Virus record (IMG/VR): IMGVR_UViG_3300020204_000044
DNA length: 64,000 nucleotides
From: an uncultured virus (IMG/VR IMGVR_UViG_3300020204_000044)
Taxonomy: Duplodnaviria > Heunggongvirae > Uroviricota > Caudoviricetes
Strand: one strand, 5' to 3'
The translations under genes and the position numbers were made by a program. Under the pieces are notes generated by a model, which saw nothing but the letters and a program-made list of their open reading frames with translations, did no database searches and had not been told where the DNA came from. This document shows, piece after piece, positions 1-64,000 of the stretch. How positions within the stretch are numbered: the stretch's first letter is position 1; every line of letters begins with the position of its first letter.

Positions 1-246
1 CTAGACGGCACTAGCATTTGGGACTACGACTATGCTAAACACGGCATGCAGGTTAATGTTACGCACATAGGCGTTACAGAATACGACGACGAAGACTGCA
101 ACAAAGCGATTTATGTTACGCACGACGCAGGCTGGCAAATTTACACAGACACAGGCTTTGAGGCTAGCATTAGTGCTGTGCTAGGCTTTACTGTTACGTT
201 TACAGAGCAGGGCATGCAAGAGGACGGACACGCTAGCATGGAGTAG
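1..246 (+). CDS. Hypothetical early protein, 5' end outside window
   Basis: Frame is open from base 1 (CTA GAC GGC ... LDGTSIWDYDYAKHG) into the ATG at 46 and on to TAG at 244-246; acidic, no Pro. Confidence 0.7.
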   Translation, partial: LDGTSIWDYDYAKHGMQVNVTHIGVTEYDDEDCNKAIYVTHDAGWQIYTDTGFEASISAVLGFTVTFTEQGMQEDGHASME

Positions 247-266
247 CACTACGCAACACAGCACAC

Positions 267-295
267 TTGACAATTTGAGTGTGCTGTGTTATACT
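267..295 (+). promoter_or_regulatory. sigma70-type early promoter embedded in a 13-bp inverted repeat
   Basis: TTGACA 267-272, 17-nt spacer, TATACT 290-295; arms AACACAGCACACT 255-267 and AGTGTGCTGTGTT 278-290. Confidence 0.85.
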
Positions 296-336
296 GTTTT
301 TGTTGTTAGTTAGTAAACAAACAAATAGGAGCGTAT

Positions 337-663
337 ATGCAAAACAAAGCAACAGACAAGCAGTTTACAGACATATTTGCTACGACACTTGCAAGTGTGC
401 AACAGTACATAGACTTTTGTAAACTGTGCAAAGTAGTAGACGCTGACTTAGACACAGCAGACTTAATTGCACAAGTAAACACGCACTTTGACGACGTAGC
501 ACATATTACTAGTGCGCTAGCAGAGTTTGCGCAGACTAAAAACATGCAAGACTTGCACACTAAAATTATGCGACAAGACACTTTTGTGCGCGAGTATTTT
601 ATAGACACATTGCAGTACATAGAGCAAAGTAAAAATTACACGGGCTACTGCGCCTGCTTGTAA
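337..663 (+). CDS. Hypothetical early protein
   Basis: 108-aa ORF, AGGAG Shine-Dalgarno just upstream, downstream of the promoter at 267. Confidence 0.8.
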   Translation: MQNKATDKQFTDIFATTLASVQQYIDFCKLCKVVDADLDTADLIAQVNTHFDDVAHITSALAEFAQTKNMQDLHTKIMRQDTFVREYFIDTLQYIEQSKNYTGYCACL

Positions 664-683
664 TATAAACGCAGTGTGCGCAT

Positions 684-703
684 GTTAGTGTGCGCACACT
701 AAC
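684..703. repeat. Perfect 20-bp palindrome GTTAGTGTGCGCACACTAAC followed by C-tracts
   Basis: Read directly; GCATGTTAGTGTGCGC (680-695) recurs at 2216-2231. Confidence 0.9.
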
Positions 704-738
704 CCCCCCAGACCCCCTGTTAAGCAGGCAAAAATTGG

Positions 739-767
739 TTGACAATTTGATTGGTCGGTAGTATACT
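739..767 (+). promoter_or_regulatory. sigma70-type early promoter
   Basis: TTGACA 739-744, N17, TATACT 762-767; context GGTTGACAATTTG...GGTAGTATACTAA. Confidence 0.85.
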
Positions 768-798
768 AATGACACTGGGACATTGAAAGGAGCGAACG

Positions 799-912
799 AT
801 GTTTAGACTTATCGGTATTGCCGCAGTCTTGTATGTGGGTTGGATCACCGGCATCATCCAGGCCACGCTGATCCTCATGGCCGCAGGGCTGACCACGATC
901 GCGGGGCTGTAA
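799..912 (+). CDS. Small hydrophobic membrane peptide (37 aa, not in ORF track)
   Basis: MFRLIGIAAVLYVGWITGIIQATLILMAAGLTTIAGL; AAGGAG SD upstream; TAATG overlap with the next start. Confidence 0.7.
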   Translation: MFRLIGIAAVLYVGWITGIIQATLILMAAGLTTIAGL

Positions 913-1130
913 TGCCTAGATATACATTCAGCCGCGCCTCTGTGATAGACGAGATCTTCACTGTGGATGCGGCTGATCTAGAGGCTGCACAGCAGATGGT
1001 CTACGATGGAGATCCTAAGGTCAAGATAGAACAGGGCGAGTGGATAGATTGGTATCACCAAGAATACACCCTGGAATCGGAGGAAGACGACCTAGTCACA
1101 TTCCTACGCACCAAGGATCGAATCGGTTGA
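912..1130 (+). CDS. Hypothetical acidic early protein (start moved to ATG 912)
   Basis: MPRYTFSRAS...; start coupled to the upstream stop by TAATG. Confidence 0.7.
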   Translation: MPRYTFSRASVIDEIFTVDAADLEAAQQMVYDGDPKVKIEQGEWIDWYHQEYTLESEEDDLVTFLRTKDRIG

Positions 1131-1155
1131 CAATTTGGCTCACAGGTAGTATACT
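1127..1155 (+). promoter_or_regulatory. sigma70-type early promoter, probably leaderless transcript
   Basis: TTGACA 1127-1132, N17, TATACT 1150-1155; ATG at 1162 only 6 nt downstream, no SD. Confidence 0.85.
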
Positions 1156-1161
1156 AAGAAC

Positions 1162-1386
1162 ATGATGACGTTAACCGCACTTAAATGGCTAGGCACTGGG
1201 TTTACCATCCTAGGCGCACTACTAACCAGCCTGGGCGACTGGGATCCCCTGAACGTGATCGCATTCAACCTGGGCGCGGGATTTTGGCTGTGGGCTAGCA
1301 TCCGTATGCGAGACTCTGCGCTGATAACCGTGAATGCTGTGTTGTTGACAATCTATGCGTTTGGTAGTATACTAAGATTACAGTGA
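1162..1386 (+). CDS. Small membrane protein (about 3 TM segments)
   Basis: 74 aa, three hydrophobic stretches. Confidence 0.75.
   Translation: MMTLTALKWLGTGFTILGALLTSLGDWDPLNVIAFNLGAGFWLWASIRMRDSALITVNAVLLTIYAFGSILRLQ
1345..1373 (+). promoter_or_regulatory. sigma70-type early promoter inside the upstream CDS
   Basis: TTGACA 1345-1350, N17, TATACT 1368-1373; same GGTAGTATACTAAG context as at 1145-1158. Confidence 0.8.
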
Positions 1387-1574
1387 ACGATAAGGAGCGA
1401 ACCGAAATGGACGACGTATTCGACGAACAGTTGGCACAGGAAGGCTACCGGGTCTGGGCAGTGGACGGGAAATTCCTGCTCATAGACGTGTTGGGCGAGT
1501 TCATAGACTCTGAGCACACCACCTTAGAGGCCCTGCGAGAGTACTGTGCCAAGAACGTGTTTACTTTCTACTAA
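1383..1574 (+). CDS. Hypothetical early protein (true start likely ATG 1407)
   Basis: AAGGAG SD precedes MDDVFDEQ. Confidence 0.65.
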   Translation: MNDKERTEMDDVFDEQLAQEGYRVWAVDGKFLLIDVLGEFIDSEHTTLEALREYCAKNVFTFY

Positions 1575-1776
1575 GGAGACTGGGATGAAGACTTCCTCAG
1601 CAGCGGCCATGGGCTTCCTGGGACTGCTCATGGTCATGGGCGCGGTGGGCGGCATGGAAGATCCTGCCAAGATGGACTATTTCGTGGAGCAACTGGCCAT
1701 AGCCCTAACAGGACTTGGTCTGATGTTCTGTGCGACGCTGGGCCTAGAGAATTCCCAGTACTGGGACCAAAGGTAA
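1546..1776 (+). CDS. Small two-TM membrane protein (true start likely MKTSS)
   Basis: TAAGGAG SD before the internal ATG; two hydrophobic segments. Confidence 0.65.
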   Translation: MPRTCLLSTKETGMKTSSAAAMGFLGLLMVMGAVGGMEDPAKMDYFVEQLAIALTGLGLMFCATLGLENSQYWDQR

Positions 1777-1780
1777 CGGG

Positions 1781-1996
1781 ATGATCACTATCACGGGACT
1801 CACTGAACTGCAGCGAGACATCGCTGATCGCTTGTGGGCATTGGACACCACGGAGGCGGTAGAGCAGTACATCTCCACGCTGCCCAAGTCGCTGCGGCGC
1901 CAAGCATGGGTGGTCCAGCAGATGATCATAGCAGCAGAACTAGACTCTTACATGGAGATCACGGATGAACTACACGATTATCTGCATAGCCGCTAG
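1781..1996 (+). CDS. Hypothetical early protein
   Basis: 71-aa ORF packed in operon. Confidence 0.65.
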   Translation: MITITGLTELQRDIADRLWALDTTEAVEQYISTLPKSLRRQAWVVQQMIIAAELDSYMEITDELHDYLHSR

Positions 1997-2165
1997 CCTA
2001 GTCCTAGTGCAGGGCTGTGCTACACGCGACCCACGCGATGCACCTTGGGATCCTCCACAGGGTCGGCTGCTGTTCGAGCAGATCCCCCCATGGGATGATC
2101 GTGCCCACAGGGTCTGCTGTGGCCACCTGAGGAGGTGTGAGCCTCACCAGTCACCGAGGTGCTGA
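1965..2165 (+). CDS. Putative small lipoprotein, Cys-rich C-terminus
   Basis: Hydrophobic N-terminus ending in a lipobox-like LVQG-C; RVCCGHLRRC...PRC tail. Confidence 0.55.
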   Translation: MNYTIICIAASLVLVQGCATRDPRDAPWDPPQGRLLFEQIPPWDDRAHRVCCGHLRRCEPHQSPRC

Positions 2166-2196
2166 GGGGTCTATGGTGGTGAGGGGTCTATGGTGG
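2163..2196. repeat. 17-bp tandem repeat x2 (TGAGGGGTCTATGGTGG)
   Basis: Copies at 2163-2179 and 2180-2196. Confidence 0.9.
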
Positions 2197-2345
2197 TCGA
2201 CCGGTATACAGCGTAGCATGTTAGTGTGCGCTAACTTAGGCTAGTGGTCTAAAATCACCACCCTGAAAACCTAAGTACTCCACCTAAATTTTTTGCGCGG
2301 CCAATTTTTTCCCCTGCAGGACCCATTTCAGCAGTAAATAGTCTT

Positions 2346-3236
2346 ATGACTACCTTACACACTTTCGGCTGTTCTATCACACAGGGTTTTGCCCTACCCG
2401 ATGTTGTACAGCCTTTAACTGATGATCAAGGCCGTGTGCTGCCAGGTTATCTAGCCTCTAATATGCTGGAGTCAGGTGAGGCACAATGGGAAGACATACA
2501 CGTATATGCACCTTCAAATCACGCTTGGCCTGCGGTCTTGGCAGCAAAGCTGGGCGTGCCAGTTAATAATCATGCTCGTCGTGGTGCCTGCTTTAATCAA
2601 ATCGCCCGCCAGTGTGCTGCCAATCAGGGCAGTATACAACCCCAAGACACAGTCATAGTCATGTGGACTTATCTGAGCCGTGTCAGCCTACAGTGGCCCG
2701 CTCGTACCGCAGTGCCATTCTGCAACATGGTAGATCCTGGTTGGGGTTGGACTAGCCGTATTTTACCAGGATTTAACAAGTTTTTTGGCTTGAGCAGATC
2801 ATCACCACGGTCCCAGGCACAAGACCAGGATCACTACACGTACATAGAATCTCGGGCTCGCTTGGCCTTGGATCCCAGATCAGTCTATGATCAATACCAT
2901 CAGAATCTAGTCACAGTGGTCACAGTGGATGGACTGCTGCGAAGCACAGGTGCTCGAGTCATACATCTATCAGTGGAAGTACAGCCATATATGGAGCAAC
3001 TGGTTCAGGCTCAGCGTGAGCTCGCCATTAATCTTCGTGAGTATTCTGCCATTCCTGATCCCTGTGAGTGGTACGCTGTCTCAGTAGATCACGCCTCAGC
3101 TAGAATCATACATGATCCTCGTATACCGCCCGCAGAAAACGACATGCACCCTTCGGTCACACATCACAGCAACTTCGCTGATCTGATCTATGATCGCTAT
3201 TTTACCGCTGACCGCTGCGCTGCTTCGCAGCCTTAA
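2346..3236 (+). CDS. SGNH/GDSL-like hydrolase or acyltransferase
   Basis: N-terminal FGCSIT, W-P motif, N.A..G block, C-terminal NDMHPS; TAAATA-N5-ATG upstream. Confidence 0.6.
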   Translation: MTTLHTFGCSITQGFALPDVVQPLTDDQGRVLPGYLASNMLESGEAQWEDIHVYAPSNHAWPAVLAAKLGVPVNNHARRGACFNQIARQCAANQGSIQPQDTVIVMWTYLSRVSLQWPARTAVPFCNMVDPGWGWTSRILPGFNKFFGLSRSSPRSQAQDQDHYTYIESRARLALDPRSVYDQYHQNLVTVVTVDGLLRSTGARVIHLSVEVQPYMEQLVQAQRELAINLREYSAIPDPCEWYAVSVDHASARIIHDPRIPPAENDMHPSVTHHSNFADLIYDRYFTADRCAASQP

Positions 3237-3271
3237 AAAATTTTTACGCTGCCCTTGGGAATATATACTAT

Positions 3272-3478
3272 ATGATTTGGGAAACTCCTACACGCAGCCT
3301 AGTTAAAACCGTTATCTATCGCGTATGGGTTTTGATCACTACTTATATAATGCTCTTAGTCACTGGACAGAGTCTAGAATCAGCACTCGTTCCCACTCTA
3401 GTTATTAATGCCATATGGATGACTTCATTCTACGTCTATGATCGTATCTGGGCCAGGATCTCCTGGGGGCGCAGATAA
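3272..3478 (+). CDS. DUF2061-like small membrane protein
   Basis: ETPTRSLVKTVIYR start and YDRIW..ISWG end. Confidence 0.65.
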   Translation: MIWETPTRSLVKTVIYRVWVLITTYIMLLVTGQSLESALVPTLVINAIWMTSFYVYDRIWARISWGRR

Positions 3479-3500
3479 ATACTTGACGAGGAGCAACGAT

Positions 3501-3689
3501 ATGGCCAATACCACGAAAAAAACCCTAGAAGACACCCGAGAAACAGAACGGCAGAATCAAGGTCGCGAACCAGAAGGTCGCGCACGAGTGATGCCCCAGC
3601 CCATGGGCAGTGATTTCAGTGACGTCACTGCCACACCCCATAATCCACAACAGTACGATCCCACCACGCAGGGACTGAGACCAGTTTAA
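3501..3689 (+). CDS. Hypothetical protein (start moved to ATG 3501)
   Basis: TAAATA 3476-3481 then GAGGAG SD before MANTTKK. Confidence 0.6.
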   Translation: MANTTKKTLEDTRETERQNQGREPEGRARVMPQPMGSDFSDVTATPHNPQQYDPTTQGLRPV

Positions 3690-3695
3690 TCCCAG

Positions 3696-4133
3696 ATGGA
3701 TCACAGTGTCCGCCAACAGTTCCAGCAGTTGGTAGAAGATCACAGCCAGGCAGTGGGTTTCGCAGCACCACAGAGTCTCAGAGACTATCTAGCTCTGATC
3801 TTGGCCGAACGCTTTGATCGCCCCGGATTCATACCCGAGCCCACGTTCGCAGAAGCCTATCTCAGGCTGTATTCTGCATACCGGCCCGGTGTCTATCGTG
3901 AGTTCGCTGATTCTACCTTGGTGTTCTGCAGCCTACTACCAGAATACGGTCAGCGCCGGGGCATCAGCAGGGACTACTATGCCAGTCTAGCCATATCTAC
4001 CTACTACAGTTTAGCCGATCTCGCACACGACGATCGCTACACCCAGTTGGGCAATTGGTTCTATACCTGCCAGGGTTTCCTCTGCAGCCTGCTGCATCCA
4101 CAAAGACACCTACGGTTAGTCGAACTGGACTAA
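3696..4133 (+). CDS. Hypothetical alpha-helical protein
   Basis: 145-aa ORF; LLPEY..RRG.S.DYY..LA.S.Y pattern resembles an uncharacterised bacterial family. Confidence 0.6.
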   Translation: MDHSVRQQFQQLVEDHSQAVGFAAPQSLRDYLALILAERFDRPGFIPEPTFAEAYLRLYSAYRPGVYREFADSTLVFCSLLPEYGQRRGISRDYYASLAISTYYSLADLAHDDRYTQLGNWFYTCQGFLCSLLHPQRHLRLVELD

Positions 4134-4140
4134 CTACTGG

Positions 4141-4710
4141 ATGATACATGACATCACTGATCTATTGTCACCGCAGATGGCTGCCTACATGCGAGAGAAG
4201 TTTTCCAGCCCTGAGATACCCTGGTTCTACCTACCTTTCACTGCCAATCCACAGGATCTAGGCTCGCTGCCCCAGTATGCGGGATCTTTCAGCCATCTGG
4301 TCTACAAAAACGATGAAGCAGCTTCACCATTGGCTGAAGCAGCCATACAGATCCTGATCACTGCCTGCGATCGCACTGGCCAAGATCTGCAGGAAGTCAT
4401 ACGCATACGGCTGGGGTTCAGCACACGCACACCCCGTCAGATACAGCACTCGCCGCATCGCGATCAGCAGTACCCGCATCGCGCAGGCATATGGTATCCC
4501 ATCACCTCATCGGGTGACACCGTGATCTTCGCAGAAACCGCTCCTAGCCGGCGCTACACCGAAGTCTATCGTAGATCTCCTGTAGCCAATTCGTGGATAG
4601 ATTTCCCCGGCGAGCACATGCATGCGTCTACCACTCCGGATCAGCATGAAACAAGGATCGTTCTCAACTACAACTACACGGTCCGAGGTGATCCCCCGGC
4701 GCCTCGATAA
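4141..4710 (+). CDS. Putative 2OG-Fe(II) oxygenase
   Basis: HxD (PHRD), GDTV, distal H (HMHAS) and RIVLNYN. Confidence 0.7.
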   Translation: MIHDITDLLSPQMAAYMREKFSSPEIPWFYLPFTANPQDLGSLPQYAGSFSHLVYKNDEAASPLAEAAIQILITACDRTGQDLQEVIRIRLGFSTRTPRQIQHSPHRDQQYPHRAGIWYPITSSGDTVIFAETAPSRRYTEVYRRSPVANSWIDFPGEHMHASTTPDQHETRIVLNYNYTVRGDPPAPR

Positions 4711-4798
4711 AAATCTGCGCTGTGCTCCGCAGAAAAAATTTTGCGCTGCGCGGATCGATTGACCACACCAGTGCTAAATACTTGACAAGGAGAAGTCT

Positions 4799-5005
4799 AT
4801 GAAAGCATGGAAGATCATGGCACGCAACACACGCACCCATATACGCATCCAAAAGCAGTTTCTAGACGGCTACGTGATCACTGATCGAGCGGTGGCCAAT
4901 CAAGAAGCGCAGAGATTCGCTCGAGCACAGGCAGATCGCAGCCGTGAGCCTTGGATCGCAGAAATCGCAGAGTACGAAGTGGGCTCTAGGCCCGGCGTTC
5001 AGTGA
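4799..5005 (+). CDS. Hypothetical protein
   Basis: TAAATA 4775-4780 and AAGGAG SD upstream. Confidence 0.65.
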   Translation: MKAWKIMARNTRTHIRIQKQFLDGYVITDRAVANQEAQRFARAQADRSREPWIAEIAEYEVGSRPGVQ

Positions 5006-5121
5006 TATAGATAGTTGACAGTTTCAGAGTTTTCTCTGTAGACAGCAGCACCATTCTTCAAGTGGAATCTACGGGCCATGTCTGTTTTTGGGCTCAGGGT
5101 CACGGAGGTCTCGATCTCGGG
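4999..5121 (-). pseudogene. 3' remnant of a malonyl-CoA-decarboxylase-like/GNAT phage protein
   Basis: Minus frame reads PEIETSVTLSPKTDMARRFHLKNGAAVYRENSETVNYLYH*; upstream in-frame TGA at 5158-5160 with no ATG before the motif. Confidence 0.55.
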
Positions 5122-5177
5122 GCGCCCTCGGCACCACGATCCCAGCGGAAAAAAATCTCAGATGATAATTACTAGAC

Positions 5178-6062
5178 ATGCCTACCATCTACGTTTTCGG
5201 TGATTCGTTCACTGTGCCCAATCAAATCTACTCCGGCGCATCCCTCCACGGACTTTATGCCAGCCCCGGCGAAAGCTGGCAGCAGGGGCAGCCTCGTCCC
5301 AAGACCGCGACCTGGATCAATCTAGTGGCTGCTGCGCTGAGCCAACAGCATCTAGATCTGGATCTGATCAATCACAGCCAGCACGGAGTAGCACAGGATT
5401 TCTGCTGGACCCAGATCAACAAGGCCATGCCAGTGATCAATCCCGATGACTACGTGATAGTGGCGGTCACGCATCCCAATAGATTCTGGTACATCCACGA
5501 ACATCCCAATCTGTCAAATCACCACATCATACACATTGACCAGTATCTGGAAAAAGAGCAGGCACAGGCCATAAAACTGTTCATGCAGCACATACAGCGG
5601 CCCGAACTGGACACTCTACACCAGACCAATCGCATGAAGAGCCTGGCCTACGAAGTGCTGAAACGAGGACTGCGCAGACCATTGATGATCAACTGTTTCG
5701 CCACGGATATCACAGAAGTTGACAGCATAGAAGAACTGGCCTGGGCCCAGGGCAATCTCTTCACTATACAGGCGCAGGAATATCTCCGAGGTAAAGACGA
5801 CAGTGCCAATTTTTTCAAAGGCATAGACTGCAGATACAATCATCTCTGCCTCAGCAATCACAGGATCTTGGCTGACAAGGTCGTCGCGGCTTTCACAGAA
5901 GGCGCGGTGGTCGATCTAGATCAGGGATTCTATCAAGGACTGTTGAAGGATGGCGTGCTAGATGACCTAGAGTTTTGCCAGAGAGAGTTGGACTGGGACA
6001 AGATGCAGTTCATCACACAGCAGCAACAGCAGCAAAAACGCACATGGATGAAATTGAGATAA
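5178..6062 (+). CDS. SGNH-like protein, tandem paralog 1
   Basis: FGDSFT motif, N.S..G block, DCRYNHL. Confidence 0.65.
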   Translation: MPTIYVFGDSFTVPNQIYSGASLHGLYASPGESWQQGQPRPKTATWINLVAAALSQQHLDLDLINHSQHGVAQDFCWTQINKAMPVINPDDYVIVAVTHPNRFWYIHEHPNLSNHHIIHIDQYLEKEQAQAIKLFMQHIQRPELDTLHQTNRMKSLAYEVLKRGLRRPLMINCFATDITEVDSIEELAWAQGNLFTIQAQEYLRGKDDSANFFKGIDCRYNHLCLSNHRILADKVVAAFTEGAVVDLDQGFYQGLLKDGVLDDLEFCQRELDWDKMQFITQQQQQQKRTWMKLR

Positions 6063-6063
6063 T

Positions 6064-6927
6064 ATGAGTAGATTATTCGTGATCGGAGACAGTTTTTCAG
6101 CCAGCCCAAAGAAAGGCGACGAAACCAAGAATTGGTGCAGATTGTTGGCAGAACGGTTGCATCAAGAAACCGGACGAGATATCACGCTGATCAACAACAG
6201 TCTGGTGGGAACCAGCCAAGAATGGTGCTGGACGCATCTGCAGATTTGGTTGAACTATGAAATGACTGCAGATGATTACCTGGTGATCTGCCTCACGCAT
6301 CCCAGCAGGGTATGGTTCTTGGATCACATGCCCGAAATGACCAATGCCAACATAATCGATCTAGATCGTTGGGTCACCAAAGAAGAAGCCAAAGCCATAG
6401 AACTCTATATCAGATACATACAGCGTCCCATGATAGATCTCATGAACGTCAATAACAGATTGGCCTATGTGGCCTATCAGACGCAGCGCAGATCTCTAAG
6501 GAAACCTTTGATCATCAAATGCTTCGATCAAGATTTGGATCAGGCCGTGGAATTCCCGGAACTTTTGATCGCTCAAGGATCTCTGATGTCAGACGTGCAG
6601 TATCATGAATTTGATGATCCCGAAGCAGAAAGAGAAAATAGATTTTGGCGAGGCATAGACTGCAGATATAATCATCTCTGCCTCAGCAATCACGAGATCT
6701 TGGTCCAGAAATTGCTGGACAGTTTTGTATCTGGACAGGCCCTGGATCTCCAATCTGGATTCCATAGGGCGCTATTGAAACCAGGGGCGCTGGATGATAT
6801 AGAATTCTGCCAGAGAGAACTGGACATGCAGACCAGGAAAAACAATCTCGAGAATACCGATAAATTCAAGCCTATCATACCTTGGGCCAAACGAGTGGGT
6901 GTCAAAACCGGCCAAATAGATGCCTGA
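6064..6927 (+). CDS. SGNH-like protein, tandem paralog 2
   Basis: IGDSFS, THPSR, IQRP and GIDCRYNHLCLSNH shared with the upstream gene. Confidence 0.65.
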   Translation: MSRLFVIGDSFSASPKKGDETKNWCRLLAERLHQETGRDITLINNSLVGTSQEWCWTHLQIWLNYEMTADDYLVICLTHPSRVWFLDHMPEMTNANIIDLDRWVTKEEAKAIELYIRYIQRPMIDLMNVNNRLAYVAYQTQRRSLRKPLIIKCFDQDLDQAVEFPELLIAQGSLMSDVQYHEFDDPEAERENRFWRGIDCRYNHLCLSNHEILVQKLLDSFVSGQALDLQSGFHRALLKPGALDDIEFCQRELDMQTRKNNLENTDKFKPIIPWAKRVGVKTGQIDA

Positions 6928-6930
6928 TCG

Positions 6931-6959
6931 TTGACAGATGTGATAAATTAGTGTATACT
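6931..6959 (+). promoter_or_regulatory. sigma70-type promoter for the BI-1 gene
   Basis: TTGACA 6931-6936, N17, TATACT 6954-6959; AAGGAG SD follows. Confidence 0.85.
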
Positions 6960-6984
6960 AGCAGTATCTTTAAAGGAGAATCAA

Positions 6985-7656
6985 ATGGATCGTAGTCTTT
7001 CAGCCGTAGAAAGCCTAAACACAGCAGTAGCGGGTGTTTTGGGTCGTATGGCAGTGGGTGTTTTCGCTACTTTGGTCGCAGCCGCCGTCATCAACGCCAT
7101 GGGTCTAGTGCCCGTGCTGTTTGGCGGCATCCTAGGATATGTGATCATCTTCGCTCCTCTCGGTATGAGCCTGTTCCTGGCCTGGAAGGGTGCAGAAATG
7201 TCGGAGAGCACCATCAAGGCATGGTATTTTGCCTTTGCTGCTGTGATGGGTGTCAGCCTTAGTCTGATCATCAGCATGTTTACCACAGCCTCGATAGTCA
7301 ATGCTCTAATTGGTACCACTGTGAGTTTTGGTGCCTTGGCAGCATGGGGATACTTCACCAAACGTGATATATCTGGATGGGGACCATTCTTGTTCGCAGG
7401 TGTCATCGGATTGATCGTGGCAGGTATCGCTAACATCTTTATCGCTAGCACCGCTCTGCAGATGACCTTGAATGTGTTGACCATCTTGATCTTCCTAGGA
7501 CTCACAGCCTATGACATGAATCGCATCCGTGATATGTTCTGGTCAGCCAGCGAAAGCGAAATCGCTAGGCTGCAGTGGTTTGGAGCACTGAGCCTCTACA
7601 TCAACTTTATCAATATTTTCGTGAGCCTACTGCAGTTATTTGGCAATAGAGAATAA
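6985..7656 (+). CDS. Bax inhibitor-1 / YccA-YbhL family membrane protein
   Basis: About 7 TM helices; GYFTKRDISGWGPFL, GLTAYDMNRIR, ALSLYINFINIF. Confidence 0.9.
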   Translation: MDRSLSAVESLNTAVAGVLGRMAVGVFATLVAAAVINAMGLVPVLFGGILGYVIIFAPLGMSLFLAWKGAEMSESTIKAWYFAFAAVMGVSLSLIISMFTTASIVNALIGTTVSFGALAAWGYFTKRDISGWGPFLFAGVIGLIVAGIANIFIASTALQMTLNVLTILIFLGLTAYDMNRIRDMFWSASESEIARLQWFGALSLYINFINIFVSLLQLFGNRE

Positions 7657-7674
7657 TCGACCTAGCAACAAAAC

Positions 7675-7698
7675 AAAACCCGCTTCGGCGGGTTTTTT
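7675..7698. terminator. Bidirectional intrinsic terminator with UUCG loop
   Basis: AAAACCCGC-TTCG-GCGGGTTTTTT between convergent genes. Confidence 0.9.
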
Positions 7699-7699
7699 A

Positions 7700-8413
7700 T
7701 TAATCTAAAATATTATTCTGCTGTTCTAGACTTAGTTCTTGATCTTCTAGATCTCTTATTATTTCGCTCAGTTGGTCGATGATACCTAGATTCCTTAATA
7801 TCTTAAACACGAGGTTTTCCACAGACCATTCTCCCGCTCGTTCTAATCCTGCTTTGCGCATCTTGGTGACTTTCTCTTTGGCCAATCGAAGTTTGTTGAT
7901 ATCTTTGCTGAGCATAGCGATCTCAATATCATGCATCACGGAATCTTTTTTGGCTTCAACTGAGGCATCATCGATTTTAGGTTTGACCTTTTTAGGTTCG
8001 ACCAGCCATCGATCTTTGGCTAGGCTATAAACACCTGTGCTATGATGAGGTTCGTCTTCGCCTTGCACATAACATTCTACAGGTAGTCCTTTGATAGTGA
8101 TATTATGCTGTTCTCCCCATAATGCTTTCTTTGCATTATAGAGTTCTCGTTGTTCGTCTGTGGGGGTTCCGGGAACTATGAGATGCAGATCTAGATCTGA
8201 ATACTGTGTCCAAGTGTAGTTAGCGTTAGATCCGGTTATGGTATAATCGGTGATTTCTAGATCTATGCCTACGAATTCTTCAAAGGCGCGAGCGATTTCT
8301 ATGAGTTTAGATTCGACCGCAGGATCTAACTGCTCATCCTGCCAGATCTTAGGATTTAACTGTTTGTTGACAGTGACGTAATCTGCTCGTTCGTGTAGTT
8401 CTCGTAGACGCAT
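7700..8413 (-). CDS. Pol-beta superfamily nucleotidyltransferase
   Basis: ITGSNANY...YSDLDLHL (GS plus DxD) and third acidic residue in PVECYV; TAAATA at 8423-8418 upstream. Confidence 0.75.
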   Translation of the reverse strand: MRLRELHERADYVTVNKQLNPKIWQDEQLDPAVESKLIEIARAFEEFVGIDLEITDYTITGSNANYTWTQYSDLDLHLIVPGTPTDEQRELYNAKKALWGEQHNITIKGLPVECYVQGEDEPHHSTGVYSLAKDRWLVEPKKVKPKIDDASVEAKKDSVMHDIEIAMLSKDINKLRLAKEKVTKMRKAGLERAGEWSVENLVFKILRNLGIIDQLSEIIRDLEDQELSLEQQNNILD

Positions 8414-8416
8414 CCA

Positions 8417-8668
8417 TTATTTAGCCCACATCAAATGATAGGTTAATAGAGTATTTTCGTCGTAGATCTCTGCCATCAATCTTACGCTAGATCCAGAGTG
8501 GTCTAGAACTAATTGACAGCAGGTCTTAGGTTGTTTTAGCAACCAGGAAATTTCATCCTGACCTACTTCTTTCTGCACCTTCGGCCAATCTATATCGTAA
8601 TAATTAGCAGATTCGTCTGTGGTATATTCCCACTCAGCGAGTTTAAAACGGTGCGTCTTCATCTGCAT
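8417..8668 (-). CDS. Hypothetical protein
   Basis: 83-aa ORF downstream of the helicase. Confidence 0.6.
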   Translation of the reverse strand: MQMKTHRFKLAEWEYTTDESANYYDIDWPKVQKEVGQDEISWLLKQPKTCCQLVLDHSGSSVRLMAEIYDENTLLTYHLMWAK

Positions 8669-10064
8669 TCATATTGTTCAAGATTTCACGCAACTTCGTA
8701 CTTTCAACGTGCCCTCGTATCTTGCCAACTGATGCACCTTCGCTAGGTTCTTCTCTCTGTACTTCTGTTTTGCGTTTGATACTTTCAATGATACTGGTAG
8801 CACCACGACTCGCACCATTGTGGCTTTCTTGTTCTTCCTCAGGTAGATCACTGATCTTCAGTGTTTCTAGATTGAATTCTAGATCTACTTTTTGTCCTAC
8901 ACCGCTAGAACTACGAGTTTTCATCAGCTGTATCTGATAGCGCCCACGCTCACGCATGGCACGTGATGTAAAGATACCGAACACATTGTCTGCGGTCTGG
9001 ATCTTGGATAATCCACCTGAGATGTGGCTGTGATCGAATTCTACTTCTTCTACGGCACCTCGATTCAACTGTGCAGCCGTGACCAATATGCATTGTCTCT
9101 CTACTGCGAGATTTCTTAATTCTTCCGATACATATTTGTCTTTGATGAATAGATCCGCGGGTGAAATCTTTTTACTGATAGGCATCAATAGATCTAGATA
9201 ATCTACCAATAGCACATCGACCTTCCTAGTGGTTTTGATTTCGTACTCTTTTAGGTAAGCACGTATGTCATTGGCAGTTTTACCAGAAGGCATATATTTG
9301 ACCTGATATGCGCCTGATTTTTTACCGATGATCCTAACTTTCATTTCGACATCGTCTAGTTCTTTAAAAATCTCTTTGGTATGGATTCCTGTAGTCATGG
9401 CATCCATGCGCATACAGACTAGATCTTCTGAAAGTTCTAGGGTTAGATAAACGACATTTAATCCCTGGAGAGCCCAGTTGACTCCTAGATTAGCCAGGAA
9501 CAAGGATTTACCTGCACCAGAACCCCCTGCGAAGATATTGAGCTCGCCTCTATTCATACCACCGAACAATCTTCGATCGAGGCTAGGCCATCCTGTTGAG
9601 ATCTGCCCATTCTTATCTTTGATTCGCATCAATCTAGCACGGGGATCTTCAAAATAGTTTGTTCCCATATCTTTGGCTAGTCCTATCTGTACTGCTTCCT
9701 TGATCATGACTTCGACAGCACCATAATCTTTTTTCTCTAATAGATCTGCTGAATTAATGATTGCACGTTCTAATGCTTTATGTCTAGTGAAGTTTTCAAA
9801 TTCATCCATCAACCAATCTAAATGGCCTTCCTTGGCTTCTTCTGGTTTCCTCAACCCTACTTTACAGGTAGCATTGACCATTTCATAGTCAGGCAACACA
9901 GAATACTGTTTGGCATATTCATTGATGAACTCTGCGGCATCTTGTAATTTGCGGTCAAATAAAGTGTGATCGAATATTCCTTGGCATCGCACAAATGTTT
10001 CAGCATCTGCCAGCATGAGTTCTAGATATAGTTTTTGTTCTTCGTATCCGTAATCTTTAATCAT
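8643..10064 (-). CDS. gp41: DnaB-like replicative helicase (T4 gp41-like)
   Basis: Walker A GGSGAGKS, TLEL, VDYLDL, TAAQLNR, MKTR. Confidence 0.92.
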   Translation of the reverse strand: MIKDYGYEEQKLYLELMLADAETFVRCQGIFDHTLFDRKLQDAAEFINEYAKQYSVLPDYEMVNATCKVGLRKPEEAKEGHLDWLMDEFENFTRHKALERAIINSADLLEKKDYGAVEVMIKEAVQIGLAKDMGTNYFEDPRARLMRIKDKNGQISTGWPSLDRRLFGGMNRGELNIFAGGSGAGKSLFLANLGVNWALQGLNVVYLTLELSEDLVCMRMDAMTTGIHTKEIFKELDDVEMKVRIIGKKSGAYQVKYMPSGKTANDIRAYLKEYEIKTTRKVDVLLVDYLDLLMPISKKISPADLFIKDKYVSEELRNLAVERQCILVTAAQLNRGAVEEVEFDHSHISGGLSKIQTADNVFGIFTSRAMRERGRYQIQLMKTRSSSGVGQKVDLEFNLETLKISDLPEEEQESHNGASRGATSIIESIKRKTEVQREEPSEGASVGKIRGHVESTKLREILNNMNADEDAPF

Positions 10065-10666
10065 AATATAACGTAATCAATTATAAGACATTTCCTTGGA
10101 ATGGATTTCACAGGATATACTCCATGGAATACATCTCCTTTTGCTATTATACACTTTCCTGGTTCTGGAAGTAAAGCCTTATAACAGGGAGGATTACCGT
10201 CTGTCATAAAAGCGTAAAAGGCCCCGTGTAGATCTTCTTTTTCATCTAAATTCTGTTCTTTAACAGCCTCTGTATAAATTATCTGTGTGATAGATTTTTT
10301 TCCGTGGCTATGGACGCTTTGCCAACCACCTTCTCGATAATCTACCATCCAACTTATCGCTGGCTCTATATCATAATAGATACAATTTTCATACAGACGT
10401 TTTCGAGTCCACTTCGCTATCTTTTCTACGATCGGAAAAAATATTGCTGGATCTATCATTTCACTTTCGCCATAAAACCGATGATTTATTCTTGTAGATA
10501 ATTCAGGATCTCTCCACATAGGAAATTGCCAGGCATTAAATGACGAAGTTTCACGGCTATAGTCTTTTTTAGAATCACCGATTGTAAAAGGTTTTATATC
10601 CTCATAATCGTTATAATATGAATCTAATAAAAATTGATTGCCGCAGACATAAAGATTATTGGTCAT
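10061..10666 (-). CDS. 2OG-Fe(II) oxygenase-like protein
   Basis: SWMVDY..GGWQSVHSH, FHGVYP, RKCL. Confidence 0.6.
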   Translation of the reverse strand: MTNNLYVCGNQFLLDSYYNDYEDIKPFTIGDSKKDYSRETSSFNAWQFPMWRDPELSTRINHRFYGESEMIDPAIFFPIVEKIAKWTRKRLYENCIYYDIEPAISWMVDYREGGWQSVHSHGKKSITQIIYTEAVKEQNLDEKEDLHGAFYAFMTDGNPPCYKALLPEPGKCIIAKGDVFHGVYPVKSIPRKCLIIDYVIL

Positions 10667-11631
10667 TTTATTTCTATGTGCTTAGCCAGTTCGCCTTTCC
10701 AATCGATCCTAATCTGTCGGCGATACAGTGCTGCACCAATGGCACTGCTGGCATCACCGGGGATCGGCAAACTCCATATACGATCATATTGTCCTGACAA
10801 TTTTTTGTTGAATTTGCTGTTCATGGCGCAGCCACCCATGTATACTAGATTTTTACTAGGCGCTAATTTTTTTGCCCAATCGAAAACATGTTGGGCCTGC
10901 ACCTCGAATTCTTCTTGCACAGCAGCAGCCAGATCAAAAATATTTTGTTGATCCATATCTAGAAATGGCCAATTCCAAACACCTCTATGTAAATTATATC
11001 TCATGGTGAGATCTGATCTCCAATATTTTTTGACCAAATCTCTATACCTCCCGGGATCGCCCCGATCGCTTAATTTTTGCAAAACGTGTTCTTCACCCAA
11101 CGGTTTCAAACCAACTAAATCTGTGAATGCCGAATAAAATATACCAAGGCTAGTCGGATAAGATCTGCTAAACACCTTTTCTAACTTCATATTGTCGGCC
11201 TGCCATATAGATATGCTTTCCCATTCCCCTATGGCATCTATCACCACCACAGAGGCTTGATCAAAAGGACTAGTATAATACCCGGCTGCGGCATGACTGA
11301 GATGATGATCCATGTATGAAATCTTTACTTTTGGCCATCCCAGTTTTTTTAGATATCTACTCGGTATATCGTTTAAATCAAATGCAGCATAAAACTGTCC
11401 TGCATACACCTGCCTACACTTTTTCCACAGGGGTCGTTCATACCAAACGATTTCATCCGGCGACCTACCATTGCTATGATTTAGCGCATCGAAATAGATC
11501 CTTGAACAGAGATATTGATCACCGATTGAGCCAGAATATTCAGCACTGCGTTTCCAAAATTTTAAACCGGTGTCATCAACGACAGCGATACTGGCGTCGT
11601 GATTGAGGGCATTGATACCCCATGTAATCAT
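10663..11631 (-). CDS. Carbamoyltransferase N-terminal (Kae1-like) domain only
   Basis: WGINALNHDAS, HHLSHAAA, VIDAIGE, GGCAMN, PGDASSAIGAA, then ends; start moved to ATG 11631 (ATGA overlap). Confidence 0.85.
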   Translation of the reverse strand: MITWGINALNHDASIAVVDDTGLKFWKRSAEYSGSIGDQYLCSRIYFDALNHSNGRSPDEIVWYERPLWKKCRQVYAGQFYAAFDLNDIPSRYLKKLGWPKVKISYMDHHLSHAAAGYYTSPFDQASVVVIDAIGEWESISIWQADNMKLEKVFSRSYPTSLGIFYSAFTDLVGLKPLGEEHVLQKLSDRGDPGRYRDLVKKYWRSDLTMRYNLHRGVWNWPFLDMDQQNIFDLAAAVQEEFEVQAQHVFDWAKKLAPSKNLVYMGGCAMNSKFNKKLSGQYDRIWSLPIPGDASSAIGAALYRRQIRIDWKGELAKHIEIK

Positions 11632-11765
11632 ATCATCATTCCTCTTTGACATTCTACCTTATATATCATAATATATTCTGGGATATGTATCATAGATAAT
11701 AGAGCCAAAAATGAGAAAGTGGCTGCCATAAATCCTAGGAAGAAAGAGAAAAGATATTTTTTCAT
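11628..11765 (-). CDS. Small membrane peptide (45 aa, not in ORF track)
   Basis: MKKYLFSFFLGFMAATFSFLALLSMIHIPEY...; ATGA overlaps at both ends. Confidence 0.55.
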   Translation of the reverse strand: MKKYLFSFFLGFMAATFSFLALLSMIHIPEYIMIYKVECQRGMMI

Positions 11766-11878
11766 TTGTATATAAATGGATCTCTTTTTTTAAGTTCTTC
11801 TAGTCTTTTTTTCCAAGCACGATTTTGCTGGTATCGCTTATACGGCCAAACAATAAAATCTATAATTTTTTTAAACAT
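11762..11878 (-). CDS. Small protein ending KRDPFIYK (38 aa, not in ORF track)
   Basis: MFKKIIDFIVWPYKRYQQNRAWKKRLEELKKRDPFIYK; overlaps the primase stop. Confidence 0.65.
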   Translation of the reverse strand: MFKKIIDFIVWPYKRYQQNRAWKKRLEELKKRDPFIYK

Positions 11879-12893
11879 CTGTCTTCTCCAATTCAGCAAA
11901 CTTATTCAAAAGTTTTCTTTTTTCTATTTCGATTTTCGCAGGATTGTCTGTGGCGGATTTTATTAGATCGACAATGACAAATAATTTGCCATATCTTTTC
12001 ACAGCGTCTGCGCAGTCTTTAATGTCATCTTCCCAGTTAGGAAAAGCCACGCTCCAACCTAATTTCTGTGCCTGTGCAATCAAGATCAATCCTGCAAGAT
12101 CTTGATCGGGAACGATTATAGTTTCTTTGCCTATATCATTAATTATTCTGCTCTGCTGATCTGATACCTCGTTAGTGAGCAAAGCCACACCTCCGATGCT
12201 CAAGGCATCGAATGGTCCCTCTGCTACAAATAGATATTTGTATTCTTCTTTCTGTGCATCTACGTTATAAACGAAAAATGGATGTTGATCTGAAAGATAT
12301 TTAGGTCGACCTTCTCCGATTTTTCTAGCGGTATTGCCTACGATTTTACCATGATAGAAAAAGGGAATGATCACTCGATTAGCGTAGCCTGGAGCGGGCG
12401 ACCAATAAAAATTTTCACTGATAGGATCAAATCCTCGTTGATAAACATAATCGATCACCGGTTCCAGATCATCGGCGATTTCTCCGAGATACCCACTATT
12501 GACCCAATCGTTGATAGGCATAGATCCTTCGGGTAACGTTTTCTCTTCGAACTCAATTTTCTGTTCTACATACTGGGTCGGTGAGTAACCTTCGCCTTCG
12601 GTTTTCAGCGCCTCAAATGTCAATTCTTTGATCGTGTCACTGGAGGCTCCTAGCCACTGACAGAGAGTTTTAAATTTAGGAGATAATGTAGAACCTGGTT
12701 TCCATCCTGTGGAAAATTTACAATTAAAACAGTTATAAACGATACCTTCGCTGAGCATGATACCCGCACGTTTTCTAGTGTCGGCACGATGTCCCCGGTG
12801 ATGGCAACAAGGAGCATTGAAACTCATCCATCCACTAGGACTATTCTTAATCTTGGGAAGGAGAGATCTAAATTTATCTACGACTAACGTCAT
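11871..12893 (-). CDS. gp61: DNA primase (T4 gp61-like)
   Basis: Zn finger (APCC...YNCFNC), RVIIPF, TARK, TOPRIM EGPFDA and PDQD, KDCAD. Confidence 0.88.
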   Translation of the reverse strand: MTLVVDKFRSLLPKIKNSPSGWMSFNAPCCHHRGHRADTRKRAGIMLSEGIVYNCFNCKFSTGWKPGSTLSPKFKTLCQWLGASSDTIKELTFEALKTEGEGYSPTQYVEQKIEFEEKTLPEGSMPINDWVNSGYLGEIADDLEPVIDYVYQRGFDPISENFYWSPAPGYANRVIIPFFYHGKIVGNTARKIGEGRPKYLSDQHPFFVYNVDAQKEEYKYLFVAEGPFDALSIGGVALLTNEVSDQQSRIINDIGKETIIVPDQDLAGLILIAQAQKLGWSVAFPNWEDDIKDCADAVKRYGKLFVIVDLIKSATDNPAKIEIEKRKLLNKFAELEKTDV

Positions 12894-12899
12894 AAGAAC

Positions 12900-12928
12900 A
12901 GTATACTATCTATAGAGTATGCTGTCAA
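12900..12928 (-). promoter_or_regulatory. sigma70-type promoter, leaderless primase mRNA
   Basis: TTGACA 12928-12923, N17, TATACT 12905-12900, ATG 6 nt later. Confidence 0.8.
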
Positions 12929-13727
12929 GACTCCCGTAGTTGGATATTAGATGATCGGGCGTGTGTTTAATCCTAAACCAATTGTATTTTCCAACGATGT
13001 TTTTATAAACTGGAGTCGTTTGGTTGGTGTAAGAATCTGTATCTAAATCTACCCATGCTGTGGGATTTCCCCCATCACTTTGGCTTCCTTGGATGACGAT
13101 ATCACCGTAATATCCAGTCATATTAAATTGAAAAGTATGTAGACTCTGTGGTGTGGATAATTGAGGATTAGCATCGATAATGCTGGAGATGTAAAATCTC
13201 GCTTGGCTAGAAAAATCTATCCTAAAATCTTTAAATTCATCTATCTCGATACTGTCTACGGGTTCTCCAAACAAATCGCCATATATTTCTAGATTTGAAA
13301 AAGTACCATATTGAGAATCGATATAAAACGGAGTCCTAGATGATACTATAGAATTGTCGCTGTTATTTCTAATTTGTCCTACTATGGAATATTGATAAAA
13401 TCCTGGTTCTACATCTGTTAGTTCGCTTTCAGTTAATGTCACGTGAATCTTTCCGCCGGATAAACTCTGGACCGCGCAGTCTTTGGTTAGTATTAGTTCT
13501 TTGGTTTCTCGATTGACTATGTTAAAGACGAAGTCATCATAGTCGCTTACATCGTAGATTTTTTCATCTGAATTTCTCACTTGGATGTCAACGCGGTTAT
13601 CGGCGCCGCGATACAGTTTTAAATTGCGATTATACACTTGTCGATACCTCTCTGTTTTCCATGAGGCCAGATAATTTGTGTAAGCATTGACCTTGTTTGG
13701 ATATAAATAAACTGAAATTAGTTGCAT
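12906..13727 (-). CDS. Putative virion protein, BppU-like beta-sandwich (start moved to 13727)
   Basis: LKLYRGADN..I...N.D, G.I.V.LT...L..V.PG.Y.YSI pattern; TAAATA upstream. Confidence 0.5.
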   Translation of the reverse strand: MQLISVYLYPNKVNAYTNYLASWKTERYRQVYNRNLKLYRGADNRVDIQVRNSDEKIYDVSDYDDFVFNIVNRETKELILTKDCAVQSLSGGKIHVTLTESELTDVEPGFYQYSIVGQIRNNSDNSIVSSRTPFYIDSQYGTFSNLEIYGDLFGEPVDSIEIDEFKDFRIDFSSQARFYISSIIDANPQLSTPQSLHTFQFNMTGYYGDIVIQGSQSDGGNPTAWVDLDTDSYTNQTTPVYKNIVGKYNWFRIKHTPDHLISNYGSLDSILYR

Positions 13728-13752
13728 ACTAGGACCCTTCGAATATTTATCT

Positions 13753-14124
13753 ATGAGAATCACTGAAAATTTACAAGAAAATTTTCCATTTATTACAGTA
13801 TTAAATCATGTTAACGCAGAATATGTGGGCATCGTTATTAATCAAGATGCTCAGGTTACCAGCATTTATGATTATGCCAGTATACGATCCGATCAAGAAA
13901 AACAGCGGTTTTTAGAACTAGGAGAAGTGTGGTGGTGGGAATCAAACAGACAAATACCGATCAATATTTTTCTAAATAGAGAGATAGTCGTATTCAAATA
14001 TGCCATACGCAACTTCAGTACCAAAGATGTCAAAATACTATTAGGCCCTTGCACCAGCCTCAATGACATTATCGTAAAGAGAATAAAACGTAAATCGATT
14101 ACGTTAATAAGAAAACCCGGTTAA
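13753..14124 (+). CDS. Conserved hypothetical phage protein
   Basis: FPFIT...EYVGIV.N, FLELGEVWWWESNRQIPINIFL; TATAAATA at 13702-13709. Confidence 0.75.
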   Translation: MRITENLQENFPFITVLNHVNAEYVGIVINQDAQVTSIYDYASIRSDQEKQRFLELGEVWWWESNRQIPINIFLNREIVVFKYAIRNFSTKDVKILLGPCTSLNDIIVKRIKRKSITLIRKPG

Positions 14125-14696
14125 CTGTATCCATAACTTATCTGCTCACAGATCAGATTCATCTGTACCACGATAGCCATGGCATACGCAGTGGCATGAG
14201 ATTTTTTAAAATAATAATCGTCATTTGTCGGTTTCGTCCATATCTCTTTCATTATGATAGTCCAGTCTTTCCCAATCAGATAGCGTTTGGCTGGGCGAAT
14301 CATAGCAAGGACGGCAGATAATTGTTCCACGGAAGTAGGGCAAGTCTTCTTCAGTATATCCCCGTGCCCGTTCAAATGAAATAATAGATCCACAAATTCT
14401 TGTTGTTGTAATAGATCCCATAGCGGCTCTCGGTTCATTAATTCGTTGAGATGATGTTCATCTCTGATTCCTTTGTATATTCCTACATTAAGAAAATCTA
14501 TTTTAAAAAAACCTTTTTCTTCTGCCTGTTCGTAAGGTATTTCACATAAGCCTGTTTTTAAATCGATAGGAACCTGATGGAGATAGATTCCTGTGTTGTG
14601 TTTGACAAGATTGCCATCATCTAGACGACTGGCCACTTTATATCTAAATAATTTTAACGCCCGGTCTCGATCAACGAAATCTATATCGATATCCAT
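14121..14696 (-). CDS. Minimal DNA polymerase III alpha (DnaE)-like catalytic core
   Basis: DIDIDF, KHNTG, FKIDFL, LAMIRP and FKKSHATAYA in DnaE order within 191 aa. Confidence 0.8.
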   Translation of the reverse strand: MDIDIDFVDRDRALKLFRYKVASRLDDGNLVKHNTGIYLHQVPIDLKTGLCEIPYEQAEEKGFFKIDFLNVGIYKGIRDEHHLNELMNREPLWDLLQQQEFVDLLFHLNGHGDILKKTCPTSVEQLSAVLAMIRPAKRYLIGKDWTIIMKEIWTKPTNDDYYFKKSHATAYAMAIVVQMNLICEQISYGYS

Positions 14697-14697
14697 A

Positions 14698-14922
14698 TTA
14701 GTGCATCCTAATAGTTTCGAATAATAGCAATGGAAGATTGTCTGCTAAAAATTGAGCATATTCTTCGGCATCTTCTTCATCTTCGAATCCCGAAAACTGT
14801 ACCATGATCACCGGTTCGTCAGCCATCACTCTCACTTCGATATCAATGTTGTCTCGAGAAATTAATTCTTCGTTTTCTTTTAATTCTACTTCTGTGCTTT
14901 CTTCTTTTGCGTGTTTACTCAT
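14698..14922 (-). CDS. Hypothetical acidic protein
   Basis: 74-aa ORF in operon. Confidence 0.65.
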   Translation of the reverse strand: MSKHAKEESTEVELKENEELISRDNIDIEVRVMADEPVIMVQFSGFEDEEDAEEYAQFLADNLPLLLFETIRMH

Positions 14923-15605
14923 TATAAAATTTTAGCCTCTATGATAACATCTTTGACCAACTCAATATCGGCAGGTAACGATTTGAATCTCCTTAACCAA
15001 TATTGAGGATCTATTATGGGACCAATGATTTCTAACTGCTCATCGTTCATCCGTTGTAACATATCTTTTCCTGCTTTTGTATTTAATATTAACCAAGGAC
15101 TGATCAACCCTTCTTTTATATCATGTGTAGCACGGTTTAAATTAGCATAGGCAAAGTAATGCTCCCACGGTGCAGAATTTGATTCGCTCCAATCCATCAT
15201 AGCGGTAATTGATCTTTGCACGGCGCCGTCGGCAGGCTCGTTTTTTATCAATTCGCTGATATATGAATAATACAGTTCATCTCTACACCAGTGATCTAAT
15301 TTAACTCCGCTTTTGATAACATACTCTATGAACATCTCCGGATATATGGGATTGGTATTGACTAGAAAACTTCCAAATTTTACAAAGGCTGAGTAATAAG
15401 GACTTTGTACAAAATCGTCAAAAGTTTTTTTAGATTTGCCTTTCTGTGCGAAATCGTAGAATTTTTGGAACGTCAATAGCCCTGTTTGCACATGTTTTTC
15501 ATTTCTGTTTAAGTATCGTCTTTTCTGTTCGCAGACATGTACCGCTAAAGTTTTTTCTTTAGCAAATTCTTTCTGACAATATTCGCACTTATAATTTAAT
15601 TGCAT
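14922..15605 (-). CDS. Zn-finger (C2HC/C2H2-like) conserved phage protein (start moved to 15605)
   Basis: YKCEYCQKEF.KEKTL.VHVCE. Confidence 0.7.
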   Translation of the reverse strand: MQLNYKCEYCQKEFAKEKTLAVHVCEQKRRYLNRNEKHVQTGLLTFQKFYDFAQKGKSKKTFDDFVQSPYYSAFVKFGSFLVNTNPIYPEMFIEYVIKSGVKLDHWCRDELYYSYISELIKNEPADGAVQRSITAMMDWSESNSAPWEHYFAYANLNRATHDIKEGLISPWLILNTKAGKDMLQRMNDEQLEIIGPIIDPQYWLRRFKSLPADIELVKDVIIEAKIL

Positions 15606-16068
15606 TGATCTGCTTTTTATCCCACCCGAGAGATAGTGCATATTCTTTGATTTCTTCATCTGTAGTGATCGATGCCAGCGTTTCTATGTCCGACATCTTC
15701 ATAGTTGGAAATTGTTCTGCGAGAAATTCTTCTTTTTTGTTTCGATGCACCTTCAATGGGATCCATTCGTGGAAATGTGTTTTTTTGCTGTCATGGCTGC
15801 ATAACGTTAATGTCTGCCATTGCAGTTGTGGATGCTTTGCTATTTCCGACCAATTTTTATTATAGAATTCATTGACGGTTAGTACGAAATGCTCTTGCAG
15901 TTCCCTATCTTTGGTTTTAACATTGCTGATATATCGCATCAAGGTCCAGAGATCTCCTTTGATTTCTTTGCGACCTTCTTCTGTGGCAGCCTCCCACAGT
16001 TCTTTGATCCCCATGTCTACCGCGGGGATCATATCTTTGAATAGGTCTACGTGTTTATTTTTTCCCAT
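15589..16068 (-). CDS. Possible clamp-loader small subunit (gp62-like)
   Basis: Size, position and W.LMRYIS...VNE..N...HPQLQW...W pattern; weak motif support. Confidence 0.4.
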   Translation of the reverse strand: MGKNKHVDLFKDMIPAVDMGIKELWEAATEEGRKEIKGDLWTLMRYISNVKTKDRELQEHFVLTVNEFYNKNWSEIAKHPQLQWQTLTLCSHDSKKTHFHEWIPLKVHRNKKEEFLAEQFPTMKMSDIETLASITTDEEIKEYALSLGWDKKQINAIKL

Positions 16069-16324
16069 CTTTTTTACTCAAGTGATATATCATTATAGCA
16101 CGATCTAATGCTTCTTTCAAGAGAGGATTATTTTTTGCCTCTCGACGGATTTCTCCCCATAATTTGGAATCTCGCAAATCGTCGATCAATGGCTTACCAT
16201 CCTCTGTTCTTGGATCGTAGTCCCAGCCGATCGCTTCTTGATCTAGACTGCCATCTTCTTGTTGATACACGATTCCTTCTCTGCGAGTATAGATATACTC
16301 AACTCCTGGTTTTAGTTTTCCCAT
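16055..16324 (-). CDS. Hypothetical protein (start moved to 16324)
   Basis: MGKLKPGVEYIY...LW.EIRR.AK.NP.L.EAL. Confidence 0.65.
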   Translation of the reverse strand: MGKLKPGVEYIYTRREGIVYQQEDGSLDQEAIGWDYDPRTEDGKPLIDDLRDSKLWGEIRREAKNNPLLKEALDRAIMIYHLSKKDGKK

Positions 16325-16667
16325 CTTTTGAAAATCCCACAGTTTCTCGTTCGATATCTTCATGATCGAATTCAGCCCAATAGAGTTCAAAAGCCACAGT
16401 TTCTTCTAAGGCTTCAAACTGATGATATTCTCCAGGAGCCACTTTGGTATATTGTCCTGCAGTTAATATGGTTTCGTCTACCAGATCGTAATTGTTCTTC
16501 CACACTCTGATGACCAACTTTCCAGATTCGACGAAAAAACCATTCCATTTATACTTGTGTCTGTGCTTTGAACAGACTCCACCTGCCCTGGCTTCTATCC
16601 TATGGAATTCTAAAACTCCGTTGGCTTCTAGTAATTCTGTCTCACCCCACACCTTTCCTGCGATCAT
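16299..16667 (-). CDS. Cupin (mannose-6-phosphate isomerase-like)
   Basis: GKVWG, CSKHRH...NGFFV.SG, V.PG.YHQFEA; AAGGAG SD. Confidence 0.75.
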   Translation of the reverse strand: MIAGKVWGETELLEANGVLEFHRIEARAGGVCSKHRHKYKWNGFFVESGKLVIRVWKNNYDLVDETILTAGQYTKVAPGEYHQFEALEETVAFELYWAEFDHEDIERETVGFSKDGKTKTRS

Positions 16668-16694
16668 TGCTTTCTCCTTATCTCTTTAACTATA

Positions 16695-17201
16695 TTAAAT
16701 TATCTTATGCAGTTGAACGATCTCGCTTTGCCTACTGACTTCTTTGACAAAAAATGCGCAAGGTGGACTTTCATCGGAATGTAGGGGCACCGTTAAAAAC
16801 TGACCGTTCTTCATTTTGGGAAAATACCAGCGGACATCTTGAAAAATGTTCACGATTTCTATAGTCATATATTCGCATTTAAATCCATTGATAGGATTGA
16901 ATATAAACGCATCGAATCCACGTTCGTTGATGCTGGTCAACGGTAGAACTTCTGGATCCAGCCCGCATTCTTTATCTCCTACGACCATGCACCAATCTAA
17001 GGGCATCTGGACTTCGTGGCCCCCTATGTTCAATAATATCGCAGGACTATTAAATGATTCTAGGAAGATCAGCGGCATGAAAAAGAAATCCGGATCGTTG
17101 GGATTACTGTTATCCAGCACTGAAAATCTAGTATCTTCATCTACTTCGTTCGGTAACTCATTAAGATCGAAGGCTGTGTTGTTTAATGTTAATATTCTCA
17201 T
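16695..17201 (-). CDS. Conserved hypothetical phage protein
   Basis: 168-aa beta-rich ORF in operon. Confidence 0.7.
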   Translation of the reverse strand: MRILTLNNTAFDLNELPNEVDEDTRFSVLDNSNPNDPDFFFMPLIFLESFNSPAILLNIGGHEVQMPLDWCMVVGDKECGLDPEVLPLTSINERGFDAFIFNPINGFKCEYMTIEIVNIFQDVRWYFPKMKNGQFLTVPLHSDESPPCAFFVKEVSRQSEIVQLHKII

Positions 17202-17908
17202 TTATTCCTCTTTTCTAACATCGCTCGAGTTTTTTGATAAGACAAATCGAATGAATGAGTCCATCGTCCAAAATGTTTGTTCCAATCTCGATCATCGAAC
17301 AGATTAATGTCCATATCCCAGTCCTCCTCAAACATGGGAATGAATTGTGCCAATGCCTGACCCGCTTTTATGCGGATCATGTACGGTTCTGATTTTAGTT
17401 TCAACAGGCAATTTATATTGCTGACATGCTGATATTTGAATTCTAAGATACCGGGAGCCACGGTCCATTCTAAAGGATCTTTTTGATCCCAAACAGGTGA
17501 CATCATCAACCATTTTACCATCCGATCAGTTTTAAAATACCACGGACTCATCAATTTTATGTTGCAATAACCGGGCCATGCACCTGAGGCCTGGCTGTCA
17601 ATGTGATGTCTTTCTAAGGGCAGTTTGATTTCTTCTTTGCAGGCAAAATCGTAGGCGATAGATCCGTCCGGGCGGACTTCGATGTCGATGTCTGACCAAG
17701 ACCTAATGAGAAAACTGTTTTTATAAAGATCCTGGAATCCGTTACAATGCCGCACGGTGACCCAATCGGGATCTTTGCTAAGGTCGAAATACCAATTAGG
17801 CAAAGACCCTTTGCCTGCCTGAGGCGGAAATAGATCGACTAGGCTCTGCATGGTAGTATAGCATTGTAGTTTGATCTTTTTCTTTTTAAAATTAAAAAAA
17901 TTTATCAT
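17198..17908 (-). CDS. Hypothetical beta-rich accessory protein
   Basis: LPNWY...TVRHC.GF.D, KL.SPW, PG, I.AG..LAQ.IP. Confidence 0.65.
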   Translation of the reverse strand: MINFFNFKKKKIKLQCYTTMQSLVDLFPPQAGKGSLPNWYFDLSKDPDWVTVRHCNGFQDLYKNSFLIRSWSDIDIEVRPDGSIAYDFACKEEIKLPLERHHIDSQASGAWPGYCNIKLMSPWYFKTDRMVKWLMMSPVWDQKDPLEWTVAPGILEFKYQHVSNINCLLKLKSEPYMIRIKAGQALAQFIPMFEEDWDMDINLFDDRDWNKHFGRWTHSFDLSYQKTRAMLEKRNK

Positions 17909-19359
17909 ATGGTAACCTTGGTGACTTGGAAGGGATATTTTGCTTCTTTATAATATTTTTTTCTTTCTGTGAGATGACGTTTGGCATACTTACAGGTCGA
18001 AGTTATATCCCAGATCTGCACGAAATCTTTGTCTTCGGCTTTTCTGATGCCTCGTCCTATGCTCTGTATCACCCGAACAAAACTCTTGCCAGGTTCCAAT
18101 AGAACCAAGTTGAAAATACGAGGTATATTGATACCTACAGCGGCAACGCCGTAAGTTGCCACGATGATTTTATTATCGGCCGTTTTAATTTCATCATATT
18201 CTTCTTTTCTATCGTCTAGTTTTACCGCACCCGAGATGAATGCCGAATCTTTTAAAATCGCAGTGATCTTATTTCCTGTGTCGATCCTATTGACTAACAC
18301 TAATGTATTACCTGTATCAGAAATTTCTTCGATCTTGTTAGCGATCCATTCGATCCTTTTTTCATCGGTGACTAGCCAGGTATATTCTTCTTGATATGAA
18401 CGGAATTCTTCTATGTCTATGGTTTGTAGCACGTTGATTTCTAATTTCGCCAGCACATCTTTTTGTTGTAGATCATAAGCCGATACTTGATTTATCACAG
18501 GTCCTATGCCAGCCAATAGACTCTGGAATTCCCATTTTTCTTTAGGTATAGTTCCTGTTAAACCCCAACGGATAGGACAATTACGGAAGTTCTGAGTGGC
18601 CAATCTCATTAGTACATCTGCTTTGGCCTGATGCACCTCGTCGATGATAACGGCAATCACCCCTTCGCAGAATTCTGCCAAAGATAAAGTATCGTCGTCA
18701 TAACTCTTTTTCTCGAGCACGTTGAGACTCTGCCATGTGCAGATAGTGTGTGTTCGATTTAATTCTTTGCGATCTCCGAAATACACGCCAACGTCTAAGC
18801 CTAGATTCTTGTAGTCTTCTTCAGTCTGGACAACAAGCGATTTGTTCGGAACAATAACCATCGTACGGCCATAAGGTTCACAAAGATGCGAAAGCGTCGC
18901 GGTAGTAATCGTTTTACCAGCACCTGTAGCTACCTCCTGTAATGATTGCGGGTTTTTTAAAAACTTGTTAACCACATCATATTGATAATCTCTCAGCACG
19001 ATTGGTTGGCCTGCCGCCGGGTGACCTATTGGCCAAGTCTTTCCCTGATCCGCCCAATAGTTTTCTCCGATGTAGGCGAATGACATCGCTTGATGCAGAC
19101 GCTGATCTTCAACTTCTATGTCATATCCGGAATTTTCTATGATGGGAAGTATGACATCTAGATGTGCTAGATAACCGGTCCCCCCTATGCCGAAAAAGGT
19201 CTTAGTTCCATCCCAACGACCTAATTTATATGCAGGCATATGGCGGGCATAGGGAAGATCAAACTTCAGTTCGTTGACAATTTTACGCCGGACTTCTACA
19301 GGCAGGCTCTCGACTTTTATATTGACTTCGTCTTTGATAATCAGTTTACAACTTGACAA
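17905..19359 (-). CDS. uvsW: UvsW SF2 DNA helicase
   Basis: LRDYQ, ATGAGKT, IDEVH, GLTGT, GINIP, QSIGRGIR. Confidence 0.92.
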   Translation of the reverse strand: MSSCKLIIKDEVNIKVESLPVEVRRKIVNELKFDLPYARHMPAYKLGRWDGTKTFFGIGGTGYLAHLDVILPIIENSGYDIEVEDQRLHQAMSFAYIGENYWADQGKTWPIGHPAAGQPIVLRDYQYDVVNKFLKNPQSLQEVATGAGKTITTATLSHLCEPYGRTMVIVPNKSLVVQTEEDYKNLGLDVGVYFGDRKELNRTHTICTWQSLNVLEKKSYDDDTLSLAEFCEGVIAVIIDEVHQAKADVLMRLATQNFRNCPIRWGLTGTIPKEKWEFQSLLAGIGPVINQVSAYDLQQKDVLAKLEINVLQTIDIEEFRSYQEEYTWLVTDEKRIEWIANKIEEISDTGNTLVLVNRIDTGNKITAILKDSAFISGAVKLDDRKEEYDEIKTADNKIIVATYGVAAVGINIPRIFNLVLLEPGKSFVRVIQSIGRGIRKAEDKDFVQIWDITSTCKYAKRHLTERKKYYKEAKYPFQVTKVTI

Positions 19360-20545
19360 TTTTAAAATTCCTTATCACTGTAGGTTTCACTTCTCCTAGA
19401 TAACATAGACAAGGATGATTGAAAATCCACGTAGAAACGATCGCGTCACTGAGCGGAGGCACATAACAGTTTGTCCCTATAATTTTAACATCTATTTTAT
19501 TTTTAAACAACCATTTAGGCGGCTTCTGTAAGAAAATATAGATGTTACCTTCGTCGACTTTTCCTCCTAATCGATTTTCTTTGATCCAAGAGTTAATGTG
19601 AGAATTCTCTTTTTCTGATTCTCTGAAACAGATTTTGATTTCATCTTTACAGCCAGCAATTTCAGCATCAGATATGAACTGTTTTAACCATTCGAGCAAA
19701 TTTTTGGTGTTCTTATCTAAGATCACTGCCGAGCGGCCACCGGCCGATCTATGCAGGTCGAAAAATTTTGAATTCTCTTTCAACCAAAATTGATTGGCAG
19801 AATTAACAGAAACACACTCTACCAAGGTACTGAGTGGTTTTTCCGATTTTAATGGAAACCCCATGGTTTTCGCCAAGAAAATATCCTGTTCGCGGATACC
19901 TGTTTTTTTAGATTCGAACGCTTCGATCGCGTCGTTGACCGCATTGACTAATATGACCCTGTGTTCGTCGGCGCGAGCATACGGCATTATCGAATCTTGC
20001 TGTTGCCATATCTCTTCGACACTGCTGACTAGATCTAAAAATGTATTATCTATGTCAAAATTGTGGTAATTTACGAATTCATTAACGTGCATGATATTGT
20101 GTTTGTATGCTTCAATCATGCGTAATTTTTTTTCATGATCCCATCGATTATTTTCACTGTTCGACCTTTCATTCTTGACCTCGTTGTCGAACGTTTCTTT
20201 TAGCGAGAAGGGGAATTTCAAGCAAATCCAGATTTTTTTCTGATCATCAACTTTGACAAAAACTTTTTTAGATAGATCTAAGGTACGAAAAGGTTTTTTC
20301 CATACCGGATTTGATATCTCCGATTTATAATCTAGACCGAGATCGAAACTTTCGTTTTTATATCTAGATAAAATCTTTAAAAGATAGTTGGCTTGATTAG
20401 AAGTCAGCGATTTTTCGTCATTCGCACAGTAATCATGAAGGCTATATGTGGCCTTGAGGTCCTGATTGGTCACCAATAACTGCTGCGAGGAAATCAAAGA
20501 ATGAAATTGATCAAAAATATCTTCTATGTAAACAGATTTTGACAT
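19346..20545 (-). CDS. Hypothetical protein upstream of UvsW
   Basis: 399-aa ORF with its own promoter. Confidence 0.75.
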   Translation of the reverse strand: MSKSVYIEDIFDQFHSLISSQQLLVTNQDLKATYSLHDYCANDEKSLTSNQANYLLKILSRYKNESFDLGLDYKSEISNPVWKKPFRTLDLSKKVFVKVDDQKKIWICLKFPFSLKETFDNEVKNERSNSENNRWDHEKKLRMIEAYKHNIMHVNEFVNYHNFDIDNTFLDLVSSVEEIWQQQDSIMPYARADEHRVILVNAVNDAIEAFESKKTGIREQDIFLAKTMGFPLKSEKPLSTLVECVSVNSANQFWLKENSKFFDLHRSAGGRSAVILDKNTKNLLEWLKQFISDAEIAGCKDEIKICFRESEKENSHINSWIKENRLGGKVDEGNIYIFLQKPPKWLFKNKIDVKIIGTNCYVPPLSDAIVSTWIFNHPCLCYLGEVKPTVIRNFKIVKL

Positions 20546-20551
20546 TGTAGT

Positions 20552-20580
20552 AGTTTACTATAATTTCTGCATTAGGTCAA
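20552..20580 (-). promoter_or_regulatory. sigma70-type promoter, leaderless
   Basis: TTGACC 20580-20575, N17, TAAACT 20557-20552, ATG 6 nt later at 20545. Confidence 0.6.
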
Positions 20581-20584
20581 GATT

Positions 20585-21415
20585 TTAAAATCCAGAAAAA
20601 ATCCTGGAAAATGGCAGGCCCGACTGTATTTCCGGGACCGTCCATTCGGTATGACATAATTTTAAAAACCATTCTTCTCTATCAGGAAGCGTCGGATCTT
20701 CTAGATTCTCCCAATGATCTGAAACTGGATGTGCTAAACTGGTTTGATCGCAGATGATCGGAGTTCCTTCGACGGCGGCACGCACTGCTGGCCCACTATT
20801 GAAATTGATCACACAATGATATGAGTAATCCATATTGAAATCATCGTAGGAGTTTGGTATCTTGGCCGGCCGGATCAATTCTGTACCCGGTAAATTTATG
20901 TGAAAGGGAGATCGGGGATGAGGCCTAACATCGATCGGCCTATCCGAATACTGCCTTGCCCTGCTTACCATCGCTGAAACCCATTGCGCCATACTAGGCT
21001 GACCTTGCCATTGGAGGCTGTGTTCATGCTGGCAGGCGATTAATATGCGATTTTTTCGCTGGTCATTGATCGGCTTCAGGACTACTCCTAATTTTTTAGG
21101 TCGATCGGTATCAAGCATATGGTCATTGCCAAACTTTCCGAGCCCGTGTATATGATCGAGGCTCAGTCTCCATGTAGAACCACGGAAAAGATTTCCAACT
21201 TCAATGATCATCACGGACCTTCCCTGAGATTTGGCTCTTTCGAACACCAATTTATTAGGTTTCATCCGACCATACCAAAGGACCGACCATATCACGTCAA
21301 TGTCTTGGCCGTCTTCGACCACCGCCATGCCGATATTTTTCAATCCCTGCTCTACAGCAGCAAATACCGGTGGACTGTTTAGAGCGCCGTGCTCTTTCCA
21401 TAATTTAAATTTCAT
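20585..21415 (-). CDS. Capsule polysaccharide biosynthesis (KpsS/KpsC-like) GT-B protein
   Basis: IIEVG, ILIACQ, VRPHP, VINFNSG..V.A..EG.P. Confidence 0.65.
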   Translation of the reverse strand: MKFKLWKEHGALNSPPVFAAVEQGLKNIGMAVVEDGQDIDVIWSVLWYGRMKPNKLVFERAKSQGRSVMIIEVGNLFRGSTWRLSLDHIHGLGKFGNDHMLDTDRPKKLGVVLKPINDQRKNRILIACQHEHSLQWQGQPSMAQWVSAMVSRARQYSDRPIDVRPHPRSPFHINLPGTELIRPAKIPNSYDDFNMDYSYHCVINFNSGPAVRAAVEGTPIICDQTSLAHPVSDHWENLEDPTLPDREEWFLKLCHTEWTVPEIQSGLPFSRIFSGF

Positions 21416-21452
21416 AAGGTCTTATAAATAACCTAGTATTTAATGATAAATT

Positions 21453-21848
21453 ATGAGCAAATTCGCTAAACGGATAAAAAAGTTAAACAAAAAATCTCGG
21501 AACATCTTGGTCGCAGGCAGCGCCTGGGGAAATCTGTCGGAACTGACGGATTCGTTCGGAACTATCTTTCTAATCGATGACAAGAAAAGGATATTGCGTT
21601 CAAAGAACATCGTGTATCGTGAAAATTTCGATAATATTTCACACCTATATGATGTCGATGTGGTATTGATCGACTTGGATCACGAAAATCACATCACAGA
21701 ACTTTTACCGTTACTGAAAAGATGGAATTCTCTCATAGTCATTGAGGGTCCTGCTTTGATTTCTCAAGAAAATCAGAGATTTCTCAAATCACACAACTAT
21801 CAGATCGTGGATGTTTACAAAAATCATTATGTCTGGAAATTAAGATAG
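21453..21848 (+). CDS. Hypothetical protein
   Basis: 131 aa; TATAAATA at 21423-21430. Confidence 0.6.
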   Translation: MSKFAKRIKKLNKKSRNILVAGSAWGNLSELTDSFGTIFLIDDKKRILRSKNIVYRENFDNISHLYDVDVVLIDLDHENHITELLPLLKRWNSLIVIEGPALISQENQRFLKSHNYQIVDVYKNHYVWKLR

Positions 21849-21896
21849 GCATAATCTCATACTATAAATAAAAAACTAATCTAGACTGAGGAAAAA

Positions 21897-22880
21897 ATGA
21901 AAAAGATTGCATTTGTTACCGGAATGACCGGGCAAGATGGTCCGTATCTAGCAAAACTACTACTAGAAAAAGATTATAAGGTCTACGGACTGATAAAAAG
22001 GTATTCCAACCCTAATTTAGACAACATAACATATCTCGGAATCGAACACGATGTCGAATTAATCACCGGCGATATCACTGATGATGGATGCATGAATCAT
22101 TTGATTAAAAGTCTCAAACCCAATGAGTTTTATAATCTCGCAGCACAGAGTTTCGTGGGAGCCAGTTGGGATCTGAACAAATTGACCACCGAAGTAAATG
22201 CCGTCGGAGTGCTTAATATTCTAAACGCCATCAAGCAGCACAACCCCGACACTAGATTTTATCAGGCATCTACCTCAGAGATGTACGGAAACAGCATTGA
22301 AATCTCAGGTGGACACCAAGATGAATCTACACCTTTCTGGCCTCGCAGTCCCTACGGTGTGGCTAAATTATATGCCTATTGGATGACCATAAATTTCCGT
22401 GAAAGTTACAGTCTGCATGCTTCAAACGGAATATTGTTTAATCACGAATCCCCCATCCGAGGCAAAGAATTCGTCACTAGAAAGATCACAGACGGCGTGG
22501 CCAAGATCAAATGCGGTCTAGCAGACAGTATCACGTTAGGTAATCTCGATGCCAAGAGAGATTGGGGATTCGCTGGCGATTTCGTAGAAGCCATGTGGTT
22601 GATGCTACAACAAGATGAACCCGGCGACTATGTCGTGGCCACAGGGCAACAATATACCATAGGTGATCTATTAGAACGTGCATTTAAATATGCTGGAATC
22701 GATGACTGGCAGCAGTATGTTAAAAGTGATCCCAGATTTAAACGTCCTGCAGAATTGTTTAGCCTCTGCGGTAGTCCGAAAAAAGCGGAGACAGTGCTAG
22801 GCTGGCAACGACGCACAAGTTTTGAAGATCTTGTCAGAATGATGGTAGAGGCCGACATACAAAGATATCAGACTAAATGA
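21897..22880 (+). CDS. gmd: GDP-mannose 4,6-dehydratase
   Basis: TGMTGQDG, NLAAQSFV, YQASTSE, PRSPYGVAK, LFNHESP, GNLDAKRDWG. Confidence 0.95.
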   Translation: MKKIAFVTGMTGQDGPYLAKLLLEKDYKVYGLIKRYSNPNLDNITYLGIEHDVELITGDITDDGCMNHLIKSLKPNEFYNLAAQSFVGASWDLNKLTTEVNAVGVLNILNAIKQHNPDTRFYQASTSEMYGNSIEISGGHQDESTPFWPRSPYGVAKLYAYWMTINFRESYSLHASNGILFNHESPIRGKEFVTRKITDGVAKIKCGLADSITLGNLDAKRDWGFAGDFVEAMWLMLQQDEPGDYVVATGQQYTIGDLLERAFKYAGIDDWQQYVKSDPRFKRPAELFSLCGSPKKAETVLGWQRRTSFEDLVRMMVEADIQRYQTK

Positions 22881-23701
22881 AAAAAGCCGTAGTAACTACC
22901 TTCCATAAAGAGGGCTACGACAAATATGCCAAGAGGATGGTACAAACATTCTTGAAGACTTGGCCCGGGGATATAACATTATATGCATATCCTCAAGATC
23001 ATACCATAGACGAATCTGCAGAAAATCTCGTAGTTCGAGATTTACACGAATCGTGCCCGGAATTAGTCTCTTTTAAAAATCGGTGGAAGGATGATCCTAA
23101 GGCCAGGGGCGAAGTAGCGACTGGCCCAATGGATCGTAAAGGCAAGCAGCCAGGAATCGGGTTTAGGTGGGATGCTATTCGATTTAGCCATAAGATCTAT
23201 TCTGTTTGCCATGCTGCTCGAAACACTGAGGCTGACCTATTGCTATGGATGGATGCTGATATGATCTGCCATACTCCTGTTCCTCATCATTTTATCGATA
23301 GGATGTGTCAATCCCATATTGGTCTAGGATTTTTAGGCAGAGAAAGGAAATTTACTGAATGTGGTCTTTACTCTATGAATCTTAGAGATAAAAACACACA
23401 GGAATTTTTATCTGAATTCCAACAGGCCTACGACAGCGGACGGATTTTCCAGTTCAGTGAATGGAACGATTGCTGGGTTTTTGACGAAGTTCGTAAAGAA
23501 GTCAAGCAACGTCACCCCGAGTGGCAGTGGAACGATTGGTGTCAGGGATTAATCAAAGGTGAAGGTCATCCTTTGGTCAACAGCGAATGGGGTGCTTATC
23601 TGGATCACCTTAAAGGTAACCGTAAAAATCACGGTAAAAGCCTAAAAACCGATTTTATACGACCACGCACTGAAAAATATTGGATCAGTCATCAGAGTTA
23701 A
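22877..23701 (+). CDS. GT-A glycosyltransferase (paralog family B)
   Basis: RFSHK, WMDAD (DxD), ECG, W.DC.VFD, YLDHLKG. Confidence 0.7.
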   Translation: MKKAVVTTFHKEGYDKYAKRMVQTFLKTWPGDITLYAYPQDHTIDESAENLVVRDLHESCPELVSFKNRWKDDPKARGEVATGPMDRKGKQPGIGFRWDAIRFSHKIYSVCHAARNTEADLLLWMDADMICHTPVPHHFIDRMCQSHIGLGFLGRERKFTECGLYSMNLRDKNTQEFLSEFQQAYDSGRIFQFSEWNDCWVFDEVRKEVKQRHPEWQWNDWCQGLIKGEGHPLVNSEWGAYLDHLKGNRKNHGKSLKTDFIRPRTEKYWISHQS

Positions 23702-24401
23702 ATTCAGCCTTGCTGTGTTTGGCTTTATAATGTTCCATGTAAGATCCTAAAACAGTATGGCGCATCGGAGTCTTATAAGGTTTGGTAAAATTTTTGCAGA
23801 GATCTAATCCGTCTGCTTTCGTTTGTTCAAATACATATCCATAAACATCGTTGTCATAAAATCTTCTTAACATATGATGGTCCTGTTCAACGTAATGCCG
23901 TCTATATTCTTTTTTAAACTGATCAAATAATTTATGTTTTGTATTGATCGCAAAAAACCCAGTTTCAGGAACGAACCACTTTCCAGGTGAACCATCTTTT
24001 GCAGTAGTATATATTACACCCATATGTGTACTTAATACCGTCTCTGGTAAAATTGATTCTATAAATTTTATATCGATGTTTTTTACATGTAAAACATCGG
24101 CATCGAGCCAGATGATTCTATCAGCATTTGAATTATGCATCGCATGAATAAAGCTCCAGGCTTTTTTCGCAAACTTCTTTACCTGTTTATGGGCAGTTTC
24201 TTGGAATATAAAATATTCTTTTTCAAAGTCGTCGAATGATATTTGATGTATTCTAGTGTTGTTAGGAATATTAAATTCTTCAACATAACAAGTCAATGTC
24301 ATGTCTTCAGGCCAAAATTTTAACCACGACTCTACAGCATCTTTGCCTATAAGATCATAATAGTGTTGATTGAAACTGGTAATAACTTGTATTTTAAGCA
24401 T
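23685..24401 (-). CDS. GT-A glycosyltransferase (paralog family B)
   Basis: KFAKK, WLDAD, ETGFF, YD.DVY, YMEHYK. Confidence 0.7.
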   Translation of the reverse strand: MLKIQVITSFNQHYYDLIGKDAVESWLKFWPEDMTLTCYVEEFNIPNNTRIHQISFDDFEKEYFIFQETAHKQVKKFAKKAWSFIHAMHNSNADRIIWLDADVLHVKNIDIKFIESILPETVLSTHMGVIYTTAKDGSPGKWFVPETGFFAINTKHKLFDQFKKEYRRHYVEQDHHMLRRFYDNDVYGYVFEQTKADGLDLCKNFTKPYKTPMRHTVLGSYMEHYKAKHSKAEFNSDD

Positions 24402-25332
24402 AATTTCTCATATGACTCCAACAAGTTCCGTTAGAGATTTCACTGAAACTCCAATGGAACATTGCTAGACGCTCGACCCATCTTTGTCTATCTGGTAAAT
24501 CGGGATTTTCTATCTTAGAAAAATCATTATTAGAGATTTCTTTGCTCTGGCTACGATCGGGATCTGTGACAAATACCGGATAACCTTCTATTGCTGCTGC
24601 CACTGTAGGACTAGAGTTATAGTTTACCACTGCCCAACAATCTTTTAAATCCCCCATTAAATCCACACTCTCTTTGCTTAATCTTACTTTTTTTAACATG
24701 CCTATTTTTTTAATTAGATTATTTGGGGAGAGATAATTTTTAGATCCCTTGTCACCGGGATGAGCACGGATAACTATTTCTCTATCAGTGTATTTTCTTA
24801 ATTCTCGAAGAGTCTGTGCAGTCCAATCAACAACATCAAATCCATTCATGCTCCAACCTCCGTTTCGTTGTAAACACAATAAAATATGATTGCCATTACT
24901 TCGATAATCTTTTAAAGATAAACCGATGTGTTGCGAAACAGATACCCATCTAGACGGATCTATGTCTGTGTCACAATAATCACCCGTATTTGGAAAAATT
25001 CCGTTATAGCTATATCTTAAATAATGATGAGGGTTAGATTTATCCTTGTAGAGAAATAAATTAGAATCTGCCAATAAGACTTTTTTATTTTTACGTTTTT
25101 GTTCTTCTATAATTTGTCTACGAAATACCAAATGAGGCGTGTCTCTTGAATCTTCATGGACCCACCCTATCATCATAGCTACGTCAGCATCTATAAGATT
25201 TCGCTGTTCATGAATAATAACATCGTCTAATCCTAGATAAGCGACGCCTAAAGGGAATCTATTTAAAATTTCATTTTTTTCGAGATTTTTGTTTGTAGGA
25301 GGCAGGCACGCCTGATAAACAACGAATTTCAT
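24394..25332 (-). CDS. KpsS/KpsC-like GT-B protein
   Basis: ILLCLQ, IRAHP, VVNYNSS..VAAAIEGYP. Confidence 0.65.
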   Translation of the reverse strand: MKFVVYQACLPPTNKNLEKNEILNRFPLGVAYLGLDDVIIHEQRNLIDADVAMMIGWVHEDSRDTPHLVFRRQIIEEQKRKNKKVLLADSNLFLYKDKSNPHHYLRYSYNGIFPNTGDYCDTDIDPSRWVSVSQHIGLSLKDYRSNGNHILLCLQRNGGWSMNGFDVVDWTAQTLRELRKYTDREIVIRAHPGDKGSKNYLSPNNLIKKIGMLKKVRLSKESVDLMGDLKDCWAVVNYNSSPTVAAAIEGYPVFVTDPDRSQSKEISNNDFSKIENPDLPDRQRWVERLAMFHWSFSEISNGTCWSHMRNYA

Positions 25333-26801
25333 TTTTTCTTTTCCTTTTTAGAAATTATGGCTTCGTCGTTAATTTTTCTTAAACGATCTTTTTGTTCTAT
25401 ACCCAGGTAATGGATAAAATAGTCTTTGAGTTTACTGTTTTCAAGAACGAATCTACTTATGTACTCTGTGGGTGGATTCTCCCACGATGTATAATGTGGC
25501 GCTAGAGATGTCATTGGCCACTTTTGTCTTACTAAATTTGCAGCATGATGATCATACGCCTGCGGTATTCTAAAAATATCTCCGTTATACCAGGTTAATG
25601 AATAATCTTTGATAAATTTCTCAAATTCTATATGCCTAGAGTTAAATGCTACGATTCCTGTATCTATTGGACAATCACCTCTGTCGGGCCAGTCCTCTCC
25701 TGCATCTAAACTGGTCCACGCATTTTTTCCAGGATGCAATAATTCTATAGCTCTAGTACGGGTCAATGGTTTAGTCGCTGCGATATCAGCATCTATCCAA
25801 ACTACTAACCCTTTAAATCGTCTAGCAGCCCAGACTTGTACCCGACTTTTCTTCCAAAATCTATCGGCCTTGGTCCCGCCCATGCCTTCTTTAATCCAGG
25901 GATCTTCAGGACTGGCTACATCTTTCCAGAAATTAAAAATTTTTCCAAATCCTAGATCTATCGGCTTGTCATCCCAGACGATGACCACATCTCCAGGAAG
26001 TCTTGCCCACGTGGGCATAGTGAATTTTGCACAATATTCGTAATATTCTCTAGACAACGAAGTTACCCATGTTATCGGAGAGTATGCGGTAACATTATTT
26101 CTTCCTAGTTCATTAGAATAGTCTATGAGGTACTGATACCAGACATTTTTATGTTCGCAGTCCATATATCGAGGAAACCAAGGACCGCCTTCGGTCCAAT
26201 GATATGCGAACGGTTTACCTTGTTTGCATTGTTCGGGTTTATTATAACCCACTAGAAAATTGTATTGCACATTTAATTCACCGATTTCCGAATCTGCCAG
26301 CCACTGGAATCGATGTAAATAGGATCCGGGTTGGGTGTTGACATCTTCTAGAGTGAGTTTTGAATTTGAAGGATGGTTGCAATTCCAGAGAATCATTGAA
26401 CTCCAATTTTTTCTCGGATACTGTGTCTGTTCTTTTCCGTCCATTTTTGTTTTTGAATTAGGTTGATGATTATGTTTTACCACCATGACAGCATATTGTG
26501 GATCGGCCTGATCAAAAATTTCTTGTATATCTCCGTCCCAGATAAAATCACAGTCACAGAATAATGCCCATCCTTCTAAATTCATAATCTGAGGAACTAA
26601 AAATCTTGTGAATGTAAATTCGGTCGAACTTAAAGGATCAATCGGTCTTGTATAATAGCCGTCTTTTCTTAATCGATCCTGTATTAACGGTTTAACTTCG
26701 GCATTTGGGGTATTTTTATAAATGGAAAATTCGCAGACTTTATATGCGATATCTTCTCGGGGATCATAACCTACGAAAATAGGTAAAAATTCATTGTTCA
26801 T
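25329..26801 (-). CDS. Two-domain glycosyltransferase fusion (GT8/CDI-like plus family B)
   Basis: IFVGYDPRE, STEFTFTRF, FCDCDF, YPRKNWSS, HWTEGGPWF; C-terminal half has WIDAD and DTG; start moved to 26801. Confidence 0.8.
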   Translation of the reverse strand: MNNEFLPIFVGYDPREDIAYKVCEFSIYKNTPNAEVKPLIQDRLRKDGYYTRPIDPLSSTEFTFTRFLVPQIMNLEGWALFCDCDFIWDGDIQEIFDQADPQYAVMVVKHNHQPNSKTKMDGKEQTQYPRKNWSSMILWNCNHPSNSKLTLEDVNTQPGSYLHRFQWLADSEIGELNVQYNFLVGYNKPEQCKQGKPFAYHWTEGGPWFPRYMDCEHKNVWYQYLIDYSNELGRNNVTAYSPITWVTSLSREYYEYCAKFTMPTWARLPGDVVIVWDDKPIDLGFGKIFNFWKDVASPEDPWIKEGMGGTKADRFWKKSRVQVWAARRFKGLVVWIDADIAATKPLTRTRAIELLHPGKNAWTSLDAGEDWPDRGDCPIDTGIVAFNSRHIEFEKFIKDYSLTWYNGDIFRIPQAYDHHAANLVRQKWPMTSLAPHYTSWENPPTEYISRFVLENSKLKDYFIHYLGIEQKDRLRKINDEAIISKKEKKK

Positions 26802-27594
26802 TGAGTATTCTCCAGGCGGTGCCATCTTTTAGTTCAGTTATATGAAATTGACCATAGGCAAGATGACAGGCCCACGCATATACTTGATCTTGATCGGGAT
26901 AATACGGTGTTTCTATTTTACTCAAATCTTGAGAGGTGACTGGTTTCGCAGCATGTGTAGGAGATAGGGTAAATGCAGGATATCCGTACATGACTGCCTC
27001 GGTGGCTGCATTGCTATTGAAAGTCACGAGACAATGAACATCATCATCTAACGCTTCTTTCAGTGTGCTGTTAACTGTTCGTTCTAATCTACTTTTGACT
27101 CGTTCTCGGATCTCCACAGGACGGTCGGTATATTTTTTAATCGTATCGACAGTTTCCTGTAACCAGTCTTTTAATTCTAAACCATAAAATTTCATAGGTT
27201 TTTCGTCAGGCTTAGCAATTAGGATTTTTCTTCCACCTTTCTTCCAATGGTGTATAGGAATTGCCAACTTACGAAATCTATCATCGGGTCTTTTGATTAA
27301 TTCGGTATGCTGAAGATCATTTTTTACGATTCTATGATAATATTTCCATCCCATAGGGTTTAATGGACCTCGCATATTTCCCATATATCCCGTGTCCATA
27401 AAATAAAAGTCTCTGCCGTCTAGCCAGCATTTTTTCATTATCTTATGCTTGAGTATACCTCTCAGTACTATAGGATCTTCGCTGTCTCTATAATTAAAAT
27501 CGTCGGTGTTGATTATTCGGCCACCACTGCCCATACCGAACATATTGATATATTCGTCTTTGCCTTCTTTGCTTAGAAATATCCAGTTATTCAT
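26791..27594 (-). CDS. KpsS/KpsC-like GT-B protein
   Basis: MDTGY, ILIA.P, LVTFNSNAA.EAV..GYP. Confidence 0.65.
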   Translation of the reverse strand: MNNWIFLSKEGKDEYINMFGMGSGGRIINTDDFNYRDSEDPIVLRGILKHKIMKKCWLDGRDFYFMDTGYMGNMRGPLNPMGWKYYHRIVKNDLQHTELIKRPDDRFRKLAIPIHHWKKGGRKILIAKPDEKPMKFYGLELKDWLQETVDTIKKYTDRPVEIRERVKSRLERTVNSTLKEALDDDVHCLVTFNSNAATEAVMYGYPAFTLSPTHAAKPVTSQDLSKIETPYYPDQDQVYAWACHLAYGQFHITELKDGTAWRILNEQ

Positions 27595-28355
27595 CGGCGT
27601 TCAATGTCCGCTTCTACGCAATTTTCACCGTATTGAATTTCTATTATTTTCAAAGGAAGATCTGTCTCGTTGGCTAGCTGATGCCAAGAATCGGCCGGTA
27701 TCCAAATATGTTGATGTTCTTTGAACATTCCAGCAGATTCAACATCTGTACTGGAATTTACAGTGTACAAAGATGCTGTTCCCTCTGCGACAAACCAGAA
27801 TTCTGATCTCTGTTGATGTTTCTGCATGCTTAAACTTTTTCTCGGATCTACCATCAGTTCTTTTAATTTAACTTGTTTAGTTGGTTCGTGTAAAACTCTA
27901 TAGTATCCCCATGCTCTTTCAGTTTTAGGAGCCTTCCACTCTTCAAGAATCCAAGAACTAGAGTTAGCTTTGTTAAATCCACCGATGCCAAACACAAACT
28001 TTAAATTATCGTCTTGAATATCCATTTCGGGGATATTTTGATCTGTACGATCGCCGCCGTTGGCAAATATAATTTGATCTTGAGGGTAACTTTGTCTCAC
28101 CATACGAAGAGCATGCCGGGCGGAGCCGTCGTCGTCATTAAAATCGATGACAAAATCTATTCCTACGATATTACGAACAATCGTTGCTCGTTCTGCGTAG
28201 GGCATAAACGCTTGACCCTTTTTACGAGCTAACCAGGCATCTGAGTTAACACCTACTACAAGTATATCGCCTAGTTTTTTTGCCTCTTTAAAATAATTAA
28301 TATGTCCTGAGTGGATTGGGTCAAATCCGCCGGTAACCAAAACTATTGTTTTCAT
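27591..28355 (-). CDS. Cytidylyltransferase (HxGH, RfaE/TagD-like) fused to type II mannose-6-P isomerase cupin
   Basis: TGGFDPIHSGH, GVNSD, FANGGDR; ERAWG.Y, LSMQKH..RSE.W, IEIQYG...E.DIER. Confidence 0.85.
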   Translation of the reverse strand: MKTIVLVTGGFDPIHSGHINYFKEAKKLGDILVVGVNSDAWLARKKGQAFMPYAERATIVRNIVGIDFVIDFNDDDGSARHALRMVRQSYPQDQIIFANGGDRTDQNIPEMDIQDDNLKFVFGIGGFNKANSSSWILEEWKAPKTERAWGYYRVLHEPTKQVKLKELMVDPRKSLSMQKHQQRSEFWFVAEGTASLYTVNSSTDVESAGMFKEHQHIWIPADSWHQLANETDLPLKIIEIQYGENCVEADIERR

Positions 28356-29023
28356 ACAAAATCCTTATGAATATACATTACATCACTTTCAAACTTAATA
28401 TGTTCTACATATCCCCATCCAAACAATAGCGCATTTATTTTTTCTTTTGGCCAGCCATACGCATCACCGAAGCCGTTAATTTCTAATGCAATTACTGGTT
28501 TAGATCGTTTAATTGTTTCTTCTGCACCTAGTAATGCGAACCCTTCAAATCCTTCGATATCTAAATGTATTAGTGACGGGGTTAGGCCGAAATGATCAAT
28601 TTTGACCTGTGGGATTATTCCTTCTCCTGCAATTCGTAATCCACCAAGATTTAGATCGTGATCTTTATGAAGTTCTAAACTAAGGGGAATATTATCATTA
28701 CCAATACATGCTCTAAATTTAAACACATTTTCTTCTGGAACATTGTAAGAAAGGCAATAAAAATTTCTATGATCGGGTTCAAACGTTACTACGGTATTAA
28801 ATAGTTTAGCATATTGTTTTGGATAGTACCCAGCATTGCCACCAGCTTGAATAACTAAATTTTTTTCTTTGCAATGCTCGGCAATTTTTTTTGGCAAATG
28901 ACGAAATCTTTCTTTATTTAAATGATGCCAGCACCACTTATCTTCGATTGGCCATAACCAATCGCCACCCTCTTTAGGATCTTTTCTGATTTCTAAGTTT
29001 AAGTGTTTAAACATAATTTCCAT
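28352..29023 (-). CDS. FkbM-family SAM methyltransferase
   Basis: IQAGGNAG, TFEPD, LDIEGFE..AL.GA...I....PVI.LE. Confidence 0.85.
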   Translation of the reverse strand: MEIMFKHLNLEIRKDPKEGGDWLWPIEDKWCWHHLNKERFRHLPKKIAEHCKEKNLVIQAGGNAGYYPKQYAKLFNTVVTFEPDHRNFYCLSYNVPEENVFKFRACIGNDNIPLSLELHKDHDLNLGGLRIAGEGIIPQVKIDHFGLTPSLIHLDIEGFEGFALLGAEETIKRSKPVIALEINGFGDAYGWPKEKINALLFGWGYVEHIKFESDVMYIHKDFV

Positions 29024-29574
29024 TCGTCGAATGACATCGGTATAAGATTAATATCGTTTCTTACAAACCATGTTTCAAATTTTTTATTTTTTCTATCATC
29101 AGGATATACGTCGTATATCACAGGTTTATAATTAAATTTATCTAGATATTCGGTAGCAATAGCATTCCAATCTTTTTTTGCGGCATAATTATCATGTTCG
29201 TAGGTAATACAATCAAATGTAATTCCTTGAGATAATACCTGCTGTAAGGCAGCAAACGTATTTTCTGGGGGTTCAATATCACAGCTTAGGTATCCAAGAT
29301 GCATTGGCAGGTTATTGTCAGATAATGCTTTTGCATAATTAAAAGTTAAAGCATTCTCCCAATAAATTTTATTTTTACGTTCCGGATGTGCAGCCCAAAT
29401 AACTTGATGATCTGTGTTTAATTCGACACTGAAACCTTTCCATCCGCTCATTTCTAAATTATACGTGTTACTCCATTTAACTGGTTCGTATCCGCCAATT
29501 TCAATGTAAGTCTTATTTTCAGTTATAAGATTTGATACAAATATATCTTGTAATGCCTGCGAATTGCTTATCAT
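28999..29574 (-). CDS. FkbM-like methyltransferase
   Basis: SQA.QD, YIEIGG...SNT..LE..GWKG..VE, YLSCDIEP, ITYEHD. Confidence 0.75.
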   Translation of the reverse strand: MISNSQALQDIFVSNLITENKTYIEIGGYEPVKWSNTYNLEMSGWKGFSVELNTDHQVIWAAHPERKNKIYWENALTFNYAKALSDNNLPMHLGYLSCDIEPPENTFAALQQVLSQGITFDCITYEHDNYAAKKDWNAIATEYLDKFNYKPVIYDVYPDDRKNKKFETWFVRNDINLIPMSFDEWKLCLNT

Positions 29575-29915
29575 AAAAACCCTTTATTTCGTTCAACATT
29601 CCATGCAATTGCAGTTTTTAATCCTGCAGGCTTGGTATCATTAATAATTATCCTTTCTCCGAGAGGTAGCTCGAACAATGCGAAATTATAACGTAAACCG
29701 CTGTCTTGTAAAAAATTTAGTGTAGATTTTCGATATTGTTCAGAACGTCCTGTAGTAATTATGATATAATCATTCTCCGGAATTGTATTCCAAAATTCAA
29801 TAACTCCAGGCAGTAGTCGATCTTCACTATGCAAATGTGCATTGTGGTCTAATATGGTTCCGTCTAAATCAATAAACCAGGTATGTGGTAATTCACTTAA
29901 TTCAAATGGGATCAT
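29571..29915 (-). CDS. HAD-family phosphatase
   Basis: FIDLDGTI, ITTGR, INDTKP. Confidence 0.8.
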   Translation of the reverse strand: MIPFELSELPHTWFIDLDGTILDHNAHLHSEDRLLPGVIEFWNTIPENDYIIITTGRSEQYRKSTLNFLQDSGLRYNFALFELPLGERIIINDTKPAGLKTAIAWNVERNKGFL

Positions 29916-31429
29916 AACTCTTGCAATCCCTGTTCAAGATAATGCAATCCAAGATAGAAACTACCAATGACGCTATCAATATCGTCTTTTGCATAACCGC
30001 TTAAGGATAACCAAATTAGCCCATGTAATATTTTAATCTTAGCAATTTTGTTACCAAAATACTCAGTAAAAATTTCCTCAGCATATATTTCAAATCTCGT
30101 TGATTCTTGTAAAATTTCTACAGTTTCTCTATCTATATGAAGTTTAAACTTTCTACGATTAAACATATCATAACCCCCAACTGCACTATAATATACTTTA
30201 GCAAAGTCGTACATTGGATCTCCCCATATTCCTGGTTTGCTAAAATATCCTCGCGGATCGATGTACCATACTTTTAAATTTTTATCTATAAGACTGTTAC
30301 TAAATGTTGGATCGCCGTGTATTGGTGTAAATATCGACGGTTGAATAGTCGTAAGAATAGTCTCAAATAAATGTTTGTACTTTTCTGCAAATACATTTTT
30401 ACATTTTAATCCATTTACCGTAATAGAGTCTTGATCAAAATTAGGAATTATTTTTGAAACACTATTAACACGATTTAATGTTTTTGTAATATAAGTATCA
30501 ACAACATCTTCGCTAATTACTGGTCTAGTAGATAGGTCGTGCAAGGACGTTAGTGAATCTAAATAGTCAGCCAGCACCGCACGTTTTTCTCGTTCAGTAA
30601 GATTTAACATTTGATATGCATGATTTCCATTAATTTTAGTCATGACATACGGATCTATTGAAATAATCTTTGGAATTCTACGAAATCCTAGATCACTAAC
30701 ACTCTTATACCAATCCTGTTCTTTACCTATCAAATGTAGATAGTCAGAATTAATTGCACGTTTTTCGACAGTAGATTCGTTAATTTTTACCTCATTGAAA
30801 AATCTACTAAACCCTGCTCGATCGTTTTGTGTTTCGATAGTTGAAAAGTCGCCTAATTCTTCTAAGTCGTTGCATACTACTGTGTTGAACTGTGTTATAT
30901 TCTTACTGAACCATTTTACAAATTCTCCGCTTGTGGGCGGCTCCGGAAAATACTCAGCACGTCTAACATGAAAGATTCCAGGGATACCATTTGGTCCTGG
31001 TTGTTCTATCAATGCACCTGCATCGTTCTGAGTCCATCGACAGGTGAATGCATTTGTCGTGATAACAGTAGGTAAGGATGAATCTACAATAGACGGCATC
31101 CTACCAATAATTAAATCGCTCCAAGTAATTATAAGTTCAGCATCGTTAGGAACAGCTTTAAGAGCATCACCAATGCCGCTAGCAGTTCCTTTTTCGTCGG
31201 TTTGAATTAAGGTATAATTAACTGACGGGGTATTCACTTGTAGATATTTTTCAAGCTGATCATAAGCATAGTCACCAATGATATGAAAATGTGCTGTTGG
31301 AAATCGATCAAACAAATGATATAACAACGGTTTTCCTCGAACACTAACTAAACATTTTGGTTTATTCCATGTATGGTGTCTCAAACGACTACCACGGCCA
31401 CCGGCCTGAACAATAATGTGTAAATTCAT
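29912..31429 (-). CDS. Sugar nucleotidyltransferase fused to an APH/choline-kinase-like domain
   Basis: QAGGRGSRL...KPK, GTA, WSD; HGDPTFSN, IDPRG, GD..YDFAK. Confidence 0.8.
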   Translation of the reverse strand: MNLHIIVQAGGRGSRLRHHTWNKPKCLVSVRGKPLLYHLFDRFPTAHFHIIGDYAYDQLEKYLQVNTPSVNYTLIQTDEKGTASGIGDALKAVPNDAELIITWSDLIIGRMPSIVDSSLPTVITTNAFTCRWTQNDAGALIEQPGPNGIPGIFHVRRAEYFPEPPTSGEFVKWFSKNITQFNTVVCNDLEELGDFSTIETQNDRAGFSRFFNEVKINESTVEKRAINSDYLHLIGKEQDWYKSVSDLGFRRIPKIISIDPYVMTKINGNHAYQMLNLTEREKRAVLADYLDSLTSLHDLSTRPVISEDVVDTYITKTLNRVNSVSKIIPNFDQDSITVNGLKCKNVFAEKYKHLFETILTTIQPSIFTPIHGDPTFSNSLIDKNLKVWYIDPRGYFSKPGIWGDPMYDFAKVYYSAVGGYDMFNRRKFKLHIDRETVEILQESTRFEIYAEEIFTEYFGNKIAKIKILHGLIWLSLSGYAKDDIDSVIGSFYLGLHYLEQGLQEL

Positions 31430-31470
31430 ATCAATATTTATGTACGCATTTAATTGGTTAAATAGTTTCT

Positions 31471-32205
31471 ATGAGCAATAATAGTCTAACAGTAGTATCT
31501 ACATTTACTAAAGATCTTTGGGAACATTACGGTAATAGATCAATACCAACCTGGTTTCGATATTTTGATCCAGGAATTAAATTTCATTTTCATACAGAAT
31601 TTGAACCAATAATCGACCGACGAATAACTTATTTTTTAGATACAAAAGAAAAATTAGATTTTCTAGAAAGAAACACCAGAATTGGCAGACAAGGTACTAA
31701 AATTATACACCCGGTTGGTAGAAAGTGGGACACTTACTGTCATAAAGTTTATGCGCAATACGAATCATTTAAAATCGCCGATACTAGATATCTTTTGTTT
31801 TTAGATGCAGATGTTGCAGCATTAAAATCATTTGATAGTAATGTTGCGGCTAATATGTTAGATAATCATTTTTGCGGTTATATTGGCAGAGACACCTTAT
31901 TAACCGAAACTGGATTTATCTTATACGATCTATCTGATCCGGGTGCAGAAAATTTCTTTGAAACTTTTATTAATTTGTATAATAAAGACCAATTGTTTGA
32001 ACTAGATTCGTGGTGTGATTGCGGAGCATTTGATCATGTTAGATTAAACTCCTTATTATCTTTTAAAAATTTATCAGGAAAATACAGTTCGTTTATAGAT
32101 CCAATCGCCGTTGGCGAAATTGGAGAATATTTTGATCATTGGATCAGTAAAAAAAGTAAACATACTGGTTTCAGCAAACATAGAAAATTTAGAGGCAAAT
32201 TATGA
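31471..32205 (+). CDS. GT-A glycosyltransferase (paralog family B)
   Basis: YCHKVYA, FLDAD, ETGF, W.DC.AFD, YFDH. Confidence 0.7.
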   Translation: MSNNSLTVVSTFTKDLWEHYGNRSIPTWFRYFDPGIKFHFHTEFEPIIDRRITYFLDTKEKLDFLERNTRIGRQGTKIIHPVGRKWDTYCHKVYAQYESFKIADTRYLLFLDADVAALKSFDSNVAANMLDNHFCGYIGRDTLLTETGFILYDLSDPGAENFFETFINLYNKDQLFELDSWCDCGAFDHVRLNSLLSFKNLSGKYSSFIDPIAVGEIGEYFDHWISKKSKHTGFSKHRKFRGKL

Positions 32206-32927
32206 TAAAAAATATTTTCCTAAAGTATAACAAAGATCCTAAAGAGAATCCGTCGTCAATCCAGTGTTTAAATTTTTGGTTAGATATTTTTGCAGATAGA
32301 AACATCTATATTATCTGTGATATGTTTGATCCTACTTTAAAGTTTCCGAAACATTTTATAAATTATTCCTCATTTCAATTTATAAATTCTAATTACGCAT
32401 TATCTGCACCTATTGATCATTTATTAGAATCAAAAAGATGGAAAAATGTTGCAGCATCAAATTTGTCGTGTTATGAAAAAAGCGGTAATGATCCTTTTTG
32501 GTTAATCGATGCTGACGACACAATGTTTATAACATTTGATATAGATTTAATTAAATCAAAAATAATTTTATCTGAAAATTATTTTTTAGAAAATAAATTA
32601 GATGGATTTTCATTAGATTTTTATAGAACATTTAAGCGTGATCATTGGAGTTTTGGTGTTGCTTTATTACAAAATAGAACTGACTTAATTTCTATTATAC
32701 AATCAACCGATTTAGATTTTTTTCGTACATTAAAACTTCCATATAATCTCGATGCGCTGTTTGATTGTAATAGACGACAGGAAAAATTAAAATTAGAAAG
32801 TTTTATATTTGATAAGATGTTTTTTCAACATCAGTTAGAACAAAAATTTTTACCGTATGGCATATACAAATGGCAAGATCAAAAATTATGGGACATAAAA
32901 TTAAATCCTATGGTTAGGATTTTTTGA
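32202..32927 (+). CDS. Putative GT-A glycosyltransferase
   Basis: FWLIDADD DxD motif; glycan island context. Confidence 0.5.
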   Translation: MIKNIFLKYNKDPKENPSSIQCLNFWLDIFADRNIYIICDMFDPTLKFPKHFINYSSFQFINSNYALSAPIDHLLESKRWKNVAASNLSCYEKSGNDPFWLIDADDTMFITFDIDLIKSKIILSENYFLENKLDGFSLDFYRTFKRDHWSFGVALLQNRTDLISIIQSTDLDFFRTLKLPYNLDALFDCNRRQEKLKLESFIFDKMFFQHQLEQKFLPYGIYKWQDQKLWDIKLNPMVRIF

Positions 32928-33875
32928 GTAATATTCACTATTTTTGAGCCAATGGTAATAACGTTCAAATCCTTCTTCTATATCTACAATTGGATTAAAC
33001 CCAAAGTCTCTACGTGCTGCATCGATATCTAACGCACCACGACTAGGAAAATCTGCATCTTTATCTCGAAGTTCGATAGTTCCTTTTCCTACTAATTTAA
33101 CAGCCAATTGGGCTGCTTCATACAAAGTTTTACTGTGACTTTTCGTAATATTGTAGGTTTTATTTTTTGTATTTTCCGATAGAAGGGCTTGCACGATTCC
33201 ATTGGCCGCATCGTCGACATAGGTAAAATCTAGCGTTTCATTAACACCGTTGACTTTAAGAACACCGCCCCTCATAGCAGTTAGTAAGAATTTAGAAATT
33301 ACACGGTCTTCGACATCTAAAGGACCATATACAGCACTGGGACGAAATATAGTATAATCTATACCTCGCCTTTGATAATCGCGGATTAACCATTCTCCAG
33401 CCAGTTTGAGTATACCGTATTGCCCTTGTGGTCGACATTCTGCATCTTCGGTGACATAGTTTTTGAAGTCACCGTAGACCATACTGCTGCTAGTATATAA
33501 AAATCTGTAACAACAAAATTTTAAACATGATTCTAATAGATTAAGTAATCCTTCACTCATTACCCTAGCACCGAGCGCAGGGTCAGAATTAACAACTTTC
33601 TGTCTAGGGAAACTAGCCAAATGTATGACAGCATCTGGATGATAATTTCTAAACAACCATTCGACATTATCTCGATCGCTGATGTCAATTCTGTGTATTT
33701 TTTCTGACCGAATAAATTTTAATCTTTCTGAGATAAGATAATCTATCTCTAGTTGAGGGATTATACCGTAATTAGTTCTAGTGTCGGTAATAATAACGTC
33801 ATAGCCGATTCCCTCTAATTTTTTAATTACATTATGACCAATTAAACCTAACCCGCCTGTTACTAGTACATTCAT
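32901..33875 (-). CDS. NAD-dependent nucleotide-sugar epimerase/dehydratase
   Basis: VTGGLGLIG, HLA, SSSMVYG, YGILK (YxxxK), RPSAVYGP, DFTYVDD. Confidence 0.92.
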   Translation of the reverse strand: MNVLVTGGLGLIGHNVIKKLEGIGYDVIITDTRTNYGIIPQLEIDYLISERLKFIRSEKIHRIDISDRDNVEWLFRNYHPDAVIHLASFPRQKVVNSDPALGARVMSEGLLNLLESCLKFCCYRFLYTSSSMVYGDFKNYVTEDAECRPQGQYGILKLAGEWLIRDYQRRGIDYTIFRPSAVYGPLDVEDRVISKFLLTAMRGGVLKVNGVNETLDFTYVDDAANGIVQALLSENTKNKTYNITKSHSKTLYEAAQLAVKLVGKGTIELRDKDADFPSRGALDIDAARRDFGFNPIVDIEEGFERYYHWLKNSEYYSKNPNHRI

Positions 33876-34327
33876 AGAGTAGCATCTTCTAATCCGGCAG
33901 TTCGTAATTTAACAATGTTGGATAACTGCCATTGTTTGATGTCTAGGCCTTTGATGATGCCTAGCCATTTATTTCTTAATAGAGCAAAATCATTGATAAT
34001 CTTTTCAAAATCAACAACATCGGCTTCGCCTTCTACAAACTTTTCACAGTCTCTAGAACTTAGGCTTCGTTGATAATTTTCAAGATATTTGCGAAAATGC
34101 TGGCTGCGCAGTCTGCGCAGTTCGATGTTGAGATATTCTAATATGGCTTCGATCTCTTGGAGTTGATTGAATCGGTTTTCTACGATGCCTGGCATAGCAG
34201 CCGATGCTCGTTCGATGTTTCCCGCTATGCGGGCATCTTTTTTTGCTTCTAGCAGTTCGCTTTCATAATATGCCACAGCATCTGGTATGTTTGAAATATC
34301 CTTTGAAACTCGATCATACCAATTCAT
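33872..34327 (-). CDS. uvsY: Recombination mediator UvsY-like
   Basis: Helical 151 aa with KQWQLSN..KLR.AG tail, adjacent to UvsX. Confidence 0.75.
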   Translation of the reverse strand: MNWYDRVSKDISNIPDAVAYYESELLEAKKDARIAGNIERASAAMPGIVENRFNQLQEIEAILEYLNIELRRLRSQHFRKYLENYQRSLSSRDCEKFVEGEADVVDFEKIINDFALLRNKWLGIIKGLDIKQWQLSNIVKLRTAGLEDATL

Positions 34328-34564
34328 TTATTCCTCATCGTCGGTGTAATCTTCATATTCTTCTTCGATCTCTTCGTCATCGATAGCATAGTCGATGGCT
34401 TCGTCTAGATGGTCATCTATTCCTAATAGGCTCTGCAGTGTAGATTCTTTGATTCCATAGTCTAATAGAGTGTTTACGAATCCAGATGCTACGTCGGCTC
34501 TAGATTTTTCAGGGATATGTTCTACGACCAGTGTCCAAATATCTGCGATTAAATCTTCTTTCAT
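34328..34564 (-). CDS. Hypothetical acidic protein
   Basis: 78 aa between UvsX and UvsY. Confidence 0.7.
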   Translation of the reverse strand: MKEDLIADIWTLVVEHIPEKSRADVASGFVNTLLDYGIKESTLQSLLGIDDHLDEAIDYAIDDEEIEEEYEDYTDDEE

Positions 34565-35640
34565 TCCACGCTCTCCGGTTGGGGTTCAACATTATTAGTT
34601 ATCTCAGATGATGTATTTTCTGTGGCTTTAGAAAAATTTATCATCAATTGATCGAGACAACCATTTTCGTTGCGTTCCCATTCTTTGCGATAGAACTTAA
34701 GGATTTCCCCATCCGGTGTCGTATAGGACAGTCTGTTACCATCTTTTACCAATATGCCTTTGGCTTCAGAGAGATCGACAAGACCACTGTAAGGATTCAT
34801 GCCAGTTTCGTAGGGGATCTTGACCTGTACCGATTCAAAGGGTTTGGCATAGCGTGTCTTCATGATCTTGCAGGCAGCACGGATACCTTTGACTTCTGAA
34901 ATCTTATTGCCATCTTCATCTTCTTTTAGTTTCAATTTCTTCATAGCAACCACGATAGAACTTGCGTAAATGAAACCTTGTCCACCTGAGATCTTGTCAT
35001 CGGGGTCAAACATGTCTTGGCTAGCGTATGTGTGGTTAGTAGCAACTAGGCCAATGTTAAGGCTACCAAACATGTTCACGCAGTTTCGCACAAGTGCGGT
35101 GAGACTTTTGGCTTTGCGACCCAGATCACCTTTCAGATCACCTGCTTCAAATTGATTGACATCTGTGGGAGTCAGTAACATGCCTAGGCTGTCCAGCACG
35201 AACAAGATCTTTGGACGACCGTCTTCGGGCATGGCCTTGTATTCTGCGACAAATTCTGTGATGGTTTTGGCCACATCATCGATCATGGCCATGTTGAGTT
35301 TCAGCAGTTTATCTTCTGCGGTATCAACGTCCAGTGCTTTGAGCCAATCTTCATCTAAGGCATTTTCTGAATCGATCAAGATAGGATAGATATTCTGCGC
35401 CTGTGCGGCCTTGATCAAGTTGCCGGCACAGATGTAGGATTTGCCTGCACCACTTTCACCTGCGAATACCGTGACTTTGCCCAGTGGAACTCCGCGATGG
35501 AAGTCACCGCTGATCAGATAGTTCAGAGCATAGTTTCCTGTCGAGACCCAATCTGTGGGATCATTGAAACCGATGCTGAGTCCTTCGATGCTCTTAGTAA
35601 TACTTTTTCGAAACTTGCTTATATCAAATGCTTTTGCCAT
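34561..35640 (-). CDS. uvsX: RecA-like recombinase UvsX
   Basis: STG..ALN.LISG, GESGAGKS, IDSE, LDSLG, TNH, SGG.G..YAS, KTR. Confidence 0.92.
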   Translation of the reverse strand: MAKAFDISKFRKSITKSIEGLSIGFNDPTDWVSTGNYALNYLISGDFHRGVPLGKVTVFAGESGAGKSYICAGNLIKAAQAQNIYPILIDSENALDEDWLKALDVDTAEDKLLKLNMAMIDDVAKTITEFVAEYKAMPEDGRPKILFVLDSLGMLLTPTDVNQFEAGDLKGDLGRKAKSLTALVRNCVNMFGSLNIGLVATNHTYASQDMFDPDDKISGGQGFIYASSIVVAMKKLKLKEDEDGNKISEVKGIRAACKIMKTRYAKPFESVQVKIPYETGMNPYSGLVDLSEAKGILVKDGNRLSYTTPDGEILKFYRKEWERNENGCLDQLMINFSKATENTSSEITNNVEPQPESVE

Positions 35641-35660
35641 TATGTCGTCCTATGTTGATG

Positions 35661-35690
35661 AAAATGTGGGACCTTAGTCCCACATTTTTT
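35661..35690 (-). terminator. Stem-loop between gp32 and UvsX
   Basis: AAAATGTGGGAC-CTTA-GTCCCACATTTT. Confidence 0.7.
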
Positions 35691-35700
35691 AGTTTAGCAA

Positions 35701-36666
35701 TCACTGGCCCTGTCTGGCGCGGATCTTGGCAAGGATATCTTGTGCCCTAGATGCGCTTTCTGTATTGGCAGGTGCGGCCGCAGGCTTTGACACCGTAGCA
35801 GGTTCATCATCGACTTCATCATCGGACACCGTTGGTTTCGCTACCGTCTTGTTAGGATCTCCGGTGGCCGAACCCATTCCTGCAGGTTTGAAATATTGAC
35901 CCCAACGATCCATATCGTAGGCTTCGCCGTCGACTGATGCTTCGAACATCTCTTTCATTACTTTCAGCTCGACATCGGTTGGCTTCTTAGGAAGGAAATC
36001 CGATAGATTAAACAGGCCATATTGATCGATGGCTGCTTTCTCTTGATCAGTTAAAGATCTTTCACGACGGCTCCACTTGGAAGTAGAATAGTCTGCGAAT
36101 CCGCCCTTGCTGGTCTTTGCGATGCGGAAATCAACACCACGCAGGAAATCGGTTGGCAGTTCTTCCAACTCTGGATCCATCAGTGCAGAACGAATGATCT
36201 GATAGATCTGAGGTCCGATGATAAATCTACGGACGGGATTATCCGGAGTAGAATCTTCTTTGAGAGGATCTTCTACAACAAAACCTTGGAAGATGTATGA
36301 ACGCTTCTTCCAATACTTACGACCCATTTCTTCGAGGTTCTTGTCTTTGAACCAACCACGGACTTCTGAAAGGATCGGACAGGCTGTACCATCATTGTAC
36401 ATTTCCACACAGGGGACCTGTACCTGTACCGCACGGCTGTCTGTTTCTCCTTTGACACCTGCGAACGGCAGTTTGATCATCGCACGTTCTACCCAGAAGA
36501 ATGTGTTGTTGGTGTTGCCGTCAGGTAAGAAACGCACGACTGCTTCTTTGCCTTCCTGCATGTTCCAGTGGGGGTAAATCGCGTTGTCTCCACCGCCTGT
36601 GGAGTTGCCTGTGGTTTTGTTTTGTGCTTCTTGAAGTTTAGCACGGATCTCTGCTAATGTAGCCAT
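35701..36666 (-). CDS. gp32: Single-stranded DNA binding protein (T4 gp32-like)
   Basis: VRFLP, C..CP, YW.KRSY, G.DF.I.K....GFADY..S.W; next to UvsX. Confidence 0.88.
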   Translation of the reverse strand: MATLAEIRAKLQEAQNKTTGNSTGGGDNAIYPHWNMQEGKEAVVRFLPDGNTNNTFFWVERAMIKLPFAGVKGETDSRAVQVQVPCVEMYNDGTACPILSEVRGWFKDKNLEEMGRKYWKKRSYIFQGFVVEDPLKEDSTPDNPVRRFIIGPQIYQIIRSALMDPELEELPTDFLRGVDFRIAKTSKGGFADYSTSKWSRRERSLTDQEKAAIDQYGLFNLSDFLPKKPTDVELKVMKEMFEASVDGEAYDMDRWGQYFKPAGMGSATGDPNKTVAKPTVSDDEVDDEPATVSKPAAAPANTESASRAQDILAKIRARQGQ

Positions 36667-36722
36667 TTTAAATTGCCTCCTTTGTAATTTGCCTTAAAAT
36701 GTATGCCTTGCGCATAAAACAT

Positions 36723-36751
36723 ATTATGCGTAGTTTATTTAGCAAGGTCAA
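36723..36751 (-). promoter_or_regulatory. Nested sigma70-like and late promoters for gp32
   Basis: TTGACC 36751-36746, N17, CATAAT 36728-36723; TAAATA 36741-36736 inside the spacer. Confidence 0.6.
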
Positions 36752-36815
36752 GATCTTTTTGAGAAATTTTTGCCAAAAGAAAAGGCTCCAGATAGAGCCC
36801 TTTCGATCGCTCATA

Positions 36816-36998
36816 TTACTTCTTGGCTGCTTCTTTCTTCTCGTCCTTTTTAGCAGGAGCAGGTGCTGCTTTGGCATCGGCAGGTTTGGCTGCAGGTGCT
36901 GCGGCTGCTGGCTTTGCTTCTTCTTTCTTAGCAGGTGCCTGTGCAAATGCTGTGGTCGCTGCGAAAAGAGCAGCGGTTAATGCGACGACTGATTTCAT
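36816..36998 (-). CDS. Small secreted Ala/Lys/Pro-rich protein
   Basis: Signal peptide MKSVVALTAALFAATTAFA then PAKKEEAK-type repeats; GGAG SD; hairpin downstream near 36781-36802. Confidence 0.75.
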   Translation of the reverse strand: MKSVVALTAALFAATTAFAQAPAKKEEAKPAAAAPAAKPADAKAAPAPAKKDEKKEAAKK

Positions 36999-37096
36999 AT
37001 GAAAATCTCCATTTAAAATGAAAGCAGAATGTTTCTGCTAATTTATATATTGCGCTGGAAATATTCTAAGATGAAAAGTGGTTTGGAAAAATGGCC

Positions 37097-37128
37097 AAAA
37101 GAAAAGGTTCCGGAGAACCTTTCTTTTC
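37097..37128 (-). terminator. Intrinsic terminator
   Basis: AAGGTTC-CGGA-GAACCTT stem with flanking A/T tracts, right after the stop at 37134. Confidence 0.7.
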
Positions 37129-37133
37129 GTAGC

Positions 37134-39323
37134 TTAGTAGCCTAGGCCTTGTGCTATGCCTGATAATCTGCGGATGTCTTCCAATTCAGGGATAGGTTCA
37201 ACTGCTTCTCCTTTTGACTTACTGCTATGCTGTGCTCGAGAATACATATCAAGTAAATCTCCGACAAAATCTTCATCATATCTTAGAATATAGTCGGCTC
37301 TCTTCTTGCCTAATTCTTTGACCATGATCTCATAGGCTGCATCGACCACTTCATCTCCTCCGCGTTTCACGCTGAGATTTGGATTCTCTGCGAATAGTCT
37401 ATTGCCCAAATCAAAAGCATAATGTCGTTCTGCAGGTTCTTCATCGTCCTCGTCGTCTTCTGGACTGATATCTCTAATACGATCTCCTTCTTGTTGCACA
37501 CCTGCTAACTCTCTCATACGGCCTAGTTCTGCTAATTCTTCTGCACCCGCTTCCTGATGTGGAGCCATTCTTTCAACAAATTTGCGAGCCACCTGTTCGG
37601 CTTCTTCGCCAAACTTCTTGCCTACCATTACTACAACACCTTCTGGACCTTTGGGGAATGTGCCTGTGTTGCGATCATAAAATGAACCGATAAATTCTGC
37701 CAGTCCTTGTACGTCCATGGCCTGTCGCATGCCTTTCTTGGCTAGATGTCTCGCCCTGTGTTTGATCGTGTTCCCGAACTCGTCTTTGTCCGAAGGATTT
37801 TCATCGGGTACAAACGGTAGGTCGTCCTTGTCGTCGTTTCTCTTGTCGGGATCGTCCCCGGCCATCTGTGGTTCTTCTTCCGGTGCAGTTTGGTCACCTC
37901 CTTGGTCTGCTGCCGGCTCATCGACCATATCGCCGAAGTCCAATTGATCTACTATCTCGGGTGCGTTCTGTTCTAGCCAATTTTTAATTAACGGTCTTAC
38001 GCAACTGTCGGGATCTTCCTTGGCCTGATCTTTGATTTCTTTATACAATTTGGGATCTTCTATGATGCCTTTGAGACTTTCGATAGCGTTAGAACCGTCT
38101 ACTCCTGCAGGAAAATGTTCGCCTACCAGTTCTTGTAGTTCTTTTATTGCCTGTGTCTGTTCTTCTTGGTCGGATGAGGTTATGGCGGATTCTTCGCCTA
38201 ACCCCATCACCCAACTTTCAAATTTATCGAAATAATTACCTTCATCATTTTCGACTACATCTACTTCGTCATTGACCATGTCTTCTTGTGTCATCGCGAC
38301 TATGTCGTCATAGCCTATCGAACTTTCTTCCTGCATCAATCGATAGATCACAGGAAATACTGATTTAATATCTTCTTTGAAATTTTTGACAGTGAACTTT
38401 TCTGTATATTCTTCTGCGACTTCTTGTGGAACCTCTATTTGTTCTCTGGCCTGGAAACTTTCTTTGTATGCTTCGTAGTGGCCTTGTTTGGCTATTTTTT
38501 GTATGGTTTCTCTTAGGTCGTTTAGGGCCTGTGTACTGCGTTCTACTATACCATTGGTATCTGAATTCATCAGATCATTTCGGACAACATAATTTCCAAA
38601 ACTCTTGAGTTGTGCGATTTCTTCGCTCATTTGGATGATACTCTTACCTAGATCATCGTAGGGCAATCCACCATTGGCCACATGGCGCTGCATAGCTCGT
38701 GCGCCTGCTAGATGTATGAACGGATATTTAAATCTTTCGCCGTCTTGGTTTTCTACGAACAGCGCAGATATATGACGTGTCCTAGCGCCTGGCTGTGTGT
38801 CGTCCATTACCGCTTGGCTGTGTTTGATGATGAGGCGTGTGTCCATCAACTTCTGGTAACTCATGGTTTTGGTACCATATAGTGTGCTTTCGTTCATAAC
38901 TTGTTCTCCGACCGGCTGTACGATAGTATTTGGTTGTTCTTTGGGTTTGTTGTGTTGGCTCAGGAATTCGTAATCTCTTTTATCTAGATTATCTTTGGCG
39001 ATATCCCTGGTATCAAACGCCATCAATCTACGTTTGGCAAATGTGCGCAATTCTTTTAAAAAGTCATACCAATGATCTTTTTGCTTACCGTCCATGCTTT
39101 CCGTGATTCCGGTGCTGAAATAAACTTTCATGGAATTTTCTTCTGCGAGACTAATACTGACATGACCTATAGGCGTTTCACCCTCCATGTAATCAAAATC
39201 GAAGAATCTCGCTTGTTCTGGATTGATGGTTAACTGTCCTGTCTCGTCTCCAAGTTTCAACCCGCGGAAACGGCTACGGACCTTGTAGAAAAGATCTGTG
39301 GCTATGTTATTTGTAGCATTCAT
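37134..39323 (-). CDS. Large acidic late protein, probable head/core component (start moved to 39323)
   Basis: TAAATA-N5-ATG; next to terminase; repeated R.LAG/R.LSG motif near the C-terminus. Confidence 0.6.
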   Translation of the reverse strand: MNATNNIATDLFYKVRSRFRGLKLGDETGQLTINPEQARFFDFDYMEGETPIGHVSISLAEENSMKVYFSTGITESMDGKQKDHWYDFLKELRTFAKRRLMAFDTRDIAKDNLDKRDYEFLSQHNKPKEQPNTIVQPVGEQVMNESTLYGTKTMSYQKLMDTRLIIKHSQAVMDDTQPGARTRHISALFVENQDGERFKYPFIHLAGARAMQRHVANGGLPYDDLGKSIIQMSEEIAQLKSFGNYVVRNDLMNSDTNGIVERSTQALNDLRETIQKIAKQGHYEAYKESFQAREQIEVPQEVAEEYTEKFTVKNFKEDIKSVFPVIYRLMQEESSIGYDDIVAMTQEDMVNDEVDVVENDEGNYFDKFESWVMGLGEESAITSSDQEEQTQAIKELQELVGEHFPAGVDGSNAIESLKGIIEDPKLYKEIKDQAKEDPDSCVRPLIKNWLEQNAPEIVDQLDFGDMVDEPAADQGGDQTAPEEEPQMAGDDPDKRNDDKDDLPFVPDENPSDKDEFGNTIKHRARHLAKKGMRQAMDVQGLAEFIGSFYDRNTGTFPKGPEGVVVMVGKKFGEEAEQVARKFVERMAPHQEAGAEELAELGRMRELAGVQQEGDRIRDISPEDDEDDEEPAERHYAFDLGNRLFAENPNLSVKRGGDEVVDAAYEIMVKELGKKRADYILRYDEDFVGDLLDMYSRAQHSSKSKGEAVEPIPELEDIRRLSGIAQGLGY

Positions 39324-39334
39324 AAGAGTATTTA

Positions 39335-40921
39335 TCAAAAACCTGTGCTGACGAAAATAGGCATAGGCATCTGATCTTCAGAGATTTTATCAGTCATTTT
39401 TTCGTAGATTTTTGGATCCCAGTCGGCCAAGATCGCAGCCATGCGCAATATCAGCAGTGTGCTGGACACGAGATCGTCGTTCTCCCCAGTCTTGGCCCCA
39501 AACCCTATACCGTGCGCCACATAATTTTTTAGTTCGCTAATCAAGGGTTTGCTGTGTATGCGCATCTTGCTGGTTTCTACCATATGTTTGAATTGGCTGC
39601 AGGCAGCGATTTTCGTTTTGTGCGTGGTATTAAATCCTTTGCGGAATTTACGGAAATGGCCTTTGCGTATAGGCTCGCTGAGAAACAGTCCAGCGAAATT
39701 TTCTTCCCCTATATTATTGATGCAGATAAGAGCGCTTTCTCCTACTGTGTTATTTTCTACCGAATAATAGATCTGAGGATTTCCACCTCGTTCTTTTCCT
39801 CGTGTAGCGATATAATTGCAGATTTCTTTGAGATGTTTAGCCTGTGATTGCACAGGAGTTAGATTATGATGCCATTCTGCTATCTGTTCCATCGCGGGCA
39901 ATTCAAAGACCTGGATGGCCGAATAATCTCCCCCAGTTCCGAGACTGGGATCTAATGCCACTAGGTAGGTGCAACGAGGATCTATGTCTTTGTACCAACG
40001 AGTTTGTCCCATGGTCATCGTGGGGTCGTCTCCTTTGAGTTCTGCCAATTTTACAGAATTAATCAAAGTCTCGTCAAATATTAAGAATTCGCAATCAAAT
40101 TCTCGACGGAAACGCTCCTCTCCGATTTTAGCACGTTCTACACGAGCCCATTCTTCATCACGGTCGGGGTGCTCACTCCAGTGTGCATAATAACTGAAAA
40201 AACCATTGACTCCTACTCGCTGTTCATTGCCGTATTCGTCGAATCGATTGTTGGCTTCAGTCCAGATTAGTGCGAACTGATCTTCGTCCGAGTTAGGTGT
40301 AGAAGTGATGATACATTTACCACCAGTGGACAGAGTAGGTGATAGTGCGGTCCAAAATTCTTTGGCTTTTTCTGGGGGCTGCACGAACGCGAACTCGTCG
40401 CAGTAGATCAGTGAAAGACTTTTACCGCGTCCTGTGGTTTCTGTTGTGGTAGTCGCTTGTATGCGACTGCCATTATCGTATTCAATGGTATTACGATTAT
40501 AACTATGCACTCCGGCTCGTATAAAGTCAGGCAGATTTTCATAACCATAACGATAACGATTCATGATGTCCTGTGCACCGTCATATTTGTGCGCAGCGAT
40601 CAACACTTGGCATTCAGGAACGAACATAGTATACCAGAGGAGATATCCGGTAGCGCAGGTCGTCTTTCCTGACTGCCTTGGTAACATCGCTATGGTTTGC
40701 TTGTGTTCTTGATAGGCATTGATTAGATTAACCTGGTATTCGTAGGGATCAAATGCGATAGCACCACGCACTGGATGCTGTATCTTTAGGAAATTCCTAC
40801 AGAAGTAGAGAGGACCTGTTACTGGATCTAAACAGGCTTCTAGATGTTTGACTTCTTCTAGTGTATATTTTTGCTTGGCGAAGGCCTTTTTGACCAATAC
40901 GCCGTCTAATGATTTTCCCAT
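39335..40921 (-). CDS. gp17: Terminase large subunit
   Basis: PRQSGKTT, YCDEFAF, ITSTPN, F.REF.CEF, nuclease D.S.G.GGDYS, VENN, DDLV. Confidence 0.95.
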   Translation of the reverse strand: MGKSLDGVLVKKAFAKQKYTLEEVKHLEACLDPVTGPLYFCRNFLKIQHPVRGAIAFDPYEYQVNLINAYQEHKQTIAMLPRQSGKTTCATGYLLWYTMFVPECQVLIAAHKYDGAQDIMNRYRYGYENLPDFIRAGVHSYNRNTIEYDNGSRIQATTTTETTGRGKSLSLIYCDEFAFVQPPEKAKEFWTALSPTLSTGGKCIITSTPNSDEDQFALIWTEANNRFDEYGNEQRVGVNGFFSYYAHWSEHPDRDEEWARVERAKIGEERFRREFDCEFLIFDETLINSVKLAELKGDDPTMTMGQTRWYKDIDPRCTYLVALDPSLGTGGDYSAIQVFELPAMEQIAEWHHNLTPVQSQAKHLKEICNYIATRGKERGGNPQIYYSVENNTVGESALICINNIGEENFAGLFLSEPIRKGHFRKFRKGFNTTHKTKIAACSQFKHMVETSKMRIHSKPLISELKNYVAHGIGFGAKTGENDDLVSSTLLILRMAAILADWDPKIYEKMTDKISEDQMPMPIFVSTGF

Positions 40922-40938
40922 ACAGTTATTTACTGGAA

Positions 40939-40963
40939 AAAATAGGCTCCGGAGAGCCTATTT
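40939..40963 (-). terminator. Intrinsic terminator
   Basis: AAATAGGCTC-CGGA-GAGCCTATTT with a T-run on the minus strand. Confidence 0.75.
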
Positions 40964-40989
40964 GGTTGCTATCGACTATAAAATCTTTC

Positions 40990-41808
40990 CTAGGATTTTT
41001 TCGCTTCGTTTAATCTACGCTGTAGTTCCGTACGGATCTGGGCACGTAAATCAGTGCTTTCATATGCACCGGCAGCCATAGGATTGTCACCGCGATATGG
41101 TTTACCGCTGAAACTTTTCTTGGGTCTATTTAGATCAGTGCCATCGGGGACAGCAGCATCCATGCCCTTATACTCCGGTTCTGCACCACCAATCGGTGAG
41201 TTACCAAATGCTTCTTCCTTTTCACCTTTTTTAATATCTCCTGTACCTTTTCCATTGATTTTAATTTCTTCACCAGGAGGGGTATTTTTAACAGCCAATC
41301 CATAGGCATTGCCTTCTTCCTTATCTTTCTTTTCCATATCATGATCGTCCATATCATGATCGCCGTCATTGTCTCGATCTAGACTAGCCCCTAAACCTCC
41401 TGGTTGTGAGCCCTTATCTTTTTCTCCACCGGGCTTGTCGTCGTTATCAGCATCCATGTCTGGTAGCATTTTTAACGGTCCCGAATCTAGGTTACCTAAT
41501 TTAAGAGGTGACATACCCATCGGCGGCATATCGGTTGGTTTATCCATAGGACCAACACTAATCGAAGGCAATGGCGGCATCGGAGGTTTATCCATGTCCG
41601 GATTGACCTTCGTGACCAATTTCATTAGATCTTCGATGTTATCCATGCCCTGCGCATTTAGATTGATGCTCATGCTAGGCGGAGCCACGGGAGGATCGTT
41701 TGCCGGCGGCATAGGAGATCCGCAGCCCATCTCGTCCGTTATTTGTTCTACTGTAGATGCAGGCTGATCTAACTGTTGCATCTTGGCTAATAATTCATGA
41801 AAATTCAT
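40990..41808 (-). CDS. Low-complexity probable prohead core/internal protein
   Basis: Pro/Met/Asp-rich, DRDNDGD motif, late operon. Confidence 0.55.
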   Translation of the reverse strand: MNFHELLAKMQQLDQPASTVEQITDEMGCGSPMPPANDPPVAPPSMSINLNAQGMDNIEDLMKLVTKVNPDMDKPPMPPLPSISVGPMDKPTDMPPMGMSPLKLGNLDSGPLKMLPDMDADNDDKPGGEKDKGSQPGGLGASLDRDNDGDHDMDDHDMEKKDKEEGNAYGLAVKNTPPGEEIKINGKGTGDIKKGEKEEAFGNSPIGGAEPEYKGMDAAVPDGTDLNRPKKSFSGKPYRGDNPMAAGAYESTDLRAQIRTELQRRLNEAKKS

Positions 41809-41810
41809 AT

Positions 41811-42377
41811 TTAACTCCCCATTGGGCTTTTTGTACCTGCTTTATCGATCTTGGCCTTGGGCAGTTTGTATTCGACCTGTCCCTGATCTTTCTTACGAGC
41901 CTTGGCTGATTTTTCTAGATCTTTCAAAAATGATTTATTAAAATCAGCACCAAAATAATCCTTGTGTTTGATCTTACCTGAATTTTTATCTAAATCAGTT
42001 TCGCTGAGCAATGCTTCTTTGTTGATCTCACTGTCCAACATGGCTTGATCTTCTTCTGTAGGTTCCCCGCTGCCTCTCACACGGAAACAACCTTCTTCGA
42101 TGCCCATATTTTTAATATCTTGAGAAATTTCAGGAGCGGTCACTGGATATTCGCAAACAACTTCGAAAATATGCACTTCTTTGTTTTCCATATTTGGAAA
42201 ATCTAATGGTAATTTTTGTATAGGAGTAGTCGTGATCTTTTCTATGGTCAGAACTTTGCAGCGATCCAGCCTAGTCTTTAGACCTTCCTGGAATTTCTCA
42301 GGGAGATCACCAGCAACTTTGACTTTGAAACTGTAGACTTTTTGGTTTTCGGTAAGATATTGTTTGAAACTTTTCAT
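41811..42377 (-). CDS. Probable head-packaged protein
   Basis: N-terminus MKSFKQYLTE resembles the T4 capsid-targeting sequence; TAAATA-N5-ATG. Confidence 0.6.
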   Translation of the reverse strand: MKSFKQYLTENQKVYSFKVKVAGDLPEKFQEGLKTRLDRCKVLTIEKITTTPIQKLPLDFPNMENKEVHIFEVVCEYPVTAPEISQDIKNMGIEEGCFRVRGSGEPTEEDQAMLDSEINKEALLSETDLDKNSGKIKHKDYFGADFNKSFLKDLEKSAKARKKDQGQVEYKLPKAKIDKAGTKSPMGS

Positions 42378-42385
42378 ATATGTAT

Positions 42386-42865
42386 TTATTCCTTGTTGCC
42401 TAGTTTTTTCAACAGTTCATTCCGGTCGGTGATGATGTAACCTTGCCCGTTGATCACATCGTTAAGATCTTCATTGGAATCTTTATCTATCTTATATTTT
42501 TTCAACTGTAAATCTACTGCTTTTAGTTTTTTCTCGATCTTAGCGCTCTTGGCATCTATGGCGTTTTTAAGCATCGAGCCAGCGACCTCAAAAATACGGC
42601 CGCTATATCGTACTTCCACATTCATGCCTAGATCCATTAGGTCGTCATAGGCCTGTTCTGCTTTGCTGGCTAGATTATCTAGTTCTTTATCGTCCAGTTC
42701 GTCTAGTTCTTTGATCTGAGGAAGACCTTTGGTTATTTCTGCCACAGCCTGATAACTGTCATCTAGGCTGCGTACTTCCTGATGTTCTTTGACAGGCTTC
42801 AGCGGATCTTCTTTGTTGACTGCAGATCGTTCGAGATTCAATAATTCTTCTAGTTTTTTAGTCAT
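42386..42865 (-). CDS. Probable terminase small subunit (start moved to 42865)
   Basis: Helical; R.FEVA..ML, DRNELLK tail; near gp17 and gp4. Confidence 0.55.
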   Translation of the reverse strand: MTKKLEELLNLERSAVNKEDPLKPVKEHQEVRSLDDSYQAVAEITKGLPQIKELDELDDKELDNLASKAEQAYDDLMDLGMNVEVRYSGRIFEVAGSMLKNAIDAKSAKIEKKLKAVDLQLKKYKIDKDSNEDLNDVINGQGYIITDRNELLKKLGNKE

Positions 42866-42872
42866 AGTGTAC

Positions 42873-43313
42873 TTATCTACGTTTTCCGCCTTGATGGAAA
42901 ATGTCGTCTTCGTTGATGATCCGGAATCTAACATTCTGCTGCTGGCACCATTTGCTAGCGGCTTCCCATTTCGCTATATTTTTCACATACTGTTCTTGAT
43001 TATACAGACTCTTACCGACTTTTTCCAAGATCATCTGATTGCTGGGTTTTACCTCGACAACTTCTGCATGTTTTTTTCCGCCTTTGTCTTTGTAAACGAT
43101 AAAAAAATCTGGCACATAGATAGTATATTTTCCAGTTAGAGGATCTCTGTAAGGTATCTGTATGCTTTCCGACGCCCAGTTTTCTACTCCTGGATGTTCG
43201 TCTAACATACGCATGAAAACAAATTCCCAACTAGATCTAGCCAATGGAGTTTTCTTTCCCACATACTTGTCGGGATTTTTCATTTCAAAACGTCCCTGCG
43301 CAAATTTAACCAT
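42873..43313 (-). CDS. gp4: Head completion nuclease (T4 gp4-like, TnsA-type)
   Basis: NP.KY.G, RSSWE, WASE..IPY, YVPDF, EVKP, KW.AA. Confidence 0.88.
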   Translation of the reverse strand: MVKFAQGRFEMKNPDKYVGKKTPLARSSWEFVFMRMLDEHPGVENWASESIQIPYRDPLTGKYTIYVPDFFIVYKDKGGKKHAEVVEVKPSNQMILEKVGKSLYNQEQYVKNIAKWEAASKWCQQQNVRFRIINEDDIFHQGGKRR

Positions 43314-43684
43314 TAGGCAAAGATATTCCTAGTTTGATTTTGTTTTTCGACTGAAGTTATCTTGTAGCCAAGCACACTGGTCGCGCTTCTATTATTGTTT
43401 AATATTTCTGCCACGATGGCGCTGATCTGAACACCATTGAATGTTTTCAAAGTATCTATTAATTTAAATACTGGAACTCCGTCTATTTTAGCCTGTCGTA
43501 GCAGTACCTGAGCAGTGACGATGCTGGCATCATCGTTGAACCCGCGACTTTGGAAAAATCCTATGGCTGCCGAAACTTCGTTGGCCGTGAATTCTAACTC
43601 TAGATTACCGTAGGTGTTGAAAAACGCTTTGGTAGCAGAAGCACTGTCCTCGTCACGCTTGAAGGGCAAATTAGTTAAGGCCAT
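43313..43684 (-). CDS. Conserved hypothetical late protein
   Basis: GFF..RGF...A pattern; structural operon. Confidence 0.7.
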   Translation of the reverse strand: MALTNLPFKRDEDSASATKAFFNTYGNLELEFTANEVSAAIGFFQSRGFNDDASIVTAQVLLRQAKIDGVPVFKLIDTLKTFNGVQISAIVAEILNNNRSATSVLGYKITSVEKQNQTRNIFA

Positions 43685-43701
43685 CCTAGTCTCCGTATAG
43701 G

Positions 43702-44832
43702 TTATCGATCATCTGCGGGGTTAACCAATCTCTTTTGTGTGGCAGTTGTACCGGTGGCAGTGCCTGAATTTTTTGGAAACGCCGCACCTACGATACCGCC
43801 TACTGTATTGATGGTTCCTCTTACCGTAGCAGGATTACTTAAGATATTGATAGCCTCTTGTTTCAATCCTTCTTTGCTAAGGCTTTTAAAATTCTTCGCG
43901 GTATTAATGGCCTTGATAGCAGTACCTAAAAATCCTCCGACTGACCCGAACGCAGAACCGCCGGCAACATCTCCGAATATCTGTTCTAGGCCATCTAATA
44001 CTCCACCTTCGCCTAATAGAGTCGATACCCCACCGCCTGCGACTGTAAGCGGACTTGGAACATTATCGTAATAAAGATTTGCAAATCCTTTGGGATTGTT
44101 TCTAGAAACATTTCCGCTGCTGTAGATAACTGATTCATATTCTATGCCCATGGAAGTTTCATTGAAATCATTTGCTGTATAATCCATGCTACCATGACCC
44201 CAATTAGTAACTTTAGGATTGATCAGGGTATATCCGAGAAATCTCCTGCGACTCATAGTATAGATGCTGATAGATGTGAAAAAATCAGTAGACCTTCCTG
44301 CTCGATCTAGACCATATCTATAACTGTCGACCACGGATCCTTCTGGCCGCAGGGCCGTCTTAAAAAACGCTCTTTCTGGATTATGCCGATCTTGGACATA
44401 AGCACCCATATACAATGCCCACAAGGCATTGATTACACCGGCACTATCATCATGGAAGGTCATGTTTATACCTTCATATGTAAAATTTTTATAAAAGATT
44501 TTTTTTCTATTGTATTGATTTTTTGTGACGGTTTCAAATTTAAATTTTGGAAGATCTGTAGTCTTGATCAGATATCCTATTTCATCTGCATGTTTATTAG
44601 AAAATATCGGGGATGACAATATAGACTTATCTATTTCAAATCGCACGTAATAAAGGAATTTCGTACGAGGTGTCAATCTATAACTGTTATCTAAAAACAG
44701 TCTAGATGCATGTCGCCAGTCGGCAAGTCCTCCTTTAGGATTCGTTAGTCCGCCTGCAACTCCGCTTAAAAATCTGCCCACAGAGCTGCTACCGCCTTGG
44801 CCAGTTAAAAATCTTGTAAATTTATTTGCCAT
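43702..44832 (-). CDS. Tail-tube-fold protein (gp54/gp48-like tube initiator)
   Basis: K..DLPK...NQYNRK, I..TFHDD, YTL.NP; follows gp19. Confidence 0.65.
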   Translation of the reverse strand: MANKFTRFLTGQGGSSSVGRFLSGVAGGLTNPKGGLADWRHASRLFLDNSYRLTPRTKFLYYVRFEIDKSILSSPIFSNKHADEIGYLIKTTDLPKFKFETVTKNQYNRKKIFYKNFTYEGINMTFHDDSAGVINALWALYMGAYVQDRHNPERAFFKTALRPEGSVVDSYRYGLDRAGRSTDFFTSISIYTMSRRRFLGYTLINPKVTNWGHGSMDYTANDFNETSMGIEYESVIYSSGNVSRNNPKGFANLYYDNVPSPLTVAGGGVSTLLGEGGVLDGLEQIFGDVAGGSAFGSVGGFLGTAIKAINTAKNFKSLSKEGLKQEAINILSNPATVRGTINTVGGIVGAAFPKNSGTATGTTATQKRLVNPADDR

Positions 44833-44849
44833 ACAGATATTTATGCCAC

Positions 44850-44879
44850 AAAAAAACCCAGAAAAATCTGGGTTCTTTG
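44850..44879 (-). terminator. Intrinsic terminator after the tail tube gene
   Basis: AACCCAGA-AAAA-TCTGGGTT followed by a T-run on the minus strand. Confidence 0.65.
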
Positions 44880-44895
44880 TCAGCCTTGTTGTCTT

Positions 44896-45537
44896 TTACT
44901 GTGCGCCGCTTCGTCCTGTTACTGCTTCGCCGAGCGTTCTTCCTATTAGAGCACCAATACCTCGTTCGACTCCCGTGCCGCTGGCCCCCGCGAATTGCAC
45001 GGCATTATCGTATTTGACCGTGAGAGCCACTGTCATGGGCTCATTATTGGCGTAGTTTGCCTCACCGTAATCTACACTAGATAAGAAACAGCCATACAGT
45101 TCCCATTTTTCTAGGATGTTTGGCTCGAGATTACCGTTTCCTCCATCCATCATTTCGATATTGGCTTGGAATTTATAATCAATACCTGATCTCGCAGAGG
45201 CCTGTTCCATGAAATCAAACTGTTTCTGGATCTGTTGACCAACTAATTTCTGTACTTGACCGTTGGCATCGTCACGCAAGTTGATGGTCACGTCATCCCA
45301 GCTCGGTTTACCGGCCAGTTTAACCTTGGAGTTATAGATCGGAATCTCCATTTCTTCAAAGGTCACAGTCGGACGTTTTACATCGCTGACCTGTTTGGTT
45401 AACTCTGTGCTGGCCTCAACACCGAATCCTAGCAGTATCACCCTAAAGCGATACTGTAGTTTAGGCATTAGCAGCGCGGTGCCGCTGTTGCCGTTACTGG
45501 TTGGAACTGAAATTCTATTTAAGGATGTTAGTGCCAT
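44896..45537 (-). CDS. gp19: Tail tube protein
   Basis: PKLQYRFRV, RP.V.F, AGK..W..., W.L.GCF; directly after the sheath. Confidence 0.85.
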   Translation of the reverse strand: MALTSLNRISVPTSNGNSGTALLMPKLQYRFRVILLGFGVEASTELTKQVSDVKRPTVTFEEMEIPIYNSKVKLAGKPSWDDVTINLRDDANGQVQKLVGQQIQKQFDFMEQASARSGIDYKFQANIEMMDGGNGNLEPNILEKWELYGCFLSSVDYGEANYANNEPMTVALTVKYDNAVQFAGASGTGVERGIGALIGRTLGEAVTGRSGAQ

Positions 45538-45539
45538 TT

Positions 45540-48500
45540 TTAAATCTCTCCTGTGTTCTTGACACGCAATGGAATGTAGATAAACTCAACTGCCTTTACT
45601 GGTTCAATCGCAATATCAACATAAAGTTCGTTACGATCAATCCTAGACGGCGTGTTATTGGATTCATCGCAGACCACGGCAAAGTCGTAGAGCGCTCTCA
45701 AGCCAACCAATTCTAACAACAGGCTTTCTACAGCACCTTTGATCTCGTCTCTGGTAATCTTATCGTTAGGTTCGAAGATATACGGACGAGCCAATTTTTG
45801 TAGTTGGCTGCGTAGATATACCACTAGGCGTGCCACATTAATTCTATCTAGAGCGCTGGCGTTTCTAGCACGAGTCTTTTGACCGTATGCTACGAGACCC
45901 ACTCCTACAAAGAACGGAATTGGATTGACTTTTAGTTCGTACAATGTATCGCGCTGGCCTTCATTTAGTGCCACGCTTTGGAATTCTCCTGTATCAGCAT
46001 CTATAAAACCAACTGCTGTTGCATTTGTGATGCCGCCTCGTCTTGTGCCTGCTGGCGCAAACCAAGGATAAGAAACTTGATCGCTCAGTGCGATAGTTCT
46101 CAGCATCATGTGTGTGGCCGGAACGACTGCGTTAGCACCGCTTAAGTCTGTGGTAAATCCGTTTGGATAATATACAGCACAGTATTCGTCGTAACTAACG
46201 ATACCTGTGTCACCGTTATCTAGTGCGCCGTTAGCATTGGTACCCCAGGCTGTTAGGCTGGTAGCATCTGCGGGTAAACGCAATGGTGTGTCGCCGAGCA
46301 CGAATGCTGTCAACCCTCTGTCTAGATTCAAGTTGATCAAATTGCTCAGTGTTTCTGGATATCCTGGGCAAGCGATCAAATTGAAGTTTCTACGTTCTTC
46401 ATCTCGTATCTCTGAACTGGTATCGATACAGCTTTTTAATTTCTGTTGTACTAGAGCACGCTGAGCTTTGCGACCAAACGAACCGGACCCGTCTTCGTTG
46501 TTAGGCGATGCTGTGGTCCAACGGTCAGTCCAATACGTGGTCATCTGATCACCTAGTATCGGATCGAGTCCTAGTGCTGCTCTAGATGTCTGGAATCTTG
46601 GATTGTTTTCTGCGATATTGATGTAGTTGTTTTGATAACGCTTGACGTTACCTCCGCTTCTGCGCAGATTCCATAACAGCATTCCTTTAGGATATAGTGC
46701 TGGATCTGGAGCATCTGGATCTAAGAAGTTGCTGGTCAGCAGTTCAATGATAGTGGCTTCGCCCGATCCGCCGTCTGTGTTCCATCTCGCGTCGGCGAAC
46801 AGGATACCATCTTCTGTGGTTTGATCGGTCTTGTCCAGCAAAGACCAAGCAGCACTGGTAGTTCCTGCGTTGGTGTATCTATAGATAGTCGGAAAATTTT
46901 CTAGATCAGCGGTGCTGATCCATAGGTCGTTATCAACTAGAGCCGTTCCGTCGCTCTGTGCAGTCGGCTCGCTGGCGCTCACGATAGGACCTTCTGGATC
47001 TGTTCCTGTATATAAAGAATATGTGTTTTTATATCCGACCCAAGTAGATCCGTTATGTACCATGATATCAACTTCGGAGAAGTTAGGAGTATACCATAGT
47101 TGGCCATCTGCTGCTTCTGCTAGAGGTTGATCTCCCTGTGCAGCAAAATTCTCTGTGGCTAATGGTTTCCACAGCGTAGCTATCAACTCTGTTCCGTTGT
47201 CGGATGCGTACAGATTAACGGTACCGTCTTGGTCTTCTATGTCGTAGGCGGTAAATGCCGATTCGATCACCGTGCCTACTCCTCCGAGAACGAATCTCAT
47301 ATCGCCGCCTGCGACGTGGCTAATCTTCACCGTATTAGTTGCGGTAACCTCAGCAGTTACATAGTTAGTATAAGCGATAGGATTAGTAGGATCTGTGTTA
47401 TCGAATCCAAAATTTGCAGCATTTATAGCCGCTGCAAATGCCTGTGCATCTTCTTCTGCGTCACTGGCAGAATTGAAAGTTACCGTAGTAGAAATTAGAT
47501 CTTCGTAGCCCGGATGGCTCTGTTTTAACACAAAATTATTACCGGTAACTGTGCCGAACGTTGCTGGAACGATTTCTACGGATTCGATCGTTGTCGCACC
47601 TTGTCCGCTGCGTCTCCAGATTCTATATTCTACAGTTTCGGGTGTGCTGTCATTACCACTGTTTTCGCTGGCGTTGGTCTGAACAAACAGTTCTTCTTGA
47701 TCTATACCAACTCCACCGCCGCTGCGATCTAGACCGTAGATCGCAGCATGCGTAGTCGCATATAATGGTGCTGAATATGAAATCCATAACTGTGTAGCGC
47801 TGTTCCAACGCTTGACAAGCCATCTCGAACCGCTGTTTGGTGCTGTGGTCTTGATCCATACAGATCCCGTTGGTCTCGCAGCAGCATCTGTTGATTTGTA
47901 TGCAGGAACTTGAGTATGCGGAGTCTGTTGTAGTTTAGGAGAATAATACGTTCCTGCATCAATGCCAAATGGAGTCCAGGTTCCTTCTAATGTTAGGGCA
48001 CCATCGGCACCGGTGGTGCTCCCATCTGACACAGTAGTTCCATCGGAATATATGTAAAGTCTATTGTTGACCGCTTGGGCAGAAATGCCTACGGGCGCTA
48101 GGCCATTGATAACACTAGCCAGTGTGGCCGCTGATCTCGAACCTGCTGTGATAGGAGTTCCGTTCAAAACTAACTCAGTATGTGCTACCGGAGATGCTAC
48201 TGCTGTAGTACCTTGCACGGCCGGATGGCTGGCTTTCCATTCAGGAGATCCTACTAATACCCAAGTACCAGCGACAACACCCTGATCGCCCGCACCTCCG
48301 TTACCTGCGCTCTTGTACCATAATTTAATATATTCTTTAGTAGCATCTACACTGGAATCTACGCCGATGGTCTGTGCGACAACAGCGTAGTCTCCCACAG
48401 ATCCTACAGATGATAATGGAGCATATGGCTGTCCGTCTAGTTTGCTGACGTCCTCGTCTGTGAGCACCAAGGGCACTTTGTTAGCGAATCGTTGTCCGCC

Positions 48501-48971
48501 AACTACTGTCGATGGTGCACCATTCCACTCTTGGATACCCCAAGAAGTTGAAAGGGTGTCTAACCACCATTTGCCATTCGCTGGCTCTGCTCCCGGGGCG
48601 GTAGTCTGTCCTTCCAGTTCGGCTAGGTTGACATCTGCTCGAACGATAAATGCTGCATTGCTTACCCCGAGGTAACTATATGCTGTTAATAGTCCGTATT
48701 CGTTTCTCTCTCCGCCGTGTACTGGACTTGCTGAAGGAGTCTGTTCAAAGAACGGAATACCAAATGTGTCTACCAGTTCTCGCTGGCTAGTGATCTTGAA
48801 TGCTTTCAGTGCATTCGCTGCGGTAGTTCCTATAGCAGTACCTGTGCCTGCTGCGTTAGATTTATCCTGTGCGGTAGCGATCACGATAAGGGGAGTAGTA
48901 CCAGGTTCCGCTGGTGTATAAAAACTCTCGTCAATTACCGTAACTTGTACGCCTGGTGATGTTAGTGCCAT
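45540..48971 (-). CDS. gp18: Tail sheath protein with large insertions
   Basis: SPGV.V..IDES, PWFAPAG..RG, VNPI, GQKT, ALDRINV.RL, FEPND..TR, AVEFIYI. Confidence 0.95.
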   Translation of the reverse strand: MALTSPGVQVTVIDESFYTPAEPGTTPLIVIATAQDKSNAAGTGTAIGTTAANALKAFKITSQRELVDTFGIPFFEQTPSASPVHGGERNEYGLLTAYSYLGVSNAAFIVRADVNLAELEGQTTAPGAEPANGKWWLDTLSTSWGIQEWNGAPSTVVGGQRFANKVPLVLTDEDVSKLDGQPYAPLSSVGSVGDYAVVAQTIGVDSSVDATKEYIKLWYKSAGNGGAGDQGVVAGTWVLVGSPEWKASHPAVQGTTAVASPVAHTELVLNGTPITAGSRSAATLASVINGLAPVGISAQAVNNRLYIYSDGTTVSDGSTTGADGALTLEGTWTPFGIDAGTYYSPKLQQTPHTQVPAYKSTDAAARPTGSVWIKTTAPNSGSRWLVKRWNSATQLWISYSAPLYATTHAAIYGLDRSGGGVGIDQEELFVQTNASENSGNDSTPETVEYRIWRRSGQGATTIESVEIVPATFGTVTGNNFVLKQSHPGYEDLISTTVTFNSASDAEEDAQAFAAAINAANFGFDNTDPTNPIAYTNYVTAEVTATNTVKISHVAGGDMRFVLGGVGTVIESAFTAYDIEDQDGTVNLYASDNGTELIATLWKPLATENFAAQGDQPLAEAADGQLWYTPNFSEVDIMVHNGSTWVGYKNTYSLYTGTDPEGPIVSASEPTAQSDGTALVDNDLWISTADLENFPTIYRYTNAGTTSAAWSLLDKTDQTTEDGILFADARWNTDGGSGEATIIELLTSNFLDPDAPDPALYPKGMLLWNLRRSGGNVKRYQNNYINIAENNPRFQTSRAALGLDPILGDQMTTYWTDRWTTASPNNEDGSGSFGRKAQRALVQQKLKSCIDTSSEIRDEERRNFNLIACPGYPETLSNLINLNLDRGLTAFVLGDTPLRLPADATSLTAWGTNANGALDNGDTGIVSYDEYCAVYYPNGFTTDLSGANAVVPATHMMLRTIALSDQVSYPWFAPAGTRRGGITNATAVGFIDADTGEFQSVALNEGQRDTLYELKVNPIPFFVGVGLVAYGQKTRARNASALDRINVARLVVYLRSQLQKLARPYIFEPNDKITRDEIKGAVESLLLELVGLRALYDFAVVCDESNNTPSRIDRNELYVDIAIEPVKAVEFIYIPLRVKNTGEI

Positions 48972-49079
48972 TCCCTAATCTCCTGGTAATAGTTGCTCAT
49001 ATTATTTAGCGGGTTATCACAAAAATGGGCGGTTATGCAGCGGGGAAAAGGGCAATAAAAGGGCGGTTATAAATATCAT

Positions 49080-49415
49080 ATGCGCCTTTTATGTAAAACC
49101 TGCGGTGAAAAACCTCGTGCTGTGAACTATCACAAAGGAGGAAAAATATTTTATCGACACCAATGTGATACCTGCGCTCGAGGTGCTGATAGTAAACGAC
49201 CTCGATGGTATCAATCAGGATATCGACAAAAAGATTCTTGTGAAAAGTGTGGATTCAGGAGCAGACATCCAGAGCAGTTCAACGTGTTTCACGTAGATGG
49301 AAATCTAGATAACTGCCGTCCTAGCAACCTCAAGACAGTATGCGCGAACTGCCAACGAATTCTGCATCGAGAAGGCGTCCGTTGGCGCCAGGGAGATCTT
49401 GTCCCTGATGTATGA
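49080..49415 (+). CDS. HNH endonuclease-like Zn-binding protein
   Basis: CxxC pairs, VFHVDGN..N...NL.TVCANC; TATAAATA directly upstream. Confidence 0.75.
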   Translation: MRLLCKTCGEKPRAVNYHKGGKIFYRHQCDTCARGADSKRPRWYQSGYRQKDSCEKCGFRSRHPEQFNVFHVDGNLDNCRPSNLKTVCANCQRILHREGVRWRQGDLVPDV

Positions 49416-50025
49416 TCAATGATCGTATTTGTTTATATAAATCGTCGATAGTTCCGTTGTTGTCGATTTCGTGATCGAATTCTGTGCCGACCCAAGCGGT
49501 TTCCGAAGCGTGTATTTTTAATCTTTTAAGTTCGTTTAATGCTAGATTGCTGCCTAGTTGATTCGCTGCCATAGCATATTGATACCACTCAGGTAGTTCT
49601 CCGCGTTTCACCCAGACGATTTTTCCGCCCGCACGTCGGATACTGGATATTTCGTTAGGGAAGCGGCAGTCTGAAATCACGACGTGATCTCGAGAGTTAC
49701 GGAGTTTGTTTTCTAAACTAGCGATCCATATATCATCATGAAATGCACGTCTACAGACTTCAGTTCCCCAATATTGTAGGACCCATCTGGGGGTCAGCGT
49801 GGGCATGTCCAGTCGTTCGGCCCACCACGGATCTACCTGTTCGCGCCATTCTCTGGCTTCCTTGGTTCTGCCCTCCAGCATGGTCCTATCCCAGCCAAAC
49901 ACCGCTGAGACGGCGTCTTTGAGTGTGTTGGCAAAACTTTCTCTACGAAATTCGTGGAAGTTGACTAGATAGTCAGCGACTGTGTCCTTGCCGCTGCCGA
50001 TGAAACCGCAAATACCTATGATCAT
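49330..50025 (-). CDS. gp1: Deoxynucleoside monophosphate kinase (T4 gp1-like)
   Basis: GFIGSGKDT, FA..LK, PR.VLQ.WGTE, ISDCRFPNE, H.SE; GGAGG SD. Confidence 0.9.
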   Translation of the reverse strand: MIIGICGFIGSGKDTVADYLVNFHEFRRESFANTLKDAVSAVFGWDRTMLEGRTKEAREWREQVDPWWAERLDMPTLTPRWVLQYWGTEVCRRAFHDDIWIASLENKLRNSRDHVVISDCRFPNEISSIRRAGGKIVWVKRGELPEWYQYAMAANQLGSNLALNELKRLKIHASETAWVGTEFDHEIDNNGTIDDLYKQIRSLIIHQGQDLPGANGRLLDAEFVGSSRILS

Positions 50026-50077
50026 AATGTCCTCCAATTACAGACATTATAGCAAATTTAATGTAGAATAATCAACC

Positions 50078-50416
50078 TTAATAATAGGGTTTTGGCGTTT
50101 TTGGTTTGCCCGTGTTTAGTCGATTGGCTAATACACTGGCGGTGTTGATAGATTTAGTTCTATCAGTTCTGCGAGCAGCCTGGACTTTAGTGCGGGCTCG
50201 AGTAGTCTTCATTTTTTGTGCTTTGGCGATGTTCATGGGTTGATGGCATTTTGAAGGGTGGCTGACCTGGCGGCTAGCCCTTGGGCCGGAAGTGCAACGG
50301 AATTTTAGTTTCGGTGTGCCGCTTCGAGCCGTATGTTTACCTACACCCCAGACCATCTTAGCGGTCTCAGTATAAAATTCTTCGTCGCTTTCAAAGATAA
50401 ATTCCGATGCTTTCAT
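50078..50416 (-). CDS. Small basic protein with capsid-targeting-like N-terminus
   Basis: MKASEFIFE then Lys/Arg-rich body, FRCTSGPR. Confidence 0.65.
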   Translation of the reverse strand: MKASEFIFESDEEFYTETAKMVWGVGKHTARSGTPKLKFRCTSGPRASRQVSHPSKCHQPMNIAKAQKMKTTRARTKVQAARRTDRTKSINTASVLANRLNTGKPKTPKPYY

Positions 50417-51174
50417 TAGCCGATGATCCAGGTATAACCGTGACCGCCAGGAACAGCGGTTTCCAATTCTTTGGTCAATCGTTCGATATCTGCCTGGCCC
50501 TCAGATTTCATCGCAGCACCGTTTAGGGCTGTGCCACCCTGGGGGCCTGCGATGCTGGCGAACTTTTCGCGAGCCTGTCCTAGCATTATCTTGCAGTTAG
50601 CCAGGCTGTAATCTTTGATCCATTGATTGGCATATGTATCTTCGATTATAGCGAAATCTGGACGTTTGTTATAGACCCACAACATCACTTCTTCTTCCCC
50701 TCTAGGACGTTGGAATATGGTCAATTTTCTTGTCTGGGGATTGAAAGTGAAATTGATAAATGATCCAAACATCTTGCCTACTAGTTCTTGATATCCTGCG
50801 AACAATTCGTAAGTGGCCAAACCGCCCATATTTGTAGAACTCAGCAGATAGGTATTGGTATAGGCCAGATTGAAAGGTTCAAACACTGTGCCGCCTGTGC
50901 CGTTGCCTGTGCGTGATCCTATGCTACGCCTATAGATCTGTCTTACCTGTTGTATTTCTCTAGGTAATATATAATCATTTTGATCTTGTTTTAGAGTTAA
51001 AAAAGCATAACTCTCTTCGACAGCATTATCGGATCGTTGGCGAAAAATGCCTAGACTGCGATCTAGTGCAGTTTCATAGTGTTCGGGATCTAGTTCTACA
51101 TCTATCATACCATCGCCTAGCATGGTTTTGCAGTAGTCATAGACGGATTGACGGGCTTGGTCGATTTGGCTCAT
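50416..51174 (-). CDS. gp13: Neck protein (T4 gp13-like)
   Basis: LG...IDVELD, W.KDY.LA.CK..LG....KF...GP.GG..LNG; start moved to 51174. Confidence 0.85.
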   Translation of the reverse strand: MSQIDQARQSVYDYCKTMLGDGMIDVELDPEHYETALDRSLGIFRQRSDNAVEESYAFLTLKQDQNDYILPREIQQVRQIYRRSIGSRTGNGTGGTVFEPFNLAYTNTYLLSSTNMGGLATYELFAGYQELVGKMFGSFINFTFNPQTRKLTIFQRPRGEEEVMLWVYNKRPDFAIIEDTYANQWIKDYSLANCKIMLGQAREKFASIAGPQGGTALNGAAMKSEGQADIERLTKELETAVPGGHGYTWIIG

Positions 51175-51203
51175 GATAGTATTTATGCGGTAAATATACA
51201 ACT

Positions 51204-52472
51204 ATGCCAAGACTCAGTCTCTATAGGCCCGAAAAGGGCAATGATTTTAAGTTCATCGATAAAACCGCCTGGGAGATGTTCCAGATAGGAGGAACCGATG
51301 TGCTCATACACAAGTATCTGGGTCCTGGTGCTTCTGTGCAAGGTGATACACCTAGCACTCCCGCATACGATTCCACGGATCCGACACAGATACAAGATTT
51401 GCTATTTCTAGAAAACAGAGATAGAAAATATGATCCGGATGTATATGTCATGCGAGGTGTTTATAATCTACAGGATACAGATTTCAATCTTAGCCAGTTC
51501 GGATTGTTTCTACAGAATGACACTATTTTTATAACTTTCCATATTCGAGATACAGTAGAAAAACTAGGAAGGAAACTTATCAGCGGAGATGTCATAGAAT
51601 TACCGCATCTCAAAGATGAATACGCCCTCAACGACCTATCATTCGCCCTTAAAAGATTCTATGTCATAGAAGAGGTCACTCGTGCAGCAGAAGGATTTTC
51701 AGTGACTTGGTACCCGCACCTGTATCGTGCCAAATGCAAACCGTTGGTAGACAGCCAAGAGTACAAAGAGATATTAGATAGCATCGCAGGTGAAGGATCA
51801 GATATGACCTTGCGAGATCTGATGAGCACCTATGAAAAAGAAATGCAGATCACGCAAGCGGTCCTTGAGCAGGCCGAATTAGATTCTCCTAAGAGTGGAT
51901 TTGACACCACGCAACATTATATGTTGCAGAAAGACGAGACTGGAAAAGTAGAGATAGTAACCGCAGACAATACACAATTGCTGGCCTCTATGCAGACACA
52001 GGCCACAGATGCCAATGGCGATCCTTTAGTGGACGAGAACGGTGATCCTGTTTATGTGGGACCTACATCATCTACGATTTTCCAGAGTCCGGAATACAAC
52101 GGTCCGATGATCGGGGACGGCGACGGAGTCCCTCCCAACGGTGCACCATTTACTGCCGGAATCGCTTTTCCTTTACAGCCTGGTATCGGTCAATTCCATC
52201 TTCGAACAGATTACAGTCCCAAACGATTGTTTAGATTTAGTGGAACGAGATGGGTCAAAGTCGAAGACATTACTAGAATGACATTGAATAATCTTGGTAA
52301 TGAGGATGTTGTCGCAGGCGGATCGCCCAATGACATGTTCTTAGGCAAAGACGTAAAACTGACCCATAAGACCACGTTTATAAACAACAACAAGCAGGCC
52401 ACTGTTAACGGTAAAACAGTGAAAGAAAAACAGAGCCTCACTAAGGCTCTAAGACCAAAGGCGGATGAATAA
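51204..52472 (+). CDS. gp14: Neck protein (T4 gp14-like)
   Basis: LSQFGLFL..D..F.TFH, GD.IELPH; between gp13 and gp15. Confidence 0.75.
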   Translation: MPRLSLYRPEKGNDFKFIDKTAWEMFQIGGTDVLIHKYLGPGASVQGDTPSTPAYDSTDPTQIQDLLFLENRDRKYDPDVYVMRGVYNLQDTDFNLSQFGLFLQNDTIFITFHIRDTVEKLGRKLISGDVIELPHLKDEYALNDLSFALKRFYVIEEVTRAAEGFSVTWYPHLYRAKCKPLVDSQEYKEILDSIAGEGSDMTLRDLMSTYEKEMQITQAVLEQAELDSPKSGFDTTQHYMLQKDETGKVEIVTADNTQLLASMQTQATDANGDPLVDENGDPVYVGPTSSTIFQSPEYNGPMIGDGDGVPPNGAPFTAGIAFPLQPGIGQFHLRTDYSPKRLFRFSGTRWVKVEDITRMTLNNLGNEDVVAGGSPNDMFLGKDVKLTHKTTFINNNKQATVNGKTVKEKQSLTKALRPKADE

Positions 52473-54058
52473 TGGATTGGTTTTATGACGGACAGATAAG
52501 AAGATATGTCACACAATTCATGCGCATCTTTATCGGTTTTAAATATAAAACCGGTGACGACACGCTACGACATATTCCAGTGACCTACGGAGATCTAACC
52601 AGGCAAGTGGCTGCTATCATCATGGAAAATTCTGAAAATAAAATGATGACTGTGCCTAAAATCGCCTGTTATATTTCCGGTCTAGAACTGGATACGGGAC
52701 GATTAGCAGACGCTAGTTTTGTCAGTAAAATGCAGATCCGTGAAAGAGCATTTGAAGATTTCTATCCCGACGATCATCCAGATGTGAGATTACGGGGTAC
52801 ACCTATATATGAAAATTACCAAGGCGGAGGGTATACCGTAGAAAGATTGATGCCCACTCCTTTTAAACTATCGATGAAGGCTGAACTATGGACCAGCAAC
52901 ACTGACCAAAAATTACAGATACTAGAACAGATCCTGATGTTGTTCAATCCGAGCCTAGAAATACAGACCACTGATAACTATATCGATTGGACCAGCATCA
53001 GCGTGGTAGATTTAAAAACCATAAATTTCAGTTCGAGAACGATTCCGCAAGGTGCGGACACCAATATAGACATAGCCACTATGGAGTTCACGATTCCTAT
53101 CTATATCACTCCGCCTGCCAAAGTCAAGAAGATGGGAGTCATACGCAATCTAGTAATGAACGTGTTCACCGATTCAGGAGACGTCAAAGATCTCGAAGAA
53201 TTAATATACAATCAAGAAGATGGAGACGCACAGATGCATACCACTCCCGGACAGTTCGGAGTTTTATTCCTTAAAAGCAATAACGGCCAAGATAGAGATT
53301 ACGATCTTTCTGTGATCAGCCCAGGAGAGGTAATTACTTCGATAGGGCTGTCACCGCCTATCAAGCAAGGAGAAAGAGTAGATTGGGAGAAGATACTCAA
53401 TGTATATGGTGGTTACAATCCTGGCATCAGCAAAATCTATTTCCTACAGCCTAGCGGTAATGAGATAGGAGGAACATTCGTAGTCAATGAAATCGATCCT
53501 ACTTATCTACTGGTAACTGTAGATGTCGATTCAAGACCCAGCAACACTATAATTTCTGGGCCAACTAGATCCAACAATCAATGGACCACAGTAGATGCTA
53601 TCATAGATCCTTATAAGTATAATCCTAAACGACCCAATGGAGAGATGACAGATCAACCAGTGACAGCCGGTGTGCGTTTTTTGATGCTGGATGATGTCAA
53701 TAACAGCGCCAGCACCGGATTAATCAATCAACAAAACTGGGATTCCAGCCATCCATCGGATTCTAGTCAGGGACAGGTCTACGACGGACCCGACGGTTGG
53801 AAAAATTCGGACGGTAATGATCCTGTGATCAAGGCTAATTCTATCATAGAATGGACTGGCACCTCTTGGACGACTGTCTGGAATCCCGATGATCATCTAT
53901 TGGAAGATGCGGGAGTATCTGGAGAAGATTTCGTTCCTACTTATTTCCAAAATCTGCGTACCGGTGTGCAATATCGATGGGACGGGGAACAATGGTTAAA
54001 GTCGTTTGAGGGAGAATATTCTGCCGGTTATTGGAGATTAGATCTAGATCCGCAATAA
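52472..54058 (+). CDS. gp15: Tail sheath stabiliser/terminator (T4 gp15-like) with C-terminal extension
   Basis: FYD.QIRRY, IPV.YG, P.PF.L..., Q..QI.EQIL..FNP. Confidence 0.85.
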   Translation: MDWFYDGQIRRYVTQFMRIFIGFKYKTGDDTLRHIPVTYGDLTRQVAAIIMENSENKMMTVPKIACYISGLELDTGRLADASFVSKMQIRERAFEDFYPDDHPDVRLRGTPIYENYQGGGYTVERLMPTPFKLSMKAELWTSNTDQKLQILEQILMLFNPSLEIQTTDNYIDWTSISVVDLKTINFSSRTIPQGADTNIDIATMEFTIPIYITPPAKVKKMGVIRNLVMNVFTDSGDVKDLEELIYNQEDGDAQMHTTPGQFGVLFLKSNNGQDRDYDLSVISPGEVITSIGLSPPIKQGERVDWEKILNVYGGYNPGISKIYFLQPSGNEIGGTFVVNEIDPTYLLVTVDVDSRPSNTIISGPTRSNNQWTTVDAIIDPYKYNPKRPNGEMTDQPVTAGVRFLMLDDVNNSASTGLINQQNWDSSHPSDSSQGQVYDGPDGWKNSDGNDPVIKANSIIEWTGTSWTTVWNPDDHLLEDAGVSGEDFVPTYFQNLRTGVQYRWDGEQWLKSFEGEYSAGYWRLDLDPQ

Positions 54059-54066
54059 GTATAGGT

Positions 54067-54459
54067 ATGCAACAGCGTGCCGGATTACTTTTCCTTTCTA
54101 AAAAAACCAATAGGATATTTCTAATCTTACAAGACGAACGATGGACCGTGCCTACTTTCGCACGTAATTCTACGGTTTTAGATGATTCTCAACAACTGTT
54201 GAACGATTATTCTACAGGTAGGATAATACCGATCGAATTATATCTCAGTGAGGATCGAGGTTTTGAATATAGCACTTACATTTGTCTAGTAGATCAAGAA
54301 TTTTTCGGATCTGACAATGAAACCATATGCTGGGCTAATATCAACGATCTGCCAAAAAATCTGCACGTTGGATTGAAAACCACATTAAATAATTCGCTGA
54401 TACGAGCGAAAATCGAAACTATAATGGTGCTTGAAAATGATTCCAAAACTAACCACTAA
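54067..54459 (+). CDS. Degenerate NUDIX-like protein
   Basis: AGLLF.S..T.R..L, F.Y.TY.C.V..EF, W.....LP..LH.GL; canonical Nudix box not evident. Confidence 0.45.
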   Translation: MQQRAGLLFLSKKTNRIFLILQDERWTVPTFARNSTVLDDSQQLLNDYSTGRIIPIELYLSEDRGFEYSTYICLVDQEFFGSDNETICWANINDLPKNLHVGLKTTLNNSLIRAKIETIMVLENDSKTNH

Positions 54460-54745
54460 CCCCCGATTCGTAGAAGACTGTCAACGATACCAGACCAGGA
54501 TCGACGCTATCGGCGATCAGGGAAACAGGTCTGCATTAGAAAAATTATTAAGGCAATTGATCGAGCAGGTCAGTTATATAGATCGCAGCCATGATCAGAT
54601 CATATTAACTGGTCGCATGGGAGATGACATCGCTGACATCCGATCTAATATCGTATCTATCAAAAAAACACTAGATACGAAATTAGATCAGATCGAACGC
54701 AACAAGTTTGCGGTTAAGCCTGCGCCTCTCCCCAACGCAGAATAA
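54431..54745 (+). CDS. Hypothetical coiled-coil protein
   Basis: About 100-aa helical ORF. Confidence 0.65.
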   Translation: MKMIPKLTTNPRFVEDCQRYQTRIDAIGDQGNRSALEKLLRQLIEQVSYIDRSHDQIILTGRMGDDIADIRSNIVSIKKTLDTKLDQIERNKFAVKPAPLPNAE

Positions 54746-57700
54746 TCGCGCCAGGCGTAGCAGTTCCCGTAACCTTAAACACATTGATGGCCAGCACGTC
54801 TGGGCCATTCGGGAATGCGCCCCTGCCTCCTAATGCTGTGGTGGTTAATTCTTTCAATTCTACAAGACTTAAATTTGAGATATTTCCTGGATTGGTTACG
54901 AATGAAAATACCTGTTCTCCTGGAAGAGCAAACTGCGGATCGCCAAATTGGAATGTTACTGTGCCTGCGGCACTTACCGAAGAAGTTAATGACTGAGTAA
55001 ATGTAGCACGTATCACCGTCGTAGCACCTAATCTCCTGTTGGTCACTGCAGAAACCGCGGTATTAGCAGGAAACTGTGTGAATGCTGTGGACACTCGTGT
55101 GCCCTGAGAGGCTCCGCTGTTATTCCATGTTGCCTGGGTGAAGAACAAAAAGTTACCAGCGTAAGATGCTGCAGTTCCCGATGCTGTTACTGTGGTTGTG
55201 GTTTGTACGTTGGCTGACTGAGTAGCATTTGCTCCCGAACTCATGACAATCCTGGTAAAGTTAGTTCCGCTAACCCTGGCAAAATTTGTAGTAATACTCT
55301 GTATGGTTTGGCTTGATACTAGGAATGATGCCACACTTAATCTATCACCTATAGCAATGAATGAAGATGCTGCTTCTGCATCAGTGATTAAGAAATCAGT
55401 TCTACCGTTCACGTATGCGCTGGCATAACCAGTTGAAATACTGTTAGTACAAGTCACTGACTGATTGACAAAAGCAGCACTGTTACCGTTAGCGTTGGCG
55501 CTCATCACGATTCTGGTAAATGAGCTTGATAGATAGCCTCGCGTTATGCTGGAAATAGTCTGTCCACCAGTGACAAATGATGCTAGACTTAAACCATCAC
55601 CCACACGCAACGGTGTAGCACCTGCTGTAATTGTATCAAAGGCAGTGTTGGTTATAAAGAAATCATTTTGTGTATTAACAAATGCCTGTGTTCTAAATGT
55701 GTTATTGGCTATGGCTGTCAAGGTCTGAGTAACCGTACTAAAACCACGTGCTGTGATATTTGTAGTCAACGCACCTTGGATAGTTGCTGTGGTTGTAGTC
55801 AACGGCACACCACCCCAGTTGATAGAACCACCCAGTGCGATCTGTGCAAAACTAGGTTGTCCACCTGCAGCAGCACCGCTTAAGCCTGCCCACGTAATAT
55901 TAGTTGGATTAGCAGGGTAGTTTCTCGGATTCAAAATTCCTTCAACAACAATGGCGCCTGTGCCTGTGTCAGTGGTGATAGAAATTTCATTCAACAATAA
56001 CTGCGCTCTGTTCAGTAGATCACGTTCGCCCAAATCACCAACTATAGCATTGGAAACTGAAGGAGCCAATCGTATCATGAATGCTGTCTGTTTAGCAGTT
56101 GTGATACTTAAACCTGTGGCAGCATAGTTAAAAATGTAGCCTCGATCTGAGTCGAACAAGCCGTCAGTCAATAAAGCAGAACCCCAGTGGCTGATAGTTG
56201 GACTGGTTGTACAACTGACCAATGTCACTCCCGCACCTTCTGAGTGTGCTGCTGCTAGACCACCGGAGAAAGTTCTGTTTTGACCAGCGGTAAATGCGAG
56301 GAATGTTGCTGCTCTGGTTAAACTGGTCAATGTGTTACCGGATTTGCCAGAATAAGAAATTAATTCGTTATCTATATACAATGTTCCAGAAGTTGGGAAT
56401 CTCCTAGCATCAGTTAAACGTAAACTAGTTGCTGAACTGTCTATACCTTCTGCAAGTTTACTGACTGCGGATCTATTTTCAACTTCATAGCGCACAGGTA
56501 AATTAGCAGTGCGCATATATGCTTCTGTGTTTACGTTAGAATTTCTTACTTTGTGTAAGAATACAAACTTTCCATCGGCGCCACGTAGCATCCACTCAAT
56601 GAATCCAGCAGCGTACCAAGAATATTGCATACCTAACATCTGCATACGCCATGGCAACATATAATATCCGCTAGGACCTGTTCCGTCTAATTTGTCCATA
56701 TTCCAGTCACTTTGAGGAATATAAAGATCTTCCGTCACACAGATCTTAGCACCAGTAATAGAAGTTGCACCTCTCCAGTCTGGGGTAACTGTCATTGTTG
56801 TGTTATTGGTTATGGTAGTTACCAAATGACTCATACCCCTGATAACTATTTTGTCGCCAACTTTTAATTGTTCTGTGAATCTTGTGCTCGCACCAAATAC
56901 GCTGTTACTATCTGTGGCAATACTAATCGTGCCGGTTAACTGGTTGGTGCTGGATCTTCGGACTACAGCCATTTCTTGTCCGTCATACTGATAGAAAATA
57001 CCGTTTTGTTCATCGAATGCGCCAATACGCACCGTGGCACCGTGCCAGCGTTTTAGTAATATCTTACAATCGGGACCTAGTTGTGCTGTTGTTGTAGTTA
57101 AAGTTACATTTGATCTTACACGGAATCTACGTGCATCAATGATATTTTCAACAGTATAATCACCATTATATTCGAATGACAACATTCCGATGATTTCAAT
57201 CTCGGCGCCTGGTTGTAGACCGTGATCTGTGTCGTCTAGTGTAACTGTGATCAGGCTGTTAATCACAGTTGCTACAGCAGTGGCGCTGGCGATATTATAA
57301 CTAGGCGCAAACAGCCCGCCTGTGGTATACATCATACCTTTACCAGATTGGTAACGGATATATTTTTTACTCTGCCGTATGGCCTGTGCGCCGTGGCTGG
57401 GATTGCCTGTGCCTAACTGTACACCACCGTCAAACGGTCTGTGCGTAAAGAATGCGTCTGGTCTTGCATAAATTACCCCGGTCATGGCCGCAGCGGATGT
57501 ATTAATCGTTCCTGTAGTCCTGGAAGGAAATCTTATAGTAGTGGCTGACGGCACAGCAGTTACCACGTGTGGACCAGTACCTAATTGATGGTTGGCAGAT
57601 GTTAAGTCAATACTTTGGGCTGCGTTGGTGTTACCTACCGCGGCAAATCTTCCAAAGCCTGTATAGGTAGTATAAGCCACTTCTGCCCAATTTGATGTGC

Positions 57701-60700
57701 TAGCCAAGGTCCTCGCAGTAAACGAACCCGTTTCACCGGTGAAAGAAGTCAGTGCAGATGTGCTGCCAGACGCTACAACTAGAAACACGTCATCACCGAA
57801 TGTCACAGCACTCCAAGAGGCACTGCTGGGCAGTGTTGCTGCTGTCCAGACAGTGCCGTTGGTTGAAAATGCTGCGTTAGTTCCTCCAGAGGCAACTGCG
57901 AAGAAGCGATTGTTGCCAAAGGTTAGGCTTGACCAAGTGGTAGATGCTGGTAATGCTCCGGTGGCTATCCAGGATGCTCCGCCGTCTGCAGAATAATTTG
58001 CCAATGTACCGCCAGATGCTATGGCTACAAAGTACACGCTGGTACCGACTAATCCCGCTGCAACATCCGTCCATGTGGTTGAAGAACTTAATGCTCCGCC
58101 TGCCGTCCATGTTTGTCCACCGTCTGTGGAAAATGCTGTGGCAGTACCGCCCGAGGCTATAGCCACGAATCTACCGTCTCCAAAAGTAACTGACACCCAG
58201 TTAGCTGAGGATGGTAGTGTTGCTGCTGTCCAGGTCTGTCCTCCATTAGCCGACCATGCTGCGGCATTGGATGTTGTCGTTGCTACTGCTACGAAATAAT
58301 TTGTAGATCCGACAGTTCCTGCTGCCACAGATCTCCAGGCAGCACCTGAAGGCATATTTCCACCTGCCGACCAAGTTTGACCATCAGTCGATCTAGCAGA
58401 GGTAACTGAACTTGATAATACTGCTGTATAAACACCTCCCAGGCCTGCTATCCCTGTCCATGTGCCCGATGCCGGCAAGGTTCTGGCCTGCGCGGCAAAT
58501 TCTGGGGCAGGTTGAGAAGTGACCTGTGTCAATATTGTAGTGCCAGGCACGAGTCCATGCGCTGAAGTAAAATCAACCTGTACTGTAGCAATAGCACCGG
58601 TGTTAAGCACTGTGCCATCTAAAATTGTTCCGGTTACTGCTTCACTGATGCTTAGGGTAGAATAAATCGCTATAGGATCACCTGCATATGGTGTTCCTTC
58701 TGCGGTTATGGTGGTGATTACACCAGCACTTATTCCTGTGACCCTTACAATACAATCATTCGAAGGACTGGCACCATCCAATGCTGTGCCTAAAATTCTA
58801 ATACGATTACCAACTTGATACCCACTACCACCGTCGCCTGCTAATGCTATAGTTGCTGTATATGTTCCGTTTTCTCTTTCAATATCAAATTCTGCATCAG
58901 AACCTAATGCGGGAATATTTGCTGCTCCCTCTGATGGATAAGTAGCATCACCAGTATCTCCTATCGGTGATCCAACGATTTCAAAATCTACTACATTTTG
59001 ATTGGGGAATCCTACTCCGTTAATTTGTATGACAATATTATTGTCTGGGTTGGATCCTCCTAGGTCTGTACCTGAGAAAGTTACCGTATCACCGGGATTA
59101 TATAATGTTCCACCTGCAGCCAAGGTTACTTCATATGCTCCCGTGCCGCCGGTTCTTACCACGTCAATTAAAAATCCGCTGCCGCCACCCGTGGTTGAGC
59201 TCTGGGCCACATTGGTATAAGTAGCGCCTCCGGAAATCGCTGTGCCGGTAAAGTTGAATGTATCGATAGCACCGCCCGAATCAACTCCTGTAACAACAAT
59301 TATTATATCATTGGCTGGCGTTGCACCGCCGACATCAGTGCCCAATATTAATAGATTGTCGCCTTCGGCATAATTAATACCGTTTGACGAACTATCCCCA
59401 GCGTCTGTTACTGTATAAATGCCTGCGCTGCGAAATATGTCAAAGGTCGCACCGGTACCAATAGGTGCGATATTTGTGCCTGTGACCGTAAGATTAGTTG
59501 CATTGGCGCCGATATACGTTGCCCCAATTGCTGTTGATAGTGTAAGTTGATTACCGGCAATAGAATTGATAAAGGCAGCAGATCCAGCAGCATCTATGGC
59601 CATCTGTTGTTGCACACCGGTTAAATCGACCAATGTAATTGTTGTATCTGAAGGTGATGTTACACTATCTCTTATGTTTGCATTGACTGTGCCAGATCCG
59701 ACCACACCTGCTACTGATGTACCACCGGGGATATTAGGAGATCCTGAAATAGGAGAACCTACTGTAGGCGCTGTCCCATCAAATGCAATAGAAAAACTGC
59801 CGGTTAGTGTATCAAACTTTGATGTTACTGTGCTGCTTGATCCATTACTAAAAACAGAAAATGTTGGCTGTCCGATCGAAGCGCCGGTAAAAAACCCTGC
59901 TTGCCTGATCTGTGTAAAAGTAGTTAGAAGGCTGTCACCGCTATTTGTGCCTACCTTGGCGCTTGAAAAATAGGTAAAACTAACTGAACTAGGAATGCTG
60001 TAAATTAAAAAAGAACCTTCTGCTCGAGCAAATCCCGAAATAGCGGCATTCAATCCTTTTACAGTTATGGGTTGAGCGACTGAAAATCCATGAACACCGC
60101 TGGTAGTTACAGTAATCAATGAAGAACCAAACCCACCGGTATTCACTGATGCATCAGTGATGACATTACTAATTCCTAAGTCTGTTCCTGGAATTTCATA
60201 AACAGACGGGTACATACGTATCGTACCCAATGCCTGCCACTTAGTAGGCTGTAGTCCATATTCAAAGTCAGCGTCAAGCATGGCCTGCGGTGCAGCCACA
60301 CGCATACGCTCAATAGCATCTGTGCCAAATTCCCAAGGACGAATCGTCTGTGCTGCTTCTTCTACAAATATCTGTAATTCAGTAGCAGAAGAAAGATTGC
60401 TGGTATCTGTGCTAAGATTCAAAGTAGTTATGCTATCGTTAGCCTGATACCAAGATGGAAAGTCAACGTCACTGAGCAGTTGCCCATCGCTGCTGCTACG
60501 ACCTTGTTTATATGTTACTGTGATTGAGTTATTAGCATCAGCAAAATTATAAAGTATTTCGCCGCTATTGGTGTTTGTAATCAATAAAATAGAACTTACA
60601 TCTATCTGACCAATTAATCTAATAGAAGATACCCCAGTAACTTTTACAGGCATCGCCGGGATACCATTGGTGATCACATCTGTGAATATATTCCATAATG

Positions 60701-61175
60701 TGGTATTTCTTGAACTTGCTCCAGATTCTGCGTTTTGTCCTAGGATAAAAGCCTGCGGTACGGTGTTACCATATCCTGGACTCACTGCTGTATTAGTAAA
60801 AATAAAACTGTTGATGATAGTTCTGAGATATGTCTGGGCGGTTGTTTCTGGAGTGACATCGCCTCGGATTTGTGGTTCGCCATCGATCCAGAAGTAGTCT
60901 GCTACCTGGCGGGATTGAACGTTACCACCGTATCTAAGATCGTGTAAGATCGCATCAATAAAAAATCCTACATCGCGAGTACATTTTTGACTGGCATAGG
61001 CGTAGCCTATATAAGGGGCTACATTATTTGCGATTTGATCGTTGATGAATGCTACTACTTGATTCTGTAAAAAAGTTTTGTTAGCGGCTAGTAATGCTAC
61101 GGCCTTGGGGTATAGGTTATCATCTTTGCTGATACCTGGTTCAAATACATAATATTTTAACTGTTTCTTTGCCAT
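54714..61175 (-). CDS. 2153-aa virion fibre/appendage-like protein
   Basis: Thr/Gly/Ser-rich, internal repeats, beta-propeller repeats, tail gene context. Confidence 0.75.
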   Translation of the reverse strand: MAKKQLKYYVFEPGISKDDNLYPKAVALLAANKTFLQNQVVAFINDQIANNVAPYIGYAYASQKCTRDVGFFIDAILHDLRYGGNVQSRQVADYFWIDGEPQIRGDVTPETTAQTYLRTIINSFIFTNTAVSPGYGNTVPQAFILGQNAESGASSRNTTLWNIFTDVITNGIPAMPVKVTGVSSIRLIGQIDVSSILLITNTNSGEILYNFADANNSITVTYKQGRSSSDGQLLSDVDFPSWYQANDSITTLNLSTDTSNLSSATELQIFVEEAAQTIRPWEFGTDAIERMRVAAPQAMLDADFEYGLQPTKWQALGTIRMYPSVYEIPGTDLGISNVITDASVNTGGFGSSLITVTTSGVHGFSVAQPITVKGLNAAISGFARAEGSFLIYSIPSSVSFTYFSSAKVGTNSGDSLLTTFTQIRQAGFFTGASIGQPTFSVFSNGSSSTVTSKFDTLTGSFSIAFDGTAPTVGSPISGSPNIPGGTSVAGVVGSGTVNANIRDSVTSPSDTTITLVDLTGVQQQMAIDAAGSAAFINSIAGNQLTLSTAIGATYIGANATNLTVTGTNIAPIGTGATFDIFRSAGIYTVTDAGDSSSNGINYAEGDNLLILGTDVGGATPANDIIIVVTGVDSGGAIDTFNFTGTAISGGATYTNVAQSSTTGGGSGFLIDVVRTGGTGAYEVTLAAGGTLYNPGDTVTFSGTDLGGSNPDNNIVIQINGVGFPNQNVVDFEIVGSPIGDTGDATYPSEGAANIPALGSDAEFDIERENGTYTATIALAGDGGSGYQVGNRIRILGTALDGASPSNDCIVRVTGISAGVITTITAEGTPYAGDPIAIYSTLSISEAVTGTILDGTVLNTGAIATVQVDFTSAHGLVPGTTILTQVTSQPAPEFAAQARTLPASGTWTGIAGLGGVYTAVLSSSVTSARSTDGQTWSAGGNMPSGAAWRSVAAGTVGSTNYFVAVATTTSNAAAWSANGGQTWTAATLPSSANWVSVTFGDGRFVAIASGGTATAFSTDGGQTWTAGGALSSSTTWTDVAAGLVGTSVYFVAIASGGTLANYSADGGASWIATGALPASTTWSSLTFGNNRFFAVASGGTNAAFSTNGTVWTAATLPSSASWSAVTFGDDVFLVVASGSTSALTSFTGETGSFTARTLASTSNWAEVAYTTYTGFGRFAAVGNTNAAQSIDLTSANHQLGTGPHVVTAVPSATTIRFPSRTTGTINTSAAAMTGVIYARPDAFFTHRPFDGGVQLGTGNPSHGAQAIRQSKKYIRYQSGKGMMYTTGGLFAPSYNIASATAVATVINSLITVTLDDTDHGLQPGAEIEIIGMLSFEYNGDYTVENIIDARRFRVRSNVTLTTTTAQLGPDCKILLKRWHGATVRIGAFDEQNGIFYQYDGQEMAVVRRSSTNQLTGTISIATDSNSVFGASTRFTEQLKVGDKIVIRGMSHLVTTITNNTTMTVTPDWRGATSITGAKICVTEDLYIPQSDWNMDKLDGTGPSGYYMLPWRMQMLGMQYSWYAAGFIEWMLRGADGKFVFLHKVRNSNVNTEAYMRTANLPVRYEVENRSAVSKLAEGIDSSATSLRLTDARRFPTSGTLYIDNELISYSGKSGNTLTSLTRAATFLAFTAGQNRTFSGGLAAAHSEGAGVTLVSCTTSPTISHWGSALLTDGLFDSDRGYIFNYAATGLSITTAKQTAFMIRLAPSVSNAIVGDLGERDLLNRAQLLLNEISITTDTGTGAIVVEGILNPRNYPANPTNITWAGLSGAAAGGQPSFAQIALGGSINWGGVPLTTTTATIQGALTTNITARGFSTVTQTLTAIANNTFRTQAFVNTQNDFFITNTAFDTITAGATPLRVGDGLSLASFVTGGQTISSITRGYLSSSFTRIVMSANANGNSAAFVNQSVTCTNSISTGYASAYVNGRTDFLITDAEAASSFIAIGDRLSVASFLVSSQTIQSITTNFARVSGTNFTRIVMSSGANATQSANVQTTTTVTASGTAASYAGNFLFFTQATWNNSGASQGTRVSTAFTQFPANTAVSAVTNRRLGATTVIRATFTQSLTSSVSAAGTVTFQFGDPQFALPGEQVFSFVTNPGNISNLSLVELKELTTTALGGRGAFPNGPDVLAINVFKVTGTATPGAIILRWGEAQA
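57630..58480 (-). repeat. About 6-7 BNR/Asp-box-like propeller repeats within the fibre protein
   Basis: Repeated W..V.FG...FVA.A......A.S.DG..WT...LP. Confidence 0.8.
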
Positions 61176-61187
61176 TTATTCTTTTCC

Positions 61188-61784
61188 TTATGCCCCGAAG
61201 GCGATAGCGAATGCTGAAATTCTTGCGTCTACATAATCTTTTCTTGTGGCATGCGTACTCAATGATGGTGTATTGCCCAATGTTAAATCACCATCAACGC
61301 TCAGATCGTCAGTGATTGATGCATTTCCCTGCACAGACAATTCACCAGAACTATCCCCTGGGCCAACATTCAATGATGTAAAGTTTCCTGCTGCGGGATT
61401 TTGAAGACCGATTTCTATATTGTCCATACGACCGACCGCAGCAAAACTTTCTATTTCTACGTGGCCATTGACCACACTGAAATACGGTGATGATCCCTGA
61501 GCGATTCTAAGATCTCCGTCAATGTTGAGAAATTCAAGTGTTCCTAATCTTGTGAGCGAACTACCTATGATCTGGCTGCCTAACGCTACCAATGATGATT
61601 CATCGAAATCCGCTTCTATTAATTGTATATTTTTTACATATATCTGATCGGCACGCAGTATGCTTTCTTGGCCTTGGCCACCTACTTCTAATGCTCTGAC
61701 CTGCACATTACCTAATTCGTCGACAGTAAATCCCGGACTACGAAAGCCGCTTTTAGACTCGAAAGGTATGTAATTTATTGACAT
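61188..61784 (-). CDS. Putative virion protein
   Basis: SSLT.LGTL..L, IG...PAAG.FT, HATRKDYVD fibre-type motifs. Confidence 0.6.
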   Translation of the reverse strand: MSINYIPFESKSGFRSPGFTVDELGNVQVRALEVGGQGQESILRADQIYVKNIQLIEADFDESSLVALGSQIIGSSLTRLGTLEFLNIDGDLRIAQGSSPYFSVVNGHVEIESFAAVGRMDNIEIGLQNPAAGNFTSLNVGPGDSSGELSVQGNASITDDLSVDGDLTLGNTPSLSTHATRKDYVDARISAFAIAFGA

Positions 61785-61853
61785 TTAGATCTCCGCTATC
61801 ACACCAACAACGACTACTACAAAGACTACGATAGTATTTAGTCTAGGTATCTG

Positions 61854-62291
61854 TTAATACTGTACTAGATTGTTTACGGTATAATAATAGTTCGCGCTGA
61901 ATATCACCTTCGCTCCGGCCAATAACGTAGAATTATCATAGGTGCTGTCAGTAGGACTAGTAGCGCCTCTTATCGTGACCGTGCATTTTGATGCTGTTAC
62001 TACTACATTTAGATCGATTAGATTTTCATTGAGATTGGTTCTGCCATATACCGTGACTGCAGCAGACTCAGGACCCGCTACCACTAGTGCCTTGATCATT
62101 TCTTTTCTGGTATTGCCCGCATCTATGACTATGGTATATTCCGCAGACATAAAGTCTCCTACATAAAATTCGTCCAATACAGCATTTTCAGTGAACAGAA
62201 TCCACGGGCCTTTATAGGAGAAATTTACTCCATTCTGCAATCGAAGAGTATTTTTTATACCCTGTAAGAAAAAGTTAGCGAAATTTAACAT
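61854..62291 (-). CDS. Putative virion protein
   Basis: LD.F....F.SAEY.I..., YG pattern; TAAATA upstream. Confidence 0.55.
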   Translation of the reverse strand: MLNFANFFLQGIKNTLRLQNGVNFSYKGPWILFTENAVLDEFYVGDFMSAEYTIVIDAGNTRKEMIKALVVAGPESAAVTVYGRTNLNENLIDLNVVVTASKCTVTIRGATSPTDSTYDNSTLLAGAKVIFSANYYYTVNNLVQY

Positions 62292-62335
62292 AAGAGATCC
62301 GATCTATAGTGTATTTACCATAGAGCGGATCTTGT

Positions 62336-64000
62336 TTAGTTTGGTATTTTTACTAATTTACCGTACTCTGGAAGATAGAGATATTCGATATCGGATTTTT
62401 CCAGCGTCCACAGCGCATCATCGAGAGTTTCCACTAAAGGCTCGCCACCGAGATTGAAACTGGTATTAAACACTATAGGAATTCCAGTTTCATCTTTGAA
62501 AGCCTTGATTAGATCGTGGTAGTGTGGATTCTGCTCTCTGTTAACTGTCTGTATGCGGCAGGTACCATCTTCATGTATGATCGAAGGAATCTTTTCGGCG
62601 ATGCCCGGTTGGCAATTGACAGCATACATCATGAACGGTGAGTTTTTCATCCCTCTGAGGTCGAACCATTCGTGTACATCTTCTTCTAAGACAGATCCTG
62701 CGAACGGACGGAAGTACTCTCTACGTTTGACCATATTGACATAATCTTTGCCGTCGGGGAATGTGGGATCAAACAGCACAGATCTATTACCCAATGCTCT
62801 AGGACCGTTTTCTGATCGACCTTGGAATATGGTCACGATATTCTTTTCACGTAGCAGTTTAACGATGTCTTTGTGTGCAGCATCGACAACTGTAGCGTCT
62901 TTGATCGCAGCAACCTTGCTTTCGATTTCTTCGTTGGTGTAACAATATGAAGGTCCGAGATACAGCGTGTCGTGTACACGGATAGTTTCATCATTTTGCA
63001 TTCCGTACCAAAACATCAGAGCAGCGCCAATCGCGGTGCCTGCATCGTTCGAAATAGGTTCGACATAAAAATTGATGCCTTCTTTTTCGAGTTCTGCGAG
63101 ATAATAATAATTGGCCACGCAATTGAGTCCATATCCCCCGCTGAGCACGACATTTTTACGCCCTGTCCGTTTGACCGCGTCTTTGATCAATTTAAGTACC
63201 TGCTCCTGGGTCTGTGTCTGCACCGCGTAGGCCATGTCTCTCCGGCTCTGTAGATAAGTGACATCATCGCCGGGGGCCTGAGGCATTTCATCTAGCCCGT
63301 CGAACAGATATCCGTTAACCATGGCACTCATTGGATACTTAGGAACAAATAAATTCCTGTTTGTTAAAGGAATCTTAGATGTCTCATCAAACAATGGTGG
63401 GATTTTATCGTTAGGTCTGCCGTAGGGAAACAGTCCCATGGTTTTTCCGGCCTCGATCGCTGAAAATCCGCAGTATTCTGTCACTGCTTCATAGGCCTTG
63501 ACTATACCTGCATGGTCAGTGACCCATGCTTCGTGCGTATCACCGTCTTCTCCTAGATTGTTGCTAGGAAAATTAGACAGATACGCTCCAGCGATAGGCT
63601 CTTTGGTGCCGTAGTGTTTGTATAATGTTTTGAACTCTGCAGGATAATCACAGTTCACAATCGACTCAACTTCCCATACCCAGATCGGCATTTCGTTGTA
63701 AGACATCTGATAAAACGTTCCTGCTCCGTCAACCACTACGCTGACCGCATCTTTGAATCCGCTGCGATAAAAAGCGCAGGCAGAATGTAATTTATGATGC
63801 ATGAAACTTAGATCGATCACTTGCGGATGGCGATGCAGATCCTTGACCTTGCGATCTATGAGATTCAACTTTCTCGCTAGACCAGTATATACATCGTCAC
63901 CTGTATAGTCTATCTTACCAGCCGTTTCATAGAGATTCTGTGTATGCGCGATTATCAAATAATCTAGTTTATCTGTGTATTCTAAAATTTTAACCATCGA
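62336..64000 (-). CDS. NodU/CmcH-family O-carbamoyltransferase, 5' end outside window
   Basis: HHKLH, VVDGAG, GKTMGL.PYG, SGGYGLNC.AN, DAGTAIG, SE.GPRALGNRS, KRRE.FRPFA, DGTCRIQTV, NTSFNL.GEP. Confidence 0.93.
   Translation of the reverse strand, partial: SMVKILEYTDKLDYLIIAHTQNLYETAGKIDYTGDDVYTGLARKLNLIDRKVKDLHRHPQVIDLSFMHHKLHSACAFYRSGFKDAVSVVVDGAGTFYQMSYNEMPIWVWEVESIVNCDYPAEFKTLYKHYGTKEPIAGAYLSNFPSNNLGEDGDTHEAWVTDHAGIVKAYEAVTEYCGFSAIEAGKTMGLFPYGRPNDKIPPLFDETSKIPLTNRNLFVPKYPMSAMVNGYLFDGLDEMPQAPGDDVTYLQSRRDMAYAVQTQTQEQVLKLIKDAVKRTGRKNVVLSGGYGLNCVANYYYLAELEKEGINFYVEPISNDAGTAIGAALMFWYGMQNDETIRVHDTLYLGPSYCYTNEEIESKVAAIKDATVVDAAHKDIVKLLREKNIVTIFQGRSENGPRALGNRSVLFDPTFPDGKDYVNMVKRREYFRPFAGSVLEEDVHEWFDLRGMKNSPFMMYAVNCQPGIAEKIPSIIHEDGTCRIQTVNREQNPHYHDLIKAFKDETGIPIVFNTSFNLGGEPLVETLDDALWTLEKSDIEYLYLPEYGKLVKIPN

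Follow-up and report, generated by a model that had tools for sequence, protein, structure and literature searches.

Host defences leave gaps in the sequences of the elements that they attack. CpG suppression counters ZAP and UpA suppression counters RNase L, and the first-step-transfer DNA of T5 avoids restriction sites. That DNA, like the locus described here, is early-expressed and lacks targets of host defence; its avoidance is palindromic, affects both strands and follows the polarity of DNA entry, whereas the avoidance analyzed here affects one strand and tracks gene orientation. APOBEC3 favours TC, and its footprint in viruses is a depleted target motif (PMC7449416). Our locus likewise lacks the motif of a restriction factor, in a TC/CC context; as described in the cited passages, the APOBEC3 footprints are partial and extend across the genomes or gene classes of eukaryotic viruses, whereas here the depletion is total, is confined to selected phage cassettes and leaves C in place. 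Other immune enzymes act on dinucleotides in single-stranded RNA. Cas13 orthologues show collateral preferences for AU, UC, AC and GA (PMC10196884), and CmdT ADP-ribosylates mRNA at GA (PMC11618068). On the strength of these accounts, a message without the dinucleotide in question would be immune, and the two bans reported below have their counterparts in the UC and GA classes.

The primary binding site of Rho has 5′YC-binding clefts (PMC12360218), and Bacillus genes are described as avoiding Rho through the composition of their coding strand, with phages named among the affected foreign elements (PMC13323073). This purine bias and the present locus have in common a sense-strand constraint that removes CC and UC signals; in the portion of the study cited, the bias is genome-wide and graded, whereas the constraint here is absolute, concerns two dinucleotides over 1-4 kb, entails loss of an amino acid and includes promoters. 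In its architecture, the locus resembles the PeSL cassettes of T4-type phages, in which an early sigma70-type promoter and a stem-loop likewise flank small ORFs (PMC2839356, PMC4122927). It shows both the fusion of promoter and terminator and the gain, loss and reordering of cassettes between close relatives (the related contig L001 and strain variants). As far as the cited passages go, PeSLs account for the shuffling of cassettes, not for a dinucleotide ban.

The window, the whole stretch of 64,000 nucleotides (64 kb) that was analyzed, comes from an uncultured virus of the Caudoviricetes. On its + strand, TC is absent from positions 1-754 and first occurs at 755-756, and the lone CC ahead of the C-runs at 703-709 and 713-717 lies at 653-654; about 35 TC and 29 CC were expected from base composition. 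These counts agree with the original prediction, made from the letters of the sequence, which had also estimated the expected TC at a few dozen. The whole window contains 4,665 TC and 3,080 CC, and its next longest gaps are 136 (TC-free) and 214 (CC-free). When TC and CC were pooled as YC (pyrimidine-C; UC and CC in RNA), the longest YC-free run was 653 nt (1-653), the runners-up measuring 75 (+ strand) and 102 (− strand); among 200 sequences of 64 kb simulated with a first-order Markov model, the longest run averaged 80 and never exceeded 140. C follows a pyrimidine in 1 of 144 cases in 1-702, versus 55% across the remaining window. The complementary steps are kept in 1-754 (41 GA and 22 GG), indicating that the ban applies to a single strand. 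A 300-nt sliding scan found no second such tract in the window on either strand, and TC outside the tract has the expected frequency. The YC-free tract is confirmed as genuine in the window sequence.

GAT occurs once in the tract, at 108, and GAA twice, again as predicted; this scarcity is not general, since GAT and GAA stand at 0.75 and 0.81 of expectation over 33 YC-free islands. The genome had also been called GATC-rich, which holds against base composition (545 versus 237) but shrinks to 1.15-fold against a Markov model (473). The window edge truncates the tract, and alignment to L001 predicts about 168 nt more on the left.

Judged by its layout, 1-702 appears to be the right-hand four fifths of a two-gene immediate-early module of about 0.87 kb with predicted promoters, in the order ORF A, terminator hairpin overlapping a promoter, ORF B, closing hairpin. 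The features of the module and its surroundings are as follows.

1-246, + strand: last 81 codons and stop of ORF A, 5′ end cut by the window edge; 0 YC.
L001:1084-1401, related contig: full-length copy of ORF A.
255-290, + strand: 16-bp hairpin followed by a U-rich tail, terminator of ORF A (centroid −22.9 kcal/mol, z −2.5).
267-295, + strand: predicted sigma70-type promoter P2, TTGACA-17-TATACT, without YC.
327-331, + strand: Shine-Dalgarno sequence AGGAG of ORF B.
337-663, + strand: ORF B, 108 aa, holding the lone YC of the tract in a GCC (Ala) codon at 652-654.
673-700, + strand: 11-bp closing hairpin, not followed by a U-tract (660-740: −25.3 kcal/mol, z −3.5).
703-717, + strand: C7-AGA-C5, the first dense YC past the tract, a variant of the oriented motif GGCCCCGCTG.
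739-767, + strand: predicted promoter P3 of the next, unconstrained cassette, with the first TC (755-756) within its spacer.
799-1130, + strand: first two ordinary early genes, 11-13 YC per 100 nt, which lie upstream of the module in L001.

The loop of the hairpin at 255-290 contains the −35 hexamer (267-272) of P2, forming a PeSL-like promoter-terminator composite. The sigma70-type promoter pattern has 4 matches in the window versus 0.04 expected, and the island genes have strong Shine-Dalgarno sites. The oriented motif GGCCCCGCTG was also found after islands in relatives; its arrays correspond neither to tRNAs nor to Rfam families. The ORF A product is small and acidic, with the conserved family motifs W-x-IYTD-x-GF and FTEQGMQ. 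Searches of Pfam returned no family for ORF A or ORF B, PHROGs none for the 26 island proteins tested, and a protein atlas no usable match for island proteins; the predicted fold of ORF A (pLDDT 85.7) had no PDB match by Foldseek at E <= 0.001.

The ban is visible in the proteins and at the junctions between codons. In both ORFs of the tract Pro is absent, Ser is encoded solely by AGY and Asp is GAC in 21 of 21 cases, just as the first reading of the sequence had stated. All 27 codons that start with C in the two ORFs are preceded by a codon ending in A or G, even though C or T is the last base in about half of the codons; the sole GGA Gly codon directly precedes a His CAC codon. The 27/27 result indicates selection on dinucleotides rather than codon bias, which bears out the claim that the stretch is specially constrained beyond codon bias, non-coding DNA included. 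Among 89 homologues of ORF A, 85 lack Pro, and the dipeptide [DNHYFCS][QH], which would force a YC, occurs in 0/89, compared with a summed expectation of 174 from shuffling. The five homologues of ORF B (67-97% identity) also have neither Pro nor the forbidden dipeptide. In the most extreme case 12 of the 16 dinucleotides are in use, and 15 amino acids make up the proteins.

We then compared the module with its relatives. L001 carries the same module with 36 differences, none of which makes a YC. As 24.5% of possible substitutions in the tract would do so (0/36 seen; P = 4e-5), the ban has been maintained despite divergence. Of 80 related viral loci, 32 have an ORF A match without any YC; these strict sequences comprise 22 of 59 distinct ones in 16 clusters, with 1,147 C and 0 YC, and the YC-free runs around them measure 352-2,043 nt. 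One small banned locus was found in each of two related contigs (210-257 kb), and in G002 two islands are separated by ordinary genes (1973-3383). Together with the scan of the 64-kb window, this argues against tracts scattered at random, an outcome that would have spoken against the original prediction. Homologues that use TC and CC freely had likewise been named as evidence against it, and they do exist: the ban is relaxed in other, more distant lineages, alongside the 32 loci where it is strict. Because these more distant homologues use TC and CC freely, the constraint is shown to be a property of the phage lineage, not of the protein. Leaky lineages carry 1-5 scattered YC.

Gene order in L001 differs from that in the window, and in strain variants without the ORF B cassette the closing hairpin comes straight after the end of ORF A (loose ends at 248 and 673). 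Several ORF A homologues lie within 0.4-13 kb of the ends of large contigs. The nearest record, G001, has no match to window positions 1-1200; a phage collection gave no match for the tract DNA, ORF A or two relaxed homologues; and in viral contigs neither an exact 36-nt pattern nor ORF B alone found a match. We found no earlier description of such a ban or of such motif avoidance in phages in the full-text literature outside subscription journals.

Cassettes on the opposite strand (L007 11441-12219 and the G004 island) carry the ban on their own strand; whichever way a cassette points, the ban lies on its sense strand. It extends over 5′ UTRs, intergenic DNA and the 5′ arms of terminators, and its end coincides with a closing hairpin or C-run. 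Because the rule is a sense-strand one, includes UTRs and ends at a hairpin or C-run, the banned zone probably marks a transcription unit rather than a DNA-end domain. The predicted promoters fall under it as well: island promoter cores have 3 YC among 162 C, versus 34% in other promoter-like sites, and at the boundaries of islands the YC-free stretch upstream of the predicted start spans 10.4 C on average (median 71 nt), compared with 2.2 C (16 nt) in controls. Promoters overlap the terminator of the preceding cassette and cassettes are shuffled as units, which explains this upstream YC-free zone only in part. Some relatives have cassettes that also ban GA and GG, and in these doubly depleted cassettes the GA/GG ban is the exact complement of the TC/CC ban. 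In islands, TT and CT have observed/expected ratios of 1.32 and 1.08. Mutational decay of the tract was considered and ruled out, C content being retained at 17-24% in islands.

These genes suggest that something in the infected cell reads exactly TC and CC steps. Our tentative preference, short of an even chance, is that the messages are built to escape an RNA effector that reads YC and acts at a single hit. Purifying selection keeps the message strand of the module clear of UC and CC steps; on this reading, a factor active from the start of infection would recognise single-stranded RNA at YC steps, and one hit would suffice for the message to be cut or modified. The effector might be a host defence RNase or RNA-modifying enzyme, or the phage's own shut-off weapon, and the few genes needed under attack, presumably antidote or first-response genes, would be written free of targets. 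That the reader acts on RNA and in single-hit mode, and that the cassette genes are counteragents, is what we infer; with all 26 island proteins lacking an assigned function, the antidote role is purely inferential.

That stretches of up to 2 kb lack any YC, with amino acids sacrificed for it, agrees with a reader sensitive to every individual site, and the 1-5 YC of leaky lineages suggest a hazard graded per site. Further support for an RNA effector comes from the gene-specific nature of the ban, as neighbouring genes behind near-identical promoters are unconstrained (12.3 YC per 100 nt, some of them C-rich and G-poor). Other observations count against it. YC-free promoter DNA upstream of the predicted start is unexpected for a reader acting purely at the RNA level, and the complement symmetry of the GA/GG and TC/CC bans points to DNA over RNA. 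No candidate phage RNase emerged: the 12 genes present in the strict G002 and G004 and absent from the relaxed G014 include no nuclease, RNase or deaminase Pfam family; with contigs 60-75% complete, the test is a weak one. We know of no effector that reads exactly UC and CC at single sites, nor did we identify a gene for one here. A more specific version, to which we give somewhat less credence, would invoke an undescribed YC-specific RNA effector of freshwater or marine bacteria or of giant phages, together with a second at GA/GG, with the ORF A family as the hallmark of antidote genes recoded to be the only invisible messages.

Rho, the sole reader of UC and CC known to us, is the main rival to this RNA-effector reading, though an unlikely one. 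Transcripts without UC or CC would give Rho primary sites no loading point, so that polymerase could complete the early genes while translation is slow or stopped. The YC specificity of Rho matches the banned steps exactly, the ban is restricted to the sense strand and spans a transcription unit, and a dense C-run follows a closing hairpin that has no U-tract. Rho, however, requires several YC across tens of nucleotides, so that one or two ought to do no harm, but 32/80 loci have exactly none, as do runs of up to 2,043 nt, with all Pro codons lost; the tolerance of a few isolated YC that a cooperative reader predicts was not seen. In leaky lineages the YC are not clustered at transcript 3′ ends, a result that does not tell Rho from a single-hit agent. 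The strong Shine-Dalgarno sites also weigh against Rho, because coupling to translation should shield the island genes, as do the early neighbours that are YC-rich behind near-identical promoters, some of them C-rich and G-poor. Nor does Rho account for the extension of the ban to promoters or for the additional GA/GG ban of some cassettes.

The reach into promoter DNA and the complement symmetry of the doubly depleted cassettes would both be explained if a context-specific mark or adduct of virion DNA, on G in GA/GG or on C in YC, hindered unmodified host RNA polymerase and immediate-early units were kept as templates free of modification or lesions. The window also encodes sugar-nucleotide enzymes, two carbamoyltransferases and a T4-type dNMP kinase. 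The G that phage DpdA enzymes modify is described as lying in a strict GA motif (PMC10484667) or in either of two motifs (PMC7544227), and the G-then-purine class of motif of these 7-deazaguanine systems is the complement of the banned steps. No DpdA/TGT gene, however, was found in 19 related contigs (10 of them strict, 20-72% complete) or in the scanned ORFs of the window, whereas the control search succeeded in 14 of 14 genomes. The motifs of the two-motif study are reportedly GA and GGC. C5-methylases were also absent from the 19 contigs, and an N6/N4-methylase exceeded the cut-off in one of them. Moreover, replication genes and adjacent sigma70-driven early genes are rich in YC and GR although they must be read from parental DNA, and we know of no effect of such base modifications on RNA polymerase. 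We therefore regard this explanation as improbable; a tract kept free of modification so that host RNA polymerase can read it, which the original prediction had offered, finds no backing in these searches or in the TC/CC-rich adjacent genes.

Slightly less probable again is the footprint of a single-stranded-DNA enzyme whose targets would be TC and CC steps on the displaced coding strand, for example an APOBEC-like deaminase, a DarT-like ADP-ribosyltransferase or a dC-specific nuclease. Among APOBEC3 enzymes, some favour CC. Transcription bubbles expose the coding strand, both TC and CC are depleted, and TT is enriched in islands. DarT2 recognises TNTC in single-stranded DNA (PMC11543638). Damage to the non-template strand would, however, leave expression going, and shielding 1-4 kb would not rescue the few hundred kb of the whole genome. 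Neighbouring genes whose promoters are nearly identical are just as exposed yet carry no constraint, replication would expose the entire genome although TC has its expected frequency elsewhere, and C is retained in islands. DarT1 was considered as a reader of the G steps and rejected, as its authors, in the passage cited, report no consensus motif (PMC11543638).

First-injected or terminal DNA that avoids restriction sites, in the manner of T5, had also been proposed. The position of the tract at the window edge and the homologues near the ends of several large contigs are in line with this, and all palindromic sites with TC/GA or CC/GG are missing. The ban nevertheless concerns one strand, keeps GA and GG on it, and switches strand with gene orientation (L007, G004), contrary to what restriction-site evasion or a polarity of injection would give. 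Ordinary genes interrupt islands (G002) and precede the module in L001, and the contig ends may be assembly breaks at repeated promoters, all of which leaves this proposal very improbable. Lastly, a chimeric assembly, foreign insert or hypermutated remnant, suggested by the abrupt change in composition at about 703-755, is effectively refuted and of negligible probability, since the stretch is present in 20 lake-water runs among those listed, 2 of the 4 lake metagenome runs examined yield contigs across 673-808 and 692-808 with no chimeric join seen, L001 independently shows the left junction, the ORFs are intact with conserved homologues, and the feature recurs in 16 sequence clusters of viral contigs.

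Short motifs that have been purged betray what host immunity reads, as CpG suppression and APOBEC footprints did for vertebrate viruses. The combined absence of Pro, of the [DNHYFCS][QH] dipeptide and of YC provides a cheap key for finding such genes in viromes, and YC-free recoding is a testable design rule for expression constructs. If Rho is the reader, no natural evidence would show more cleanly than these cassettes that phages meet Rho as a first line of defence and that a suitably designed sequence can escape its YC code. If instead a new RNase or RNA-modifying defence is responsible, they would mark its specificity and its likely inhibitors. Either way, the absolute, strand-specific purge of a few early genes in 16 or more diverged uncultured jumbo-phage lineages points to a strong YC-reading agent at the onset of infection.

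Base counting bore out the original prediction that the + strand lacks TC at positions 1–754 (the first lies at 755–756) and has a single CC, at 653–654, ahead of the C-runs at 703–709 and 713–717. The window contains 4,665 TC in total, and its second-longest gaps are 136 nt (TC-free) and 214 nt (CC-free). When TC and CC were taken together as pyrimidine-C (YC) steps, the YC-free run was 653 nt long, versus runners-up of 75 nt on the + strand and 102 nt on the − strand, and a maximum of 140 nt among 200 simulated 64-kb sequences (Markov-1). In positions 1–702 (the tract), 1 of 144 C is preceded by a pyrimidine, versus 55% elsewhere in the window. The complementary steps are present at 1–754 (41 GA and 22 GG), indicating that the opposite strand is not subject to the ban. 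The description of the genome as GATC-rich held against base composition (2.3 times expectation) and only slightly against Markov expectation (1.15 times). Across the window, AGCT is strongly avoided (32 observed vs 174 expected, ratio 0.18), and CGCG (0.57) and TGCA (0.71) are likewise underrepresented; this resembles the usual avoidance of restriction sites and is separate from the tract.

The order of features, together with the ordinary genes behind promoter P3 (12.3 YC per 100 nt), indicates that the tract is a transcription module whose left side is cut by the window edge.

Features of the tract and its 3' flank (window coordinates, + strand)
1–246, last 81 codons of ORF A
255–290, 16-bp hairpin with a U-rich tail behind it and the −35 hexamer of P2 inside its loop
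267–295, promoter P2
between P2 and ORF B, ribosome-binding site AGGAG
337–663, ORF B
673–700, 11-bp hairpin without a U-tract
3' of the 11-bp hairpin, C7-AGA-C5
739–767, promoter P3, of the same four-member promoter family as P2, driving ordinary genes

The phage is a large myovirus whose large terminase shares 52% identity with its counterpart in the Pseudomonas jumbo phage PA5oct group; the window also encodes T4-like replication proteins and a sugar-nucleotide/carbamoyltransferase cluster. Eight window genes (10663–11652, 21897–22880, 27591–28355, 28352–29023, 29912–31429, 32901–33875, 49330–50037 and 62336–63997) encode two carbamoyltransferases, a GDP-mannose dehydratase, an epimerase, a cytidylyltransferase/mannose-6-P isomerase, an NTP transferase, an FkbM methyltransferase and a T4-type dNMP kinase; they might act in hypermodifying DNA or in making glycans. 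Three proteins of ~290 aa (2346–3236 and the tandem paralogues 5178–6062 and 6064–6927) share an N-terminal G-D/C-S-F/I motif reminiscent of SGNH/GDSL hydrolases; none of the three has a Pfam match.

The stretch is present in at least 20 lake-water metagenome runs. A chimeric join at the 3' junction, which the original prediction had considered, is contradicted by contigs of two of the four runs examined, X3 (692–808) and X4 (673–808), which bridge it with no joint reported. Contig loose ends at 248 and 673 reveal strain variants in the lake metagenomes that lack ORF B's entire cassette, with ORF A ending directly at the closing hairpin. In another lake variant, the part of ORF A upstream of position 50 differs; it, too, is YC-free. 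The same module, including its left boundary, is carried by L001, an independent metagenome contig of 1,797 nt: its last TC is at 998, no YC occurs from 1000 to the contig end, and full-length ORF A begins at 1084 with its own promoter ahead. Because window position 1 aligns with L001 position 1168, the tract should extend ~168 nt beyond the window's left edge. Counterparts of the window genes at 799–1130 lie upstream of the module in L001 and downstream of it in the window; the cassettes have therefore evidently been shuffled, which is compatible with the promoter-terminator (PeSL) cassettes described for T4-type phages (PMC2839356, PMC4122927). That the tract is an artefact is extremely improbable.

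The constraint is selection on dinucleotides. Every one of the 27 codons beginning with C comes after a codon with A or G in third position, although C or T occupies that position in roughly half of all codons. Gly is encoded by GGC eight times and by GGA once, directly before His CAC. Substitutions able to create YC make up 24.5% of all single changes in the tract, and none is created by the 36 differences that separate L001 from the window (P = 4e-5). YC-free coding rules out Pro, as well as Gln or His after residues having only pyrimidine-ending codons. Five ORF B homologues (67–97% identity) obey these rules. Among 89 ORF A homologues (42–97% identity), Pro is absent from 85 and forbidden dipeptides from all, against a shuffling expectation of 174 summed over the set; the count is inflated by relatedness, though the sequences are deeply diverged.

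A profile search with ORF A yielded 194 viral contigs, from which 80 loci were retained. The matched segment has no YC in 32 loci (22 of 59 distinct sequences, 16 clusters, 1,147 C in total), and these segments lie within YC-free runs of 352–2,043 nt, with merged YC-free islands of up to 2,251 nt. Nine further loci are leaky (1–5 YC each, YC/C 0.02–0.08). Homologous genes that use TC and CC freely, named in the original prediction as potentially refuting it, do occur in the remaining 39 loci, either alone or as a domain of large acidic proteins. These very acidic proteins (200–1,000 aa) are found in low-GC viral contigs (L019, L020, L028, L030, L033, L042, L049, L051, L055, L060, L078, L081 and L083); '...LAGI/LAGM' motifs recur, and their ORF A domain uses TC, CC and Pro freely.

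The ban tracks the sense strand. Across a − strand cassette (L007 11441–12219), GA and GG are missing from the + strand, which still contains TC and CC, and in the large related contig G004 both the island and its ORF A homologue are on the − strand. C content in the islands stays at 17–24%, which rules out deamination decay. YC-free tracts are not scattered: G002 (257 kb) has islands only at 382–1844 and 3405–4019, with five ordinary genes in between, and G004 (210 kb) has only one, at 195,897–197,115, so that they are confined to one small region in each. G014 (268 kb, syntenic with G002) has no island, and its homologue, the first gene behind the same divergent promoter as in G002, has 15 YC among 55 C. 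This census indicates that the constraint is gene-specific and lineage-specific, and can be lost. Twelve genes are common to G002 and G004 yet absent from G014, and Pfam assigned none of them to a family of nucleases, RNases or deaminases. The window's early region ends with a gene for a Bax1-I (BI-1/YccA-like) membrane protein (6985–7656, E = 1e-44; 248821–249504 in G002), which these two strict (zero-YC) contigs share and which was not found in the relaxed G014.

Several other features accompany these loci. The ORF A locus often lies 0.01–13 kb from the end of a large contig (L022, L025, L026, L032, L068, L070, L073 and L076; also window position 1), which could reflect a nearby genome terminus or assembly breaks at repeated promoter-hairpin modules. 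tRNA genes occur a few kb from islands (L015 13191–13538, L077 15316–15569, L017 8840–8915, L066 15166–15242 and L074 15592–15668), with Met in all five loci and Arg(TCT) and Leu(TAA) in two; after a pyrimidine-ending codon the ban permits only UUR for Leu and AGR for Arg, an agreement that may be coincidence. The 10-mer GGCCCCGCTG recurs in L005–L084 (for example L015 7391/7595/7842/8070/10686, L017 8010/8270/8519, L074 8582/8739/8941), nearly always in early-gene orientation; counting duplicates, 1.98 Mb contain 99 matches with at most one mismatch. It occurs upstream of islands in arrays with a spacing of 150–260 nt, lies directly 3' of islands in L005, L006, L007, L013, L015 and L022, and has a variant in the window at 710–727. 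Conservation around it is limited to ~12 nt, and the arrays matched no tRNA or Rfam family.

Promoter DNA obeys the ban as well. Island promoter cores have 3 YC among 162 C, versus 34% at other promoter-like sites, and the YC-free DNA upstream of predicted starts at island boundaries averages 10.4 C (median 71 nt), compared with 2.2 C (16 nt) in controls. Island promoters are predicted to act also as the preceding cassette's terminator, which accounts for the internal promoters, not the boundary ones. Neighbours of islands behind near-identical promoters are unconstrained. In some relatives' cassettes TC, CC, GA and GG are all absent on the sense strand, so that 12 of the 16 dinucleotides are used.

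Doubly banned cassettes (contig coordinates)
L011 4815–6434
L007 11878–13108
L008 6210–7380
L015 8864–9638
L022 3405–4169

Each has a promoter and an intrinsic terminator, and their orientation was set by + strand intrinsic terminators (run of 7–8 T). A Shine-Dalgarno site is impossible within them, and the encoded proteins contain no Asp, Glu, Gly, Pro or Trp. Their ORFs are genuine: one of 188 codons remains open, for which an estimate from cassette counts gives a chance probability of ~4e-5.

Because cleaning 1–4 kb cannot rescue a genome of a few hundred kb from a DNA-destroying agent, selection must be for expression, and RNA, or the template strand as GA/GG, is favored because non-template lesions would not block expression. 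YC is exactly zero in strict cassettes, at the price of amino acids given up. Island genes have strong ribosome-binding sites, and their neighbours are YC-rich and partly C-over-G; both points, like this spike at exactly zero, argue that a single YC site would suffice for a reader of island RNA. We tentatively propose a hypothetical single-hit RNA effector, host- or phage-encoded. Dinucleotide-reading antiviral RNA effectors exist: collateral preferences for AU, UC, AC and GA have been described for Cas13 orthologues (PMC10196884), and CmdT reportedly acts at GA (PMC11618068). Their UC and GA specificities parallel the two bans. Neither such an effector nor avoidance of Rho, a somewhat less probable reading, explains why promoters are included or why the double ban has complement symmetry. 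Rho is the only known factor reading exactly UC and CC in RNA (PMC12360218, PMC13323073), and the latter study presents Rho avoidance through composition as established for Bacillus genes; however, Rho binding is cooperative over several YC, so an isolated YC should make no difference.

Promoter inclusion and complement symmetry are the main reasons for keeping alive a DNA-level explanation, an unlikely one, in which the template is kept free of modification. TGT/DpdA was found in none of 19 related contigs, ten of them strict and those 20–72% complete; had each of the ten carried it at a random location, the chance of missing it in all of them would be ~0.001. None of the 19 has a C5-methylase, and one has an N6/N4-methylase above cut-off. 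No functional family was found for any island protein examined. An ssDNA-targeting enzyme is slightly less likely than the modification-free template, first-step-transfer DNA or restriction avoidance is highly improbable, and what probability remains belongs to something we have not thought of.

No published account of such phage cassettes was found in the full-text literature, with subscription journals outside its coverage. The YC ban is a real and strongly non-random feature that recurs and that selection maintains; in these phages, it represents a new, extreme variant of motif avoidance.

Follow-up and report, generated by a model that had tools for sequence, protein, structure and literature searches.

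A phage gene that very probably encodes the C-terminal half of a split minimal DNA polymerase III alpha

Can an open reading frame of 191 codons that carries the catalytic motifs of the bacterial polymerase DnaE be a DNA polymerase by itself, and if it is only a part of one, where is the rest? The question is raised by a gene in a 64,000-nucleotide stretch of an uncultured virus (IMG/VR record IMGVR_UViG_3300020204_000044), which is called the window here. A first-pass annotation had described the gene as a minimal C-family polymerase core, which could be either one subunit of a split polymerase or a stand-alone mini-polymerase. We conclude that it is very probably the C-terminal unit (C-unit) of the split minimal Pol III alpha of group 2.2 jumbo phages, by which we mean the Rak2/121Q/PA5oct/Atu_ph07-like phages, and that together with a partner it most likely carries out templated synthesis. 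Alone, the C-unit is half an active site and not a complete polymerase core.

The C-unit gene lies at 14121..14696 on the minus strand, where all 191 codons are open and the start is the first ATG past an in-frame stop; its assignment draws on the reading frame, a match to PHROG 11778, an AlphaFold2 model and dN/dS. AGGA precedes the ATG, which is separated by 1 nt from the stop of an upstream 74-codon ORF, and at the other end the palindrome TTAA is the overlap of the C-unit stop with the stop of a convergent ORF. The five motifs listed by the first-pass annotation can be read directly from the translation, DIDIDF at residues 2-7, KHNTG at 32-36, KIDFL at 65-69, AMIRP at 131-135 and FKKSHATAY at 163-171, and their order is indeed colinear with DnaE. 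The codons of D2-I-D4-I-D6, the DxDxD strand, are at 14679..14693 and those of K65-I-D67 in KIDFL, which hold the third carboxylate, at 14496..14504, both on the minus strand. Further along the same strand are two finger motifs, R134-P135 of AMIRP (14292..14297), aligned to 'ALYRPG' of DnaE (residues 659-663 of the Mycobacterium tuberculosis DnaE1 structure 5lew), and K164-K165-S166-H167, or KKSH (14196..14207), aligned to 'NKSHA' (5lew 773-788). We take D2, D4 and D6 to be the equivalents of D399, D401 and D403 of E. coli alpha, and K65 and D67 those of K553 and D555.

These residues are strongly conserved. In an alignment (A1) of 25 homologs that are 57-100% identical to the window's protein, D2, D4, D6, K65, D67, R134, P135, K164, K165 and H167 are invariant (25/25), and the start at DxD is common to the C-unit and its 24 relatives; in the relatives compared, the protein begins 0-15 residues ahead of this motif. 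We also examined 97 distant representatives of 175-235 aa and 30-60% identity, taken from the best 150 after the other 53 were left out as fragments or length outliers. Among these, K65 and D67 are kept in 97/97, P135 in 96/97, D2, D4 and R134 in 95/97, D6 and H167 in 92/97 and K164 in 89/97. The claim that all three catalytic Asp equivalents are present (D4, D6 and D67) is therefore correct, with retention in 92-97 of the 97 distant sequences.

Could the gene nevertheless be what is left of a host dnaE that was captured and is now decaying, or a scaffold of the replisome that has no catalytic function? Only part of DnaE is covered, and Pfam is blind to the C-unit, with no family at E <= 1 when it is scanned alone, as might be expected of either. 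Against this, dN/dS is ~0.10 in the comparison with the 86%-identical relative L025 (in more distant pairs synonymous sites are saturated), the lengths of homologs are uniform, mostly ~187-216 aa in the representatives of 503 clusters, the catalytic residues are kept as described above, and the surrounding gene order is conserved among phages that are as little as 39-56% identical. The gene is intact and under purifying selection, and we regard decay or a scaffold role as the least credible of the readings considered here, with almost no chance of being right. Two of the findings that the first-pass annotation had named as telling against its own proposal, loss of the aspartates in homologs and decay of the gene, are thus contradicted by the data.

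The C-unit belongs to a large family, and the similarity goes well past what chance would give. It matches phrog_11778 ('DNA polymerase') at E 6.7e-67, aligning over residues 1-185 with positions 7-194 of the 197 in the profile, and its second match in PHROGs is a faint one to the 1190-position DnaE family phrog_405. At E <= 0.001 the family has at least 7974 proteins (8000 candidates were scored), so it is very abundant in environmental giant phages, and a profile search of the full library gave 503 clusters at 50% identity for the same threshold and 339 at E <= 1e-10. Many of the family's proteins carry the JGI name 'DNA polymerase III alpha subunit'.

When the ORF was compared by tblastn with 50,697 phage records, 96 of them matched, all at less than 60% identity. 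The best matches were Agrobacterium phage Atu_ph07 (55.8%) and Sinorhizobium phage Phosso (54.6%), followed by the PA5oct group (44%), XacN1 and the 121Q/PBECO4 group (39%). The genomes of the matching phages are 284-490 kb, and the sole exception among those listed is a 94-kb unannotated record; megablast of window positions 12000-20000 against phages gave no match. The window itself encodes DnaB-like and UvsW-like helicases, a DnaG-like primase, UvsX, UvsY, a gp32-like SSB, a large terminase, tail sheath and tail tube proteins, and a large block of sugar-nucleotide genes. Because of the best tblastn matches, we assign the window, on sequence similarity, to an uncultured jumbo phage of the Rak2/121Q/PA5oct/Atu_ph07 assemblage.

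Kinship with DnaE is apparent in both sequence and predicted fold. A profile built from the 25 homologs has seven matches in the PDB at E <= 10, every one of them a Pol III alpha. The best, 5lew, is weak (E 0.0021) and is colinear over 415-425, 566-663 and 773-788, with DIDIDF at 5lew 415-420 aligning with D2-D6 in the DIDIDF of the C-unit. Single-sequence phmmer against the PDB detected DnaE1 at E 2.9 only, plus a chance match to beta-spectrin. The AlphaFold2 model of the C-unit has a mean pLDDT of 86.0 and a pTM of 0.68, and places DxD on strand E2-7 and K65/D67 on strand E65-70. The Foldseek comparison with Pol III alpha that had been proposed as a check puts bacterial C-family polymerase entries at ranks 1-17, the best with E 1.2e-3 and probability 1.00, although no match reaches E <= 0.001 and the TM-scores are low (0.32-0.45); one other nucleotidyltransferase, MenT4, is listed at E 1.2. 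With VIA-align the first 15 places all go to C-family polymerases, 5lew (Z 9.4, rmsd 4.9, 187 aligned residues over 420-811), Taq alpha (Z 8.7-8.9, 462-841), PolC 3f2b (Z 8.7, 972-1299) and E. coli alpha 2hnh (Z 8.4, 401-784) among them, and the next unrelated entry has Z 3.7.

By the sequence profile and the structural alignments, the C-unit corresponds to the DnaE segment that begins at the catalytic DxD and runs as far as the 'NKSH' finger helix, less some large deletions. Compared with DnaE1, the stretch from DxD to the third Asp is ~100 residues shorter, and the fingers have lost ~87 more; by the E. coli domain limits of Lamers and colleagues from 2006, the first of these deletions is reportedly where the thumb lies. 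The C-unit shares the invariant Asp triad with full-length DnaE and PolC, and it does not have a complete palm (PF07733) with fingers, HhH and OB in one chain. Nor does it reach the NCBIfam cut-offs for DnaE/PolC, with 16.5 versus 434 bits for TIGR00594 and 11.2 versus 1002 for NF004226.

The most consequential gap is at the N-terminus. The C-unit begins exactly at the DxD strand and is without the GRGS-bearing N-terminal half of the palm, which the first-pass annotation overlooked; its kinship with DnaE stands, while its description as a polymerase core does not. Searching PF07733 against five complete relatives (Phosso, Atu_ph07, 121Q, PA5oct and XacN1) gave exactly one match in each (5/5), and in every case the match, over model positions 16-98, is a separate small ORF and not the C-unit homolog. 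We call this the N-unit. Those already annotated are 121Q gp56, Phosso 138 and PA5oct gp196, of 169-178 aa. The C-terminus of the N-unit reads '...GVGRGSSVASY...L..EFL[NK]', which is the segment of DnaE right before DxD, and the chain stops 4-10 residues past 'EF[LF]K'; across 25 N-units, WGVGRGS, SY and EFFK are invariant. On the DnaE-family model of NCBIfam the N-unit occupies positions ~273-393, which, going by the domain limits of the E. coli enzyme, we presume to be just after the PHP domain. In IMG/VR relative G004, the N-unit falls on PF07733 positions 15-97 and the C-unit, weakly, on 99-120 and 238-259. These model coordinates place the break after the nucleotide-binding GRGS element and before the metal-binding strand.

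The two genes are far apart. The distance from the N-unit gene to the C-unit gene is ~15 kb in XacN1, ~30 in 121Q, ~44 in PA5oct, ~182 in Atu_ph07 and ~224 kb in Phosso, and 167-180 kb in three IMG/VR records. Of the five partial IMG/VR records carrying a C-unit, three also have the N-unit, and the two in which we did not find it are 79% and 21% complete. Our 64-kb window does not contain an N-unit by tblastn with those of three relatives (best E 0.37). Since it is absent from the window, its presence in this phage is inferred from the relatives, which would place the gene elsewhere in the genome.

Do the two halves belong together? A 375-aa protein, P0203, is a natural fusion of them, in which an N-unit with GVGRGS is followed by a ten-residue linker and then by DFDIDT. 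It spans PF07733 12-121 and TIGR00594 302-417, unbroken across the junction. P0203 is the only fused form among 150 listed representatives, and a word-based search for longer homologs found no further one. Another candidate, the 350-aa P0271 from a 2-kb contig, joins an unrelated N-terminus to the last 57% of a C-unit and was set aside because it is probably a chimera or a truncation.

We also co-folded the cognate pair of the relative G003, whose C-unit is 71% identical to that of the window, with a 25-row alignment for each chain. The pair scored 0.89, and the best of three controls 0.06; according to the tool's own statement, this mark is reached by 116/157 solved complexes and by 2/215 mismatched pairs. 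Agreement between runs extends to at least 95% of contacts, and the pLDDT of the partner is 85 or more. The contacts bring C-unit residues 1-7, the DxDxD strand, against N-unit residues 114-127, which hold W118-S124 with the GRGS element. Because intact DnaE structures are solved, this pass may come from likeness to DnaE, that is, from the model's memory of those structures. The co-fold supports binding of the N-unit and C-unit to each other but does not show it.

These results bear directly on the possibility that the 191-aa C-unit is a self-sufficient mini-polymerase. Three aspartates and both finger motifs in a single ORF, and a model that folds confidently by itself (pLDDT 86), would fit such an enzyme. 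However, the chain starts at the DxD strand and is without the GRGS element, which binds the nucleotide and does not vary among the N-units compared, and 5/5 complete relatives have the partner gene. In the co-fold the first strand of the C-unit packs against partner residues 114-127 and is buried there, and a natural fusion joins both halves. The lack of GRGS leaves a stand-alone enzyme unsupported, and we consider it very improbable. The other option of the first-pass annotation, a subunit of a split polymerase, is the one favored by the partner gene, the co-fold and the fusion.

As for the rest of a conventional polymerase, PHP, HhH and OB had been reported as absent from the gene and not supplied by nearby ORFs, and this holds up, since Pfam detects none of them in the C-unit, its 7 neighbours or the 59 other ORFs of the window. 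The finger and PolB families are likewise not found in the 64-kb window (59 + 8 ORFs). All five complete relatives have a gp43-like B-family polymerase, none of the five has an A-family polymerase above cut-off, and none has a PHP domain (PF02811), for which the controls were positive in 14/14 genomes. By tblastn, no DnaQ-like epsilon occurs in the window or in 80 related loci; a 276-aa ORF of the window that we had considered for this role is unrelated to 121Q gp9.

We propose that the two chains most likely dock to rebuild a nucleotidyltransferase palm of the Pol-beta type. The C-unit would supply the metal ligands on the D2/D4/D6 strand and the neighbouring K65/D67 strand, as well as helical fingers in reduced form that carry R134 and K164-K165-S166-H167, and the N-unit (~155-180 aa, encoded elsewhere) would supply the WGVGRGS triphosphate-binding element and the start of the palm. 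In the assembled site, GRGS of the N-unit would hold the triphosphate, D4, D6 and D67 of the C-unit would hold two Mg2+, and R134 and K164-H167 would contact the incoming nucleotide and the template, roles that we assume carry over from DnaE. Such an enzyme, without PHP, thumb, clamp-binding, HhH and OB parts, would work beside the gp43-like B-family replicase. Without thumb, clamp-binding and proofreading parts its synthesis would be short and distributive, so that the most likely activity is short DNA-templated synthesis, e.g. in repair, gap filling or primer extension. Binding of the halves in cells, polymerisation of DNA and the role of the enzyme are what we infer, and templated synthesis stays at this strength because the thumb and about half of the fingers are missing.

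The same losses could instead mean that the two-piece enzyme is real but uses its Pol-beta fold for a chemistry other than templated DNA polymerisation, such as untemplated tailing, synthesis or extension of primers from rNTPs, or transfer of a nucleotide to a protein or small molecule. This would agree with the disappearance of all of the thumb, clamp-binding, HhH and OB parts, with the ~100 and ~87 residues deleted relative to DnaE1, and with the fact that this phage group already owns a complete B-family replicase. In DnaE, though, the 'RPG' and 'NKSH' finger motifs bind dNTP and template, and the phage residues aligned to them are as conserved as the metal ligands. In addition, the gene is inside a conserved helicase-primase-UvsW replication module, and the structure matches are to C-family polymerases only, MenT4 being at a mere Foldseek E of 1.2. 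We therefore consider another chemistry quite unlikely and continue to favor templated synthesis by the split Pol III alpha.

The replication module that holds the C-unit extends over 8643..19359 on the minus strand, as delimited by PHROG and Pfam matches. Besides the C-unit and its immediate neighbours it includes, all on the same strand, genes for a DnaB-like helicase (8643-10064), a DnaG-like primase (11871-12893), a structural-like gene (12906-13763), p168 (16695-17201) and a UvsW-like helicase (17905-19359). The window has this gene order in common with Atu_ph07, 121Q, PA5oct and three relatives from IMG/VR. Phosso keeps it in part, and XacN1 does not keep it. That the C-unit gene stays in one place, with UvsW on one side and the primase-helicase pair on the other, speaks for a function in repair or at the fork. 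A scan for promoters and terminators was near chance (22 sites versus 17.1 expected, and 7 versus 4.1).

Directly upstream of the C-unit is a 74-aa acidic ORF (14698..14922, minus strand) that is 56-61% identical to its counterparts in G002, G003 and G004, which are close relatives, and has no family match in Pfam, PHROGs or NCBIfam. It is followed by a 245-aa ORF (14922..15659, minus strand) for a C2HC zinc-finger protein, PHROG 11058 (E 1.3e-63), whose true start is likely M19 at 15605, giving 227 aa. The zinc-finger protein mentioned in the first-pass annotation is thus real, and its place upstream of the C-unit is constant, with tblastn matches in 78/80 related loci and copies in Phosso, Atu_ph07, 121Q and PA5oct. 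Its model is all-alpha (pLDDT 92.4) with no clear fold match in the PDB (best VIA Z 4.5), and an Atlas search with it returned phage hypothetical clusters only. We considered whether it could be a helicase loader like T4 gp59 and rejected this, as gp59 is at Foldseek rank 11 (E 2.1; VIA Z 3.3, rmsd 12.2), the hhalign probability is 0.15 and PF08993 is absent from 5/5 relatives. The possible gp62 that had been placed in this operon finds no support in Pfam, PHROGs or NCBIfam, and the same is true of other replisome names for the neighbours.

Two further neighbours are conserved. The module protein p159 (15589..16068, minus strand; 159 aa, PHROG 11758) has as its sole Pfam hint a DnaG helicase-binding domain at E 0.019, which is below cut-off. 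Immediately past the end of the C-unit, on the other strand, lies the convergent 123-aa ORF (13753..14124, plus strand; PHROG 11637) whose stop overlaps that of the C-unit, and it has the same position in Phosso, Atu_ph07, 121Q, PA5oct and G002-G004.

A more speculative view of the arrangement is that the halves are encoded on distant transcription units so that assembly is set by stage, and that the enzyme, once assembled and lacking a thumb, acts like Pol alpha, as a starter that lengthens DnaG primers by a few nucleotides and hands over to the gp43-like replicase. We think that this is unlikely. If it were true, the replisomes of these phages would be two-polymerase machines, bacterial-type plus archaeo-eukaryotic-type, and the enzyme would have as accessory subunits three conserved neighbours whose folds are not recognised, p159, p168 and the C2HC zinc-finger protein.

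How does this enzyme compare with known polymerases? It shares with bacterial DnaE and PolC (5lew, 2hnh, 2hpi, 3f2b) a Pol-beta-like palm with DxD and the third Asp, and the 'RPG' and 'KSH' finger motifs in the same order. Whereas the bacterial enzymes are more than 1000 aa in size, the proposed phage enzyme has ~350 aa from two genes, with the palm split over two polypeptides, and lacks their PHP, thumb, beta-clamp-binding, HhH, OB and tau-binding parts. No relative of the bacterial replicative polymerase smaller than these two chains is known. If the pair is active, it would represent the minimal catalytic core of C-family polymerases, and the replisome would pair bacterial-type and eukaryote-type polymerases.

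A C-family polymerase made from two distant genes is also found in cyanobacteria, where the halves of DnaE are spliced via split-intein segments into a full-length chain. The cyanobacterial break is elsewhere in the protein. Unlike these, the phage halves are too small to include an intein and are broken just before DxD, and neither half nor the fused P0203 matches an intein/Hint family in Pfam.

The split arrangement is already known, having been predicted from sequence in 2021, and the window's copy adds nothing beyond it. The novelty implied by the first-pass annotation is accordingly withdrawn: a split minimal Pol III alpha is described for group 2.2 jumbo phages by Iyer, Anantharaman, Krishnan, Burroughs and Aravind (2021, Viruses 13:63; PMC7824862), who suggested help in one-strand synthesis or repair for the split enzyme, as well as a model of the ancestral C-family core. 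The N-unit alone was noticed in two earlier genome papers, in CBB as a truncated alpha of 172 aa (PMC5259590) and in Atu_ph07 as gp316 (PMC6102473); the main text of the PA5oct omics paper does not mention the split-polymerase genes. Full-text searches, with subscription journals outside their scope, turned up neither a further paper on the split form nor a bench test, and no enzymatic, expression or genetic data on it.

Phages of group 3.2 (phage G, c-st type) also have a C-family polymerase, but according to Iyer et al. (PMC7824862) theirs is a full-length, host-like Pol III alpha with PHP and is the sole replicase, while the pair described here is minimal, split and, going by the relatives, accessory to PolB. 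The closest counterpart is the C-terminal, Mg2+- and template-binding unit of the split Pol III alpha of Iyer et al., which is of the same family and size as ours and has the same start at the DxD strand. The two systems also have in common the replication context of a T4-like jumbo phage and, in the relatives, a distant partner gene, a PolB alongside and no PHP. Nothing of substance differs between them, and the nearest isolates, Atu_ph07 and Phosso, are ~55% identical to the window's protein in the C-unit.

Within the gene for the C-unit, the C-terminal half of the split minimal Pol III alpha (mini-DnaE), we noted a second ORF of 66 codons in frame +2 (14221-14421, minus strand), whose ATG start is formed by the codons for Leu92 and Trp93 of the C-unit (CTA TGG). 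We surveyed 66 unique homologs of the C-unit gene and found at least 60 codons without a stop in this frame at the same place in 48 of them, while the other alternate frame has a median of 8 stop-free codons there and never reaches 60 (0/66). The homolog sequences are related, so none of the survey counts are independent. When each gene was compared with 500 synonymous-codon shuffles of itself, the nested open stretch was longer than in 95% of the shuffles in 47 of the 66 related genes (p = 0.014 for the gene in the window). In about 50 of these related genes, the nested frame retains an acidic C-terminus, with either ATG or GTG conserved at the position of the window's ATG. Between the window and L025, a relative with a C-unit 86% identical to the window's, synonymous divergence of the C-unit gene is 0.26 within the nested-ORF stretch versus 0.58 upstream of it. 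The open frame is absent from some subclades (L028, L030, L064-L071, L086, and L092).

The constant upstream neighbor of the C-unit is a C2HC zinc-finger, all-alpha protein of PHROG 11058 (14922-15659, minus strand), for which tblastn gave hits in 78 of the 80 related loci searched. The protein was modeled with confidence (pLDDT 92.4), and comparison of the model with the PDB gave no clear match. A resemblance to gp59, the helicase loader of T4, is faint, and that assignment is unsupported; the canonical gp59 N-domain was found in none of the five complete relatives (Phosso, Atu_ph07, 121Q, PA5oct, and XacN1). On the other side, a 123-aa ORF of PHROG 11637 (13753-14124, plus strand) is convergent with the C-unit gene, and the ends of the two share the sequence TTAA. 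This tail-to-tail pair is conserved in Phosso, Atu_ph07, 121Q, PA5oct, and three IMG/VR relatives.

Of the 150 top-ranked representatives of the 503 C-unit family clusters (50% identity), a single metagenome protein of 375 aa, P0203, has the mini Pol III alpha unsplit in one chain. Judging from its sequence, P0203 is putatively a natural single-chain form of this polymerase.

The window also encodes two carbamoyltransferase-like proteins (NodU/CmcH type), one of 329 aa with the N-terminal domain only, located with the DnaB helicase region on one side and the primase on the other (10663-11652, minus strand), and one of full length, 553 aa (62336-63997, minus strand), as well as a Bax1-inhibitor (BI-1/YccA) family membrane protein (6985-7656, plus strand; PF01027, E 1e-44).

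A block of sugar-nucleotide genes (21897-33875) includes GDP-mannose 4,6-dehydratase, epimerases, a cytidylyltransferase/mannose-6-P isomerase fusion, FkbM methyltransferase, and nucleotidyl transferases, which points to glycan or DNA-sugar modification. In the window this block of about 12 kb lies between UvsY and the UvsW region, whereas in 121Q the two are only about 1 kb apart.
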